Part shown: positions 1 through 64,000 of the stretch, in pieces
How the letters are laid out: each line of letters begins with the position of its first letter
How positions within the stretch are numbered: the first letter of the stretch is position 1
Assembly: GCA_038087875.1 (NCBI GenBank)
Contig: JAXLNO010006158.1
Span: forward strand, 1-64,000
Direction: 5' to 3'
Length of the DNA stretch: 64,000 nucleotides
DNA from: Malacoraja senta
Taxonomy: Eukaryota
Program-made: the position numbers and the translations under genes
Notes under the pieces: model-generated
The model's input: the letters and a program-made list of their open reading frames with translations, nothing else
What the model was told of the DNA's origin: nothing
Databases searched by the model: none

Positions 1-373
1 ATAGAAAGCTGAAAAGGAGATGTGGGGCTGGGACAAAGCCTGGCAAGTAATACAGGTGATAAGACATAAAAAGCTGGAGTAACTCAGTGGGACAGGCAGC
101 ATCTCTGGAGAGAAGGAATGGGTGACTTTTCAGGTCGAGATTCTTCTTAGACTAGTTGGGGATAAGGGAAACAAGAGATATAGAAAATGATGTAGAGAGA
201 TAAAGAACAATGAATGAAAGATATGCAAAAAAGTAACGATGATAAAGGAAACAGGCCATTGTAAGCTATTTGTTGGGTGAAAACGAAAAGCTGGTGCGAC
301 TAGAGAACGGATTTTGATAAATAGACGGGTGGAGTAAGTGGCAACGGCTAGAGGTGAAAAGGTGACAAAGGGT

Positions 374-401
374 CTGAAGAAGGGTCTCGACCCGAAACAT
401 C
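374..401 (+). ncRNA. Minimal hammerhead-like core (representative copy)
   Basis: GGGU-CUGAAGA-A-GGGUCUCGACCC-GAAAC-AUC-ACCC: perfect stem II, 4-bp stem I, AUC triplet. Confidence 0.5.
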
Positions 402-1020
402 ACCCATTCCTTCTCTCCAGAGATGTTGCCTGTTCCGCTGAGTTACTCCAGCTTTTTGTGTCTTATCACCTGTATCACTTGCCAGGCTTTGTCCCAGCTC
501 CACATCTCTTTTTCAGTTTTCTATTACAATCAGTCTGAAGAAGCGTCTGACCCAAACCATTATCTGTCCATTCCAGACTGCAGGAGTACATGCTGAGGGA
601 CTCACTGGAGAGTTTTAACCAGCATCAGCAGTTCCTTCCTGTACATCCTGCCTTGTATAGCATTGTTCTGTGTTTACAAATAGAGTGTAAATAAAACCTG
701 GCATCCTGTGTGCCATTTAAATTAATTATGATTGATGTATATTTTTATTCCATGCAATCCTACAAAGTATCCCACAAATACACCACTCGGCAGCATTCAG
801 TGGATGGTGGCTGAGGCAAGGCAGCTCTTTGAACTAGTTCATGGATCACATGTGTATTCTTTTTACGTTGTCTTTTACAATTTAGTTGACCAATTAGTTT
901 AAATCTTTTTCCCCCAAGTTACTGAACTTTTTCCACAGGAAGTACTTTTTTATGGCCCATTCTAGTGAGAATATTGATGACTGAAAAATAAGAAAACTGT
1001 TCTACTGTACTCACTCTAAA

Positions 1021-1915
1021 CTCATGACTGCGTAGCCAGACATAGTCCGAACTCCATCATCAAGTTCGTCGACGACACCACTGTTGTGGGACGAATCACT
1101 GATGGTGATGAGTCAGAGTATATTAGTGAGATCGGCCAGCACAATAACCCGGCCCTCAACACCAGTAAAACCAAGGAACTGATTGTGGACTTTAGAAGAG
1201 GTAGGATAGGAACCCACAATCCCGTTTATATCCCGGGACGATGGTGGAAAGGGTCAAGAACTTCACATTCTTGGGCGTGCATATTTCAGAAGATCTTTCA
1301 AGGTCCCAGCACACTGATGCAATCATAAAAAAGGCACAGCAGCGCCTCTACTTCCTGAGAAGATTACGGAGAGTTGGTATGTCAAGGAGGTCTCTCTCGG
1401 ACTTCTACACGTGCACAGTAGAGAGCATGCTGACTGGTTGCATCGTGGCTTGGTTCAGCAACTTGATCGTCCAGGAGCGGAAAAGAATGAAGAAAGTTGT
1501 AAACACTGCTCAGTCCATCTTCGGCTCTGACCTCCCTTCCATCGAAGGGATCCATCGCAGTCGCTGCCTCAAAATGGCTGTCAACATCATCAAAGACCCA
1601 CACCATCCTGACCACACACTCATCTCTCCATTGCCATCGGGAAGAAGGCACAGGAGCTTGAAATCTGGAACATCCAGGTTCAAGAACAGCTTCTTCCCCA
1701 CAGCCATCAGGCTATTAAACACGATATCAAACAAACTCTGAACAATAACAGCCTATTGCACTTTATATGTTTATTTATTGTGTATATATATGGTCTATGG
1801 TATATAGACACACTGAACTTTTATCTCTGTATTATGTTTACATATTCTGTTGTGCTGCAGCAAGCAAGAATTCATTGTCCTATCTGGGACACATGACAAT
1901 AAAACTCTCTTGACT
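1021..1915 (+). mobile_element. Rex1/Babar-type (CR1/L2-group) LINE, 3' fragment, frameshifted
   Basis: [23 protein letters not shown] and KKAQQRLYFLRRL motifs; 3' tail with AATAAA and CTTGA remnant. Confidence 0.85.
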
Positions 1916-1933
1916 TTTGGGCAGTACTATTAT

Positions 1934-2243
1934 GGGTGGCACGGTGCAGTAGAGGTAGAGTGACTGCCTCACAGTGCCAGACACCCGGGTTCGATCCTAA
2001 CTATAGGTGCTGTCTGTATGGAGTTTGTACGTTCTCCCTGTGACCTGCATGGGTTTTCTCCAAGACCATCGATTTCCTCCCACGTACAAAGACGTACATG
2101 TTTATAGGTTAATGGGCTTGGTGTAAATATTAAATTGTCCCAAGTTTGTGTGTAGGGCAGCGTTAAGGTGCGGGAGTCGATGGCCAGCGCAGACTCGGTG
2201 GGCCAAAGTGCCTGTTTCTGCTCTATATCTCTAAACTAAACTA
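1934..2243 (+). mobile_element. HE1-type tRNA-derived V-SINE
   Basis: B box GGTTCGATCC, V-domain GGGTTTTCTCC...TTTCCTCCCAC, CR1-like tail ending (CTAAA)n. Confidence 0.85.
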
Positions 2244-2269
2244 TTAACGTGTGTATCAAATCACTGAGG

Positions 2270-2600
2270 AGAATAAAGTCATCGAACACAGAAACTTGCG
2301 TCATAGTTTAAAAATAAGCAGTAGACCATTTAGGAGTGAGATAAGGAAAAACGTTTTCACCCAGAGAGTTGTATATCTGTGGTATTCTCTGCCACAGAAG
2401 GCAGTGGAGGCCAATTCACTGGATGTTTTCAAGATAGAGTTGGATTTAGCTCTTAGGGCTAATGGAATCAAGGGATATGGGTAAAAAGCAGGAACGGGGT
2501 ACTGATTTTGGATGATCAGCTATGATCATATTGAATAGCGGTGCTTGCTCGAAAGGCCGAATGGCCTACTCCTGCACCTACAGTATTTTCTATGTTTCCA
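2270..2600 (+). mobile_element. CR1/HER1 LINE 3' end
   Basis: FTQRVVYLWYSLPQKAVEA motif plus the CR1 3' UTR. Confidence 0.85.
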
Positions 2601-3199
2601 TGTAAATCTCACATTCCAATGAACTTCCCTCTTCTCTCAATTTTCCCACCACCCACATTCACTTGGGGAAAATTACCTTCCAGTCAAATAATCTGATCCT
2701 ACCTCACAAATGTTTATAAACACTTTAAGTGTAACCTTGTTAAATGTCTTCTGAACAGAAGTGATTAATCTTCCCATTTTCTCTACCATCTCAAAAATGT
2801 ACATACTTCAGCCGGCATAACTACACTTTTACACATCCGTACACTTCTCTCTGATAAATTCACAGCAGGTCAAGAGCACAATTGCTCAAGCCCTGAGGAA
2901 TGTATTGCTGGACTCGACTCAATATTAATCAGCAAAAGACCCATGTTCTAGGCTATGATTACATTACAAATCTATCAAACAACCTTTCCATTTTCAGTGG
3001 AAAATAAGGTAAAATAATGACGTGGTGCTATAAACTTGACACAGAAATATAACATGTTGGAAATGATCCAACAGCATCTGTGGAGGTAAATAAAGTTGCA
3101 ACAATTTAGTTGCCAAATTAAATGATGAAGGTCCAGAACGTGAATTCAGATTTCCTCTCCTTAAGCTTGAACTTTTCCTTGCTTTCTGGGAATTTAGTT

Positions 3200-3485
3200 T
3201 AATTTAGAGATACAGTGCAGAAACCTGTCCTTCAGCCCACCGAATCCACGCCGACCAGCGATCCCCGCACACTATCACTATTTTATTCACGCTTGGGACA
3301 ATTTAGAATTTTACTGAGCAAATTGGTATGTCATTGGAGTGTGGGAGGAAACCGGAGCACCCGGAGGAAACCCGTGCCGGTCATGGGAAGTACGTACAAA
3401 CTCCATGCAGACTGAAACCGTAGTCAGGATCAAACCCGGGTCCCTTGCGCTGTAAGGCAGCAGCTCTGCCGCTGCACCACCGTGC
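3200..3485 (-). mobile_element. HE1-type V-SINE
   Basis: Reverse complement of the SINE head, V-domain and tail. Confidence 0.8.
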
Positions 3486-3605
3486 TGAACCATATTTTTT
3501 AGCATTTCCTGCCAAATCCTAAACTGTATCAGAAGATGACTTCTCATGCAATCTTGGTCTTATGTCATTTCAAATATTGTTTTGAAAATATTACTACACA
3601 CTCTA

Positions 3606-4639
3606 GGTATGTTACAAAACTTACCTTCAGCGGCGCTGCAGTTCTGTCACTGCCGGTGTGCGCGACTTTGGCGCCTTTGAGAGGGGGCCGGGTTTTAAAT
3701 GCGATATTTCGGCAGCCTGTTCTAAACGATCTTGAACAGGTTAAATAGTTCATGAAGAAAAATCACTTTGACTGCCGTTTTATTAAGTTTATTAAAATTA
3801 GCGCATTATAATTTAATTGTTGGAGTAAAATTAAAATCATCTTCAAATGCCGTCAACGCCGACAACGGGGACGGATTTCACGCACGGGACAAGGCAAGGT
3901 ACACTGTTTATTTTTTCATATAAACTTGCTTCTTAGGATGCCTTTAATAAAAATTTCAAGTTGCGAAAATGTGATTATTTAAATATACCAACCGGCAGTA
4001 TTTGTCCTGCCGATATTGGGGTTTAATTCAGTGCAAACGTAGCGTTCCAAACCAGCGCGTTCCACAAAATCCCACTCGCAAGATGATTTAAATGGCCATT
4101 AGTTTACAGGAATTAAACACTAAATTCCTTCCATTTGGCCTATAAATTAATGACTGAGATTAAAAAATAATGTTATATTGTGAATTCTTGTGTGAATGTT
4201 ATTTGGACACTTAGGCTTTTTAAAAATGTTAACTTTTTTTTAAGAAATGGATAGATATTTAGATCTAGTAATTGAATTTTGTAATTAGCTACAATTGGGT
4301 TACTAACTAATTATATGCTTTAATTTCAGGTCATCCAAGTAAGATTGTTTCATATTTGTTTCAGAATGCTTCAATCTATAATAACTGAAAATTTCATTAA
4401 GTTCTCTTAATTTTTAAGAAAGTTATGGGCTTTTGACTGTCCTTGATCACAGCTTTTGTGTTAATGGAAAAGCAATAGGGAACAAGAAGCTAATTTCCGA
4501 GTATGAAAATGGCCATAACTTTTTTAATACTGAAGATATGAAAGTGAATTAGGTGTCAAATTAAACTTCTTTTTATGCTTTATCTGATGGGATAAATTGC
4601 AGACTTGATTTTTAAAATCTCAAAATTTTGTAACATTGC
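3606..4639. mobile_element. Non-autonomous TIR DNA element, unclassified
   Basis: GGTATGTTACAAAA / TTTTGTAACATTGC inverted ends (12 of 14 match), flanked by TA on both sides. AT-rich, no transposase. Confidence 0.55.
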
Positions 4640-4831
4640 TACATACTCCAGCAAATGGTTTATGAATAATAGAAGAAACTTACTGTACCAGTTAAAAATC
4701 ATTGTGAAAAATGTAATTCCCTCCAAATTTCATTCCCTTCTGTTTTGCAGCAAGAATGTCATTGTCCTATCTGGGACATATGACAATAAAACCAGCGCGT
4801 TCCACAAAATCCCACTCGCAAGATGATTTAA

Positions 4832-5575
4832 CTGGAGTCAAGTTGGGAAAAGGGGAAGTACAACGGGATCTGGGGGTCCTTGTACATCAGTCTATGAAAG
4901 TAAGCATGCAGGTACAGCAGGCAGTGAAGAGAGCGAATGGCATGTTGGCCTTTATAACAAGAGGAATCAAATATAGGAGCAAAGAGGTCCTTCTGCAGTT
5001 GTAGAGAGCCCTAGTGAGACCACACCTGGAATATTGTGTGCAGTTTTGGTCCCCTAATTTGAGGAAGGACATTCTTGCTATTGAGGGAGTGCAGCATAGG
5101 TTTAGAAAGTTAATTCCCGGGATGGCGGGACTGTCATATGCTGAGAGAATGGAGCAGCTGGGCTTGTACACTCTGGAGTTTAGAAGGATGAATGGAAATC
5201 TCATTGAAACATATAAGATTGTTAAGGGCTTGGACATGCTAGAGGCAGGAAACATGTTCCTGATGTTGGGGGAGTCAAGAACCAGGGGCCAAAGTTTAAG
5301 AATAAGGAGTAAGCCATTTAGAACGGAGACGAGGAAACACTTTTTCTCACAGAGAGTGGTGAGTCTTTGGAATTCTCTGCCCCAGAGGGCTGTGGAGGCA
5401 GGTTCTCTGGATGCTTTCAAGAGAGAGCTAGATAGGGCTCTTAAAAACAGCAGAGTCAGGCGATATGGGGAGAAGGCAGAAACGGGGTACTGATTGGGGA
5501 CGATCAACCATGATCACATAGAATGGCGGTGCTGGCTCGAAGGGCCAAATGGCCTACTCCTGCACCTATTGTCTA
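4832..5575 (+). mobile_element. CR1/HER1 LINE, 5'-truncated
   Basis: RPHLEYCVQFWSP...FFSQRVVSLWNSLP motifs plus the complete 3' UTR. Confidence 0.92.
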
Positions 5576-6139
5576 TAACACTCTTGTCTCTTGAAGATGT
5601 GAGGAAGGGTCTCAACCTGAAATGTCACCTATTTCTTTTTGCCAGAAATGCTGCATGACCCACTGAGTTACTCCAGCATTTTGTGTCTATCTTCAGTGTA
5701 AACCAGCATCTGCAGTTTCTTCTTGCAAAGATGTTCCTCTACCACCTGAGTTCCTACAGTAGTTGTTTTTATGATACTAGGTTGACATGCAATTGAGACA
5801 TGCTGTGAGCTTTCCTTCAAAGCAGGAGGACAATTAAGCCCATATGCTCAATCCATGCACATTTTAACCAATGACGTATTGTAAAGCCTTAACAGTACAA
5901 TTTACATTCAGCTTTCAGATAATGCATTCGACCACAAACAGATGTCCATCTCATTAAATTCTACCAGATAAGGCTTGTAAAGTCTGAAAAGGGGTCTCGA
6001 CCCGAAACATCACCTATTCCTTTTCTCCAGAGATGCTGCCTGTCCCGCTGAGTTACTCCAGCTTTCTGTGTCTATCATTGAAAGACATTCTCCCTCCCCC
6101 ACACTTCCTGCAGCTTAATATGCTTCTTTTTTTCTCCTA

Positions 6140-6900
6140 GAAAAAGACACAAACTCGATGGTCAGGCAGTATCACTGGAAAACATGGATATGTGGTGTTG
6201 TGGAACAGGATCCTTCTTCAGACTAATTGTGGGAGGTTGGGGGGGGATGATATGGGCATTGTAGAGGGGGAGTGGGAGGGGGAGATGAAGGAAACTGGAT
6301 GAAAGGCGGGGCAGGTAATATGTGAACATAGGTGAGGAGGCTGTAATGGGGGGGGGGTTTGATGGGGAGATTATTGGACAAGGGCCAGAGATAAAAATAC
6401 AGGTGTGCAACAAAATAATTGAAAAGTTGCAAATGGCAAATTTAGAAGGAAGGGGGAGTGGAGGGAAATAGGTGCAAGTCCAGGTGGGCTACAGGGGAGC
6501 GGGTCAACGGTGGGGAGAAATATGGGTGTGGGTGAGAAAGGGGAGGAAGAGAAGGAGGAGAGTAGGGCTTAGCTTTCCTAAAATTGGCGAGTTCAATGTT
6601 CACACCACCAGGTTGAAAGCTACCCAAGAAGAATATTAGGGGCTGTTTGCATGTGACCTCACACTGGCAATGGAGGAGACCCAAGACAGAAAGGTCAATA
6701 TGGCAATGGGAAAGGAAGTTCAAGTGGTTAGCAACCAGGAGATCCAGAAGTCCATGGCAGATCCAGTGCATATTTTCGGCGAAATGGTCGTGGAGTCAAT
6801 GCTTGTTCTCGTCGATATACAGGAGGCCACATTGGGAACACCGGATGCAATAGATCAGTTTAGAGAAGGTGTACATGAACATCTTGTCTCACCTAGAAGG
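6140..6900 (-). mobile_element. Penelope-like element, degenerate GIY-YIG/3' region
   Basis: DLSVLGLL...IFFLGSFQPGGVNIE matches the copy at 17450-18360. Confidence 0.7.
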
Positions 6901-7789
6901 GCTGCTATGGTCCCTCGAGGCAGACCACAGAGGAGGTACAGGATCAGATGTTACATCCGCAGTTGCAGGGGAGATTACCTGGGATGCAATGGTTTGTGTG
7001 GGAAGTGATGAGAATTTTAGGTAACCTACCCCCCCCCCCCATTTCTTGCCCTCCCCTGTGCCCCATCTGGACTTGCATCCATTTCTGCCCTCCCCCGTCC
7101 CCTTCATCCATTCCTCTATTTTCACAATTCACCATTCTTTAATTCCTTTTGTCTTTTCATCTCTGGCCTTTGTTGTCGGAAAATCCTCTATGCAACATTT
7201 TAGTTTAGTTTATTGTTACGTGTACAGAGGTACAGTGAAAAGCTTTTGTTGCCTGCTAACCAGTCAGCGTAAAGACAATACATGATTACAAACTAACCAT
7301 TTACAGTGTAGAGATACATGATGAGGGAATAACATTTAGTGCAAGGTAAAGCCAGTAAAGTCCGATCAAAGAAAGTCCGAGGGTCACAAATGAGGCAGAA
7401 GTAGTTCAGGACTGCTCTCTCATTTTGGTATCTATCACCTATCATCTGCCAAACTTTGTTCTGCCCCTTCTCTCTTCCAGCTCCCACAATCAGTTTGAAG
7501 AATGGTCCTGACCCAAAACCTTAGCATCCCACGTTCTCCAGTAATGCTGCCCGTCCCACTGAGTTATTCCAACACTGTGTCTTTTTATGTTAACCAGCAT
7601 CTTCAGTTCCTCCTTTCTTCTTTCTCCTCCTTCCCAGTCCTGAAGGGTCTCTGGCCTGAAACATTAGCTCTGCTTTCCTGCCTACAGATGAGGCCTGACC
7701 TACTGCATATTGCCAGTGTATTCGGTATTTTACTAAAGTCAATTTTAATAATACTATTCCTTCATGCATTAATGAATTACTATCCTTTT

Positions 7790-9240
7790 CTGGAGGAGGT
7801 ATTCACGAGAATCTTCAATCTGTCTCTATCTCTGGCAACGGTCCACAAGTGCCTGAAAACAGCCACCATAGTGCCGGTGCCGAAAAAGTCCAAAGTCACC
7901 AACCTGAACGACTACCGCCCGGTTGCTCTAACTCCAATCCCAATGAAGTGCTTCGAAAGGCTGGTCCTCTCCCATATCAAATCCAGCATCCCTGCCTCAC
8001 TGGACTCCCATCAATTTGCATACAGGGCAAATAGATCAACAGAGGATGCCATCTCTCTGGCTCTTCACACTGTCCTGACTCACCTGGACAGACAGGGCAC
8101 GTATGTGAGGATGCTCTTCATTGACTATAGCTCTGCATTCAATACGGTCATCCCCACCAAGCTCACCACCAAACTCCACCAGCTAGGCCTCAGCTCGCCG
8201 ATATGCGATTGGATCCTGAACTTTATGACGGAGCGACCGCAGGCAGTGAGACTGGGCCCGCACCTCTCCTCCACTATCACCCTGAGCACCGGCACACCAC
8301 AGGGCTGTGTATTAAGCCCCATGCTCTACTCCCTCTTCACTCACGACTGTGTCCCTGCATTCGACACCAACACCATCGTGAAGTTTGCAGATGACACAAC
8401 AGTGATTGGGCTGATCACCAACGGTGATGAAACAAAATACAGAGCGGAGGTGCCGAACCAGGCGGACTGGTGCGCTCATAACAACTTGTCACTAAACACC
8501 TCCAAGACCAAGGAGATTATTATTGACTTCAGGAGGTCCCATAATGGAGAATATGCCCCAATCTCCATTTACGGGGAAAGTGTGGAGAGAATGTCCAGCT
8601 TTAAGTTTCTGGGCACTCACATTTCAGAGGTCCTCACATGGTCCACCAACACCGCTGCACTGGTCAAGAAGGCACAGCAACGACTGTTCTTCTTGAGGAC
8701 ATTAAAAAAGACTGGTCTGCCCCAACAGCTGCTGACAGCGTTCTACCGCTGCACCACAGAGAGCATATTAACGTATGGCATCTCTGTGCGGTATCTCAGC
8801 TGCACGGAGGCGGAGAGGAGAACTCTTCAGCGCGTCGTCCACACAGCGCAGAGGATCATTGGGACAGAGCTACCAGCCTTGGAGGGCATCTGCCACACAC
8901 GGTGCCTCAGGAAGGCCGTCAGCATCCATAAGGACTCATCACACCCTTGTAACGGACTGTTTGAACTACTTCCCTCCGGCAGACGTTATAAGGCCTTCTA
9001 CGCCCGAAACTCCAGACTCAGAAACAGCTTTATTCCAAGAGCTATAGTAGCTCTGAACCAGCCCTGCTGAGTGCCCCCCCCCCCACCCACCCCCCCCTGG
9101 ACAGTCTCCCTCGGATGGTCACGTCACTCAGCTTGTTTATTTATTTATTTTACTTTTCTTGTACATCGGTGGAGCTGCATACTAAATCTCGTTGCACTGA
9201 CGTGCAATGACAATAAAAGATATTATTATTATTATTATTC
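7790..9240 (+). mobile_element. Rex1/Babar-type LINE, 5'-truncated, open RT frame to 9070
   Basis: [27 protein letters not shown] and KFADD motifs; AATAAA + (TAT)n tail. Confidence 0.92.
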
Positions 9241-9514
9241 AACTATGTTCAAGGTATGAACATTTCAGCATGCAATTCAACAGTAAAAATATCATAAAAA
9301 TACCAAACAACAGTGTTATTCAAACAAGTAGTTAATATCGAGACATGTTGGAATCTTGAGCAATGAAATACTGGAGGAACTCAGTGAGTCAGGCAGCATC
9401 TGTGGCTGGAATGGACAGGTAACGTTTTGAGTCAGGACCCGTCTTCAGTAGTTTAAATAGTTTTGAATCTAGCTACTTGCAATAAATCAGTAATTTTAGT
9501 GGTTTTTAAGGTTA

Positions 9515-9822
9515 GTTTAGAGTTACAGCATGGAAACAGGCCCTTCGGCCCACTGAGTCCATGTTGACCATTGATCTCCCATTCACTCTAGTTATTCCAC
9601 TTTCTCGTCCACTCTTTACACACTAGGGGCAATTTACATAGGCCAATTAACCTACAAACCTGCATGCCTTTGGGTTGTGGGAGGAAACCGGAGCACCTGG
9701 AGGAAACCCACTCGGTCACAGTGAAAATGTGCAAACTCCACATAGACAGACCTGAAGTCAGGATTGAACCTGGGTCTCTGGCGCTATGAGGCAGCAACTC
9801 TCTACCATTGCACCACTGTGCT
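9515..9822 (-). mobile_element. HE1-type V-SINE
   Basis: Reverse-complement SINE head, V-domain and tail. Confidence 0.8.
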
Positions 9823-12800
9823 GTACTTCACAAAACCCATTAGCCAGATCAACACACGTAAATGGCAAAGAAAATCAAAGGAGCATTGGCGGCCATGGGT
9901 GCCTGTGTTATATGGAAAATAAATTGTGAGGAATAGGACTGATGAATGAAAGAATGATTGAATGATACTCTATTGTCACATGTACCCAGGGTACCTGGGT
10001 ATAGTGAAATGCTTTGTTTTCCATACAACCTCGGTCTATCCTTGAGCGGACTTTGCTGGCTTCACCTTGCATTAAACATTATTCCTTTATTATGTGTCTC
10101 TACATTGTAAATGCATTGATTGTAATCATGTATTGTCTTTCTACTGACTGGTTAGTAAGCAACAAAAAGCTTTTCACTGTACCTCGGTACACGTGACAAT
10201 AAACTAAACTGAACCTAGGCTGTACAAAAATGTCGTCATGTGTTGGCGCAGACAAAGTTACAAATTACCGAACAGTCCTATCCACTGCCTGTTGCCACAC
10301 ATGGCAGCAGACCCCATCCCCACCAGTTCCCCCTTCATTCTTGGTGGCGCCCCCATCACCACAGTACCCCATTTGTTCTCATCCCCCTCAATGGGAGAGC
10401 CTCCCTCTGCTGAATGCCCTACGTCTACAATGTTCTAAGTATAAGATTAGATTAAGCAATGCTCACTGTTGGACGTTGTACCTGCAAACCTTTATTACTT
10501 TGTTGGTCTCTTTGAATACAAAAATTCTTGGGTGTTCTTCTCTGTACAAACTAAAATGTGTTGGTTTCTCTGTAACCTTTGAATTCTGGTATCATGCTCA
10601 CCAATCTTTTTTAACAGATGCAGCATGGAAACATGCCTTTCTGCCCACTGAGTCTGCACTGACCATCAATCACCCATACACTAGTTCTATGTTTTCCCTG
10701 TTTCACATCCAACACACTCAGGGCAATTTACAGCGGCAAATAAACCTACAAACACACATGTTTTTGGAACATGGGAGGAAACAATAGACAATTGGTGCAA
10801 GAGTAGGCCATTTGGCCCTTCGAGCCAGCACGGCCATTCAATGTGATCATGGCTGATCATCTCCAATCAGTACCCCGTTCCTGCCTTTTCCCCATATCCC
10901 CTGACTCCACTATCTTTAAGAGCCCCATCCAGCTCTTTCTTGAAAGTATCCAGAGAACCAGCCTCCACCGCCCTCTGAGCACCCAGAGGAAACCCGAGCG
11001 GTCACAGGGAGAACGTATCAACTCCATACAAACAGAACCCATTGTTGGGATCCTTCTTGTGTCTGTGTAGGAAGGCACTGCAGATGCTGGCTTACACCAA
11101 AGATAGAGACAAAATACTGGAGTAACGCAGTGGAACAAGCAGCATCTATGGATAAAAGGAATGAACCTTCTAGTATCCCACTCGTTATATATTAATTTAT
11201 TGTAATTGGAGCAGTCTGCAAAACTCTTCATAGACGAGACAAGTGTTTATGTGGATTGGCTACCATTAAACTCTAGTCCCCTGCAATAAAATGCAGATTC
11301 AGCATTTTACAGATCAATATTTTGAGGGCCCCGTTTACAATGATATGTGCATCCCATCATTTAGAATGCCCCTTCACCTACTCTTTTGAAGCATTCTCCA
11401 CACATATAGTCACAGAGACACACAAACAGAACCTTCAGCCGACAGTCCACTCTGACCATGAAGCACTCATTCCATACCATTCCATCCCACCATTGATCTA
11501 CAGGAGGTGCTGCCTCAGAAAGACAGCTAATATCATCAGAGACCCACACCACCCTGGCCATACTCTCAGGGCCGGCCACCCTGGACCAGGAATTCGCCCG
11601 GAAGATCTGGCCCATCCATCATGGACCGAGTTCTTGCTCGCTGTGGACCAAGGATGGAGGATCCACCTGGAAGGCCCAGCTCGCCCGCCCAGAGTGGAAG
11701 GAGTCAGATGGATGGCTTATAGGCAGACAGGCTGCGGGAGGGAATGGACTGCCTCAACAGTGGAGTGGGCGCTGGAGACCTTACAGCAGCCTGGGGCTTG
11801 GCTGTTCCAGGTGCTGCTCCAAGAGGCCGGGCACATGGACCAGTTGCGCCCTGCAGCAGTAGAGGACACCACAGCTTCGCTTGGACAGGTCAACCCTGCA
11901 ACAACACCAGGACAATGGGCCTCATGGTCAGGCCAAGAACCCTCACTTACAACAACTGGGATGTGAAAATGGCACCAAAAACTGGCGACACTGTATACTG
12001 TCTCAGCGTACTACTGCTATACACTTGTACTGTATCTGAGATGCTTATCTAAGATGTATCTAAGGACTTATGTATAGTGATACATGTACTAAACTGTATA
12101 CAATAATGAATTTCACTGTACCTCAGTACATGCCACAAATAAAATACCGTTGAACCAATCAACTGCCTCTGAGGTTAGAGAGCCTGAGAACTGTTAGCTC
12201 CAGGTTTAAGAGCAGCTTTTTTTCTCATGAGCAGCAGGCATTTAAACACTGCACAACACTAACCACAACCTTACCCCAACAACTCTGATCTGCAATAACT
12301 TTATTTTGATTGCAGTAAGGATGTTTTGTTTTTCCACTGTTATGGTCTGGTTACCTAGTATAACTAATATTAATTTATTTTACCATTGATTGTTGTATAT
12401 TTAATATGTATATAAGAATTTCATTGTTCCATTGCCAGTACAGATGACAATTAAACTCTTGCTCTTGACCAACCCATTCTTATTCTCTGCAAATTCCCAT
12501 CATCTCTCTCCAGATTCTATCACTTACCTACAAATGACAGTCAATTTACATTGTAGAAACAAGGAACTACAAATGTTGGTTCACGAAGAGACACAAAGTG
12601 CTGGAGCACCTTAGTGGGTCCGGCAGCATCCCTGGAGATCACGGATATGTGATGATGGATAGATGTTTTGGGTCAAAACCCCTTCTTCACTCTGTGGAAG
12701 GGTGTTTACCCTAAACGTCATCTAGCCACGTTCTCCGGAGATGCTGCCTGACCAGCTGAGTTACTCCAGCACATAGCGATAGACACAAAATGCTGGAATA

Positions 12801-13732
12801 ACTCAGTGGGACAGGCAGAATCTCCAGAGAGAAGGAATGGGTGATGTTTCAGATTGAGGCCCTTCTTCAGACTTTGTCATCATTGGGCTAACTTGCTCCA
12901 TCCCATTCACCCATCATCTTTCTGATTGAAAAATATTCAGATTTTAAACTCTGATCATTGTATTTAAATATGTAAGACCAACAGCTCTTTCATTCAAAGC
13001 AAATCTTTCAATCATTTGTTCTTATATCTCTCTATATCACCGCCTGTATCTCTCATTTCCCTTTCCCCTGACTATCAGTCTGAAGAATGGTCTCGACCTG
13101 AAACGCTACCTATTCCTTTTCTCCAGAGTCGCTGTCGGACCCGCTGAGTTACTCCAGCATTGTGTGTCTATCTTCGGTTTAAACCAGCATCTGCAGTTCC
13201 TTCCTACGCAGCTCCTCCCTCGGCATGCATACAGTCCATACAATTTCACAGTTGAGGTTAGCGTTGTGTATTGTTCACGTGCGTGATAGTTGTTGGGAAG
13301 AAGCTATTCTTGAACCTGGAGGTCATGGTTTTCAAACACCTATACTTTCTTCCCCATGGTGGGAGGTAATGAAAGCGTGGCCAGGGGGATGATGTTGCCT
13401 TCTTTTTTGAGGCAGCGCCTCGTGTGGATCCCTTCGATGGTGGTGAGGTCAGAACCCACGATGAACCGGGCAGTATAACTTCCTGATTATTCACAAATTT
13501 AAGTATTTCATCTGAAGAGCAGGCCTAAGTCATAGAATTGCTCTCTAACTATCCCTACCTCTTATTCTTCCTTTAAGATGCACCTTAAATGTTTATTTTG
13601 CTAATTGTCATGTCATGCCATTATACTGCTCGAAGTAAAATGTTACAGAATAATATTCTTACGAATCTCATTGAAGCATTTTCCTACACTGGAACTGCTA
13701 TAAATGTTATTCTTTATATCTAAGCCTGTTTC

Positions 13733-15040
13733 CCCTTTTCAATTTGCATGGACCCTTTTCAATTTGCATACAGCGCCAATCGGTCTGTGGAGGATGCTAT
13801 CAACCTAGCTCTTCACTACTCCCTACATCATTTGGAATCACCGAACACTTATGCACGCATCCTGTTTATAGATTTTAGCTCGGCCTTTAATACTATACAC
13901 CCAATTAAACTCTACAATAAACTGTTGGACATGGGCATTCACCTAGCCATGTGCCATTGGATTTTACATTTTCTGACAAACAGACAACAAAGAGTCAAGG
14001 TGGGTGAAAAACTCTCCAGCCCTCTGACTCTCAATACAGGAGCCCCTCAAGGGTGCGTTCTGTCACCTCAGCTCTTCTCACTTTACACCAACTACCTCAC
14101 ATCCCAATGCAGCTCAGTTAAAATTTTCAAATATGCAGACGACACGACAATAATTGGCCTCATCTCAGACAACAATGAATCACAATACCATCAAACAGTG
14201 GACAGCGCAGTCAAATGGTGCGCAGACAACAACCTCCAGCTTAACACCTCAAAAACCTTAGAAACCATCATAGATTTCAGATGCAAACAAAACCTCAAAC
14301 CCCTGGTTCATGTCAACTCCCATCCCATAACCTCCACGAACTTATTTAAGTTTCTGGGCACCTATATCTGCAATAATCTAAAATGGCACATCAATGCTGA
14401 CCAAATCATTAAGAAAGGACAACAACGCCTATACTTCCTCAGACAGCTCAAGAAGTTCAGAGTCCACAAACACCTCCTGGTCCGTTTCTATCAATCCATC
14501 ATTGAAAGCATCATCACCTCCTCAATCACAGTCTGGTACGGAAACACTGACAGTCACTCACTACATAGAATACAGCGCATTGTCTCCAAGGCCTCTAGGA
14601 TCATCAACTCTCCCCTCCCCTCAATCTATACCATTTACCTCCAACGTAGCTCAAAACGGGCAACAAAGATCATCTCGGACCCCTCCCATCCAGCAAACCA
14701 CCTTTTCCAGTCTCTCCCTTCAGGGAGGCGCCTTAGGTCACTTGCTACAAAATCCACCTGTTTTAAAAACAGTTTCTTCCCCTCAGCAATAAGAACACTT
14801 AATTCCCTCCAATAACTTTTTGACTTTGATGTATACAGTGTCTTGTCTATGGTTTTTGTCTGTTCTTTTGCACTATGTATTGTTGGTGAGATTTGTGATT
14901 TGTGATGTGCTTTATTATTATGATCTGTGTTGTTATTAGTGTTAATGTGCTAAAGCAGTGTACCATCATGTACCGAACCCAATTACCACCAACCCTGGTC
15001 GTGTGGCAAATAAAGTTTCTATTCTATTCTATTCTATTCA
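13733..15040 (+). mobile_element. Rex1/Babar-type LINE (AT-richer subfamily), open RT frame 13748-14815
   Basis: [18 protein letters not shown] and KYADD motifs; tail AATAAA + (TTCTA)n. Confidence 0.92.
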
Positions 15041-16089
15041 CCAAATTAGATTATTACCATCAAAGGAGAATGTCATTGTTTTGTTTGGCTCTGGAGATGC
15101 GTGCTGGAATGTGATCATTAAAATCTTCTTTTATATTGAACCCTGAACGACACTATACTCAGCTATGATTAATGAACAAAATAAAGACAAAGTGTTGGAG
15201 TAACTCAGCAGATCAGGCAGCATCGCTGGTGAGAATGGATAGGTAATGTGTCGAGTCGGACCCTGTGGACCTATGGACTGTCTTTGGTTAAACTAAGCAT
15301 TTGCGGTGTTTGTGCACATGTATTGGGATTATCAATTAACTGGATTTTTAGTATGTTATCTATTTGTATTGTCTTACAGGTCTGCTACATGAATGTCATT
15401 GTTTTGTAGTCAGCACATATGACAATTGAACATTCTATACTCTCTTTCCTTCTGGACTCTCTTGTGGAGTGGGATCAAACCTAACATAAGCAAAATGTTG
15501 CCATTCATCCTTTGTTCCCAATCTCTGATATTCTATAAGATCATAACCGATCCTCTAGCAGACCACCATTTTTCCGAATTCCGGATTCCTTTTGTATCCA
15601 AGCATATTCCTATCCCTGCCTCAAGCATCTGATTGACTGAATGCCCACAGCCTTCTTGGACAGAGAATTTGAAAGACTAATTAAAACTAATTTCATCTCA
15701 TTACTGCACTGAATTCAATGATTCAATGATATTTTATTGTCACATGCACCTAGGTACAGTGAAATGCTTCGTTCCGTATACAACTCGGTAAAATCATATA
15801 GCAGACCTAACCTAGGCAATACACAAGTGTTACCATGTTTTGGTGCCATAAGAATGTCTGAACCCTTATTTTTAAACTGTGAATTGTGGTTCCAGACACA
15901 CCAGTCTGGGGAGAAATAAAAAGATCATCCCTCATGTTCTGAACTTTGACTCACTTCATAAGTCAAAGGTGCAGAATTTGGTTGTTCAGCCCATCGAGTT
16001 TACTCCACAATTTAATCATGGCTGACCTATCGTTACCTCTCAGTGCCGTTCCCCTGTCATCTCCCTGTGACCTTTGACACTCTTACAAA

Positions 16090-17300
16090 TCGGGCGGCAT
16101 TTTCTGTTTTTGTATTCCAGTCCTCTTGATATAAATCACCTTCCTGACTACCGATTCAATTTGCAAATTAACCTTTTGAGAGTCCTGCACCACCACTCCC
16201 GTCACTGTGTGCCTCCGATTTCTGAATTCTCTCTCCATTTGTAAAATAATCTACGCCTTTATTCTTATTACCAAAATGCATGTCTCCACACTTTGCTATA
16301 CTGGATTTCATCTGCCAATTCTCTGCCCACTCTCCTAACCTGTACACGTTCACGTTACAGGAGTAGAATTAGGCCATTCGGCCCATCGAGTCTACTCCAC
16401 CATTCCATTATGGCTGATCTGTGCCTCCTAATCCCATTTTCCTGCCTTCTCTCCATGATAACCCGTTCTAATCAAAAATTTGTCGATGTCTGCCTTAAAA
16501 ATATCCACCAACTTGGCCTTCACAGCCCTCTGTGGCAATGTGTTCCACAGATTAACTACCCTCTGACTAAAGAAATTCCTCCTCACCTCCTTTCTAAAAG
16601 AGCACCCTTTAATTCTGAGGCTATGACCTCTGGTCCTAGATTCACCAACCAGTGGAAACATCCTTTCCACATCCACTCTATCTTTGCCTTTCATTATTCT
16701 GTCAGTTTCAATGAGGTTCCCCCCTCAACCTTCTTACCTCCAGCGAGTAGAGGCACAGTCCTGTCAAACTATCATCATATGCTAACCCACTCATTCATGG
16801 AATTATTCTTGTAAACCTCCTCTGAACCAGAGCCAGCACATCCTTCCTCAGATAGGGGGCCCAAATTTGTACACTGTACTCCAAACGTGGCCTGACCAGC
16901 GCTTTTGAAGCCTCAGAATGACATTTCTGTTTTTGTAATCCAGTGCTCTTGATATAAATCACCTTCCTGACTACCGATTCAATTTGCAAATTAACCTTTT
17001 TGGGAGTCCTGCACCAACACTCCCATGTCACTGTGTGCCTCCGATTTCTGGATTCTCCCTCCATTTGTAAAATAATCTACGCCTTTATTCTTATTACCAA
17101 ATGCATGTCTCCCACACTTTGCTATACTGAATTTCATCTGCCACTTCTCTGCCCACTCTCCTAACCCGAACAAGTCCTTCTGCAAAGTCCTTGCATCCTC
17201 TACACTGCCTGCCCCTCCACCTATTTTAGCATCATCTGCAAACGTGGCCACAAAACATTCAATCCCCTTATCCAAATCATTAATAAACCATGTAAACGTG
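16090..17300 (-). mobile_element. CR1 LINE with a locally duplicated internal segment
   Basis: FADDAKIGG, RPRLEYSVQIW and FFSQRVVNLWN motifs. 16090-16345 repeats 16920-17190. Confidence 0.85.
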
Positions 17301-17449
17301 ACGACCGCACGTTTGGAGCTAAGAGTTGTCACTCAGTCAATAACAAATCCACAGTGTGTGCTAATCTTTTATTGATTTTGCATTGTACTAGTGCCTCACT
17401 CTCTTCCCACATTTGGCCATAAACATGAACCTGTCAAACAATGCACTTT

Positions 17450-18360
17450 GTGTAAGAAAGAACTGCAGATGCTGGTTTAACTCAAAGGTAGACACAAAAT
17501 GCTGGAGTAACTCAGCAGGCAGGCAGCATCTCTGGAGAGAAGGAATGGGCGACCTATCGGGTCGAGACCCTTCTTCAGACTGATGTCAGGGGAGTTGACG
17601 GGACAAAGATGGAATGTAGTTGAAGACATTAAGACTGGTGGGAGAACTGGGAAGGGGGAGGGGATAGAGATGGAACGCAAGGGCTATTTAAAGTTAGAGA
17701 AGTCAATGTTCATACCGCTGGGGTGTAAACTACCCAAGCAAAATATGAGGTGCTGTTCCTCCAATTTGCACTGGGCCTCACTCTGACCATGGAGGAGGCC
17801 CAGGACAGAAAGGTCAGATTGGAAATGGGAGGGGAAGTTGATGTGCTGAGCAACCAGGAGATCAGGTAGGTTAAGATGGACAGAACGGAGTAGTTCAATG
17901 AAATGATTGCCGAACCTGTGTTTGGCCTCACTGATGTAGATACGTTGACACCTGCAACTGCGGATGCAGTAGATGAGGTTGGAGGAGGTGCAAATGAACC
18001 TCTGCCTCACCTGGAAAGACTGTTTGGGTCCTTGGATGGAGTTGAGGGGAGAGGGAAAGGGACAGGTGTTGCATCTCCTGCTGTTGCAGGGGAAAGTACC
18101 TGGGGAGGGGGTGGTTTGGGTGGAAAAGGACGAGTTGACCAGGGAATTTCGGAGGGAACCGTCTCCACGGAAAGCAGAAAGAGGTGGAGATGGGAAGATG
18201 TGGCCAGTATTGGGATCCTGTTGGAGGTGGCAAAAATGATGGAGGATCATATGCTGTGCGACGGCTGATGGGGTGGAAGGTGAGGACAAGGGGGACTCTG
18301 TCCTTGTTATGAATGTGGGGGGAAGGGAGAGCAAGAGCGGAGCAGCGAGGAAACCCTAGT
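17450..18360 (-). mobile_element. Penelope-like retroelement, GIY-YIG endonuclease region and 3' repeat
   Basis: FPCNSRRCNTC linker, NLIYCI...YISE (GIY-YIG-like), HFIE, EEQHLIFCLGSLHPSGMN; followed by the hammerhead-bearing terminal repeat. Confidence 0.85.
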
Positions 18361-18648
18361 GCATGCCTCGCTCCTGTTTGTTTTACACGAGTTAAAATCA
18401 GTTTAAAGCAATATCTGTAGTTCTTTCTTCCACAGAGGAAACGGGGCATTGTGCAAATCAATGCAGAAATTCCAGTCTGGATTGTACTGAAACAGGGGAG
18501 ATTAAACCCTTTTAACGTCCGTATGAACCATGAACCAGACTGAATGTGTATTGCGCGCTTTTTTAAACTCAGTCACTTCCGGTCAAGATTGAGTTAAAGC
18601 CAAGACGCTTTTAGCCAGTAGCGAATAAAATGAGAATCATTAACTTAC

Positions 18649-18700
18649 CTGCTTGAGCCCCTTGTACGCGGAAGAAACTCAACAAGATGAACAGCATCAT
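18649..18700 (-). CDS. Orphan signal-peptide exon (MMLFILLSFFRVQGAQA) of a second, probably MHC-family, gene
   Basis: ATG ATG start, 52 bp, ends GCA G|gtaagt (phase 1), A-X-A cleavage motif, unique CpG-containing context. No downstream exons found in the window. Confidence 0.6.
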
Positions 18701-18774
18701 TTCACGCACAACCTCTCGCATCAACAGCAGCAACTGAGCCAAACTTCACCAACATCAAAGCAGGATCTCATCAT

Positions 18775-18817
18775 GCAATCAGAATCAAAATACCACGGGT
18801 CGTCACCAGTTGTCGAG
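18775..18817 (-). promoter_or_regulatory. Candidate X/X2-Y module upstream of the second leader exon
   Basis: Minus strand reads CTCGACAACTGGTGACG, then CTGATTGC, with ATTGC 22 bp after the TGAC. An Ets-type CCGGAAGT lies at 18575-18582 in the intron. Confidence 0.5.
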
Positions 18818-20988
18818 CGATGTCATTGAACCAGCAGGAAACAATTGACTGTAATGGAGACACGAGGAGGTGCTGATGCTGATTTACAACAACAAAAGAC
18901 ACAAAGTGTTGGTGTAACTCAGCAGGTCAGGTCGCAACTCCGGAGGGCATAGATAGGTGACGATAGACACAAAGCGCTGGAGTAACTCAACGGGTCGAGC
19001 AGCATCTTTGGAGAAAAAGGATAGGTGACTATTGTCAGTCTGAAGTAGGGTCCCAATCTGAAACAGCGCCTGTCAATGTCCTCCAGAGATGTTGCCCGAC
19101 CTGCTGAGTTACTCCAGCACTTTGGTTTTTTCGCACTCTATAGCAAATGGAATGGAAAGGCAGGGCGTAGTTGCCTGGAACTGTAATTACGTTTCAGATA
19201 ACGCTCCATTCTTATGCTGCTAACTGCTCCTTATGTTATGATTCAGGAGACCCATAAATCCAATGCCTATCCTGACTTGAATCATTACAATGCAGAACAC
19301 AAAGGAGGAAACCAAACACTGTCCACAACAGGTAGAGCTGCTGCCTCACAGCACCAGAGACCAGCGTTAGATCCTGACCTCTGGTATTGTGCGTGTAGAT
19401 TTTCTTTAAGAAAGAACTGCAGATGCTGGAAAAATCGAAGGTAGACAAAAATGCTGGAGAAACTCAGCGAGTGAGGCAGCATCTATGGAGCAAAGGAATA
19501 GGCGACGTTTCCGGTTGAGACCCTCCAAGAAGGGTCTTGACCCAAAACTATTCCTTCGCTCCATAGATGCTGCCTCACCCCCTGAGTTTCTCCAGCATTT
19601 TTGTCTAGCTACTGTATAGATTGTGTTCCTTCTTCCTGTGACCACCTGGGTTCTTCCCGGGTGCTCTGGTTTTCTCCCACATTCCACAGGTGTGTGGGTT
19701 TGTCAGTTAATTGACATCTGTAAATTTCCCCTAGTGTGTGGGGATTGGACAAAAAAGTGGGATAACATTGAACTAGTGTGAAGGGGTGACCGGTGGTCAG
19801 CATGGTGGGCTGAAGGGCCTGTTTCCATGTTGTATCTTTCAACTCAAAATGGAATTCTGTAAAACAGTTATATTGGAAGCTAGTTTGGAGATTGAAACTG
19901 TGCAGCAAATGGTGGTGGATATAGACGGCGATGGTGTCTACAAATTTATCAAGGATCTATCTATCAGATATGGGGAGAACTTACACAATAGCATTGGTAT
20001 TGGTTTATTATTGTCACTTGTATTGTGATATAGTGAAAAGCTTTTATTTGCATCATAATCAAACCAGATCAGGAATGACTGAGGGATTGTATTGAACAAC
20101 AGGGCAGGCTTGTGGGCCTGTTTCAATGCAATAAACTCCATATTAATGTACCATATAAAGAATGCAGGTGCTTGTATGGTTGGTGATGAGCCCAAAATAT
20201 TGCTTTTGTAATTCAAGATATCCTCAGTGTTGCAACGGTAGAGTTGCTGCCTATAGCAGCAGAGACTCAGGTCGATTCTGACTAACGGTGCTGTCTGTAC
20301 GGTGTTTGTACATTCTCCCTGCATCTCCATGCGTGACTGCATTGTTTTTCTCTGGGTGCTCCAGTTTCCTCCCACATCTCAAAGAAGTACAGGCTTTTAG
20401 GTTAATTTGCGTTGGTAAAATTGTAAATTGTCACCTGTCGTGGTATAGTACTATTGTACGGGGAGTTAGCGAGGACTCGGTGGGCCGAAGGGCCTGCTTC
20501 CGTGATGTACCTCTGAAGTCTAATGTCAAAATGTTAATTTCTATTCATTTTAATTTTCAGCTCTTAACCAAAATCATTTCAATCAACCCAAAGATGTCTG
20601 TGTTTCTCCCTCACTACACCAGATTTAAGTCTGCATTTTAAAAAATGCTTTTAATTTTGCTCGGATAGTGCTGAACTAATTTGCTTATGTTACTGGAGTT
20701 ATAACTCACAGCAGTGACCACAGTAAGCAAGAGACATCAAATACATGAACACAAGAAAGGAGAAGCAGGAATAGGCCCACAAGCCACTGGCAGAATTAGT
20801 CCAAACCAATGTTTTAGTCCATGTTACTCAACCACTGATAGAGGCCACATTATTCTGCTCCCTTCTCCCTAAAGTTGAGTTTAGTTTATTATTGTAATGT
20901 GTACAAAAATACAGTGAAATACCATGTTTTGCATGCTATCCAGTCATAATACACCATACATGACTACAATCATAAACAAGAGTGCAAT

Positions 20989-21617
20989 TTTACAAAACTA
21001 TTTAAGACAAAAATGGAACCCAATAATGAATTGATTATATTTGGGGTAATGGAAGACGGGAACAAATTGAGCTCATCTCAAAAGTCAATTTTTAATTATG
21101 GTTTAATAATAGCAAAAAAATTAATATTGAAATTTTGGAAAAATACACCAATACCAACGCTCAAAATGTGGATTGCAAGTATGTTGGATACCGCACATCT
21201 TGAGGAAATGCGATTCCTCCTAATAGATAAATTTGACCAATTCATAACGAGTTGGTCTCCATTTGTCGTCTTTTTGGAAACGTATGGTGCAAAACAGGTG
21301 TAAATGCTAATCCGTGACTGCGGATGGTCAAGATTATAAATGATCTCCTTCTATTTTCTTTTCTTCTCTTCTTTTCATTTATTCTCTTTCTTCTATTTTC
21401 TATGTCTCAACTTTCTTATTTCATTCTTTATTTTTCTTTTTCACACACTATATATCTCACATTTTTCTATTTTTCATTATCTAACTTTTTTCTTTTTCTT
21501 CTTTATTTCAAAATTTTTTTAAAAATAAGAAGCTGTACATAAAAGGTATTATGAAAATATGATTGTATACAATTGTACTTACTTCTAATAAAATAAAAAT
21601 ATTTTTAAAAAAAACAA
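20989..21617 (+). mobile_element. L1 LINE 3' end with 15-bp TSD
   Basis: KKLILKFWK...W...SWSPF ORF2 C-terminus, A-rich tail, AAACAAGAGTGCAAT at 20974-20988 and 21618-21632. Confidence 0.88.
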
Positions 21618-22044
21618 AAACAAGAGTGCAATGATTGTAGTGGGTAATTGGAGAGATCACAAGAAAAATGAAGTATTTGTTGGCCATGAGTAAAGTCTGT
21701 TCTGCAGCTCAATTAGGTCATGACTCATGACCAGAAGAGTCTGTAGCCAGTAACCCACAACTTCCCAAAGAAACAAATCCATCCATCTCAGTAACATAAT
21801 GAATCTACACTCTGCAGTTGAAAATTCCCACCATTCGTTATCATCTGGGATAAAAATAAAACCATTTTCTCCTCAGTTTGAAACCTTGGCCTCCAAGGTC
21901 TAGTTTCCTCCATGAGGGGAACTATCAAGAACAGGAGGAAATAGAACAGTAGTAGGCTATCAGCCCCTGAGAATAGTCACCAAACTTGTCCCACCATTCA
22001 ATAAAATGATCACTGTTCAGTTGGCCTCAGCTCCTTAGATTAGT

Positions 22045-22565
22045 TTGGTTTAGAGGTACAGCCTTGAAACAGGCCCTTAGGCCCACTGAGTCTGTGCTGA
22101 CCAGTGACCCCCCCACACTAACACTATCCTACACACACCTGGGGCCAATTAACCTGCAAACCTGCATGTCTTTGGAGAGTGGGAGGAAGCTGGAACCCCC
22201 AGAGAAAACCCACACAGGTCACGGGGAGAACGTTAAAAAATCCATACATACGGCACCCATGGTCAGGATCAAACCTGGGTCTCTGCCACTGCAAGGTAGC
22301 AACTCTACCGCTGCTACTCCGCGCCACCCCTTTGCATCACCGTGCTGCCTACACAGTTCTATCCTATACACATGGGACAATTTACAGATGCCAATTAACC
22401 TATAAACCTGCAGGTCTTTGGAACTGGGAGGAAACCAAAGCACCAGGGGAAAACCCATGCAGTCACAGAGAGAACATACAAAGTTGGTACAGACAGCACC
22501 CTTAGTCAGGATCAAACCTGAGTCACAGGTACTGCAAGGAAGTAACTCCACTGCTGTGCCACTCT
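22045..22565 (-). mobile_element. Two adjacent HE1-type V-SINEs
   Basis: Two reverse-complement head/V-domain sets. Confidence 0.75.
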
Positions 22566-23329
22566 GAGGCCCCTCTGATTGAAATGTTGGTTGCATGTCT
22601 AACTTTATTCATGAGGGTAATCGTCAACAACACAAGTAAAAATAGCAGGAGTGGACTACTCCTCCTCTGTTCCATTACCCCAAAACCCTCAATTGCCTGA
22701 ATCTTTCAAAGCTTTCTCTATCTGTTCATAAGCATATCTAATGCCTTAGCCACCACCACCTCTGGGCACAGAATTCCAGCGATTCACACCCTTCTGAAAG
22801 AAGTAATTTTTATGTACCTCAGTTTTAAACAACTGGTCCCTTATTCTGTAGTTGTTTCCCATTGTTTTTAGACTTTCCCACCAGTGAAACATATCAACAT
22901 CTATCATGAAAAGCCCCTTAAGATATTGCATGTGTGAATAAGGTCACTCATCACTTTCTACACTCCAAGGAATGCAGACCTAAAGTGTTTACCGCTCTTG
23001 ATGGGACAACCTTTTCATCTCTTGACTTAGTTTGGTGAATTTCACCTGGTCTGCATCCAATGCTCCTATACCCTTTTTAATGTTAAACTGTGTGCGGTTT
23101 TCCAGTTATTGACTCACTATCATCCTGCATAATTCCAATATAACTTCCCTGTTCTTAAATTCCATCTCCTTTGCAGTAAAGACTGCATTTTTTCCATTGG
23201 TTACTGGGCCTGCTACTAACTTAATTTGATGCATGCACTTGAATACCAAGATCCCATCTGAACTTCACTCAGTTACAGTCTCTCTCCATTTAGACAATAA
23301 TCCACCATTTAAGGTTTAGCTTGAGGTTT

Positions 23330-24060
23330 GTTATTGTGATGTGTACCAAGGTACGGTGAAAAGCATTGTGTTTGCTGTTGTATACATAAATACTATCAAG
23401 CCAAACGCAAGTACAATAGGCAGACTGAAGGATAATATACAGAGTGAAGAATATAGCTCTCAACATTATTGTACAACAGTTCCAGAGACAAAATCCAATG
23501 GCCATATTGAGGTAAAGGAGAATTGGGAATGGGTCCTAGCACATGGAACATTCAAAAGCCTGATAACAGAGGAGAAGAAGCTGTTCCTGTGTCTGGTGCT
23601 CTACACCTTTAAGCTCTGCATCTTCTGCCTGATGGAAGTGGAGAAAAAAGGAATCACTAGTGTGAGAAAGGTCTTTGACAATGTTGTCTGTCTTCCTGAA
23701 GAGGCAGGAAGTGTAAATGGAGACAATGATGGGCAGTCTGGTCTGTGTGATGGACTGTGCTACATCCACACCTCTCTGCAATATCTTGTGGTCTTGGGCA
23801 AAGCTATTCTGAAAACAAGCTGTGATGTAACCTGATAGTATGCTTTCTATGGTGCATCTATGGAAGTTGGTAAGAGTCATTGGACACATACCAAATTTCC
23901 TCAGTCGTCTGAGGAAATGGAGGCATTGGTGTGCCTTCTTGGCTGTCCCTTCAATGTGGTTGGTCCATCAAGGTTCGTTGGTAATATTTACACCAAAGAA
24001 TTTGAAGCTCTCAATCATTTCTACTTTGGCACCATTGATACTGATTGGGGCAAGCTGACT
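23330..24060 (-). mobile_element. Rex1/Babar-type LINE 3' fragment, degenerate
   Basis: FHRCTIESILSG-like motif and the shared LINE tail. Confidence 0.7.
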
Positions 24061-24871
24061 TGATTCCTCATGCCAAAGAGCATGACTCGAAACATCACCA
24101 ATTCTACCTAGAGATGCTGCTTGTCCTGCTAAGTTACTCCAGCATTTTGTGTCTATCTTCAGTGTGAGGCAGCATTTGCAGTTCCTTCCTACACAATTTG
24201 GCTTCTCCACTGAGAAATCGCCTCAAGGTATGCCTACTTTGAAGAGGTTCTCCTCCTCTCTCCGAGAGTTCTGCAGTCTGAAAATGGGTCTCGACCTGAA
24301 ACGTCACCCATTCCTTCTATCTAGAGATGCTGCCTGTCCTGCTGAGGTACTCCAGCATTTTGTGTCTATCTTCAGCATGACCTCACAGTTTCCCACATTA
24401 AACACATTAGCCAGGTTTTGACTAATCACTCAAGCTATCTATATCCTGTTGTAAAATCATACTTTCCTCATTAAACCGTGCCATTTCATCTATTTTTGTA
24501 TCATTGCCAAAACTGAGTTCCTACATTGGTTTCCTGCTCCAATTAGTTGAGGGGAGCCCTGATAGAAGTATGTAAAATTATGAAAGGCATGGATAGGTTT
24601 GGCTCCCGTCTGGCAGAAGGTGCAGAAGATTGAAGGCACGTACCACCAGCCTCAGCGACAGCTCCTTCCCCTCTGTTATCTGGCTTCTGAACAGTTTTTC
24701 TGTAGGTTATGGTAAGTATGATTTACCTCTATCCACCGAGATCATTGGTCTTTCTCACTGGAACTGATGCGCTACAATGCTGAGATCGTTATGCTGCATG
24801 ATATTATTCCCCTTTTAATTGATTATATCTGTGTATGGTATATCTAATCTGTTTGGATAGCATGGCATGCC

Positions 24872-25900
24872 TAGGTCCTTGGATGGAGTCAAGGGGGGAG
24901 GTAAAGCGACAAGTGTAGCATTTCCTGCGGTTGCAAGGGAAAGTACCAGGGGAGGGGGTGGTTTGGGTGGGAAGGGACAAATTGACCAGGGAGTTACAGA
25001 GGGAGCAGTCTCTGCAGAAAGCTGAAAGATGAGAAGATGTGGCCAGTGATGGGATCCCGTTGGAGGTGGCGAATATGTTGGAGGATTATCTGTTGTATGT
25101 GACGGCTGGTAGGGTGGAATGTGAGGACAAGGGGGACTTGTCACTAGTGGGGGGATGGGGAGTGAGAGCGGAGCAACGAGATATAGAAGAGACCCTGGTG
25201 AGAGCCTCATCTATAGTCGAAGAGAAGAAGCCCCATTCCCTAACCTTCCCCTCCCCTGGCACTTTCCCTTGCAACCGCAGGAAATGCTACACTTGTCGCT
25301 TTATCTCCCCCCTTGACTCCATCCAAGGGCCTAAGCAGTCTTTCCAAGTGAGGCAGAGGTTCACCTGCCCCTCCTCCAACCTCATCTATTGCATCTGCTG
25401 CTCTAGGTGTCAACTGCTCTACATCGGTGAGACCAAGCTCAGGCTTGGCGATCGCTTCGCCCAACACCTCCGCTCAGTCCGCATTAACCAACCTGATCTC
25501 CCGGTGGCTCAGCACTTCAACTCCCCCTCCCATTCAGAATCCGACCTTTCTGTCCTGGGTCTCCTCCACGCCAGAGTAAGACCCTCCGCAATTGGAGGAG
25601 CAGCATATCATTTTTCGCTTGGGTAGTTTACACCCCAGCGGTATGAACATTGACCTCCATTTTCAGGTAGTCTTTGCTTTCTCCCTCCTTCCCCTCCCCT
25701 TCGAAGCTCTCCCACAGCCTACTATCTCCACCTCTTCCTTTCTTCTTCCCGCCCCCCCACCCCCATATCAGTCTGAAGAAGGGTCTCGACCCAAAACGTC
25801 ACCTATTCCTTTGCTCCATAGATGCTGCCTCACCGCTGAGTTTCTCCAGCATTTTTGTCTACCTTGGATTTTTCCAGCATCTGCAGTTCTTTCTTAAACA
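24872..25900 (+). mobile_element. Penelope-like element with inverted 5' segment
   Basis: 24872-25240 is antisense PLE. From 25244 the sense strand reads CNRRKCYTC...NLIYCI...YIGETKLRLGDRFAQH, then the 3' repeat with a hammerhead-like core at 25773-25800. Confidence 0.85.
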
Positions 25901-26306
25901 TGTACTTGTTCCTTGTACTTTTCCTGAGTGTATGGTGGGGGTAATATGGAGTGAGCTTTACCCAAAATCAAATGTGAGGTAAGAGTTGTTTAATTGTCAT
26001 ATGTATCAACAATAGAACAACAAAATTCTGACTTGCTGCAGCTTCACCTGCATGTAACTGCAATAACACAGAGATAATAGAAAACAACCAATATAACAAT
26101 AAATTAATAACTGTAATACTGGACTATCATAATAGTGCAAAAAACTAAATTCATATTACATTCAAAGACAGTCCGTAGATGATCATAGATGCTGAAGTTA
26201 GTTTTGTGCGGTGTTGAAGAGCCTGATGATTGCTGAGAAGAGGCTATTCTTGAATCTGGTTGTCACGGTTTTCAGGCTGCTGTATCTTTCCCTATATCTA
26301 TACTTA

Positions 26307-26613
26307 GGGGCGGCAGGGTGGCGCAGCGGAAGAGTTGCTGCCTTATAGCACCAGACACCAGGGTTCGATCCTGACTATGGGTGCGGTCCACACGGAGTTT
26401 GTATGTTGGGTGAACGCATGGGTTTTCTCCGGGTGCTCCAGTTTCCTCCCAGACTCCAAAGACGTACAGGTTTGTAGGTTAATTGGTTTGTAAATTGTAA
26501 TTTGTACCTAGTGTGTGTAGGATAGTGCCAATGTAAAGGGATCATTGGTCTTCGCAAACTTGGTAGGCCGAAAGGCCTGTTTCCAGGCTGTATCTCTAAA
26601 CTAAACTAAACTA
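26307..26613 (+). mobile_element. HE1-type V-SINE
   Basis: A box TGGCGCAGCGG, B box GGTTCGATCC, V-domain, (CTAAA)n tail. Confidence 0.88.
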
Positions 26614-26658
26614 ATTCTGCCCTGAGAGTGTGTGCTTGGACAACGCAGACACAGCTTA

Positions 26659-26978
26659 AAGGCCCTGTCCCACTGTACGAGCTAATTCAAGAGTTCTCCC
26701 GAGTTTCCCCTGATTTGAACTCGGAGAATTACGGTAATTGCCGGTCATAGGTACTTGGGGCTCTCGTGGACATTTTTCAACATGTTGAAAAATCTTCACG
26801 AGTCTTCACGAGCTTACCGCGTTTCCCAAGTACCACCTGCCGTTAGCGTTACGAGCCGCTAGGAGACTTCCCGAGCTCCGACATACCCGCTACGTACATT
26901 CTACGTGCTTACCACGAGTTTAATTTTTTTTTAAACTGGGGAGAGCTCTTGAATTACCTCGTACAGTGGGATAGGCTT
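26659..26978. mobile_element. MITE, PIF/Harbinger-like ends
   Basis: About 40-bp TIRs (GGCCCTGTCCCACTGTACGAGCTAATTCAAGAG versus the reverse complement of the right end), no coding capacity. Superfamily assignment is tentative. Confidence 0.65.
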
Positions 26979-27224
26979 TCAATTTTCTTTTTAAAAGGCA
27001 GTACATTGAGGCAACTGGCAGAATTGGTGCCCCTCTGCTACAGCAACTTGGATTCAATCCTGATCTCGGGTACAACGTGTATCATTTTCTTGTTCTCCCT
27101 ATGACACGTGGATCTCCACCAAATGCTCCGTTCCACCTATATCTCAAAGACATGCGAGTTGGTTGGTTAATTGCATTTTGTAAATTGCCCAGTGTGTGAT
27201 TGGATGACAGATGTTGTCTATGTT

Positions 27225-27535
27225 TAGCTTAGTTTAGAGATACAATGAGGAAACAGACCCTACAGCCCACCGGGCCTGCACCGACCAGCGATTCCACATT
27301 TTAACGCTACCCTACACACACTAGGGTAATTTTACCTTTTATACCAAGCCAATTAACGTACAAACCTGTACGTCTTTGAAGTGTGGGAGGAAACCGAAGA
27401 TCTTGGAGAAAACCTACGCAGGTCACGGGGAGAACGTACAAACTCCCATTTAGAAAAGCACTTGTAGTCAGGACTGAACCCAGGTCTCTGGCACTGTAAA
27501 GCAGTAGCCTTACGACTATGCCACCATGCCATCCT
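27225..27535 (-). mobile_element. HE1-type V-SINE
   Basis: Reverse-complement SINE head, V-domain and tail. Confidence 0.8.
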
Positions 27536-27774
27536 TCAGCAAGGCCCCACATGGGTGGCTGGTCCATTAGGTTGGAAAACCTGGGATCCAGGGTGAGCTA
27601 GTCAATTGGACACAGAGTTGGCTTGGTGGTAGGAGTCAGAGAATGGTAATGCAGGGTTGTTGTTTTTTACATAGGAAGCCTGTGACCAGTGGTATGCCTC
27701 AGGGACTGATGCTCTGATGTCATTCAGTCACACACAGTGCTCTCAGACTGATTAATGATTTCAATTTGCAGAAA

Positions 27775-27905
27775 TGAAAGAGATGAAGGAAAGAGAGATA
27801 GAGCTGAGGGATGAGAGATGGAGAGATAAATAGATGGAGAGAGATAGGGAGATAGAGAGATAGATATATAGTGAGATGGAGAGCGATGATAGATAGAGAG
27901 AGGGA
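27775..27905. repeat. (GA)/(GATA)-rich low-complexity tract
   Basis: Purine-rich degenerate microsatellite. Confidence 0.8.
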
Positions 27906-28777
27906 TAATGTGATTGATACTTGTTGAGAGCAGAGCTGAAAATAGGTGAGGTGCCCTTGGAAAACAGTGTGGACACAGGATGTCTGGGGATGGCCATTTT
28001 ATAAAGGGAGTACACTATGAAGGAAAATAGATCAATGTTAAGAGTTCTCAAGCCAGATAAGCAAAACTAAGATGTGTTTTGTTATTCAGCCCCTGGAATG
28101 AGTGGCAACTTGAATTTCTTGATTTTCTTTTCAGAGTTCAGACCTTGGATTAGAGTCTATTGTGCAACATATCAGCTGAGCCCCTGGACAGATTAATGGT
28201 TGCCTGTTCAACATTCTGTACAACTGTAACACGACACCCCAACCCTAGTCCTCAGTACCATGGCTGAGGAAACAAGGCATAACATATACTCTGTGTAGGG
28301 ATGAACAGCAGATGCTAATTTAAACCGAAGATAGACACAAAAAGCTAGAGAGACTCAGCGGCAATATTTTTGGAGAGAAGGAATGGGTGACGTTTTGGGT
28401 CGAGGCGATTCTTCAGACATATATTCCCTTCACTACCCTATCAAACTATGATGCCATTTTCAGGGAACTATGTAATTGTACACCAAGGTACAGCTCCATT
28501 TACAATCCTGCAATAGATTTGGCCAGCCCTGATTTGACTTCCCAAAAGGCATCAAATCACACTTGTTTGAGTTAGATTTCAACTGGCATTCCTTCCCCAC
28601 ACCCCCTCACCTCCCATCCCCTCACCTCCATACCTTTCCGGTTGATCAACATTATTTTGTAATCTTAGACAACAATTATCATTACCTAATATACTTATCA
28701 ATTTTGGTGTCAACTCTGGCAAAGAATCCAAAGATACTTTATGTACATTCAAGAGTCAATATTGTTTTATTGTCATA

Positions 28778-29303
28778 CTAGACCAAGTGCAGACCGGGTC
28801 TGCTCCCCCAACGAAATATTCCAGTACTCATCCGTTCCCCCAACGCAACCCGTTTGGCTTAAAAAAAAACTTTAATCATTATGAGGGGGAGGGGGCAGGG
28901 GGTGTGGCACTCGGCAGCTTGAGAGCCCATCATGATTGGTGCACTGGAGGGGGGTGGGGAGGGGGGAGGGAGGGTTGGAGCACTGGAGTGCCCATCCCTC
29001 CTGGAGTGGCCCTGTCCTACCTTGCGAGTGCATTGTGAAGTCACTCGGATTTTGTTTCCAAAATGGAAGAGTTTGAAGAAATCAGACTGTTTAAAAAAAT
29101 TTAACGATTAATAACTTCGGAAATATAGGTGGAAATGTGACGGGAAGATGTTTATCGCCACCACGGGAAAAATGTGAGTACGACGTGTGAAAATGAGAAA
29201 GCTGTGGCCTAGCATTAGGAAGAAGATAGGAATTAACCAGATTGACACACACAGAGACACACCGTGGGCACAAACAAGCCAAAGACTTTTAGTTATATAG
29301 AGA
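28778..29303 (-). mobile_element. Non-autonomous Helitron
   Basis: 5' TCTCTATATAACT, 3' CTAG, hairpin GCAGAC-CCG-GTCTGC 7 nt before CTAG, inserted at A|T with no TSD. Confidence 0.8.
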
Positions 29304-29659
29304 TGTCCTAGATAGAACAATGACATTCTTACTTGCAGCAGCACAACAGAATATGTAAACATAGCACACTGTAAACAATATAAGAAACAAGAAATAAAAA
29401 TATCTGGGTGTGTATATATATACACATACTCACAAATACACATATATACAGATCATATTCATATATATATATATATATATACACACACTCACTCGTATGT
29501 ACACACAAAAAAACAAACAATAATGGTGCAACAATAACAATAATAGTCTATGTAGTTAAGAGCTTGTTTAAGGCTGTAGTGTTTAATAGCCTAAAGGCTG
29601 TAGGGTAGAAGTTATTCCTGAACCTGGCGTTACAGTTTTAAGGCTCCTGTACCTTCTAC

Positions 29660-30420
29660 ATGATGTGCTGGAAATCCTAAGACATATGAAAGTAGATAAT
29701 TCACCCAGACCTGATCACATATATCAGAGGACAATGTGGGGAGCTAGAGAAGAAATTGCAAGCGCCCTGACTGAGAGATATGAATCATTGTTAGACATGG
29801 GTGAGGTGCCGGATAACTGGAGGTTGGCAATTGTTGTGCATCTATTTAAGAAGGACTACAGGGCAAAACCTAGAAACTATAAATCAGTGGGCCTACAATC
29901 TGCGGTAGGTAAGTTACTGGAGAAGATTCAGAGAGAGAAGATAAATATGCATTTGGAGAGACGGGGGCTGGTCAGCGTGGTTTTGGACATGGGAGATCAT
30001 GCCTCACCAATCTGGTAGTTTTTGGAAAAAGTAACCAAGAAGGTTGATGATGATAAGGTCATAGACATTGTGCATATGGTCTTCAGCAAGGCCTTTGATA
30101 AGTTTCTGCATGGTAGGCTGCCCTTGATGATTAGAGCTCATGGCATTCAGGGAGAACTAGCTGCCTAACCAATGAATTAGGTTCATGGAAGGAAGCATAG
30201 GGTGATAGTGGAAGTGCTTTTCACACAGGAGGCCTGTGACTAGAGGTGTCCCTCAGGGTTCAGTGCTGGGCCCATTGCTGATGGTTTATATGAGCAACTT
30301 AGATGAAAATGTGCAGCATGATTAGAAACTTTGCAGATGACATTGACATAGTTGGTATCATAAACAGTGAACATAGTTATCAAAAATTACAGCTGGATCT
30401 TGATCAGTGAGACAATGGGC
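29660..30420 (+). mobile_element. CR1 LINE internal RT fragment, degenerate
   Basis: DNSPRPD...VPDNWRLAIVVHLFKKD...NYKSVGL motifs. Confidence 0.75.
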
Positions 30421-30429
30421 TGAAGAATG

Positions 30430-30960
30430 GTTAATGGAGCTTCCAGGCCTGACCTACTGACACTGTTGCTGATGCCACCATCGGCCCACAAAGCTTCCAG
30501 GCCATGTTTGCCTCCAACCTTCACCTGTACTCTAGCCCCTCGTGGGCCCATTGACTCCGCCGATCCTCGCCTCGTCACCGGCCACCAGCCGGCCAAAGAC
30601 ATCAACTCACATGGTTTGCAGTCCCAGCTTTCGGCCATTGGCCCCTACAATGTATGGTAGAGCTGTCTGGGATCCTTCCCCCCCCCCCCCCCCCTGCGAC
30701 TTCCTTCTGATACAGAACAGTCAGTCTTCAACAGAGGCCTTACCTTTGTATCCCTACATCCCCACTTCAACGAGTTCAGGGCTTACCATGATGTAGAGCT
30801 CTTCTTCAGTTGCCTCCGCTTCCGAGCCTTTTTCTACGGGAAGGAGTCCTCACCTCCCAGTGAAAACACCGTCCTCCGTATCCAACATTCCCCCTCCTCT
30901 ATGACCCCCTGTGCCGGCCTTCTACCCTCTCCCGACCTGTTTATTTCGAACTGCCGGCAT
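30430..30960 (+). mobile_element. Penelope-like element 5' fragment (ORF N-terminus)
   Basis: SDTEQSVFNRGLTFV...FF..LR.RAFF resembles the N-terminal conserved block of PLE ORFs; frameshifted. Confidence 0.55.
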
Positions 30961-31829
30961 GACATATCTCTAAACCAAACTCAATTATGAACAAATGGTG
31001 ATTCAATTCTAAGTCAGGATGGATCCCAGGTCAGGTTCCCACACATCTGCTGACCTTGTTGTTCTTGTGCTTGAGATGTTGAGTTTGGAATGTTCTGATG
31101 GGCTAGATGACACGTATCTGCAGTGTGTTTTGTCGCTGGTTAAAGCTTGTGGTGCAGTGAATAAACGAGGAAATGAAATTGAGCATTGTGCAATCAACAG
31201 CAGACAATCACTTTTGACTTTATAATGGAAGGAAGGAAGGAAGGTCACTAAAGTCCCAGGTCTTGATTACTGAGTACTCTACATTTTCCAGGCACCTAAC
31301 ATTGATTTACCTTGATTGGGTTACTTGGTATCTGCATAAGGAATGGGAACAGCTTCAAACAATCTACTTGATTGTCGTTAATTCATTTTAGTAATAATAT
31401 CATAGAGTCATAGAGTGATACAGTTTGGAAACAGGTCCTTCGGCCCAACTCGCCCACACCGGCCACCAATGTCCCAGCTACACCAGTCCCACTTGCCTGC
31501 GATTGGTCCATATCCCCCCCAAACCTGTCCTATCCATGTACGTCCAACTGTTTCTTAAACAATAGCATAGTCCCAGCCTCAACTCCCTCCTATGGCAGCT
31601 TGTTCCATAAACCCACCACCCTTTGTGTACCCCTCGGATACCTATTGAATCTTTTCGCCTTCACCTTGAACCTATGTCCTCTGGTCCTCGATTCCCCTAC
31701 TCTGGGCAAAGTAATCTATGCATTGAATAACAGTTGATTGCGTTATCATTTCAATGTGTGCTGATCTTTCAGGAAACGTTCCAAGTCAATCCATGTTCAT
31801 CACACTCATGTGTTAAAGAAGGAACTGCA

Positions 31830-32140
31830 GATGCTGGAAAATCGAAGGTACACAAAAATGCTGGAGAAACTCAGCGGGTGCAGCAGCATCTATGGAGCGA
31901 AGGAAATAGGTAACGTTTTGGGCCGAAACCCTTCTTCAGACTGATAGGGGGTGGGGAGAAGAAAGGAAAAAAGGAAAAGGCGGAGGAGGAGCCCGAGGGC
32001 TGGGGGAGGGGAGGAGACAACCAGATGGCTGATGAAGGGGAGGGGACAGCCAGGGCTAGCAGAATTGGGAGAATTCAACGTTCAGGCCACCAGGATGTAG
32101 ACTGCCCAAGCGGAATATGAGGTGCATTTCCTCCAATTTC
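31830..32140 (-). mobile_element. Penelope-like 3' end
   Basis: Same terminal repeat and GIY-YIG C-terminal sequence as 17450-17760. Confidence 0.75.
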
Positions 32141-32989
32141 TCATAGTCACTTTGAGGTAACATTGGCTGGGCAGGTTGTCGCTTCTAGTAATCTTGATAA
32201 GGAATGTCAGGTCAAGTGTACAATGCTCAATTATTTCATAAAGTCAGATTCAAGTTAGGGCCGTGGACCAGTGTCTGTTCCATGCAAGATTAATCCTGAT
32301 ATTGTGAACTTTACACTAATACCAAATAATGTGGGCTAAACCCTGCAGCCCCAAACCAGTGCTGCCACCAAAGCAATAGGTTATAAGGTCAAGTTAAATC
32401 TCTACATTGTTTACAACTTTGGAGTTTTGATTTATGCAAAATGTTAGTGGAAATGTGGTAACTCTTGTGTATTGTCTCAATGTAATCTATATTTCCTGTA
32501 GTCTTGTACTAAAGTATGATTGTCCTTGTGGATTGTAAATGTTTGACAGAACTGTATGCAAACAGGAATTTCACTGAACCCAGGTATATGCGACAATAAA
32601 GTACCATTGAACCATTGAATCAATGCACCCACTGTCACGAATACATAAGCAGGTTATAGTCAAGAATGATTTTAAAATTCATTTGCCCAGGTTTATGCAC
32701 AGGTATGAAGTATTAATAGTCTCAGTTCAGTTTAGTTTATTGTGAAACAGTGAAAGCTGTTTACAGTGAAAAGCTTTTGTTGTGTGCTAACCAGTCAGCA
32801 GAAAGTCAATACATGATTGTAATTGATCTGAAGATAGACACAAAAAGCTGGAGTAACTCAGCAGGACAGGCTTTAATCCCATTTTTCTCCCTCAGTCCAA
32901 CACACTGAACACAATGGAAATTAGCTGACTGACCGGAGATGTGTTCTCCATGACTTTGCACAACTCAAGCTGTGGAAGCTCTACAGAGC

Positions 32990-34500
32990 TGTAGATGTTT
33001 TGTACATGGATTTCAGAAAGGTATTCGAAAAGGCTCCGCATGGTAGGCTGCTCTGGAAGATTTGATCACATGAGATCCAAGGAGAGATAGCTGAATGGAT
33101 AGCAAATGGCTCCATGGAAGGAAGCAGAGTATGATGGTGGAAGGTTGCTTCACTGATTGGAGGAGTGTGACTAGTGGTGTGACTCAGGGTTCGGTGCTGG
33201 GCCCGTTACTGTTTGTCATCTACATAATTGATTTGGATGATATAATTATCCAAGATTAGCGAGTTTGCTGATGATACACAAGTGAGTGGTTTTGCAGATA
33301 GTGAAGATGGTTGTGAATGATTGCAGGTAGACAATGGTTGTGAACGATTGCAGCAGGATCTGGATCGATTGGCCAGTGGGCCGAGGAATGGTTGATGGAA
33401 TTTAATACAGAGAAGTGTGATGTGTTGCTTTTTGGGACGTCTAACACAGTAAATGGTCGGTCTCTGGGGAGTGTTGAGAGGAGAGGGATCTAGGAGTACA
33501 AGTGCAAGGTTCCTTAAATGTCGAGTCACAGGTAGATAAGGTGGTCAAAAAGGCTTTTGGCACATTGTCCTTCATCAGTCAGAATAATGAGTACAGAAGT
33601 TGGGAGGTCATGTTGCAGTCCTATAAGACGTTGGTGAGACCGCATTTAGAATATTGTGTTCAGTTCTGGGCACCATGTTATAGGAAATATATTGTGAAGG
33701 TTGAAACTGGTCAGAAAATATTTACAAGGATGTTGCCAAGACTAGAGGGTGTGAGTTATAGGGAGAGGTTGAGTAGGCTGGGTCTCTATTCCTTGGAGCG
33801 CAGGAGGATGAGGGGTGATCTTGTAAGAGGTATACAAAACCATGAGAGGAATAGTTCGGGTAGATGCACAGAGTCTTTTGCCCAGAGTAGGGGAATCGAG
33901 GACCAGATGACATAGTTTCAAGGTCAATGGGAAAAGATTTAATAGGAGTCCGAAGGGTAACTTTTTCACACAATGTGTGGTGGGTGTATGGAACAAGCTC
34001 CCAGAGGAGGTAATTGAGGCTGGGACTATCCCCTCGTTTAAGAAACAGTTAGACAGGTACATTAATATGACAGGTTTGGAGGGATATGGACCAAAGGCAG
34101 GCAGATGGGGCTAGTGTAGCTGGGACATGTTGGCCGTTGTGGACAAGTTGGGCCAAAGGGCCTGTTCCAAAACTGTATCACTCCATGACTCCATAACTAA
34201 ACCAGGGGCCACAGTCTTAGAATAAAGGGGAGGTCATTTAAGACTGAGGTGAGAAAAATCTTTTTCACCCAGAGAGTTGTGAATTTATGGAATTCCCTGC
34301 CACAGAGGGCAGTGGAGGCCAAATCACGGGATGGATTTAAGAGAGAGTTAGATAGAGCTCTAGGGGCTAGTGGAGTCAAGGGATATGGGGACAAGGCAGG
34401 CATGGGTTATTGATAGGGGATGATCAGCCATGATCATAATGAATGGCGGTGCTGGCTCGAAGGGCCGAATGGCCTCCTCCTGCACTTATGTTTCTATGTT
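32990..34500 (+). mobile_element. CR1 LINE fragments (32990-34190 and a second 3' end at 34200-34500)
   Basis: RPHLEYCVQFW and LERRRMRGDL motifs; two 3' UTRs. Confidence 0.85.
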
Positions 34501-35049
34501 TAAAAGTCATGGAAGGAAGGAGATAATTTTCATTGGAGATGGGTTGTATGATGTGAAAGAGTTCATCGAATGTAACATTTCTGTTTGCATTCGACTAGGT
34601 CAGTTTATCTTGGCATTACATTCGGGATATACATTGTGGGCCAAAGGGTGAGTTCCTGACCTGTAATATTCTGTATTTGATAGTCTACAAAGCACACATT
34701 CACCCTGCCTCTGTTCCTGTACCTCTTCTGACTGATCTGTTGGGCTGAGACTCCAGCCCCAACCTCTTACACAATGTGAGATTTGTGGAATGACAAATAC
34801 ATTTCCATCACTTAGTGACTGGAGCACCTCAGGCACTGGGCCAAGTGTTTGCTGATAAACTGTCCACTATTGCCTGGGGTCTTGAGTGAACAAGCCACTC
34901 TTTCAATATCTTCTCATCTATCTAAAAGATCAAGTAACAGGGTGGAACGTAATTAATTCAATTTGAAGTTCATATTTATGTTATAAAATTAGATATGATA
35001 AATATAGATTAATTGCATAAATGTAGCTGTCATTGATAAGCTTGATCTG

Positions 35050-35206
35050 TTCACACCATTTTGAATCACATGCCCCGTTCAAAAATTCCTCCATTCACAC
35101 CATTCTGAATCACATACCCCATTCAAAAATGCACCCACCAACACCATTCTGAAGAACATCCCCATTCAAAATATTAGCCATTCACACAATACTGATTCAC
35201 ATACCA
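35050..35206. repeat. 44-bp minisatellite, about 3.5 copies
   Basis: ACAC anchor at 35053, 35097, 35141 and 35184. Confidence 0.75.
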
Positions 35207-37709
35207 AATGTGCTGGAAGGAACTGCCAGTTTACATGGAAGACAGACACAAAATGCTGGAGTAACTTACAGGCAGCATCTCTAGAGAGAAGGAATGGGTG
35301 ACATTGTGGGTCGAGACCCTACTTCAGACCAAGATGTGTTCAGATCCAATAGACTACTTTTAAATTTTATAAGTTCACATTTCCATCCAAATCCCACTGA
35401 CTCACATTTCACAGTCAACATCTCCATTCTCATTGACATGCGATTTACACATAGGCCAGGAGGATTTTTCCCCCCAATGGATCTCAACCCAAAACATCAC
35501 CCATTACTTCCATCCAGAGCTGCTGCCTGTGCCTGTGAGTTACTACAACATGTTGTGTCTATCTTTGGCTTAAACCAGCATCTGCAGTTCCTTTGTTTAC
35601 ATTAAGAATGTTTTGGACTTGTTTAGCATGGTTTGAACTCATTGTTTGAAACAGAATTCATTAACATTGTCCAATAGGGAGAGTGAGTATTTCTTGAAGT
35701 AAATGCCACAATTTGTTTGCTTTTCCTTGTGAAAGGCTGTGTTTGGTATTGGGTTTCCTGAATTCAACTGTAATCAATATCAGACTGACAGACAAAACGC
35801 CTTGTTCTCGCCATTAACTATGGAGTAACATGCAGTCTAGTTCAGGCTAGGCTGTCATGTCTCCCAGTAAATGGAAATAGCTCTCAAACATACCATGTGT
35901 GAACTGATCCTCAAAGTTCAGTCATGTGAGAAAGGTATTGTAGAGAGTGTGTCTCCTTACAGCTAAGTAGATGGGACGAATGGCCTAATTCTGTTCCTAT
36001 CACTTATGATCTTATGAACTTATGATTGAGTAAATAGCTGTCTGTAGTATTAACAATGACAAAACAAGTATATAGCTCAGTGTAGCATGCTAACGTCTTG
36101 GTAAAACTCATTCAAAAGTATTTTATTAAATGCTCATAATTCAGAAATGACACTGGTGGATATACAATTACATTCTCGGTCTGTTGCACATAAAACACTT
36201 CCACAGCTATTACACCACATCTTTGATAATGAGTATTGTTACCAGTGATCTGTCGGGTCAACAAAACACAGCCCCCATACGTTACCATGTTCCATAAATA
36301 TTCACTGGACATGGTACTGCGATGTTGTCTATGTGGAGTTTGCATGTTCTCCCTGTGACCACGTGGGATTTCTCCCGGTACTCCGGTTTCCTCGCACATC
36401 TCAATGATGTACAGGTTTGTAGGTGAGTTGGCCTTTGTAAAATTGCCCTAGTGTATGGAAAGCAGATGTGAAAGAGGGATAACATAGAACTGGTGTGTTG
36501 GATGGTTGGTATCAACTCGATGAGCTGAAGGCTCTGCATCCATGCTGTATAACTCAACTAAACTAAGCAATATTATGTAAGCTGTGGTGTAGAGCGTGGT
36601 TCGTATTGAAAACAAAGATCCTTGTTGACTGGCCCATCAAATACTTGAAGCACTGAGTGAAGCATTAAATGCAAAGGCAATTACTTCTCCACTACACCAT
36701 CAGGTATGTGAACAAGGAATGCAGCTTACAGTATGTGACAAAGAGAAGTGGCAAAATAACTAGGAACGAACTGCAGATGCAGGTTTAAACCAAAGATAGG
36801 CTCAAAAAGCTGGAGTAACTCAGCGGGTCAAACAGCATTTCTGGAGTCTGAACAAGGGTCTCATCCCGAAATGTCACCTATGTCTTGTATCCAGAGATGC
36901 TGTCTGATCCGGTGAGTTTCTCCAGCTTTTTGTGTCTATCTCAGGCAAGATATGTATATGATGTTTGAGAGGCTTTTAGATTGACAAACTGATCTGCAGG
37001 AAATAGAGGGATATGGATCATGTTGCAGTTGGATGGGATCAGTTTAGCATCTCATCATGTTCACCACAGACATTGTGGGCCAAAGGGCCTCTTCCTGAGA
37101 TGAACATTTTTATGTTTTATATAAAATAAGATTAATAATCAGCTGTAAGCCCCCTTGAACAGACTGCATCATTCAATAACATTACGTCCAATCTGATTTC
37201 GATCAGTTTACTGCATTATTCCTGCTACCTTTGATTCATTTCTGATCTAAAACTCTCTATATCTCAACCTGGAAAATATTCATTCACCTTGTCTTCACAG
37301 CTGGAATAGAAAGTTCAGGCAAATCATACACCTCCTGGAAAATAAATCTTCTTCGTAGCTATTTTAAAGAAGAACCTGGCAAGGGAGGACTGCCGAGAGC
37401 AAAGAGGGTCTCGGGGTGGGGGTGGGGGGGGGGGCTGATAATACAGGTGAACCCAACATGGAGTGGCTGCCGAGAACAAAGATGGTCCCGGGGTTGGGGG
37501 GCCGTTGATAACACAGGTGAACCCAACATGGAGGGGCTGCCGAGAACAAAGAGGGACCATTGGGGACTGTAATGATTACTTTGTAACTGTGTCGACACCC
37601 TATACATGGTGACTCTTTCTATACCTTGTGTATGTTATGCAAAACAAAGAATTTCACTGTGACATGACACATATGGTAATAAAGTATCAATCAATCAAAT
37701 GGGCGACCT

Positions 37710-37715
37710 TTTATT
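37710..37715 (-). terminator. Candidate polyadenylation signal of the class I-like gene
   Basis: AATAAA on the minus strand in non-repeat sequence about 570 bp past the stop. An alternative lies at 36122-36127. Confidence 0.3.
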
Positions 37716-37844
37716 CCAAAATGTGGCGCAATGTATGACTTTGGAATCACAGGGTAACTGCAGTGAAGACAGCACTTGAAAAATTAATGGCTAAATGTAA
37801 AGTCATCAGTCAGCATTGATACAATAAAGAGCATAGAACATAGG

Positions 37845-38315
37845 ACAGTACAGCACAAGAACAGGCCCTTTGACCCACAATGTTTGTGCCGAACATGATG
37901 CCAAGACCAATTGTTATCTGCTTGCACATAATCCATATCCATCCATACCCTGCATATACATGTGCCTATCTAAAAGTCTCTTAAATGCCACTATCATATC
38001 TGCTTCCCCCACCACCCCCGGCAACACATTCCAGTCACTCACCACCCTTGGCGTAAAACACTTGTCCTGCACATCTTTTTTAAACTTTGCCACTCATTGT
38101 AAAGCTATACCTGCTCTTGTTTGATATTTCCTTCCTGGGTAAAAAGTCTGATGGTCTACCCTATCTCTACTCCTCCCAGTTTGATATATTACTGTCAGGT
38201 CTCCCACCAATCCCCGACATTCCAGAGAAAACAATCCAAGTCTGTCCAACTTCTCCCTGTGGCTAATACCCCACTAATCCAGGCATCATTCCGGTAGACC
38301 TCCTCTGCATCCCAA
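37845..38315 (-). mobile_element. Old 5'-truncated CR1 overlapping the end of the class I CDS
   Basis: Minus strand TGCAGAGGAGGTCTACCGGAATGATGCCTGG corresponds to the CR1 QRRFTRMMPG segment and continues to the CR1 3' tail. Confidence 0.8.
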
Positions 38316-38506
38316 CGGAAGCTGGTTGTGCTTCATGGTCCTCTCCTGGTCTCTGCTGTTGCCAGCTGGTCCCTGTTCATTGAAAGGTTTTATCTTTTTC
38401 TTCTTCTTCCAGCAACCAATTCCAAGGATGATCACCAGGAGAATGAGAGGAACGATTACAGCTCCAGTCACGATCCTAATCTTTATATCTTCTTTCGCTG
38501 CCATCT
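38286..38506 (-). CDS. MHC class I-like gene, exon 5 (connecting peptide, transmembrane, cytoplasmic tail, stop)
   Basis: caacag| phase-1 acceptor. (E)MAAKEDIKIRIVTGAVIVPLILLVIILGIGCWKKKKKIKPF...GLPE*: a hydrophobic helix followed by a poly-Lys stop-transfer. The five exons total 1083 bp = 360 aa + stop with no internal stop. Confidence 0.85.
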
Positions 38507-38756
38507 CTGTTGGCATATATAGTTCATTTTAAACATTTATTGATCAATTACGACTTTGAAATGATTTTATTATCTACATTAAACTAGCATTGTTCACATC
38601 TAAATAAAAAGTAACAAAGTCTTAGATTTATGTAATTGTCCAGACGATGGATGTTTAAATAGATCAATGAAAAATCTTTGAAGTTCATATTAGCGTTGAG
38701 ATTTTATCTGCAGCATTTAATTATGAATTTAAAGAATCAAGCATATGTCAGAAATA

Positions 38757-39590
38757 AAGATTCAAGATACAAGATATTTTATTAGTCACATTCACATACA
38801 CCCAGGTGTAGTGAAGTGAAATGCTTTTTGCCATTATGCAGCACACAAAAAAGAGAGAGAATACAGACACAACACCAAGATAGTCTTAACACTGAACATC
38901 CCCCCACAATGGGTCCCACCATGAGGGAAGGCACAAAGTCCAGTCCCCAACCCCAGTTCACCCATAGTCGGGCCCATTTAGGCCTCCACAGTTGCCTCTA
39001 CGGAGGCCCGATGTTCCAGGCCGTTCTCGCCGGGTGATGTTGCTCCAGCGTCGGGAGAGTCCTCCCAGCGGCCTGGGAACCCTGGAACGGCCGCTTCCGC
39101 ACTGGGGGCCGCGGCTTCTGAAGCCAACAAGGCCGAGCCGGTTGGAGCTCCACAACTGGCGCTCTCATCTAGAGATCCCAGGCTCCCGGTGTAAAGTTCA
39201 GCGCCGCCGCCCGCGGCTGGTCGCTCCACAGTCCCGCAGCTCCGCGATGTTTTCTCCAGCGATCCTCAGCTCACCGGAGCTCCAGCGCGGCGACCCGGGC
39301 AAGGCACCGCCCGCTCCGCGATAGCGCTCCAGCGCTGTGCCGAAGCCGAGGCTCTGGGCGGTCCCCGACAGGAAACGCCGCTCCAGGCCCGCTGGTAGGC
39401 CGCGAGGACGGGTCGAAGCTGCAGCCCGGAGAAAAGCTGCCTCTCCGGCCAGGTAGGGACCCTGAAAGGTAGTTTCCCCCCCACACAAAAAAGTCTAGAC
39501 CTCCAAAACAAAACACTTTACTGACTAAAATAAAAAATAAAGGTGAAAGGACAGACAGCTGCTGGCTGGGCAGCCGCACACAGGTCAGCG
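38757..39590 (-). mobile_element. CpG-rich non-autonomous element with a Rex1/L2-type 3' tail (intron 4)
   Basis: GC-rich body; 3' end CATTTCAC...GTGACTAATAAA + (TCTTGA)n on the minus strand. Confidence 0.6.
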
Positions 39591-39603
39591 CCCCCTGGTG
39601 GTC
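39586..39603 (-). promoter_or_regulatory. CTCF-like core motif
   Basis: GACCACCAGGGGGCGCTG on the minus strand, essentially the CTCF consensus. Confidence 0.6.
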
Positions 39604-40139
39604 TATTTGCAGTGTAGAGGTCAACAAGGCTATTTTCTTATGTTGACCATTGTTATTTTAGCAAATAAAAGTGAACCCATTTATAGTTGATAAAACTTCA
39701 AAGGTTTTAAACTTTGCTGATATTTCAATATCTGAGAGTTTGATATTCTCACACACACACACTCTCTTTCTCTCCCTCCCCCTCCCCCTCTCTCTGTCTC
39801 ACACGCATGAGCGCACACACACACACACACGCACACTCAGACATTAACACTACTGTCTATTTGTACTGACCAGCAATTTTAACCATGTCATCTTGGCCCT
39901 GGTGTGAAGATATTTGCAGAGGTCTTGACTGGAACAAATAAGTCAGCTACAGAACAGGTGCTGCTACTTCAGACTGATAATGGGGTTGGATGTGGCACCA
40001 CTATTGGCCTTTTGTGCAACTAACTACTATTAAAAAATTAGCTAGATGCCCAAGAAATAAGATAAGAGACCTTGGCCAGGATCAGCCTATCTTGCTTCCT
40101 ACATTTAGATGTGAGTTAAGGGTGACATAAGAATAATTT

Positions 40140-40920
40140 TTACCATTGGAGCAGAAGTAGGCCTTTCAGTCCATTGAGTCTACTCCACCATTCAGTCATG
40201 GCAGATCTATTTTTACCTCTGAATCCCATTCTCCAGCCTTCTCCCTGTAACTTTTGGCACCCGTACTAATCAAGAACCTATCATTCTCTGCTTTAAAATA
40301 TGCAATGACTTGACCCACACAGCTGTCTGTATCAATGAATTCCACAGATTCACCACCCTGTGACTAAAGAAATTCCTCCTCATCTCCATTTTGAAAGTAC
40401 GTATTTTTATTGTGAGGCTGTGCTAGACTCTCCCATTACTGAAAACATCCTATCCACATCCACTAACTGGGACTTTCATTAACTGGTAGGTTTCAGAGAT
40501 TTTCCCCTCATCCTTCTAAATTCCCACGAGTAGAAGCCCAGAGACTTCAAACGTTCCTCATACGTTAAATCAATCATCCCCAGGACATACTTCCTCTGGA
40601 CCCTCTCCAAAGCCAACACATCCTTTCTAATATGGAGCCCAAAACTGCTCACAATATTCCAAATGTGTCTTCACCAGTGCCCGATAAATCCTCAGCATTA
40701 TATCATTGTTTTTATATTCTAGTCCCCCCGAAATGAATGCTGGCATTGCATTTGCCTTACTTACCACTGACTCAATCTGCAAATGAACTATTTGGGAATC
40801 CTGCACTAGTACTCCCACTTTGTAGCTCAGATTTCTGAATTCTCTCCCCATTTAGTAAATAGTCTATGTCTTTATTCCGACTGCCAAAATGTAAAACCAG
40901 ACACTTGCTACACTGTATTC
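40140..40920 (-). mobile_element. CR1 LINE fragment
   Basis: ALVKTHLEYCEQFWAPY motif and the CR1 3' UTR. Confidence 0.8.
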
Positions 40921-40944
40921 CATTTGGCTCTGCTTTGCCCACTC

Positions 40945-41600
40945 GGTGGAACAGCTGCCTTACAGCGCCAGAGCCCCGGTTCAATTCTGACTACGGGTCC
41001 CGTCTGTACAGAGTTTTGTACCTTCTCCCCCGGACCTGCTTGGGTTTTGCCCTGGATCTCCGGTTTCCTCCCTCAGTCCAAAGACATACAGGTTTGTAGG
41101 TTAATTGGCTTGGTATAATTGTAAATTGTCCCCTAATAAGTAAGATAATGTAAGTGTGCAGGGATCGCTGGTTGACGCAGACTCGTGGGCCAAAGGGCCG
41201 GTTTCTGCGCTGTATCTCTTAAATTAAACCACATTCCATTGACTATCAATAATTCTGGGCAATTAGATAACCACAAATTAATAATGGGTGGCACAGTGGC
41301 GTAGCGGTAGAGCTGCTGCCTTACTGCACCAGAGACCTGGGTTTGATCCTGACTACAGGTGCTGTCTGCAAGGACATTGTATGTTCTCCCTGTGACTGCG
41401 TGGGTTTTCTCCGGGTGCTCCGGTTTCCTCCCACACTCCAAAGGCATACAGGCTTGAAGGTTACTTGGCTTAGGTAAAATTGTAAATTGTCCCCAGTGTG
41501 TTGGTTAGTGTAAATGTACGGGCTGATCACTGTTCAGCGTGGACTCAGTGAGCTGAGGGGCCTGTATCTGCACCATATCTCTAAAGTCTAAAATCTAAAT
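40945..41600 (+). mobile_element. Two HE1-type V-SINEs
   Basis: Head, V-domain and tail at about 40945-41222 and 41287-41600. Confidence 0.8.
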
Positions 41601-41691
41601 GCACAGCTTAGTTAAGAGTGTGTTGAGGCTGTTATCTCAGTCCAGGAGGTTTATTCTCTCAAGTGATCAGCCTCATTGACTTGCCACTTAC

Positions 41692-41964
41692 CCTGTGGAA
41701 CATTGACTCCCTGCAGCAGAGTTGCATGTTCAATGTAACAGGAGAATTTTGCCACATCTTCTCTACTCAGTTGAATTGTATTCTTCAGCTGGTAAGTCCC
41801 ATCCCAATTGGGCAACAGATCACTGGATTCAGACTCGTGGTCTCCCTCACCATCTCTCAGCCACGTTACATCGATGGCCCGTGGGTAGAAGCCTGTGACA
41901 AGGCAGGAGAGTCTCAGTGATTGTGACCCATCACGTTTAATCCCAATAAACACCTCAGGGGTTT
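41692..41964 (-). CDS. MHC class I-like gene, exon 4 (alpha3, C1-set Ig domain)
   Basis: ttgcag| acceptor, |gtaagt donor, 273 bp, phase 1-1. LSCLVTGFYPRAIDVTW...LPNWDGTYQ...FSCYIEH are C1-set motifs. Confidence 0.95.
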
Positions 41965-42774
41965 CTGCAAGTGTAGGAAGCGTCAGAATCAGTGAAGACA
42001 TGAACAAAAGCCTTCAATTGTAAGATCACTGCAACTCACCTCTTTCCCAATCAGTTTTTTCTCCAGCTGAACAAAGTTTCCAGCCTAGACCCAAAATGCT
42101 GGAATAACTCAGCAGGTCAGGCAGCATCTCTGGAGAGAAGGAATGCCCAGAGATGCTATCTGACCCACTAAGTTACTCCAACATCTTCTATCTTCGGTGT
42201 AAACCATCATCTGCAGTTCTATCTTGCACAAAGTTTACAGCCTTTTCTCTTTTCATTTTGCATTTCTGGCAAAACAACAAAACATTTAGTTTTAATATCA
42301 CTGACATGCTCCTTATCTTAGCTCCAGACTTGAACTGACAGCGCAGATGTAAGGGGAATGCAGGCCCAATGGAGGAGTATAACTCACCATTGGGATTGAT
42401 ACTGTAGACATGATTGCTTCTACTTGTTCATGAATCTCAGCTGAATAATAACACTAAATATTCCAAGAGGGAATGGGAGGAAGAAGTTCTTCAACCAGAG
42501 AACTGTTGGAAATTGGATGTCACCATCCCAAGGAGTAATAGAGGCAAATAGAGAATCTGATTGGGTTTCTGATCAGCACAGCAACAGACCCTTCAGGCAC
42601 AAGGTCAATGCTAAACATAAGACCAAGATACATATCCCTCCATTTCCTGAATATCTATATGACTGTGGATAGAGGACGCTGGTACAATATTTATCTTTCA
42701 CTTGCACTTCCTACCCACTGGCTCCATCTAAGAGGCACGTTGCCAGACAATTTACTGATACCCTCGCCCAAGAA

Positions 42775-43066
42775 CAGGGTGGCGAAGCGGTCGAACTACT
42801 GCCTTACAGCGCCAGAGACCTGGGTTTGTTACTAACTACGGGTGCTTGTCTTTACGCAGTTTGTACGTTCTCCCTGTGACCTGCGTGGGTTTTATCCGAG
42901 ATCTTCGGTTTCAGCTCACACTCGAAAGACGTACAAATTTGTAGGTTAATTGGATTGGTATAAATGCAAATTGTCCCTAGTGTGTGTAGGATAGTGTTAG
43001 TGTGCGGGCATGGCTGGTCGGTGCGGTCTCGGTGGGTTTCCGAGCTGTATCTCTAAACTAAACTAA
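42775..43066 (+). mobile_element. HE1-type V-SINE
   Basis: Head, V-domain, (CTAAA)n tail. Confidence 0.82.
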
Positions 43067-43166
43067 ATAATTACTCAAGTGACAGCCTGAAGTGCATGAT
43101 ATTTCCCACCTGATCTATCCAGAGGATATCCTCTGGCCCATCAGTCAGAGTGCCTACGTCATGTAC

Positions 43167-43442
43167 CTCTCCTCTGTAGTGCTTCTTGTCCACACTCCAG
43201 ATATATCCGCAGCCACTTCACACAGTCCTTCTCCAGGAGATCTTTAAAATACTTGTTCATGAAGGTGTTGACGTTCCACCGATCTGCTAGCATCTGGAAA
43301 TCTGGACGTAGTGCAATCCAGCGCATTCTGTCCTTGTCAAAAGCACAGGCATCCTCCCCATCATAACCCAGTCTGACAAACCCATCAGTGGAATTGTCAC
43401 TGTCCACTTCACAGCCGCAGAAACCCTGGACAAAGAAAACAG
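43167..43442 (-). CDS. MHC class I-like gene, exon 3 (alpha2 domain)
   Basis: Pyrimidine tract + cccag| acceptor, |gtacat donor, 276 bp (the canonical class I alpha2 exon size). VQGFCGCEV...YDGED...RW...CVKWLRIYLE contains the C101-C164 pair, Q96, G120, D122, W147 and Y171. Confidence 0.95.
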
Positions 43443-45188
43443 CTGGGGCTGAGGTAGGGGTGGAGGATTTGGGTTGGGGAGAGTGGATGGAAGGGAGAGG
43501 CAATTTACAAATCAGTTCTCAGCATGGTACAAACAGGCATAACAGAACACAACATGGACCTGTACAGCACAGGAGCAGGTTTAGCTCAGAGATACAGCGC
43601 GGAAACAGGCACTTCGGCCCACCGAGTCCGCACTGACCAGTGATCCCCGCACATTAACAGTATCCTACACAGACTACTTTTCTTTTCCAGCTTTCTCCAC
43701 CCTACTCCATCACTCTAAATGGTCCTGGTCTCATATGTTTTCTGTCCATTTTTCCACAGCATGCTGCCTGACTCGTTGAGTTCCTCCTGTTTGTTTTTAA
43801 TTCAGATTGGCAGCATCTGCAGTTTGCTGTGACTCCATCTTAGTACAAATGATGATCAATGTGGATTCAGTGAGCAGAAGGGCCAGTTTCCATGATGTAT
43901 GACTCTATGACCCATTGCCCATATACTGAGGGCATGGACTAACCTCAAGTGTTGAGGGGGGAAGCTTTACTGTAGCGGATGTAACACTAAAGGAGTTTTG
44001 CTGTGTCAGAAGGGTAGAATTCAGATTCTGCACTTTCGTACATAAAGAACAGAGGAAGGAGTGCATTGTCAGATGGGCAATGTTATACAGTGAACAGGTC
44101 AGTCTGAAGGTTAAGGCAATGCAGATGGGTAGTACATCAAGGCTGTTGCACTGTGTGGGATTGCTACACTCTCTGTGGATTGTTGCCAATATTGAGGGAA
44201 TGCTGGATTAACAGAATATTATTGTTGAGGGAATACATCATAGTCACCATCAACCAGCTTAATCAAGGTCCCATCTCTAGGTGATCAGGCTATAAATAAA
44301 CTATGGTTTCTCCCTCATTCTAGCCCAATAAAACAGATGATCCAATCCATCCACTTTTTACTGGTGTTAAATATCAAATGCTTAACCCATAAAGAGACTA
44401 TCACCAGCCAACTGTTATGACTGGGTGTTCAGCAGTTAGGACACATTAAATATAGACGATGGGCCGTGTCTCTATCAAAATGTGATGGAGTAAATGTCTG
44501 AAACAGCATCAATGGTGCTGAAGTGAAAAAGGTTGAGAGTTTCTGGTTCCCCTACTGCCTCAGGAGACTAAGGAAATGCGGCATCTCCAATGACTCTTAC
44601 AAACTTCTACAAATGTGCCATAGAAAGCACACTGACAGGTTGCATCACAACTTAGTTTGGAAAGAGTTCTGCCCAATACCGCTGGAAATGGCAGGGAGGT
44701 GGAGATGTAGCACAGTGGATCACACAAACATGATTCCCCAATAGTGAATCCATCTGTATTTCAACTGGCTCAGGAAAGCAGACAACATAATCAAAGATTC
44801 ACCCGCTCTGGTCATTCCTTCTTCTTCCTGCAGAAGGTACGTAAGCATTAAAGCGTGCACCACCAGACTCAGTAACTGTTTCCTCCCCTATGTTATCAGG
44901 TTTCTGAACAGTCCTCCCTTATGCTAGGGTTCACCTCAACCCCATTGTAGACACTGGACTTTGTCTCTGGCACTGGTGCCTTACAATGCTGAGAACTACA
45001 TTCTGCACTCTTTGCTCTACCTATTGTACGAGTTTGGTTTGATTGTATTTATGAATAGTTTTCTTTGATGTGATTGACTAACATGCAAAAAAAGTGTATC
45101 AGAGAATCATGTGTCAACAATAAAACTAAAACAAAATCCATCTGTGTCATCACTGAGTGTCTACCCCAGGTCCGCTCACGACACTTAC

Positions 45189-45449
45189 TCGAGATACCAT
45201 GTTGCTGTTGGTAGACTATCTCAGCATTTCCTCTGACAATCCCATGAAAACCTGCAACTGTGATGGCCATTGAATCCCAGTGATCCTGCGGGAAAGACTG
45301 GGCCATCCATCGCTGTCTGGGAACAGCCCGCTCTAGTGTGCTGTCAAAATATGCTATCTGGACGTCATCCAGCATTGCTACCATACTGTACTCAGGCAGC
45401 TCATTCAATCCATGGTTCAACAGGTAGTAAAATGCAAGATGGTGAAAAT
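45189..45449 (-). CDS. MHC class I-like gene, exon 2 (alpha1 domain)
   Basis: ttgcag| acceptor, |gtaagt donor, 261 bp, phase 1-1. Translates (D)FHHLAFYYLLNHGLNELPEYSMVAMLDDVQIAYFDSTLERAVPRQRWMAQSFPQDHWDSMAITVAGFHGIVRGNAEIVYQQQHGIS, with class I alpha1 hallmarks H3, LDD, YFDS, PRQRW and W60. Confidence 0.93.
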
Positions 45450-45639
45450 CTGCAATGCATAAACAAAAATAAGTATGATTGTATCATTCACTGAAAATAA
45501 CTAAGTTATTAATGCTAAAACTGATAACAATACAATAACTTTGAATAAGGGAGTCACAAGGACCTGCAGATGCAAGTGCTGGATGAACTCAGTGGGGCAG
45601 GCAGCATCAATGATCAGGTGACAATTTGGGTCAGGAGCC

Positions 45640-45958
45640 TTTAGTTTAGTTTTTAGCTTAGAGATACAGCATGGAAACAGGCCCTTCGGGCCACTGAGTC
45701 CACACTGACCAGCAACCCCCACACAATAACACTATCCTACACACACTAGGGACAATTTACATTCTACACCAAGCCAATTAACCTACAAACCTGTACGTCT
45801 TTGGAATGTGGGAAGAATCCGAACATCTCGGGAAAAACCCACACGGTAATGGGGTGAATGGACAAACTCCGTACAGACAGCATCCGTAATCAGGATCCAA
45901 CCTGGGTCTATGGTGCTGTAATCGAGATAAGGGAGCAAGTCTACTGCTGCACCACTGA
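45640..45958 (-). mobile_element. HE1-type V-SINE
   Basis: Reverse-complement SINE. Confidence 0.8.
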
Positions 45959-46992
45959 GCCTTCTTCAAGAGTTGGCATGATGGGCTCTGATACCTACTC
46001 CACCAATTATGGTCGAGGTATTGAATGATCCTATTGGATTGTTTCCCATCTTCAAAGATCTATTATTGTCTATCATGTCGATAGGTTCTACTAGTTACAA
46101 TATTCCAAAATTTGAAGAATATTTTATTATATTAAGAAACTGGACAATGTCAAGGAGACTTTATAGAATCATAGAGAGGTAAAGTCAAAGAGTCATACAG
46201 CAGGGAATCAGGGCCTATGGCTCAACTTGCCACACCAACCAACATGCCCCATCTACACTGCCTGTATTTCATCAGTACATAAGTTCTAGGAGAATAATTA
46301 GGCCAGTCAGCCCATCGGCCATTCAATCATGGCTGATCTATCTCTCCCTATCAACCACATTCTCCTGCCTGCACCCCATAACCCTTGAAACCTGTACTGA
46401 TCAAGAATCTGTTAATCTCCACCTGAGAAATATCCATTGACATGGGCTCTACAGCTGACTGAGGCCCATATCCTTATAAGCCTATCCTATCCATGTACCT
46501 GATTAAATGCTTCTTAAATGTCGTGACAGTACGTGCCTGAACTACCTTCTCCGGCAGTTCATTCAGTACACCCACCACCTTTTGTGTAACACAGCTACGC
46601 CTCAGGTTCCTATTAAATCATTCCCCCCTCATCTTAAACTTATGTCCTCTGGGTACAGCACATTAAAAGGCCCTTTAGCCCACCAAGTTCGTGGTAACCA
46701 TCAAACACCTATTTGTACTTGTAGTACGCTAACCCATTTAATATTTGCCAATCTCCCATTAACACCTCCCTCATCCCCTCCACCAATTCTAATACATATG
46801 CATGATCAATTCACTTGGGCCAACTTACCTTTCAGCCCGGCATTTTTGGGACGTGCGGGGAAACTGGAATAACCATAGGAAATAACCATGGGGGGGAGGG
46901 TGGAGGTGGAGGGTGGAGACTGTAATAAACAGGGCCTAAATACTGGAGTAACTCAGTGGGTCAGGCAGCATCTCCAGAGAAAAGGAAAAGGT

Positions 46993-47020
46993 GACGTTTC
47001 GTGTCGAGACCCTTCTTCAG
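46993..47020 (-). ncRNA. Minimal type I hammerhead ribozyme-like core in a Penelope terminal repeat (representative copy)
   Basis: CUGAAGA-A-GGGUCUCGACAC-GAAAC-GUC: catalytic boxes intact, one mismatch in stem II. Confidence 0.55.
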
Positions 47021-49189
47021 ACTGAGAGTCAGGGGACAGAGAACCGAGAGATATGAAAAAGTACAATGAAATATATGCACCCCCGACTCTGTCTGATGCA
47101 GTGTCTTGACCTGAAACTCCACCTATTCCTTTTCTCCAGCGATGCTGCCTGACTTGCTGAGTTACGCCAGCCTTTTGTATCTATCTTCGGTGTAAACCAG
47201 CATCTGCATCAGCAGTCAGAAGAAGGGTCTCGACCCGAAACGTCATCCATTCCTTCTCTCTAGGGATGCTGCCTGTGCCGCTGAGTTACTCCAGCTTTAT
47301 TGTCTATCTTTGGTTTAAATCAGCTTCTGCAGTTCCTTCTTACACATCTGCATTCCTTCCTACACTTGTCTCAACTGAAACATCACCTAACCATGTTCTC
47401 CAGACATACTGCCTGACCTGCTGAATTACTCCAGTATTTTATGTGTATTAACCAGCATGTGCAGTTTCTTGTTTCCACACGAACAAGCAGTATTTGTTCT
47501 GTGATAAAGATTACATGGAGCACACCATACAGTCAAAGTTCATGTGTTTAAGTGAAGTGAGAAGGGGCCCCGAGGGCAGAGTTAGAAGTGTCTGTTTCAG
47601 TGTTACCAGGAGAAACATAAGAAGGCTAAGAGTGGAATAGTAACGATAAAATCCATGTGGCTTCCCAAAACACTCCACAGCCAAGGATTTTTGTTTTATA
47701 TGTTATTATTTCAACACGGCCATCACCATTATATTTACTTCCATCTGATAAGAATGGGATTAAACTTTCAGGACGAGCATCCGATTACAGGTTTGTAATC
47801 TCTAAGCCTTGACGAATGTCAGAATAGTTAGAAAGGTACCATTGTGTGGGAAGAAATTGCTCATCAGATTCCCATTAAATCTTTCCCCCCTCAATTTAAA
47901 CCTATGTCCTCTGGTTCTCGATTCTGTAATCTGTTGAATATGTTGCCCACTTGAAAATTTCCAGATTGAGATTGATAGATTTTTGTTCATTAAGGGTGTA
48001 ATGGGCTGGAGTTCGGCCACAATGTCTGTGCCGAACATGATGTCAAGTTCAACTAAACTCTTCATGCTTGTAGATGATTCATATCCCTCAATTCCCTGCA
48101 TATCCACGTGCCTATCCTCAAGCTTCTTAAATCTCATTATCGTCTTCTGGGGAAGTGGTGATGGGGTAATGGATAGGGTCTGCAGGACAGGAAGCATGCA
48201 ACAAACAACAAGATGGCAACAACATTAACACAACATTGATTGGTCATTTAATGCAGGCTGAATTTTACCATCATGTGGGTGTCTAACACCAGCTGAGGAA
48301 ATCTTGGAGAGGTGGGACACCTACTAATGCAGAAGTCACTTCTTTATTTAAAGTGCACATCACCGGTTTACCTGAATTCTGTCTGAGGCATTAGTGCAAG
48401 GACAGATTGGACAAACATGGATTGTTTTCTCTTGTATACTGGAGGTTGAAGGGAGACCTGATGAAAGTGCATAACATGGTGAGAGGCACAGACAGAGTGG
48501 ACAGCCAGAACCTTTTTCCCAGGGTGGAAATGTTGAAGACCAGAGAACATCACTTTAAGGTTGGAGAAGCAATGTTCAAAGGAGATGAGCGGAGCAAGTT
48601 GTTTTATGTGGAGGGTGGTGGACATCTGTAACGCGCTGCCAGTGGTGGTGATGGTGGTGGCAGATATAACAGTTACATTTCAGAGGCTTTTGGATAGGTA
48701 CATAGTTAGGCAGGGAATGGCCAGATACAGATCACATACAGGTAGAGGAGATTAGTTTATTTTGTTCGGCACAGACATTGTGGGCCGAAGGTAGACACAA
48801 AATGCTGAGGTAACAGCGGGTCAGGCAGCATCTCTGGAGAAAAGGAATGGGTGACGTTTTGGGGTTTTGGGTCGAGACCCTTCTTCAGACTGAAGGACCG
48901 AAGGACCTGCTCCTATGCTGTATTGTACTATGCTCTATGTTCATTATTTACATGTATTCAGTTCTTCTCTTCAATGGATTACCAAGGTAACCATAGTATA
49001 TATAACCTCACAGGAACCTTCACAACTCAGGAATGACCATTACCCAAAATTATTAATACATTCAATTCAATCATTCAATTAATACATCCAAGACAATGAA
49101 CCCAGGGCAAACACAGGGACTGTGCAACAGTAAATAGAATCAGTTTTGTTGTTTCCTCAAAGTTCACAAGTAGAAAGAGCATTGCTTAC

Positions 49190-49241
49190 CAGACGAGACA
49201 GTGGCCACACCGTAAGTGTTGAGTAAGGTAAAAAGAAGCAT
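49190..49241 (-). CDS. MHC class I-like gene, exon 1 (signal peptide MLLFTLLNTYGVATVSS)
   Basis: ATG at 49241. 52 bp (17 codons + 1 nt), hydrophobic, ends TCT G|gtaagc (phase 1). Joins in frame to the alpha1 exon (G+AT = Asp). Confidence 0.82.
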
Positions 49242-49379
49242 GTTTAACAGCCGCCCACAGCACTATTTAACCAGCAGAGTAAATGCAGCAACAGTAACTT
49301 AATCTCTTGTACTTTTTTAACAGAACTCTGGTGTGAAGCTAATTATTGGTCCATGTGTACACAAACCTGATAACCAGAT

Positions 49380-49421
49380 CCAATGGGAATGAGACCACTT
49401 GTTCTGGTCACTAATTGCCAG
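49380..49421 (-). promoter_or_regulatory. Candidate X/X2-Y (SXY-like) module of the class I-like gene
   Basis: Minus strand reads CTGGCAATTAGTGACC, then ATTGG (inverted CCAAT) 22 bp after the TGAC, about 140 bp upstream of the ATG. Confidence 0.55.
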
Positions 49422-50153
49422 TGAATACAGTTTAAGGATCAGGTTTTATGGTAGGGATTATATTGGTGTTTTAAGGACAACAATTACAAAATCATATTTC
49501 ACATAGCATCTTACAACCGAATAGATGTTTCTCCAAGTATAACTATTTTACAATTCAGAATGCAGTCAATTCCACAAACTGCAGTTTTAGATAAACCAGA
49601 TAGTCTACTTTACTGTGTAGGAAGGAACTGCAGATGCTTGTTTTACTGTAGAAGGGTCTGAAGAAGGGTTTCGGCCCGAAACGTTACTTATTTCCTTCGC
49701 TCCATAGATGCTGCTGCACCCGCTGAGTTTCTCCAGCATTTTTGTGTACCTTGTTTACTGTAGGCAGATGCAAAAAGCTGGAGTAACTCAGCGGGTCAGG
49801 CAGCATCCTGGAGGTAATACCTCAGTCCCTCTCTTGGCAGCCCACTCCTTGCGCCCGTCGGCGGCAGCGGCTCCCTCCTCCACGACTCTCCGGGTTTCTG
49901 GGCCAAGCTCAGCAGCTTCCACCGGGTTGCTCTTGACACCGGTGAACCAAACCTGCCGGCACATATGGCTGCAGGCGACCGGCCGAGTCTAGCTTTGTTC
50001 TCGGCGGCTGCCGGGTCTGTCCTTGATTTCACTGGCCCGCCGGGATGTTCTCGGCGGCCGCCTGGTCGATCCGTGGTCATTTGCTTCTGTCACTGCGGTG
50101 CATCCCAGAAGCTTATGGCTAGTACACCATCTTCCTTCCAGCAGTCGATAACT

Positions 50154-51710
50154 TTTTTTAAATTTGTTTTAATTTTTTTTTTATTATTATTTTTTTTAAT
50201 TTTTATTTATTAGAAGTACATTACATTACAACCACATACATTAGTACTCGTCATTTATATCTTCTTACAATTAATGTACTCCATTTATTTTTTACACTAG
50301 AAAAAGAAAAGATTAAAAGAAAGAAGAAAGTGAAGGAAAAAGTGAAAGTGTAGAAAATGTGACAACAAAAAAGGACGAAGACCCTATAAGAGCAAAATTA
50401 AAAACAAAAGAAAAAGAGTTAAGGAATAGACCCTAGAAAAGAAAGAGAAAGAGAAAGAGGAAAAAGAGAGAAACAAATATTTTTATGAGCATCACGTAAA
50501 TAGGACATACCAACTCTTCAACTAGCATCCCCCCTTACCTGACCTCAATTTTTTTTTTTTTTTTTTTTTTTAAGTACTTTTGCACCCTATGTTTGTAATA
50601 ATTCTATAAATGCAGACCACGTCAGGTGGAAGTGATCTGGTTTACCTGCCAGGAGGAGTCTTATCTCTTCTAGGTGTAATGTTTCAAACATATTTGAAAT
50701 CCACATATTTATAGTTGGTATTGGAGCCTTCTTCCAAAATTTTAGAATTAGCTTTTTTCCAGTTATTAACCCATAGTCCATTAGTTTCTTTTGAAACACA
50801 TTTAGTTCTGGACCACCTTCCGTTATTCCGAAGATAATCCATTCTGCTTTGGGTATCAGTCTTGTTTTAAATAACTTTGTAAAGATTTCAAAAATTTAAT
50901 TCCAAAATTTTTGAATTTTTGTACAGAAAACGAATGAGTGCGCTATAGTAGCTTCTTGGGATTGACATTTATCACAAATAGATGAAACATTTGGGAAAAT
51001 TTTATGAATTTTAGTTTTCGAATAATATAATCTATGTAAAATTTTAAATTGTATTAAAGTGTGTCTTACATTAATCGAGCATTTATGCACGTTTAATAAG
51101 TATTCATTCCAACTTTCCTTTGAAATTTTAATAGCTAACTCTTGTTCCCAGTCTCTTCTGATACCCTCCGTAGGTGGTATTTGTACATTTAAGATAATAT
51201 TATACAAATATGATATTAAGTTTGCTGATTCAGCTTTTATCTGCATTGCCTCGTCCAATACATCTACTGGGTTATTATAATGATCTTTTGTATATTTTTT
51301 CAAATAGTCGCATATTTGAAAATATTTAAAATATTGATTATTTCCGAGTTTATATTTTATTTGTAATTGTTGAAATGAAAGTAATTTTCCAGTTTCATAC
51401 GTCACCAAGCATTTTAATTCCTAGTCTATCCCAATGTGTAAAAGCTTTATCTATAATAGAGGGATTAAACGAAGGGTTATTAACTATAGGTAATAAAAGT
51501 GATACATTTCTTAATTTTAAATTTTGTTTTATTTGTTTCCAAATTCGGATTGTACTATGAATAATTGGGTTCTTATTATAATTTATGTTATTCAATTTCA
51601 TTGGAGAAAGGAGGATCGCTCCAATGTTTCTAGAGGAGCAATCCTCTTTCTCCATTACAATCCAGTCCACTTGCTGGGCGGAGTTATCCATCAGTTGAAT
51701 CATATTTTTA
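50154..51710 (-). mobile_element. L1 LINE, 5'-truncated, with 12-bp TSD
   Basis: ORF2 C-terminal CCHC region (CDKCQSQEATIAHSFVFC), A-rich tail, CAGTCGATAACT at 50142-50153 and 51711-51722. Confidence 0.88.
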
Positions 51711-51796
51711 CAGTCGATAACTACCTCCTTCAAATTCACCTTGCTGACATTGATGGAGAGATTGGAGATTCTGCAATAGAATAGTGAACATATTTA

Positions 51797-52097
51797 GGGG
51801 TGGCACAATGGCGCAGCGGTGGAGCTGCTGCCTTACAGCGCCAGAGACCCGGGTTCGACCCTGACAACGGGTGCTGTCAGTAAGGAGTTTGTACGTTGTC
51901 CCCGTGATCACATGGGATTTCTCCGGGAGCTCTGATTTCCTCCCACACTCCAAAGACATACAGGTTTGTAAGTTATTGTCCTTCGGTAAAAACAATGGTA
52001 AATTGTCTCACCTGTGTCGGATGGTGCTGGTTTATGGGGATCGCTGGTCGGCACGGACTCAGTAGGACTATTTCAGCGCTGTATCTCTAAAACTAAA
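51797..52097 (+). mobile_element. HE1-type V-SINE
   Basis: A box, B box GGTTCGACCC, V-domain, tail. Confidence 0.85.
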
Positions 52098-52608
52098 CAA
52101 AATGAAATTAAATTTAGAATAGAACAATATGGCCCTTTGGCCCACAATGTTTGTGCCAACATGATGCCAACTTAAACTGATCTTATCTGCCTGTACATGA
52201 CCCATATCCCTCTATTCCCCGCACTTCCATGTGCCTATCTGAAAGTCTCTTAAATCCTACTATCATATCTGCACTACCACCACCCATACAGTGCGTTCCA
52301 GGCCCCGCCCACTGTATAAAGAAACATGCCCTCTACTTCTCCATTAAACCTTCCCCCTTTCACTTTCTAGCTCTGGCCTCTAAAGTTGAGCATTTCCAAA
52401 CTGGTGAAATGGTTCTGACTGTCTACGCCTCTCATAATCTGGAGCAACAAACAAACTGCTGGAGCCTAGGGGAACTCAGCGGTCGAGCAGCATCTGTGGG
52501 GAGGGAGGAAATTATTGACATTCCGGGATGAGACCCAGCATCAGTTTTGTTTGTTCCAAATTTGTAATAAAATATCTGTGGACAGCAACCGCCAGATTAC
52601 TGTCACTT

Positions 52609-52627
52609 TGACCACAAGAGGGCACCA
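52609..52627 (+). promoter_or_regulatory. CTCF-like core motif
   Basis: TGACCACAAGAGGGCACCA in non-repeat sequence closely matches CCASYAGRKGGCRS. Confidence 0.5.
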
Positions 52628-53929
52628 GATGCTACAGGGGAAGTGACAACATTGTTATGCACCTCCAGAACAAAGGAGATATTTTACAAAAAGTTTTGCT
52701 TCCTGTCAGTTACGCATCAATTATCGACATTGTTTAATCCCACTGCAGCATTCACATAATATTTATTAACCACCCTTTTGCAAGCTATAGCTTACACTGA
52801 AGATAGACACAAAAAGCTGGAGTAACTCACCGGGTCAGATAGCATCTCTGGAGAAAAGGTGACATTTCGGGTTGAGACCCTTCTTCAGGAAAGGGAAAGA
52901 GAAACGGGAGATATAGACGGTGATGTAGAGAGCTATAGATCAAATCAATGAAAGATTTGCACAAAAGTAATGATGATAAAGAAAACAGGCCATTGTTAGC
53001 TGTTTGTTAGGTGAGAAGGGCCTTTGAAGCTGGTACGACTTGGGTGGGGGAGGGATGGAGGGAGAGGGAATGCAGGGATTATGAAGTCAGAGAACTCAAT
53101 ATTCATACCACTGGTTGTAAGCTGCCCAAGTGAAATATGAGATGCTGTTCCTCTAATTTGCGTTTGGCCTCACTCTGACAGTACACACTGCTGTGCCAGG
53201 ACTAAACTGTACTCATCAGTACCATCTCCCAGTACTACACAGTGGCTGATGACCTGTAAAGCACCAACATGCCTTCCTAACTCAGGCCCCTACGAAGCTT
53301 TTCAAAAAGGGGGGTGGAATGACAGGATCACAAAAAGATTGTAATGTGGAATAATGTGCGCGCTGTGCACATCACGAGCGTGAAGCGTGAAGTCCCTCGA
53401 TGCCAGGGTCCAGGGCCCGCTTAAGGGCCCTGGAAGCTCAGGGGTTTTAGATGCTCTCTGATGCATTCTGAGCCTTATTTTGGAGCATTTTCGCATCAAA
53501 TTCATGACCAATATTTCAGAAATCAACAGGAATCTGAGAGATAGCTTTTTCACACAAAGGGTGGTGGGTGTACGGAACAAGCTGCCAGAGGAGGTAGTTA
53601 AGGCTGGGACTATCCTAATGTTTAAGAGACATTTGGACACGTACATGGATAGGACAGGTTTACATGGATATGGGCCAAACGCATGTGAGTGGGACTAGTG
53701 TAGATGGGACATGTTGGTTGGTGTGGGCAAGTTGGGCTGAAGGGCCTGTTTCCACACTGCATCATTCTATGACTAAAAACTTAAGAAGAACAATGCATGT
53801 AGATAAGTAGAGCAGATTTGAAAGAGGAGTGAAATGTAAAGGCAGAGAGAGGTTTATGGGTGGAAAGGAGCATAGGAAAGGAGGGGGGAGAGTGGGCTTG
53901 GGCAAATGGGTGAAGGGAAAATAGACACA

Positions 53930-54115
53930 AAGTGCTGTAGTAACTCAGCGGGTCAGGCAGCAACTGTGGAGAACATGGATAGGTGACGTTTCACAGAATG
54001 CTGGAGTAACTCAGCGGGTCAGGCAGCATCTGTGGAGAACATGGATAGGTGACATTTCACAGAGTGCTGGAGTAACTCACTGGGTCAGGCAGCATCTCTG
54101 GAGAAAAGGTATAGA
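53930..54115 (-). repeat. Three tandem 66-bp units of the Penelope terminal repeat
   Basis: TAACTCA at 53941, 54007 and 54073. Confidence 0.85.
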
Positions 54116-55464
54116 TTATATTTTGGGTCAAGACCCTTCTTCAGTAATATTCATGATGTGACATGCATAGACATTCCTGAATGTTACCCAAACAATCGTG
54201 AGCTACTTTGTTACGGAGCTTGCCCTCTCCTATAACGTCTCTGCTGCCTGGGTGATGCAGGACAGGAAACAAGCTTTGGGACACAGTGTGAAGCTGTTGC
54301 CGTCTGTCCCAGCCTGGTAAATACCTGGATGGAGTGGATGTGGAGAGGATGTTTCCACTAGTGGGAGAGTCTAGGACCAGTGGCCACAGCCTCAGAATTA
54401 AAATACATTCCTTTAGGAAGGAGATGAGCAGGAATTTCTTAAGTCAGAAGGTGGTGAACTGTGGAATTCATTGCCCCAGACAGCTGTGGAGGCCAATGGA
54501 CATTTTTCAGGAGGAGATTGATAGATTCTTGATTGATACAGGTGTCAGAGGTAATGGGGAGAAGGCAGGAGAATGGGTTTGGGAGGGAAAGATAGATAGA
54601 GTCATAGAGAGATACAGTGTGGAAACAGGCCCTTCGGCCCAGCATGTCCCATCTACACTAGTCCCTCCTGTCCACATTTGATCCATATCCCTCCGAACCT
54701 GTCCTATCGATATACCTGTCTAAGTATTTCTTAAATTTTGCGATAGTCCCTGCCTGTACCTCCTCTGGCAGCTTGTTCCATACACCTACCACCATTTGTG
54801 TGAAAAATATACCCGTCAGATTCCTATTAAATCTTTTGCCCTTCACCTTGAACTTATGTCCTCTGCTCCTCGATTCACCTACTCTGCGCAAAAGACTCAA
54901 CCATATCTATTCAAATCATGATTTTATACACCTCTATTAGATCATCCCTCATCCTCCTGTGCTCCATGAAATAGAGTCCCAGCCTACTCAACCTCTCCCT
55001 ACAGCTCTGGCCCTCTAGTCCTGAGGCAACATCCTTGTAAATCTTCACTGTACCCTTTCCAGTTTGATGACATCTTTCCTATTACATGGTGCCCAGAACT
55101 GAATACAATACTCTGAATGCGGCCTCATCAACTACTTCTACAATTGCAACATGACCTCCCATCTTCTGTACTCAGCATGACCTCCCAATATTACTCCAGC
55201 ACTCAGTTACTCCAGCACTCTGTGAAACGTCACAGAACAGGGCAAGATTAGCAAGTTTGCTGATGATACAGAAGTGAGTGGATTTGCAAATAGTGAAGAT
55301 GGTTGTGAAAGATTGCAGCAGGATCTCGATCAATTAGCCAGGTGGGCAGAGGAATGGTTGATGGTTGCATGGTTCCTTGAAGGTTGAGTCGCTGGTATAT
55401 CAGGTGGTCAAAAAGTATTTTGGCACTTTGTCCTTCATCAGTCAGAGTATTGAGTAAAGAAGCT

Positions 55465-56276
55465 TAAAGATGTTAATGGAAAAAGAGTAGCAAAGTCAAA
55501 AGTGGGTCCCTTGAAGGCAGACACGGGTGAAATTATTATGGGCTACAAGGAAATGGCAGAAGAGTTGAATAGGTACTTCGGATCTGTCTTCACTAAGGAA
55601 GACACAAACAATCTCCCAGATGTACTGGAGGACAGAGGATCTAAGGGGGTAGAGGAACTGAAAGAAATTTTCATTAGGCGAGAAATAGTATTGGGTAGGC
55701 TAATGGGACTGAAGGATGATAAATCCCCTGGACCTGATGGTCTGCATCCCAGGGTCCTCGGGGATGTGGCTCTAGAAATAGTGGACGCATTGGTGATCAT
55801 TTTCCAATGTTGAATAGATTCAGGAACAGTTCCTGTGGATTGGAGGATAGCTAATGTTATCCCACTTTTCAAGAAAGGAGCGAGAGAGAAAACGGGGAAT
55901 TACAGACCAGTTAGCCTGACTTCGGTGGTGGGAAAGATGCTGGAGTCAATTATTAAAGAGGTAATAATGGGGCATTAGGATAGCAGTAAAAGGATTAGTC
56001 CAAGTCAACATGGATTTATGAAAGGGAAATCTTGCTTGACTAATCTTCTGGAATTTTTTGAGGATGAAGGGGTGCCAGTGGATGTAGTGTACCTGGACTT
56101 TCAGAAAGCATTTGATAAGGTCCCGCACGGGACACTGGTGACAAAAATTAGAGCACATGCTATCGGGGGTAGGGTGTTGACATGGATAGAAAATTGGTTG
56201 GCAGACCGGAAGCAAAGAGTAGGAGTGAACGGGTCCTTTTCAGAATGGCAGGAAGTGGCGAGTGCAGTGCCGCAAG
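55465..56276 (+). mobile_element. CR1 LINE, 5' part (split by hAT)
   Basis: KSPGPDGLHPRVL, NYRPVSLTS and DFQKAFDKVPH motifs. Confidence 0.92.
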
Positions 56277-59200
56277 CTGTGGCGGACTGGGACTAAAAAT
56301 ATTGGTTGCCAGGAGACAAAGGGGGCCCACCCACAACTACAATGCTATCATTTAATTTTCATAACGAATAAATACAATTTTCAAAAAATACATATGGAAA
56401 AAAGGGTACAATTTAAAATTTTTGTGAAAAAAATGGTTCTTAGTAATTACAGTGTACATGTACTGTACATATTACTGGCAGTAGATACCGAATGTAAATA
56501 CACAATGTTATAATTGTGTTTTTTTTTAAATTTTAAGTAATCGGTTGATATTTTTAAATAGTTTACTGCACAATTTACACATTAACAGATAGTTCAAAAG
56601 CACAATAGAGCATTGCATGCAGTCCACTATATTAAGAGCAATCGTTTGTATTCGCTAGATGATTGTGCGAATCTGCCAATAATTGCTTCTGCATCCAATT
56701 CATCTAACAATTCCTTTTCAATGGTTAGTAACATGTATGATTCCAAATTCTCCTCAGACAGCGAATTTCTTAACCTTGTCTTTATGATCTTTAGCTTTGA
56801 AAATGTCCTCTCACATTGGACTTGAGTAACTGATAGTGTGCAGATGACTTTATAAAGTTGATAAAGGTTATCATATGCCTTGTCATGAAATCTGTTGGAT
56901 GCCAGAATTTATAGTACACACGATGGGCAAGTGCTGCAAATTGTACAATTGTTGCAACTGGAATCCATATTCTCACCATCATTAACCAACTTTAATACAT
57001 CAAAGTTTGAAGCAAAAGAAAACAATTCCAATATTACTTGATCTTTGCCGATTTGTGGAAACAGCTTAATAATACCTTCCAATGCTTCATCTTCAAGGCC
57101 CTTCTCTGCAATAGTTTTAAACTTTGCTGGGTCCAAGCAGGACAAATCTTTATACAACTGTTTGTGTTGTATAAAGCGTGATTCTAGTGACTGGACAATG
57201 CGATCCATTATTGGGTTAAACATATTTACTGGAAAATCAGCTAGAGAATCTGAGGAATTTCTTTCATCATCAATAAGCTCATCTGCCATTCTTTTCTTCT
57301 TCCTCTGCCTCTTAACTGGCAATGCTGTTTCCAACGCATCAATTTCCAATGTTTGATTTTCATCCATATTCATCTGTGAAATCCTGTCATTACATTTATT
57401 TACAAATTCCAAAGCCTTGCTGTGAACGTTATTAAATGTTCTTGTCTGTTCTTTCAACTTTGTTTTAGCTGAATCTACCAAACTCCATGCAGTAAACATA
57501 TCTAAACCACTTGTCTAGATAACTTGATAACGGGGTTGTAGTTTCAAATATATACAAGTAAATAAATGCTGTCAATATGGTTTCAAACTTTAGAAGACTT
57601 TGAAGTAAAACAGTTGCTTCATGTTTTGTTTTTGCATCAAACTTTTCTGAATCTTGTATCATTGATAATCATGTAAATAGATTTACAAAAGTACTGGCTG
57701 CGGCATCATCAAAACGTCCAAATATAGTTGTTTCTGAATTGGATTTTCCTGACCATCTGGTCTCACCAATTAGCTTTAATCGTTTCATTTTTTCTTGTCC
57801 TAGATGTTTTCCAACAACTTCTATCCATACAGCCATTCTCTTGTATGATGCTTTCACAAAAGTTGGTCTATTCTGGAGCAAATTGAAAAAAGAAACTGCA
57901 GGCTCACAACATTTAGTTGTTTCAGTTATCACCAAATTCAAGACATGGGCATAGCACCATTTCACTTGCACTTTATGTGCAATGTGACGAATAAAACCGT
58001 ATTGTATTGTATTGTATATGAACATGTTGATCAGCCACATCAGCAATTTTACTTTGTAAACCATTATACTGGCCATAGTAGCTTGCAGTGCCATCTGTGC
58101 TATCAGATAAACATTTTTGGGGGTCAATTTTAAGATGCTGTAATGTTTCAATCAATAGATCAAAAAGTCCCTGTCCTGTACCATCATTACTTGGCACAAC
58201 TGAAAGTAGTCGCTCACAGATAATACCTTTAAGCACATACCCAATAATAATTGTGGACGTTTTATACATTTAGCATCAATGAGACCTGCTGCTGCATCGC
58301 TGATGACTCATATTTTATATCCGGTTTATATTTGTTAACCTTGAGAGATATGCAAGCACTACTAGTTTCATCCGTAAGGCTACTACTATTACATTACTTA
58401 ATGTTCATCACTGAGAACAATGATTCACAAGAATATGTATATGAAAAATCCTGAATATTGATAATACCTCTCAGATAGCTTTAACAATAACTTATGTTTA
58501 AGCACATATGCTGAAGAACAGGCTTCATTAACTTTTCATATAATATTTTCAATGCAGTCACTGATAACCAGATAATTACTACGGATAACTGTAGCCTACC
58601 CTGGTGTAACAATTATGTTTTTCTAATATCTAAATTTGAACTCTCATGTAGCTGAATTTGGATATTGTTTATCGATAAAAAAAATTTACAAAACTTGAAA
58701 AACTATATAAAAAGAATGGTAAAGGAGCCACGCCACGTCTGGCCGCCTGGTGAATGATGCAACAAGAAGTTATATGCAACAATGATCTTTTATACATATA
58801 CAAAAACTCAAAATTAAAACAATCTCTTCAATAAGAGGGGAGGGGGGGGCAGGCTGAGGCTTTTCAAGTGTGTGTGACAAAAATACGGACAAATCTTTGA
58901 TACAAAATTTTCTCACTTGCCAACCGAAATTTTTTGGGAGTATATTATTATTTGGTGTCATTTAAGTATTGGGAGAACCTTTTCAAAGAATTAAAAATCA
59001 CACTGGAGCGGTAAAATCGGAGAATATTGTAAGTAATTATTATATGATAAGTCCTGTGAGATTGAATGAATGTAAATTTTTGTGACTAATTTTAACTCAA
59101 AAGTAGTTCATCCCTGTTGATACCGTGGATATTTTTTAAAATTAAACTTTTAGTGTAATCCTAGCTGCCAGATACATCTTATTCATTTTTATTACTAAAA

Positions 59201-59316
59201 CAGTTGTCTGTGTTTGTTTGTTTATTGCATTTGTATTTGATATAGGGGGGGGGGGGCACTTCATCAGGGGCCCACTTGCCATCGGGCAAGCTGACACCCT
59301 GGCCAGTCCGCCACTG
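56277..59316 (-). mobile_element. hAT DNA transposon (3040 bp), defective transposase at about 56627-58250
   Basis: 14-bp TIR C(A/T)GTGGCGGACTGG, 8-bp TSD GCCGCAAG. Transposase motifs STDG, WCYAHVLNL, ETRWS and CERTFSKLKIIKTRLRNSL; frameshifted; N-terminal part not found. Confidence 0.93.
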
Positions 59317-60060
59317 GCCGCAAGGCTCGGTGTTGGGGCCGCAATTGTTTACCATATATATTAATGATTTGGAAGAGGGAATTAGGAGCAATACTAGCAA
59401 GTTTGCGGATGACACATAGCTGGGTGGCAGTGTGAACTGCGAAGAGGATGTTAGGAGGTTGCAGGTTGACCTGGACAGGTTGAGTGAGTGGGCAGATGCG
59501 TGGCAGATGCAGTATAATATAGATAAATGTGAGGTTATCCACTTTGGCAGCAAAAACAAGGGGGCAGATTATTATCTCAAAGGGGTTAGGTTAGGTAAGG
59601 GGGAGGTGCAGCGAGACCTGGGCGTCCTTGTACACCGGTCACTGAAAGTTGGCTTACAGGTACAGCAGGCAGTGAAGAAAACTAATGGAATGTTGGCCTT
59701 CATAACAAGAGGATTTCAGTATAGGAGTAGAGAGGTTCTTCTGCAGTTGTATAGGGCTCTGGTGAGACCACATCTGGAGTATTGTGTACAGTTTTGGTCT
59801 CCTAATTTGAGGAAGGACATCCTTGTGATTGAGGCAGTGCAGCGTAGGTTCAAGAGATTGATCCCTGGGATGGTGGGATTGTCATATGAGGAAAGATTGA
59901 AAAGACTAGGCTTGTATTCACTAGAGTTTAGAATGATGAGGGGGAATCTTATAGAAACATATAAAATTATAAAAAGACTGGACAAGCAAGATGCAGGAAA
60001 AATATTCCCAATGTTGGGCGAGTCCAGAACCAGGGGCCACAGTCTTAGAATAAAGGGAAG
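59317..60060 (+). mobile_element. CR1 LINE, 3' part (split by hAT)
   Basis: [16 protein letters not shown] and RPHLEYCVQFWSP motifs, contiguous with 55465-56276. Confidence 0.92.
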
Positions 60061-60742
60061 GTGACTGCCGGCATCATATCAGTGTCATCACACCACAAAT
60101 GTTTTGGTGTTGATGTTGTCGGCCACAGTATCTGCAGATGCATCAAGATGCCCCTGGGGTGTGGCACGGCAGCAGGTTTGCCTGTGGCTGAGCTGTGAGC
60201 AGTATAATGCTGATGCTGTGTGTTTCCAGACAGGAGTGGAGTAGCAGTAGACCTGGGGAGGGGGGCTTCGTCGGTTGCTGCGTGAAACAGGTCAACGTCA
60301 TTTTTAGTTTAGAGGTACAGTGTGGAAACACGCCCTTCGGCCCACCGAGTCCGTGCAGACCAATGATCACCCTTACACCGGTAGTCAGGATTGAACCCGG
60401 GTCTCTGGCGCTGTAAGGCCGTAGCTCTACTCTGCACCACCGTGCCACCTCTGCTCCTGCACCCTGGTGACTTGCTTTGTCCTGTATAGGAAAGATTTTG
60501 TCTGGGCCACAGCCAGACATTAAAACAATATTTTTCCACAAGCAGTAGCTCGACTCAACAGCCAAAAATCTGTAGCCTCTTTTTACTCTGGTACTTTATT
60601 TCCACATGTTTAAATTATAATGTTTTATTTTTAATTGTCTACTGTATATCATGTTTTTATCCTTGCAAGCAAAGCATCAAGGCAAGTTTTTGTATGTATG
60701 CATACTTGGCTAATAAAATTATATTGATTATTATTATTATAG

Positions 60743-60898
60743 GTTGACAGATGAACAGAAGCAGCTACTGACTGCACTGGTGCTGCTGGAGGAGCAGCTC
60801 AGCCAGACACGGCTAGAGCTGCAGGCTGTACGTGCAGCGCAGAAGGACATGGACTCCAGCATGCAAGCTCTGGAAAACTGAATTAAAAGATGACTGGT
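60743..60898 (+). pseudogene. Orphan coiled-coil exon with two in-frame TGA codons
   Basis: tag| acceptor, |gtaagt donor, 156 bp. Frame reads LTDEQKQLLTALVLLEEQLSQTRLELQAVRAAQKDMDSSMQALEN*IKR*L. Confidence 0.5.
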
Positions 60899-62443
60899 GT
60901 AAGTTTTCCCAAATAGTTTTTTATTTAACTGTAAAATGCCAAAACTTAGCAAAACTTGCCTTGATCAAAGAGATTGAGGTGAAGAGGAAAGTGTGGAAAG
61001 TATCTTGCCCTCTTCCCTCCCCTTCTTTAACACTCAATTCCCACTCTCTCCCTCCCTCTCTACTGTGTTCTTCCCTTTCTCTCACTGTCTCTCCTTTTCC
61101 CCCTCTGCTCCTTTCCCTGTGTTCATGACGTGGTCTCCTCTACATTGGAGAAACCAAACAGGCGTTGGGTTTCCACTTTGTGGAGCACCTGTGTTCGATC
61201 CATGGGGCACTCCTGAGCTTCCTGTTATCTCATTCTGACTCTTGGATGTGGGAGTGACCGACCAGTCTGTGACTTCCTGCACTGTTGCAATGAGGCTCAA
61301 AGCAATCTTGAGGAATGGCATCTCACCTTCCATTTGGGCTCATGGCAGTCCTCTGGGCTTGAACGGAATTTGATAATCTTGGGTAACTTGATTGCTCTGT
61401 TAGTATCAGTTGTCCATTTGTGATAATTGGGTTGGCTTGTTTTTTTAAATCTCTATCCAAAAGTGGAGGGCATGTCCATGCTGACCTGCCAGACATGTCT
61501 TGTCTGAAAAGCGTCTCCACCAGAAACATCATCCATTCCTTCTCTCCAGAGATGCAGCCTGTCCCTTTGTCTATCTTCGGTTTAAACCAGCATCTGCCGT
61601 TCCTTCCTAGACATGTCTTCTTGCTCTGCATTTTGCAACTGCTACGATCTTTGTCTATTTGTCTTTTCACCTAACCGCTCCTATTCACTCCTTGACCAGA
61701 TAACTTTCCATGCAGCTTATCCCCATGGTCACCTGGTTTTACACTATCAGAGTCATCCACCCACCCGTGCAGCTTTACAAGTTTCTTTTGTCACCTCCCC
61801 AGTTCTGACGAAGGGTCTTTGACTTGAAACATGAATTCTGTTTCTCTGGCTACAGATGCAGCCTGACCCGAGTGCTCCCAGCATTTTGTTTTTCAGATTT
61901 ATTCCATCTGCAGATTTCACGCATTTATTCTAACTTTTTTTTCTATATGACTGCCACCTTTCAGTCCATGTTAGCAGACTTCCTCCAATATCTTGGGCTC
62001 TTCATTTTTTTGCAGCAGCCTCATATGTGGCAAATGCCTTTTGGAGATCTAAATACACATTACATTTGCAGGAGATCGACACAAAAAGCTGGAGTAATTC
62101 AGCGGGTCAGACAGCATCTCTGGAGAAAACAAATAGAAAAGTCCTTTTCTCCAGAGATGCTATCTGAGCCGCAAAGTTACTCCAGCTTATTGTGTCTATC
62201 TTTGGTTTAAACCAGCATTTGCAGTTCCTTCCTCCTACATTTACAGGTTTCCCTTATCAACTCCCTATCACATCCTGTCAAGTTTTGTCACACATGATTT
62301 TCATTAAACCATGTCGGCTACGTTTGATTAGATGCAGTTTACCAAATGATTAGTTATTTCCTCTTGTGAACTATGAGTGCTGGGTGAATTAGAATCACAG
62401 AGTGATACAATGTGGAAACAGACGCTTCGGCCCAACTCGCCCA

Positions 62444-64000
62444 CAAAAGGTGGTTTGCTTTGTAAATGCAAAAGGTTTGCTTTGAAAATGCAAAAGGTGG
62501 TTTGCTTTTAAAAATGTAAAATGTGGTTTGCTTTGAAAATGCAAAAGGTGGTTTGCTTTGAAAATGCGACAGGTGGTTTGTTTTGAAAATGCAACAGGTG
62601 GTTTGATTTGAAAATGCAAATGATGGTTTGCGTTGAAAATGCAAAATGTGGTTTGTTTTGAAAATGCAAAAGTTGTTTGCTATGAAAATGCAAAAATGTG
62701 GTTTGCCATGAATTTGCAAAAGGTGGTTTGCTATGAAAATACAAAAGGTTTGCTTTGAAAATGCAAATGGTGGTTTTCTTTGAAAATGCAAATGGTGGTT
62801 TGGTTTGAAAAGGCAATGGTGGTTTGGTTCGAAATTGCAAATGGTGGTTTGGTTTGAATATGCAAATGGTGGTTTGGTATGAAAATGCAAATGGTGGTTT
62901 GGTTTGAAAATGCAAAAGGTGGTTTGGTTTGAAAATGCAAAAGGTGGTTTGCTTTGAAAATGAAAAAGGTGGTATGCTTTGAAATTGCAAAAGCTGGTTT
63001 GCTTTGAAATGCAAAGGTGGTTTGGTTTGAAAATACAAATGGTGTTTTGCTTTGAAAATGCAAAAGGTGGTTTGCTTTGAAAATGCAAAAGGTGGTTTGC
63101 TTTGAAAAAGCAAAAGGTGGTTTTCTTTGAAAATGCAACAGGTGGTTTGTTTTGAAAATGCAACAGGTGGTTTGATTTGAAAATGCAAATGATGGTTTGC
63201 TTTGAAAATGCAAAAGTGGTTTGCTATGAAAATGCAAAAATGTGGTTTGCCATGAATTTGCAAAAGGTGGTTTGCTATGAAAATACAAAAGGTTTGCTTT
63301 GAAAATGCAAATGGTGGTTTGTTTTGAAAATGCAACAGGTGGTTTGATTTGAAAATGCAAATGATGGTTTGCGTTGAAAATGCAAAATGTGGTTTGTTTT
63401 GAAAATGCAAACGTTGTTTGCTATGAAAATGCAAAAATGTGGTTTGCCATGAATTTGCAAAAGGTGGTTTGCTATGAAAATACAAAAGGTTTGCTTTGAA
63501 AATGCAAATGGTGGTTTTCTTTGAAAATGCAAATGGTGGTTTGGTTTGAAAAGGCAATGGTGGTTTGGTTCGAAATTGCAAATGGTGGTTTGGTTTGAAT
63601 ATGCAAATGGTGGTTTGGTATGAAAATGCAAATGGTGGTTTGGTTTGAAAATGCAAAAGGTGGTTTGGTTTGAAAATGCAAAAGGTGGTTTGCTTTGAAA
63701 ATGAAAAAGGTGGTATGCTTTGAAATTGCAAAAGCTGGTTTGCTTTGAAATGCAAAGGTGGTTTGGTTTGAAAATACAAATGGTGTTTTGCTTTGAAAAT
63801 GCAAAAGGTGGTTTGCTTTGAAAATGCAAAAGGTGGTTTGCTTTGAAAAAGCAAAAGGTGGTTTTCTTTGAAAATGCAACAGGTGGTTTGTTTTGAAAAT
63901 GCAACAGGTGGTTTGATTTGAAAATGCAAATGATGGTTTGCTTTGAAAATGCAAAAGTGGTTTGCTATGAAAATGCAAAAATGTGGTTTGCCATGAATTT
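62444..64000. repeat. Satellite, 25-bp monomer TTTGAAAATGCAAAAGGTGGTTTGC, with a 741-bp higher-order repeat
   Basis: Diagnostic variants recur at 62811/63552, 62708/63449 and 63252/63993. The array continues past the window end. Confidence 0.95.

Follow-up and report, generated by a model that had tools for sequence, protein, structure and literature searches.

A short coding exon lies on the minus strand at 18649-18700 of the window (the whole stretch of DNA analysed, 64,000 nucleotides in length). The initial annotation had described it as an orphan signal-peptide exon of MHC type, and such an exon is indeed present: it begins with an ATG at 18700, is 52 bp long, ends in phase 1 and is followed by a perfect splice donor. 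The features of the locus, in the order in which they are read on the minus strand, are as follows.

18440-18850 (no strand): unique CpG-retaining stretch of 411 bp between repeats, covering the putative promoter, exon 1 and the start of intron 1
18825-18829 (minus): TCAAT; in the alignment this is CCAAT, invariant in Amblyraja radiata, Leucoraja erinacea and Rhinoraja longicauda
18776-18805 (minus): motif pair TGACGA-N17-CTGATTG, preceded by GACAACTGG at 18814-18806
18701-18798 (minus): 5'UTR part of predicted exon 1, minimum extent of 98 nt, from alignment to the RNA-seq contig L008
18649-18700 (minus): coding part of predicted exon 1, 52 bp, phase 1; signal peptide MMLFILLSFFRVQGAQA plus the first base of a Gly codon
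18643-18648 (minus): splice donor GTAAGT after CAG, the full consensus CAG/GTAAGT
1-18642 (minus): window part of predicted intron 1, in collinear blocks to position 1 and full of retroelement fragments

On the minus strand the exon reads ATG ATG CTG TTC ... GCA G/GTAAGT, with the first ATG at 18700-18698 and the second adjoining it. A third in-frame ATG is located upstream at 18721 (18721-18719) and would prepend MREVVRE to the leader; it is not kept in R. longicauda, where it is replaced and followed by an in-frame TAA. The donor GTAAGT is invariant in four skates and in sawfish, and is GTGAGT in zebra shark. Both strands of the window were scanned for exons of this form (an ATG, a phase-1 open exon of 40-79 nt, a GTRAGT donor, a hydrophobic core and small residues at positions -3 and -1), and the sole locus returned is 18700-18649. 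Second-order Markov simulations give 0.07 expected matches per simulated window, although this figure is supporting evidence only, as the criteria were chosen post hoc after the exon had been seen. The surrounding stretch 18440-18850 has no second copy within the window and has a CpG observed/expected ratio of 0.82, compared to 0.34-0.40 in the flanks, so the earlier description of a unique CpG-containing island holds. The adjoining 18850-19100 belongs to a dispersed repeat family of ~68 bp; a 35-bp self-match of the exon to this nearby family (E-value: 5.5) was taken as chance. Duplication of the leader of the neighbouring gene (49190-49241) was also considered as an origin for the exon and rejected, with 6/17 residues and ~40% of bases in common and no match at the DNA level.

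The identity of the leader was examined by searching 1.84 billion representative proteins with the alpha2 exon of the neighbouring gene and aligning the 17-residue leader to all 150 matches. The best leader match among these 150 is P0045 (score 65; every other match scores 30 or less), an L. erinacea "class I histocompatibility antigen, F10 alpha chain-like" protein whose N-terminus is MREVVREMILFILLSFFHVQGALAG followed by PHTLIYYY. The window leader reads MREVVREMMLFILLSFFRVQGAQAG against the L. erinacea MREVVREMILFILLSFFHVQGALAG; M, R and Q in the window take the place of I, H and L, respectively, and upstream TCAAT that of CCAAT. Identity is 14/17 residues with both L. erinacea and A. radiata, or 21/24 when the upstream MREVVRE is counted. 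Among homologues of P0045 and members of its cluster, the A. radiata leader is MREAVREMILFILLSFFHVQGALAG, that of R. longicauda is MVLFLLLSFFRVQ(G/E)ALAG and those of Pristis are MFMFILLVFFRVQVALAE and MFLFMLLSFLRVQGALPD. The leaders of sawfish, ray and shark proteins are looser versions, and a motif, L-L-S-F-F/Y-R/H-V-Q, is common to most lineage members from skates, sawfish and sharks. None of the clusters searched contains a protein with exactly the window leader.

The L. erinacea protein P0170 matches PDB 9ch4_A over residues 27-292 with an E-value of 1.3e-114 (next best structure: 3.5e-48). PDB 9CH4 chain A ("Ig-like domain-containing protein") is the mature ectodomain only, and the leader is not in the structure. 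The elasmobranch class I lineage with this solved structure is presumably the one named UGA, and that label is used here. One publication, with a personal communication as the source, presents UFA and UGA as CD1-like lineages of sharks and rays that are linked to the MHC and have single or low copy numbers, and describes them as CD1-like lipid binders (PMC12562908). A second publication mentions only UFA, as unpublished (PMC10751288), and literature searches returned no primary paper on 9CH4 or on UGA/UFA.

Exon form, leader homology and orthologous position (discussed below) all point to 18649-18700 as exon 1 of a member of the 9CH4-type (UGA) lineage. On this assignment it is an ordinary exon 1, and the skate non-classical MHC class I lineage to which it belongs is known and annotated already. 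Its L. erinacea counterpart is XP_055486429.1 (JAMYXN010000384.1; also LOC129716032 isoforms such as XP_055521885.1), which has the same exon length, phase and donor, with flanks 88-91% identical. In A. radiata XP_032898133.1 and R. longicauda XP_078272153.1, the first exon and the promoter block are orthologous to those of the window and intron 1 is very long. The R. longicauda protein is one of at least 10 near-identical copies, and copy number differs between the species.

The orthologous loci of these three skates were fetched and their exons were mapped by tblastn, with the following positions within each locus.

R. longicauda (L001): leader at 10001, alpha1 exon at 25013, intron 1 of 15.0 kb
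L. erinacea (L002): leader at 10001, alpha1 exon at 28185, intron 1 of 18.1 kb
A. radiata (L003): leader at 10001, alpha1 exon at 41880, intron 1 of 31.8 kb

Each of these loci is collinear with the window minus strand in a single chain that extends from 28073 to 1, with the leaders at the same place. Identity to the window along the chain is ~84-87% for R. longicauda, 88-91% for L. erinacea and 89-93% for A. radiata; L. erinacea and A. radiata are ~95% identical to one another at this locus. The window sequence is accordingly that of a skate other than these two, or else of an older, diverged copy. Position 1 of the window corresponds to position 22659 of L002, 5.5 kb short of alpha1 at 28185, and to position 33493 of L003, 8.4 kb short of alpha1 at 41880. 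The exon looks orphaned because the left edge of the window falls inside intron 1. The alpha1 exon is predicted 5-8 kb beyond the left edge of the window, for an intron of ~24-27 kb in the window genome. The statement in the initial annotation that 1-18600 contains no alpha1, alpha2 or Ig exon is borne out: tblastn with the exons of the neighbouring gene finds no alpha1-, alpha2- or alpha3-like exon in 1-18648 and no paralogue of the neighbour's alpha1, alpha2 and alpha3 exons elsewhere in the whole window, and the minus-strand open segments of at least 40 aa in 1-18648 include no MHC or Ig exon, only repeat-like sequence. For annotation, a 52-bp exon that is invisible to ORF tracks would thus mark the true 5' end of a UGA-type gene whose first intron crosses the window border. 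The case also calls for caution, as in this repeat-rich genome an "orphan" leader or a "leaderless" class I gene is often an artefact, produced by a window border or a very long intron.

Two LINE-type reverse transcriptase ORFs (RVT_1) are located antisense inside the predicted intron, at 7502-9070 (+; E-value: 1e-30) and 13748-14815 (+; E-value: 4e-25), and each is followed by an ALKBH8_N-type motif. Three further repeat-derived ORFs, at 17684-18461 (-), 25039-25626 (+) and 6442-6771 (-), are related to one another through common motifs (...LSVLGLLH...SLHPSGMNI..F). The first of these lies directly downstream of exon 1, within intron 1. No Pfam match was obtained for 17687-18334; the three ORFs may represent the GIY-YIG end of Penelope-like elements. 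At the opposite side of the window, a tandem array of a 25-bp repeat at 62444-63991 (~63 copies, 85% match, consensus CAAAAGGTGGTTTGCTTTGAAAATG) reaches the right edge and yields long spurious minus-strand ORFs.

Transcript data are available for the orthologue. Three 334-aa cluster members derive from Logan assemblies, on contigs of 1.4-3.5 kb that must be cDNA because they are far too short to hold the gene. The RNA-seq contig L008 (Logan, SRR11241640, 3455 nt) aligns to the L. erinacea locus L002 as exon 1 at 9921-10074, alpha1 at 28184-28446, alpha2 at 54477-54750 and alpha3 at 64490-64758. Its junction, GCAG/GGCC, uses the same donor in phase 1 to join leader to alpha1 across 18.1 kb, and so proves the splicing of exon 1 to alpha1 for the L. 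erinacea orthologue. Positions 1-154 of this contig are 99.4% identical to L002 9921-10074 and 91.6% identical to window 18798-18648.

The window also carries a UGA-sister gene at 38286-49241 (-), the L. erinacea orthologue of which is XP_055486430.1. This protein and the UGA-type XP_055486429.1 have consecutive accession numbers and are encoded on one 127-kb L. erinacea contig. In Pristis pectinata (CM019888.1), the UGA-sister gene is found at 13,956,125-13,977,896 and the UGA-type gene at 14,020,337-14,056,835, both on the plus strand (these are record coordinates, between which an intervening gene is possible). The two lineages are found on one contig in six species. In batoids, UGA-sister and UGA-type genes are therefore arranged as a conserved head-to-tail pair. 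No UGA-type leader is present within 10 kb downstream of the UGA-sister gene in either Pristis or Heptranchias.

The proposed model for the locus is as follows. A UGA-type gene would lie in tandem with the UGA-sister gene, on the same strand and ~19.6 kb downstream of it. Transcription would start at or upstream of ~18798, and exon 1 would be spliced at CAG/GTAAGT, in phase 1, over a repeat-filled intron to an alpha1 exon beyond the left edge of the window. The exon is thus very probably exon 1 (5'UTR and signal peptide) of a skate 9CH4-type non-classical MHC class I gene whose intron 1 crosses the window edge. The first of two options in the initial annotation, a tandem MHC-family gene that begins at this exon and has an intron 1 of more than 18 kb, is supported by leader homology, collinearity, the spliced orthologue and the tandem order. 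We further infer that the downstream exons are present and intact and that the window copy is expressed.

The exon could instead be a relic, the other option in the initial annotation: a UGA-type copy would have kept its promoter, its first exon and some of intron 1 after its downstream exons had been deleted or disabled, such that no protein is made. In favour of this alternative, the downstream exons are not visible in the window and the lineage is multi-copy in skates (10 near-identical members in R. longicauda and two contigs in L. erinacea). Changes private to the window copy include CCAAT to TCAAT and two amino-acid replacements in its leader. Against this, the window is collinear with intact orthologous introns up to its very edge, with no breakpoint, and the ATG, reading frame and donor of the 52-bp exon are all intact. 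CpG retention (0.82) argues for a promoter that is still unmethylated. By parsimony among four skates, the private changes of the window copy affect 3/147 promoter/UTR columns and 3/52 coding bases, the latter being two replacements (I to M and L to Q) and a synonymous change. This count fits the longer branch of the window copy, and the visible part shows no apparent decay. A relic is therefore considered unlikely.

A chance ORF, or the first exon of an unrelated gene for a non-MHC secreted protein, has a negligible probability. A hydrophobic ORF of 17 residues followed by GT can arise by chance, and phase-1 leader exons are common to all immunoglobulin-superfamily genes, but only 0.07 matches are expected per window and 14/17 residues are held in common with an MHC class I leader (21/24 with MREVVRE). 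The orthologous position and the spliced transcript joining the orthologous exon to alpha1 effectively refute this explanation.

The sequence upstream of the exon had been annotated as an X-Y-like module, and this claim stands in part. The two motifs are indeed present and their pairing is conserved in batoids, but no skate has a CCAAT/ATTGG core at the Y-like site, and the Y-like half lies inside the 5'UTR of the orthologue. TGACGA-N17-CTGATTG matches the window once (0.04 expected, for a pattern chosen post hoc). The same pair is found at the orthologous place in L. erinacea (L002), A. radiata (L003) and the sawfish locus L006, while R. longicauda has CTGATCG in place of CTGATTG. A block of ~100 nt around the pair aligns between window and sawfish with a score of 50, compared to a shuffle null of 17.4 +/- 2.3. 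Compared with the zebra shark locus L007, the window promoter shows no significant similarity (score 19; null 17.6 +/- 2.1), and conservation is for this reason claimed within batoids only.

In the SXY layout of HLA-DRA, an X1 box (bound by RFX) and an X2 box (bound by CREB) are separated by a spacer from a Y box bound by NF-Y, which needs an ATTGG core. The batoid block is HLA-DRA-like in that CAAC-N-G-R-TG abuts a TGACG half-site and is followed by a T-rich spacer of ~17 nt and CTGATTG (CTGATTGG in sawfish). At the X1-like position, the window has GACAAC, which agrees at only 5/6 bases with the RFX half-site RGYAAC. An X2 box (CRE-like TGACG) is present as GGTGACGA, invariant in four skates and sawfish, with GTTACGA in the shark. 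A Y box with an inverted CCAAT core (ATTGG) is absent from the window and from every skate compared: the Y-like element is CTGATTGC in the window, CTGATTGT in A. radiata and L. erinacea and CTGATCGC in R. longicauda, and only Pristis has a perfect CTGATTGG at this site. In the assembled L. erinacea mRNA (contig L008), the 5' end immediately follows TGACGA, so that the Y-like element is transcribed in at least this contig, although such an end is that of a contig and not a mapped start site. Unlike the mammalian SXY module, the skate block has no CCAAT/ATTGG core and no identified S box, and its Y-like element is found in the assembled 5'UTR. A classical SXY module is thus not supported, and the region is rated, on sequence comparison, as a conserved promoter/5'UTR block to which no factor specificity is assigned.

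It is conceivable, though doubtful, that the ~100-nt batoid block descends from the ancestral MHC X-Y enhanceosome site, is still functional and now drives a CD1-like non-classical lineage. Under such a scheme, skates would have shifted the NF-Y contact away from the degenerate Y box and onto a new CCAAT further upstream, which the window copy would since have lost. If this were true, the locus would provide a natural series for the turnover of MHC promoter logic across more than 200 million years. The block conserved between skates and sawfish is in any case a defined target for regulation tests of CD1-like genes. In the promoter of the neighbouring gene (49242-49400, minus strand), a TGAC...N...CCCATTGG arrangement with a CCAAT further down can be discerned by eye.

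Several further observations concern the UGA-type lineage in other species. The R. longicauda cluster of P0151 contains at least 10 UGA-type proteins of at least 90% identity, all encoded on chromosome CM130181.1, such that the lineage is expanded in this skate compared to the "single- or low-copy" description of PMC12562908. In several L. erinacea RefSeq isoforms (P0152, P0166, P0167 and P0169 of LOC129716032, and P0165), a leader and alpha1 of UGA type are fused with a GPR139-like 7TM receptor. These isoforms combine the Pfam domains PF00001 and PF00129 and are probably read-through or merged gene models on a 249.7-kb L. erinacea contig. In Stegostoma tigrinum (L007), the gene model begins 17 kb upstream of the coding leader at 19006 (2001-19005), which suggests either a non-coding 5' exon or an over-extended model.

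Follow-up and report, generated by a model that had tools for sequence, protein, structure and literature searches.

A single-copy MHC class I gene of the skate Malacoraja senta, sister to UGA and with a predicted hydrophobic groove

Among animals with an MHC, sharks and rays are the oldest, and a skate class I gene that has lost most of the residues anchoring the termini of a peptide raises the questions to which lineage it belongs and what, if not a peptide, it might display. The gene lies in a stretch of 64,000 nucleotides from M. senta (the window), and a first-pass annotation, made from the letters of the window, had described it as an intact nonclassical gene lacking the peptide anchors and allowed for a batoid host, which a skate is. 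Recognition of two elasmobranch lineages, UFA and UGA, as lipid binders of the CD1 type is very recent, the binding of CD1d-like lipids being given as a personal communication in a 2025 review (PMC12562908). A third related gene would mean that a small family of non-peptide presenters already existed at least some 300 million years ago.

Gene structure

The MHC class I heavy-chain gene occupies positions 38286-49241 of the minus strand and consists of five exons with an uninterrupted frame, all junctions being in phase 1 with AG/GT splice sites. The start ATG is at 49241 and the stop codon at 38288-38286, both on the minus strand. The features are as follows:

49190-49241, minus strand: exon 1 (leader), with start codon, 17-aa signal peptide and donor G/GTAAG, phase 1
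45189-45449, minus strand: exon 2 (alpha1), Pfam MHC_I, with F7, H59 and the probable Q84
43167-43448 (or 43442), minus strand: exon 3 (alpha2), Pfam MHC_I, 61 bits, with tandem acceptors 43449 and 43443
41692-41964, minus strand: exon 4 (alpha3 Ig C1-set with its cysteine pair), Pfam C1-set, E 5e-15
38286-38506, minus strand: exon 5, with connecting piece, transmembrane helix, basic stop-transfer stretch, cytoplasmic tail and stop
37710-37715, minus strand: candidate polyadenylation signal AATAAA, a motif match only, 570 nt past the stop

An MHC_I platform, a C1-set alpha3 domain and a transmembrane anchor, laid out with one domain per exon in phase 1, are those of a class I gene, and the C101-C164 pair and the alpha3 cysteine pair are present in the M. 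senta protein and in all 14 members of the lineage described below. The five-exon gene of 360 aa in the first-pass annotation was borne out, with 362 aa as a second possible length set by the choice between two exon 3 acceptors 6 nt apart. The 360-aa form combines the GTAAGT donor 45189 with acceptor 43442; the 362-aa form employs acceptor 43448, 6 nt upstream, and agrees with the RefSeq models of sawfish and little skate. Two further junctions were rejected, namely donor 45198, which yields 357 aa and is used in none of the orthologues, and the nearest AG as exon 3 acceptor (CAG/GG, 43426), which leads to an immediate stop.

The exon 1 leader is kept in Leucoraja DNA with one synonymous change and agrees with the RefSeq orthologues of Pristiophorus and Heptranchias at their N-termini. 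Exon 2 is 95% identical to the little-skate sequence P0001, its GTAAGT donor (45188) is backed by the orthologue models, and the N86 glycosylation site is absent from alpha1. Exon 3 carries C99, C101, A123, L143, R146, W147, L159, C164 and Y171 together with an N-S-T glycosylation site, and exon 5 encodes a cytoplasmic tail of ~40 aa that contains no tyrosine and aligns colinearly with its counterparts in the orthologues of Leucoraja and Pristis.

Orthologues, phylogenetic placement and genomic neighbourhood

The gene is the skate member of an orthologous, single-copy lineage that bears the RefSeq label "MR1-like" and is found in at least 13 sharks and rays, with one match per genome, five batoids among the carriers and members in every elasmobranch order sampled. 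UEA and UCA reportedly form large multigene families, limited to sharks and to Squaliformes, respectively (Almeida et al. 2021); both were rejected on the single match per genome and the presence in five batoids. The M. senta protein clades with Leucoraja, Pristis, Mobula, Hypanus, Scyliorhinus, Stegostoma and other RefSeq proteins, and it shares with this orthogroup the set F7, H59, C99, A123, L143, R146 and L159 as well as a position upstream of UGA. Identity among orthologues is 55-86%, and 36-43% to the next group, UGA.

A tree of the kind that the first-pass annotation had proposed was calculated by maximum likelihood for the MR1-like, UGA and UFA lineages, UAA/UBA-like and multicopy class I sequences and, of the tetrapods, one CD1b. 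It places the lineage outside UAA-like sequences in a clade with a support of 100/100, whose internal order follows the species tree. The lineage and UGA are sister clades (95/84) and reciprocally monophyletic, each at 100/100, and the pair joins UFA with a support of 89/80. UGA itself was rejected as an assignment on this reciprocal monophyly, on the 36-43% identity and on the occurrence of both genes side by side in the same genomes, and UFA because its sequences, among them that of 8gm8 (P0274), form a separate clade (100/100). According to their PDB titles, 8gm8 is shark UFA (released 2024-11-27) and 9ch4 is shark UGA (released 2026-03-18). UFA and UGA, the CD1-like lineages nearest to the gene, do not occur in the first-pass annotation, which had instead considered a divergent UBA member or an unassigned lineage. 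UBA is a multicopy lineage derived from UAA (PMC12562908), whose separate cluster is flanked by C4 and RXRB (PMC10751288). The tree, in which no sequence is labelled UBA, puts the gene far from UAA/UBA-like and multicopy class I sequences, and in sawfish the orthologue belongs to the B2M-COL11A2 cluster rather than the C4-side cluster, so that the first suggestion was abandoned. The second holds inasmuch as our literature search found no published name for the lineage (nor a full description of UFA or UGA); its proteins are, however, already labelled "MR1-like" by RefSeq in at least 13 elasmobranchs, and the supplement of Verissimo et al. 2023 (PMC10751288) lists the sawfish member as "MHC-Ib".

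In the MHC-Ib cluster of sawfish, a distance of 42 kb separates UGA from the orthologue, LOC127585976, which lies upstream of it, between B2M/BRD2 and COL11A2/RXRB. The order of orthologue followed by UGA is common to sawfish, little skate and the M. senta window, in which one exon of UGA was located:

18649-18721, minus strand: UGA exon 1 (leader), found by tblastn with skate UGA proteins, the remaining UGA exons lying beyond the window start

Over this region the window is colinear with exon 1 and intron 1 of UGA in Leucoraja. At the structural level, UGA is the best match (Z 26.9, rmsd 2.4 Å over 267 residues) of an AlphaFold model (pLDDT 88) made for the orthologue of little skate, which is 86% identical; since the Z-scores to classical, YF1 and MR1 structures differ from that to UGA by no more than about 2, these cannot be told apart by fold alone. 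The best solved relative of alpha1 is likewise 9ch4 (E 3e-22), which is also the best single-domain PDB match of alpha3, followed by the alpha3 of CD1c. UGA is sister clade, same-strand tandem neighbour and best match in structure and in alpha1 sequence.

Anchor residues and the predicted groove

Checked against a shark classical-like sequence, two of the nine peptide-terminus anchors are retained, W147 and Y171, as had been claimed, and the replacements Y7>F, Y59>H, Y/F123>A, T143>L, K146>R and Y159>L as well as the scaffold residues H3, Q96, C101, G120, D122 and C164 were likewise found as described. The one call to be revised concerns position 84, which had been read as V and is more likely Q, because the R-T-N-Q-S motif of classical sequences and the NQT site of UGA are brought into alignment in this register; the V lies three residues earlier, and neither Y nor R stands at this position in either register. 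The N-terminal end of the groove has lost the hydrogen-bond donors Y7, Y59 and Y159, and the C-terminal end R/Y84 and T143. Classical UAA keeps all nine anchors, and UDA reportedly retains eight of the nine (Almeida et al. 2020), the comparison with UDA being one by description, with no labelled UDA sequence in the tree. Since only two are kept here, the gene is neither UAA nor UDA, as had been proposed, although it shares with both the domain and exon layout, the C101-C164 pair and the beta2m-side scaffold residues.

Without exception, the 14 lineage members carry F7, H59, Q84, A123, L143, R146 and L159 as well as Cys99, for which no conserved partner cysteine is present. With groove positions assigned by sequence register rather than by coordinates, the predicted hydrophobic fraction of the groove amounts to 0.66, compared to 0.55 for UGA, 0.52 for UFA and 0.46 for classical-like sequences. 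Between batoids and sharks, alpha1-alpha2 shows 70% identity and 44% invariant columns, as against 57% and 27% in alpha3. The predicted groove is the most hydrophobic and most conserved among the three related lineages (MR1-like, UGA and UFA).

About 19 of 42 groove positions are common to UGA and the MR1-like lineage, the shared residues including Y9, Y22, V25, I33, V45, T66, F70, G97, L116, W133, W147, M152, Y155, F156, L159, L160, D163 and Y171, and both share the helix motif N-(K/R)-Y-F-K-x-L-L-E-x-D-C. They differ in that UGA has Y7, Y59, K146, F99 and W81 where the MR1-like lineage has F7, H59, R146, C99 and F/V81, and the alpha1 helix of the latter is more hydrophobic (M63, M/V67, I80). 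In UGA, an NQT site stands at the alpha1 end and a last exon of its own encodes a Y-Q-x-I tail, both features being missing from the M. senta gene; UGA is also multicopy in sawfish and M. senta, in contrast to the single-copy MR1-like lineage. UFA resembles the gene in belonging to the same superclade and MHC-Ib cluster, in its hydrophobic groove and in its description as CD1-like; it shows about 30% identity, has a deletion at K146, lacks W147 and Y171 and evolves fast, with a batoid-shark identity of only 38% in alpha1-alpha2 and several copies in rays.

Tetrapod CD1, which accommodates acyl chains in deep hydrophobic pockets, is comparable in having a groove devoid of peptide anchors and hydrophobic, as that of the M. 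senta protein is predicted to be by composition, and the alpha3 domain scores well against those of CD1c and CD1e, whereas a signal of orthology at the sequence level is missing, the single CD1b in the tree falls elsewhere on a very long branch, and the M. senta tail, unlike that of tetrapod CD1, has no endosomal sorting motif. MR1 is the best tetrapod sequence match, which accounts for the automatic RefSeq name, and it is alike in being single-copy with a platform more conserved than alpha3. MR1 contacts its ligands through K43, which forms a Schiff base, and residues of the R9/R94/W156 type. HMMER alignments with MR1 chains and a column table reveal Ala/Val at the equivalent of K43, Gly at that of R94 and Leu at that of W156; the M. 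senta gene is moreover MHC-linked, and MR1 is confined to mammals in the literature (PMC12562908, PMC11190491). The likeness implies no orthology, and the label "MR1-like" is misleading for the orthogroup. The M. senta gene is not UAA, UDA, UEA, UFA, UGA or MR1.

The putative ligand, selection and expression

Since the peptide anchors are lost, the predicted groove is greasy and conserved, and the lineage is old, single-copy and located beside UGA, the protein probably displays a lipid-like molecule. The suggestion of the first-pass annotation that the hydrophobic replacements point to a non-peptide ligand thus became the best reading, given a predicted groove that is 66% hydrophobic. On balance, the evidence tilts towards a UGA-like groove in this UGA-sister class I heavy chain that would accommodate a hydrophobic, lipid-like, non-peptide ligand. 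Such a type I membrane heavy chain, composed of signal peptide, alpha1-alpha2 platform, Ig-like alpha3, transmembrane helix and short tail, would pair with beta2-microglobulin, hold a conserved ligand of this kind and present it to an invariant or semi-invariant receptor in the fashion of CD1d and MR1. Loading would probably occur in the secretory pathway or at the cell surface and not in endosomes, because the tail, unlike that of UGA, contains no tyrosine sorting motif. As a single-copy gene more conserved and more hydrophobic than UFA or UGA, it lends itself well to a search for invariant T cells in cartilaginous fish, with one gene and no polymorphism to handle. We put forward only tentatively, as a possibility that may well prove wrong, that this is an eighth elasmobranch class I lineage, without a formal name, that was duplicated with UGA before the split of sharks and rays and then stayed single-copy, and whose nearly frozen, very hydrophobic groove with an invariant free Cys99 would make it a monomorphic presenter of the CD1d/MR1 type that restricts an invariant subset of T cells and may capture its ligand by a covalent bond.

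The invariant, unpaired Cys99 on the groove floor might also capture a small polar or aromatic metabolite covalently, as part of an MR1-like presenter. The RefSeq name of the whole orthogroup, the conservation of alpha1-alpha2 above alpha3 as in MR1, and MR1 being the best solved match for alpha2 (E 6e-17) are in line with such a function, which we nevertheless regard as unlikely given the unmatched MR1 ligand residues, the predominance of aliphatic residues in the groove, the restriction of MR1 to mammals and the grouping of the lineage with UGA and UFA. It is also rather improbable that the molecule is ligand-free in the manner of FcRn, HFE, ZAG or MIC, with a conserved surface for a protein partner and hydrophobic residues packing a narrowed groove. 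Long invariant helix stretches with outward-facing charges (e.g. N-K-Y-F-K-x-L-L-E-K-D-C-V-K), the high surface conservation and the loss of the peptide anchors would fit this role, yet G97 and A123 widen the floor pockets instead of filling them, the model has helices of the kind usual in an open class I fold and peptide- and lipid-loaded structures as its best matches, and the nearest relative UGA is reported as a lipid carrier (PMC12562908, personal communication). A specialised presenter that dispenses with the customary terminal anchors in binding a conserved hydrophobic peptide, comparable to HLA-E, Qa-1 or UDA, would agree with the retained W147 and Y171, the conservative R146 and an alpha1-alpha2 length pattern as in fish classical molecules, but is very unlikely with seven of nine terminal anchors replaced, hydrogen-bond donors gone at both groove ends and a sister lineage that by report does not bind peptides (PMC12562908, personal communication).

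The Leucoraja erinacea orthologue retains all exons, the splice sites and the open frame, with an identity of 93-96% in exons compared to about 89% in introns, and dN/dS relative to Leucoraja is 0.44 overall, 0.14 in alpha2 and 0.14-0.5 across the ligand domains. The gene structure and intact frame are not a chance product. In the one RNA run of a relative, of which 6% was read, reads fell on repeats only and none on exons 2-4; three other read runs were judged to be genomic DNA because the introns were evenly covered. That M. senta carries an unexpressed or decaying copy, as the missing exon reads in this lone run might suggest, is hardly credible in view of a frame open over five exons, canonical splice sites throughout, exon conservation exceeding that of introns, the dN/dS values in the ligand domains and intact orthologues in at least 13 species. 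An Rfam scan of the 64-kb window returned 0 matches, and a SINE core is present at 41393-41435.

Gene model of the class I-like locus

The class I-like open reading frames of the window lie on the minus strand in all cases, and the gene at 38286–49241 is composed of the following exons.

Exons of the class I-like gene, in order of transcription
49241–49190, minus strand: exon 1, leader; junctions read base by base
45449–45189, minus strand: exon 2, alpha1 domain (Pfam MHC_I)
43448 or 43442 to 43167, minus strand: exon 3, alpha2 domain (Pfam MHC_I)
41964–41692, minus strand: exon 4, alpha3 domain (Pfam C1-set)
38506–38286, minus strand: exon 5, transmembrane region, tail and stop; junctions read base by base

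All introns start with GT and end with AG, and the junctions are in phase 1 throughout, which is the general pattern of class I genes. The only ambiguity resides at the alpha1/alpha2 junction. On its donor side 45198 and 45189 are candidates, and the three residues that are given only by the GTAAGT donor at 45189 are found in all orthologous proteins. On its acceptor side, tandem acceptors (CCTCAG/CCCCAG, 43443–43450, minus strand) are placed 6 nt apart ahead of CT. The start and end of the gene had been predicted exactly in the first-pass annotation, and the 360 aa it assigned to the protein are obtained with the distal acceptor at 43442, while the proximal, upstream acceptor at 43448 yields 362 aa and reproduces the RefSeq models of sawfish and little skate. 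The tandem acceptors could allow Pro-Ala to be inserted, as an alternative, where alpha1 and alpha2 meet. The models of ray orthologues employ the upstream tandem acceptor, and the shark orthologues are 2 aa shorter at the same place. The AG closest to the conserved V-Q-G motif was also considered as alpha2 acceptor and discarded because it yields a stop.

Upstream of the ATG (49349–49466, minus strand) CCAAT motifs are present at −108 and −225 and an ATTGG at −143; a simple pattern search of this region retrieved neither a clear TATA box nor a clear ISRE. The introns and flanks of the gene are filled by numerous copies of a single SINE family, 74–80% alike (41300–41530, 42783–43009, 40944–41133, 45723–45921 and approximately 12 further places), with a well-kept core at 41393–41435.

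Phylogenetic placement and neighbouring genes

A HMMER scan with the alpha1 domain revealed one close cluster, in which the little-skate (Leucoraja erinacea) protein P0001 matches at 95%. Orthologues were found in Pristis, Mobula, Hypanus, Pristiophorus, Heptranchias, two Scyliorhinus, Stegostoma, Hemiscyllium, Chiloscyllium, Mustelus and Cetorhinus. These proteins are 55–86% identical to the window protein, followed by a group with 36–43% identity, and all others reach at most 36%. The nearest solved structures for alpha1 are 9ch4 and 8gm8, whose PDB titles, as retrieved by structure comparison, read "shark nonclassical MHC class I, UGA" and "UFA", respectively. The group with 36–43% identity represents the UGA lineage, and the third group, UFA, includes the 8gm8 sequence (P0274).

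A tree calculated with IQ-TREE from 62 sequences (support as bootstrap/SH-aLRT) places the gene in a clade of its own (100/100), sister to the UGA clade and outside of both UGA and UFA, each of which is likewise supported by 100/100. The pairing of the window lineage with UGA received 95/84 and the joining of both with UFA 89/80. Within the window clade batoids and sharks split as in the species tree; the members are therefore orthologous and their separation from UGA is older than the divergence of sharks and rays. Compared with the defining features of each group, the gene is none of UAA, UDA, UEA/UCA, UBA, UFA, UGA and MR1.

The sawfish orthologue, LOC127585976 (13.956–13.978 Mb of NC_067438.1), is flanked by B2M/BRD2 and COL11A2/RXRB and lies 42 kb upstream of the first of three UGA copies on the same strand. 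It is listed only as "MHC-Ib" by Verissimo et al. 2023 (supplement; PMC10751288). In little skate, a single 127-kb scaffold carries both the orthologue and UGA, arranged as in sawfish, and the window itself contains the beginning of a UGA neighbour:

18721–18649, minus strand: leader exon of UGA (24 codons, then G/GTAAG), 22 of 25 leader residues as in little-skate UGA

Exon 1 and intron 1 of little-skate UGA align colinearly with the window from approximately 22 kb down to position 1. The segment 18649–18721 is exon 1 of UGA, the other exons of which lie beyond the window start.

In the accessible literature, lineage names go no further than UGA. RefSeq already contains the orthogroup from many species, a published MHC map includes the sawfish orthologue, and the groups behind the UFA and UGA structures very likely know the lineage. 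We therefore class the gene with the nonclassical, CD1-like class I genes of elasmobranchs, a kind already known. That the lineage both lacks a formal description and acts as a monomorphic presenter is possible, albeit on the unlikely side.

The groove and its candidate ligand

Aligned to P0169, a shark classical-like reference in which all nine invariant residues are present, the window protein requires no gaps over most of alpha1 and alpha2. This alignment substantiates the earlier reading that the anchors for peptide termini are replaced (Y7>F, Y59>H, F123>A, T143>L, K146>R and Y159>L; HLA numbering) and that W147 and Y171 are kept. Position 84 is replaced as well, albeit more likely by Q than by the proposed V, because the register that places Q there brings the classical R-T-N-Q-S motif into line with the N-Q-T site of UGA; the conclusion remains unchanged.

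The 42 groove-lining positions of HLA-A2 were transferred to the lineage by sequence register via P0169 and are near-invariant among its 14 members. The hydrophobic fraction of these positions (A, V, I, L, M, F, W, C) amounts to 66% in the window lineage, 55% in UGA, 52% in UFA and 46% in two classical-like sequences. Approximately 19 groove positions are shared with UGA, in particular on the face of the alpha2 helix (M152, Y155, F156, L159, L160, D163) and on the floor (G97, L116). Deviations from UGA concentrate at the N-terminal end of the groove (F7, H59, C99, W167) and on the alpha1 helix (M63, M/V67, N77, I80). The floor residue Cys99 (codon 43415–43417, minus strand) is present in 14/14 members and has no conserved partner; UGA carries Phe, UFA Trp and classical molecules Tyr at this position. 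Cys99 might be a reactive residue contacting the ligand.

AlphaFold predicts the ectodomain of the little-skate orthologue with confidence (pLDDT 88). The best structural match of this model is UGA (Z 26.9, 2.4 Å over 267 residues), with classical, YF1 and MR1 structures differing from it by no more than approximately 2 Z units.

The heavy chain would pair with beta2m, carry a hydrophobic non-peptide ligand and be read by a conserved receptor. This ligand is most likely a lipid, since a personal communication cited in PMC12562908 reports CD1d-type lipids in UGA and UFA. The tail (K-K-K-K-K-I-K-P-F-N...) is devoid of tyrosine, whereas skate UGA terminates in a Y-Q-T-I motif; as a sorting tyrosine is thus lacking, the tail suggests that endosomes are not sampled by the protein in the way that may apply to UGA or CD1b.

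In the window lineage, identity between batoids and sharks is 70% for alpha1–alpha2, where 44% of the columns are invariant, and 57% for alpha3, where 27% are; the corresponding alpha1–alpha2 values are 63% and 21% for UGA, and 38% and 7% for UFA. In classical class I the platform is less conserved than alpha3; the reverse, as observed here, is found in monomorphic presenters such as MR1. The protein is a membrane-anchored class I heavy chain in which the usual clamping of peptide termini is impossible, and its groove is conserved, greasy and UGA-like. Capture of a metabolite in the manner of MR1 we consider unlikely, a role as a ligand-free partner molecule rather improbable, and an unusual peptide binder very unlikely.

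Conservation of the gene

The Leucoraja erinacea scaffold bearing P0001 is colinear with the window across the entire gene, with 93–96% identity in exons and approximately 89% in introns, and all eight splice sites and the reading frame are retained. Its leader exon is found at approximately L001:100–151 (L001, scaffold JAMYXN010000384.1) and differs from that of the window by a single synonymous change. Nei-Gojobori dN/dS between both species, calculated from small counts, amounts to 0.44 overall, with 0.14 for alpha2 and 0.51 for alpha1. That the locus is a dead copy we regard as highly improbable. The RefSeq model P0001 is partial, with the leader exon absent, and also runs 12 codons beyond the alpha2 donor into the intron.

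Three read runs with exons of the gene cover its introns evenly and hence represent DNA. In the sole RNA run, from a close relative and with 6% of it read, reads fall on repeats only. In DNA contigs from a close relative ('organism A'), four differences are listed within the alpha3 exon (41692–41964) and none in the pieces at 43274–43407 and 45180–45323 inside the alpha2 and alpha1 exons, which is the same pattern as the conservation of the domains across species. On a separate 122-kb scaffold of Leucoraja erinacea, a second, oddly modelled protein, P0164, matches the alpha2 and alpha3 exons at 85–95%; it might represent either a haplotig or a further copy of the gene.
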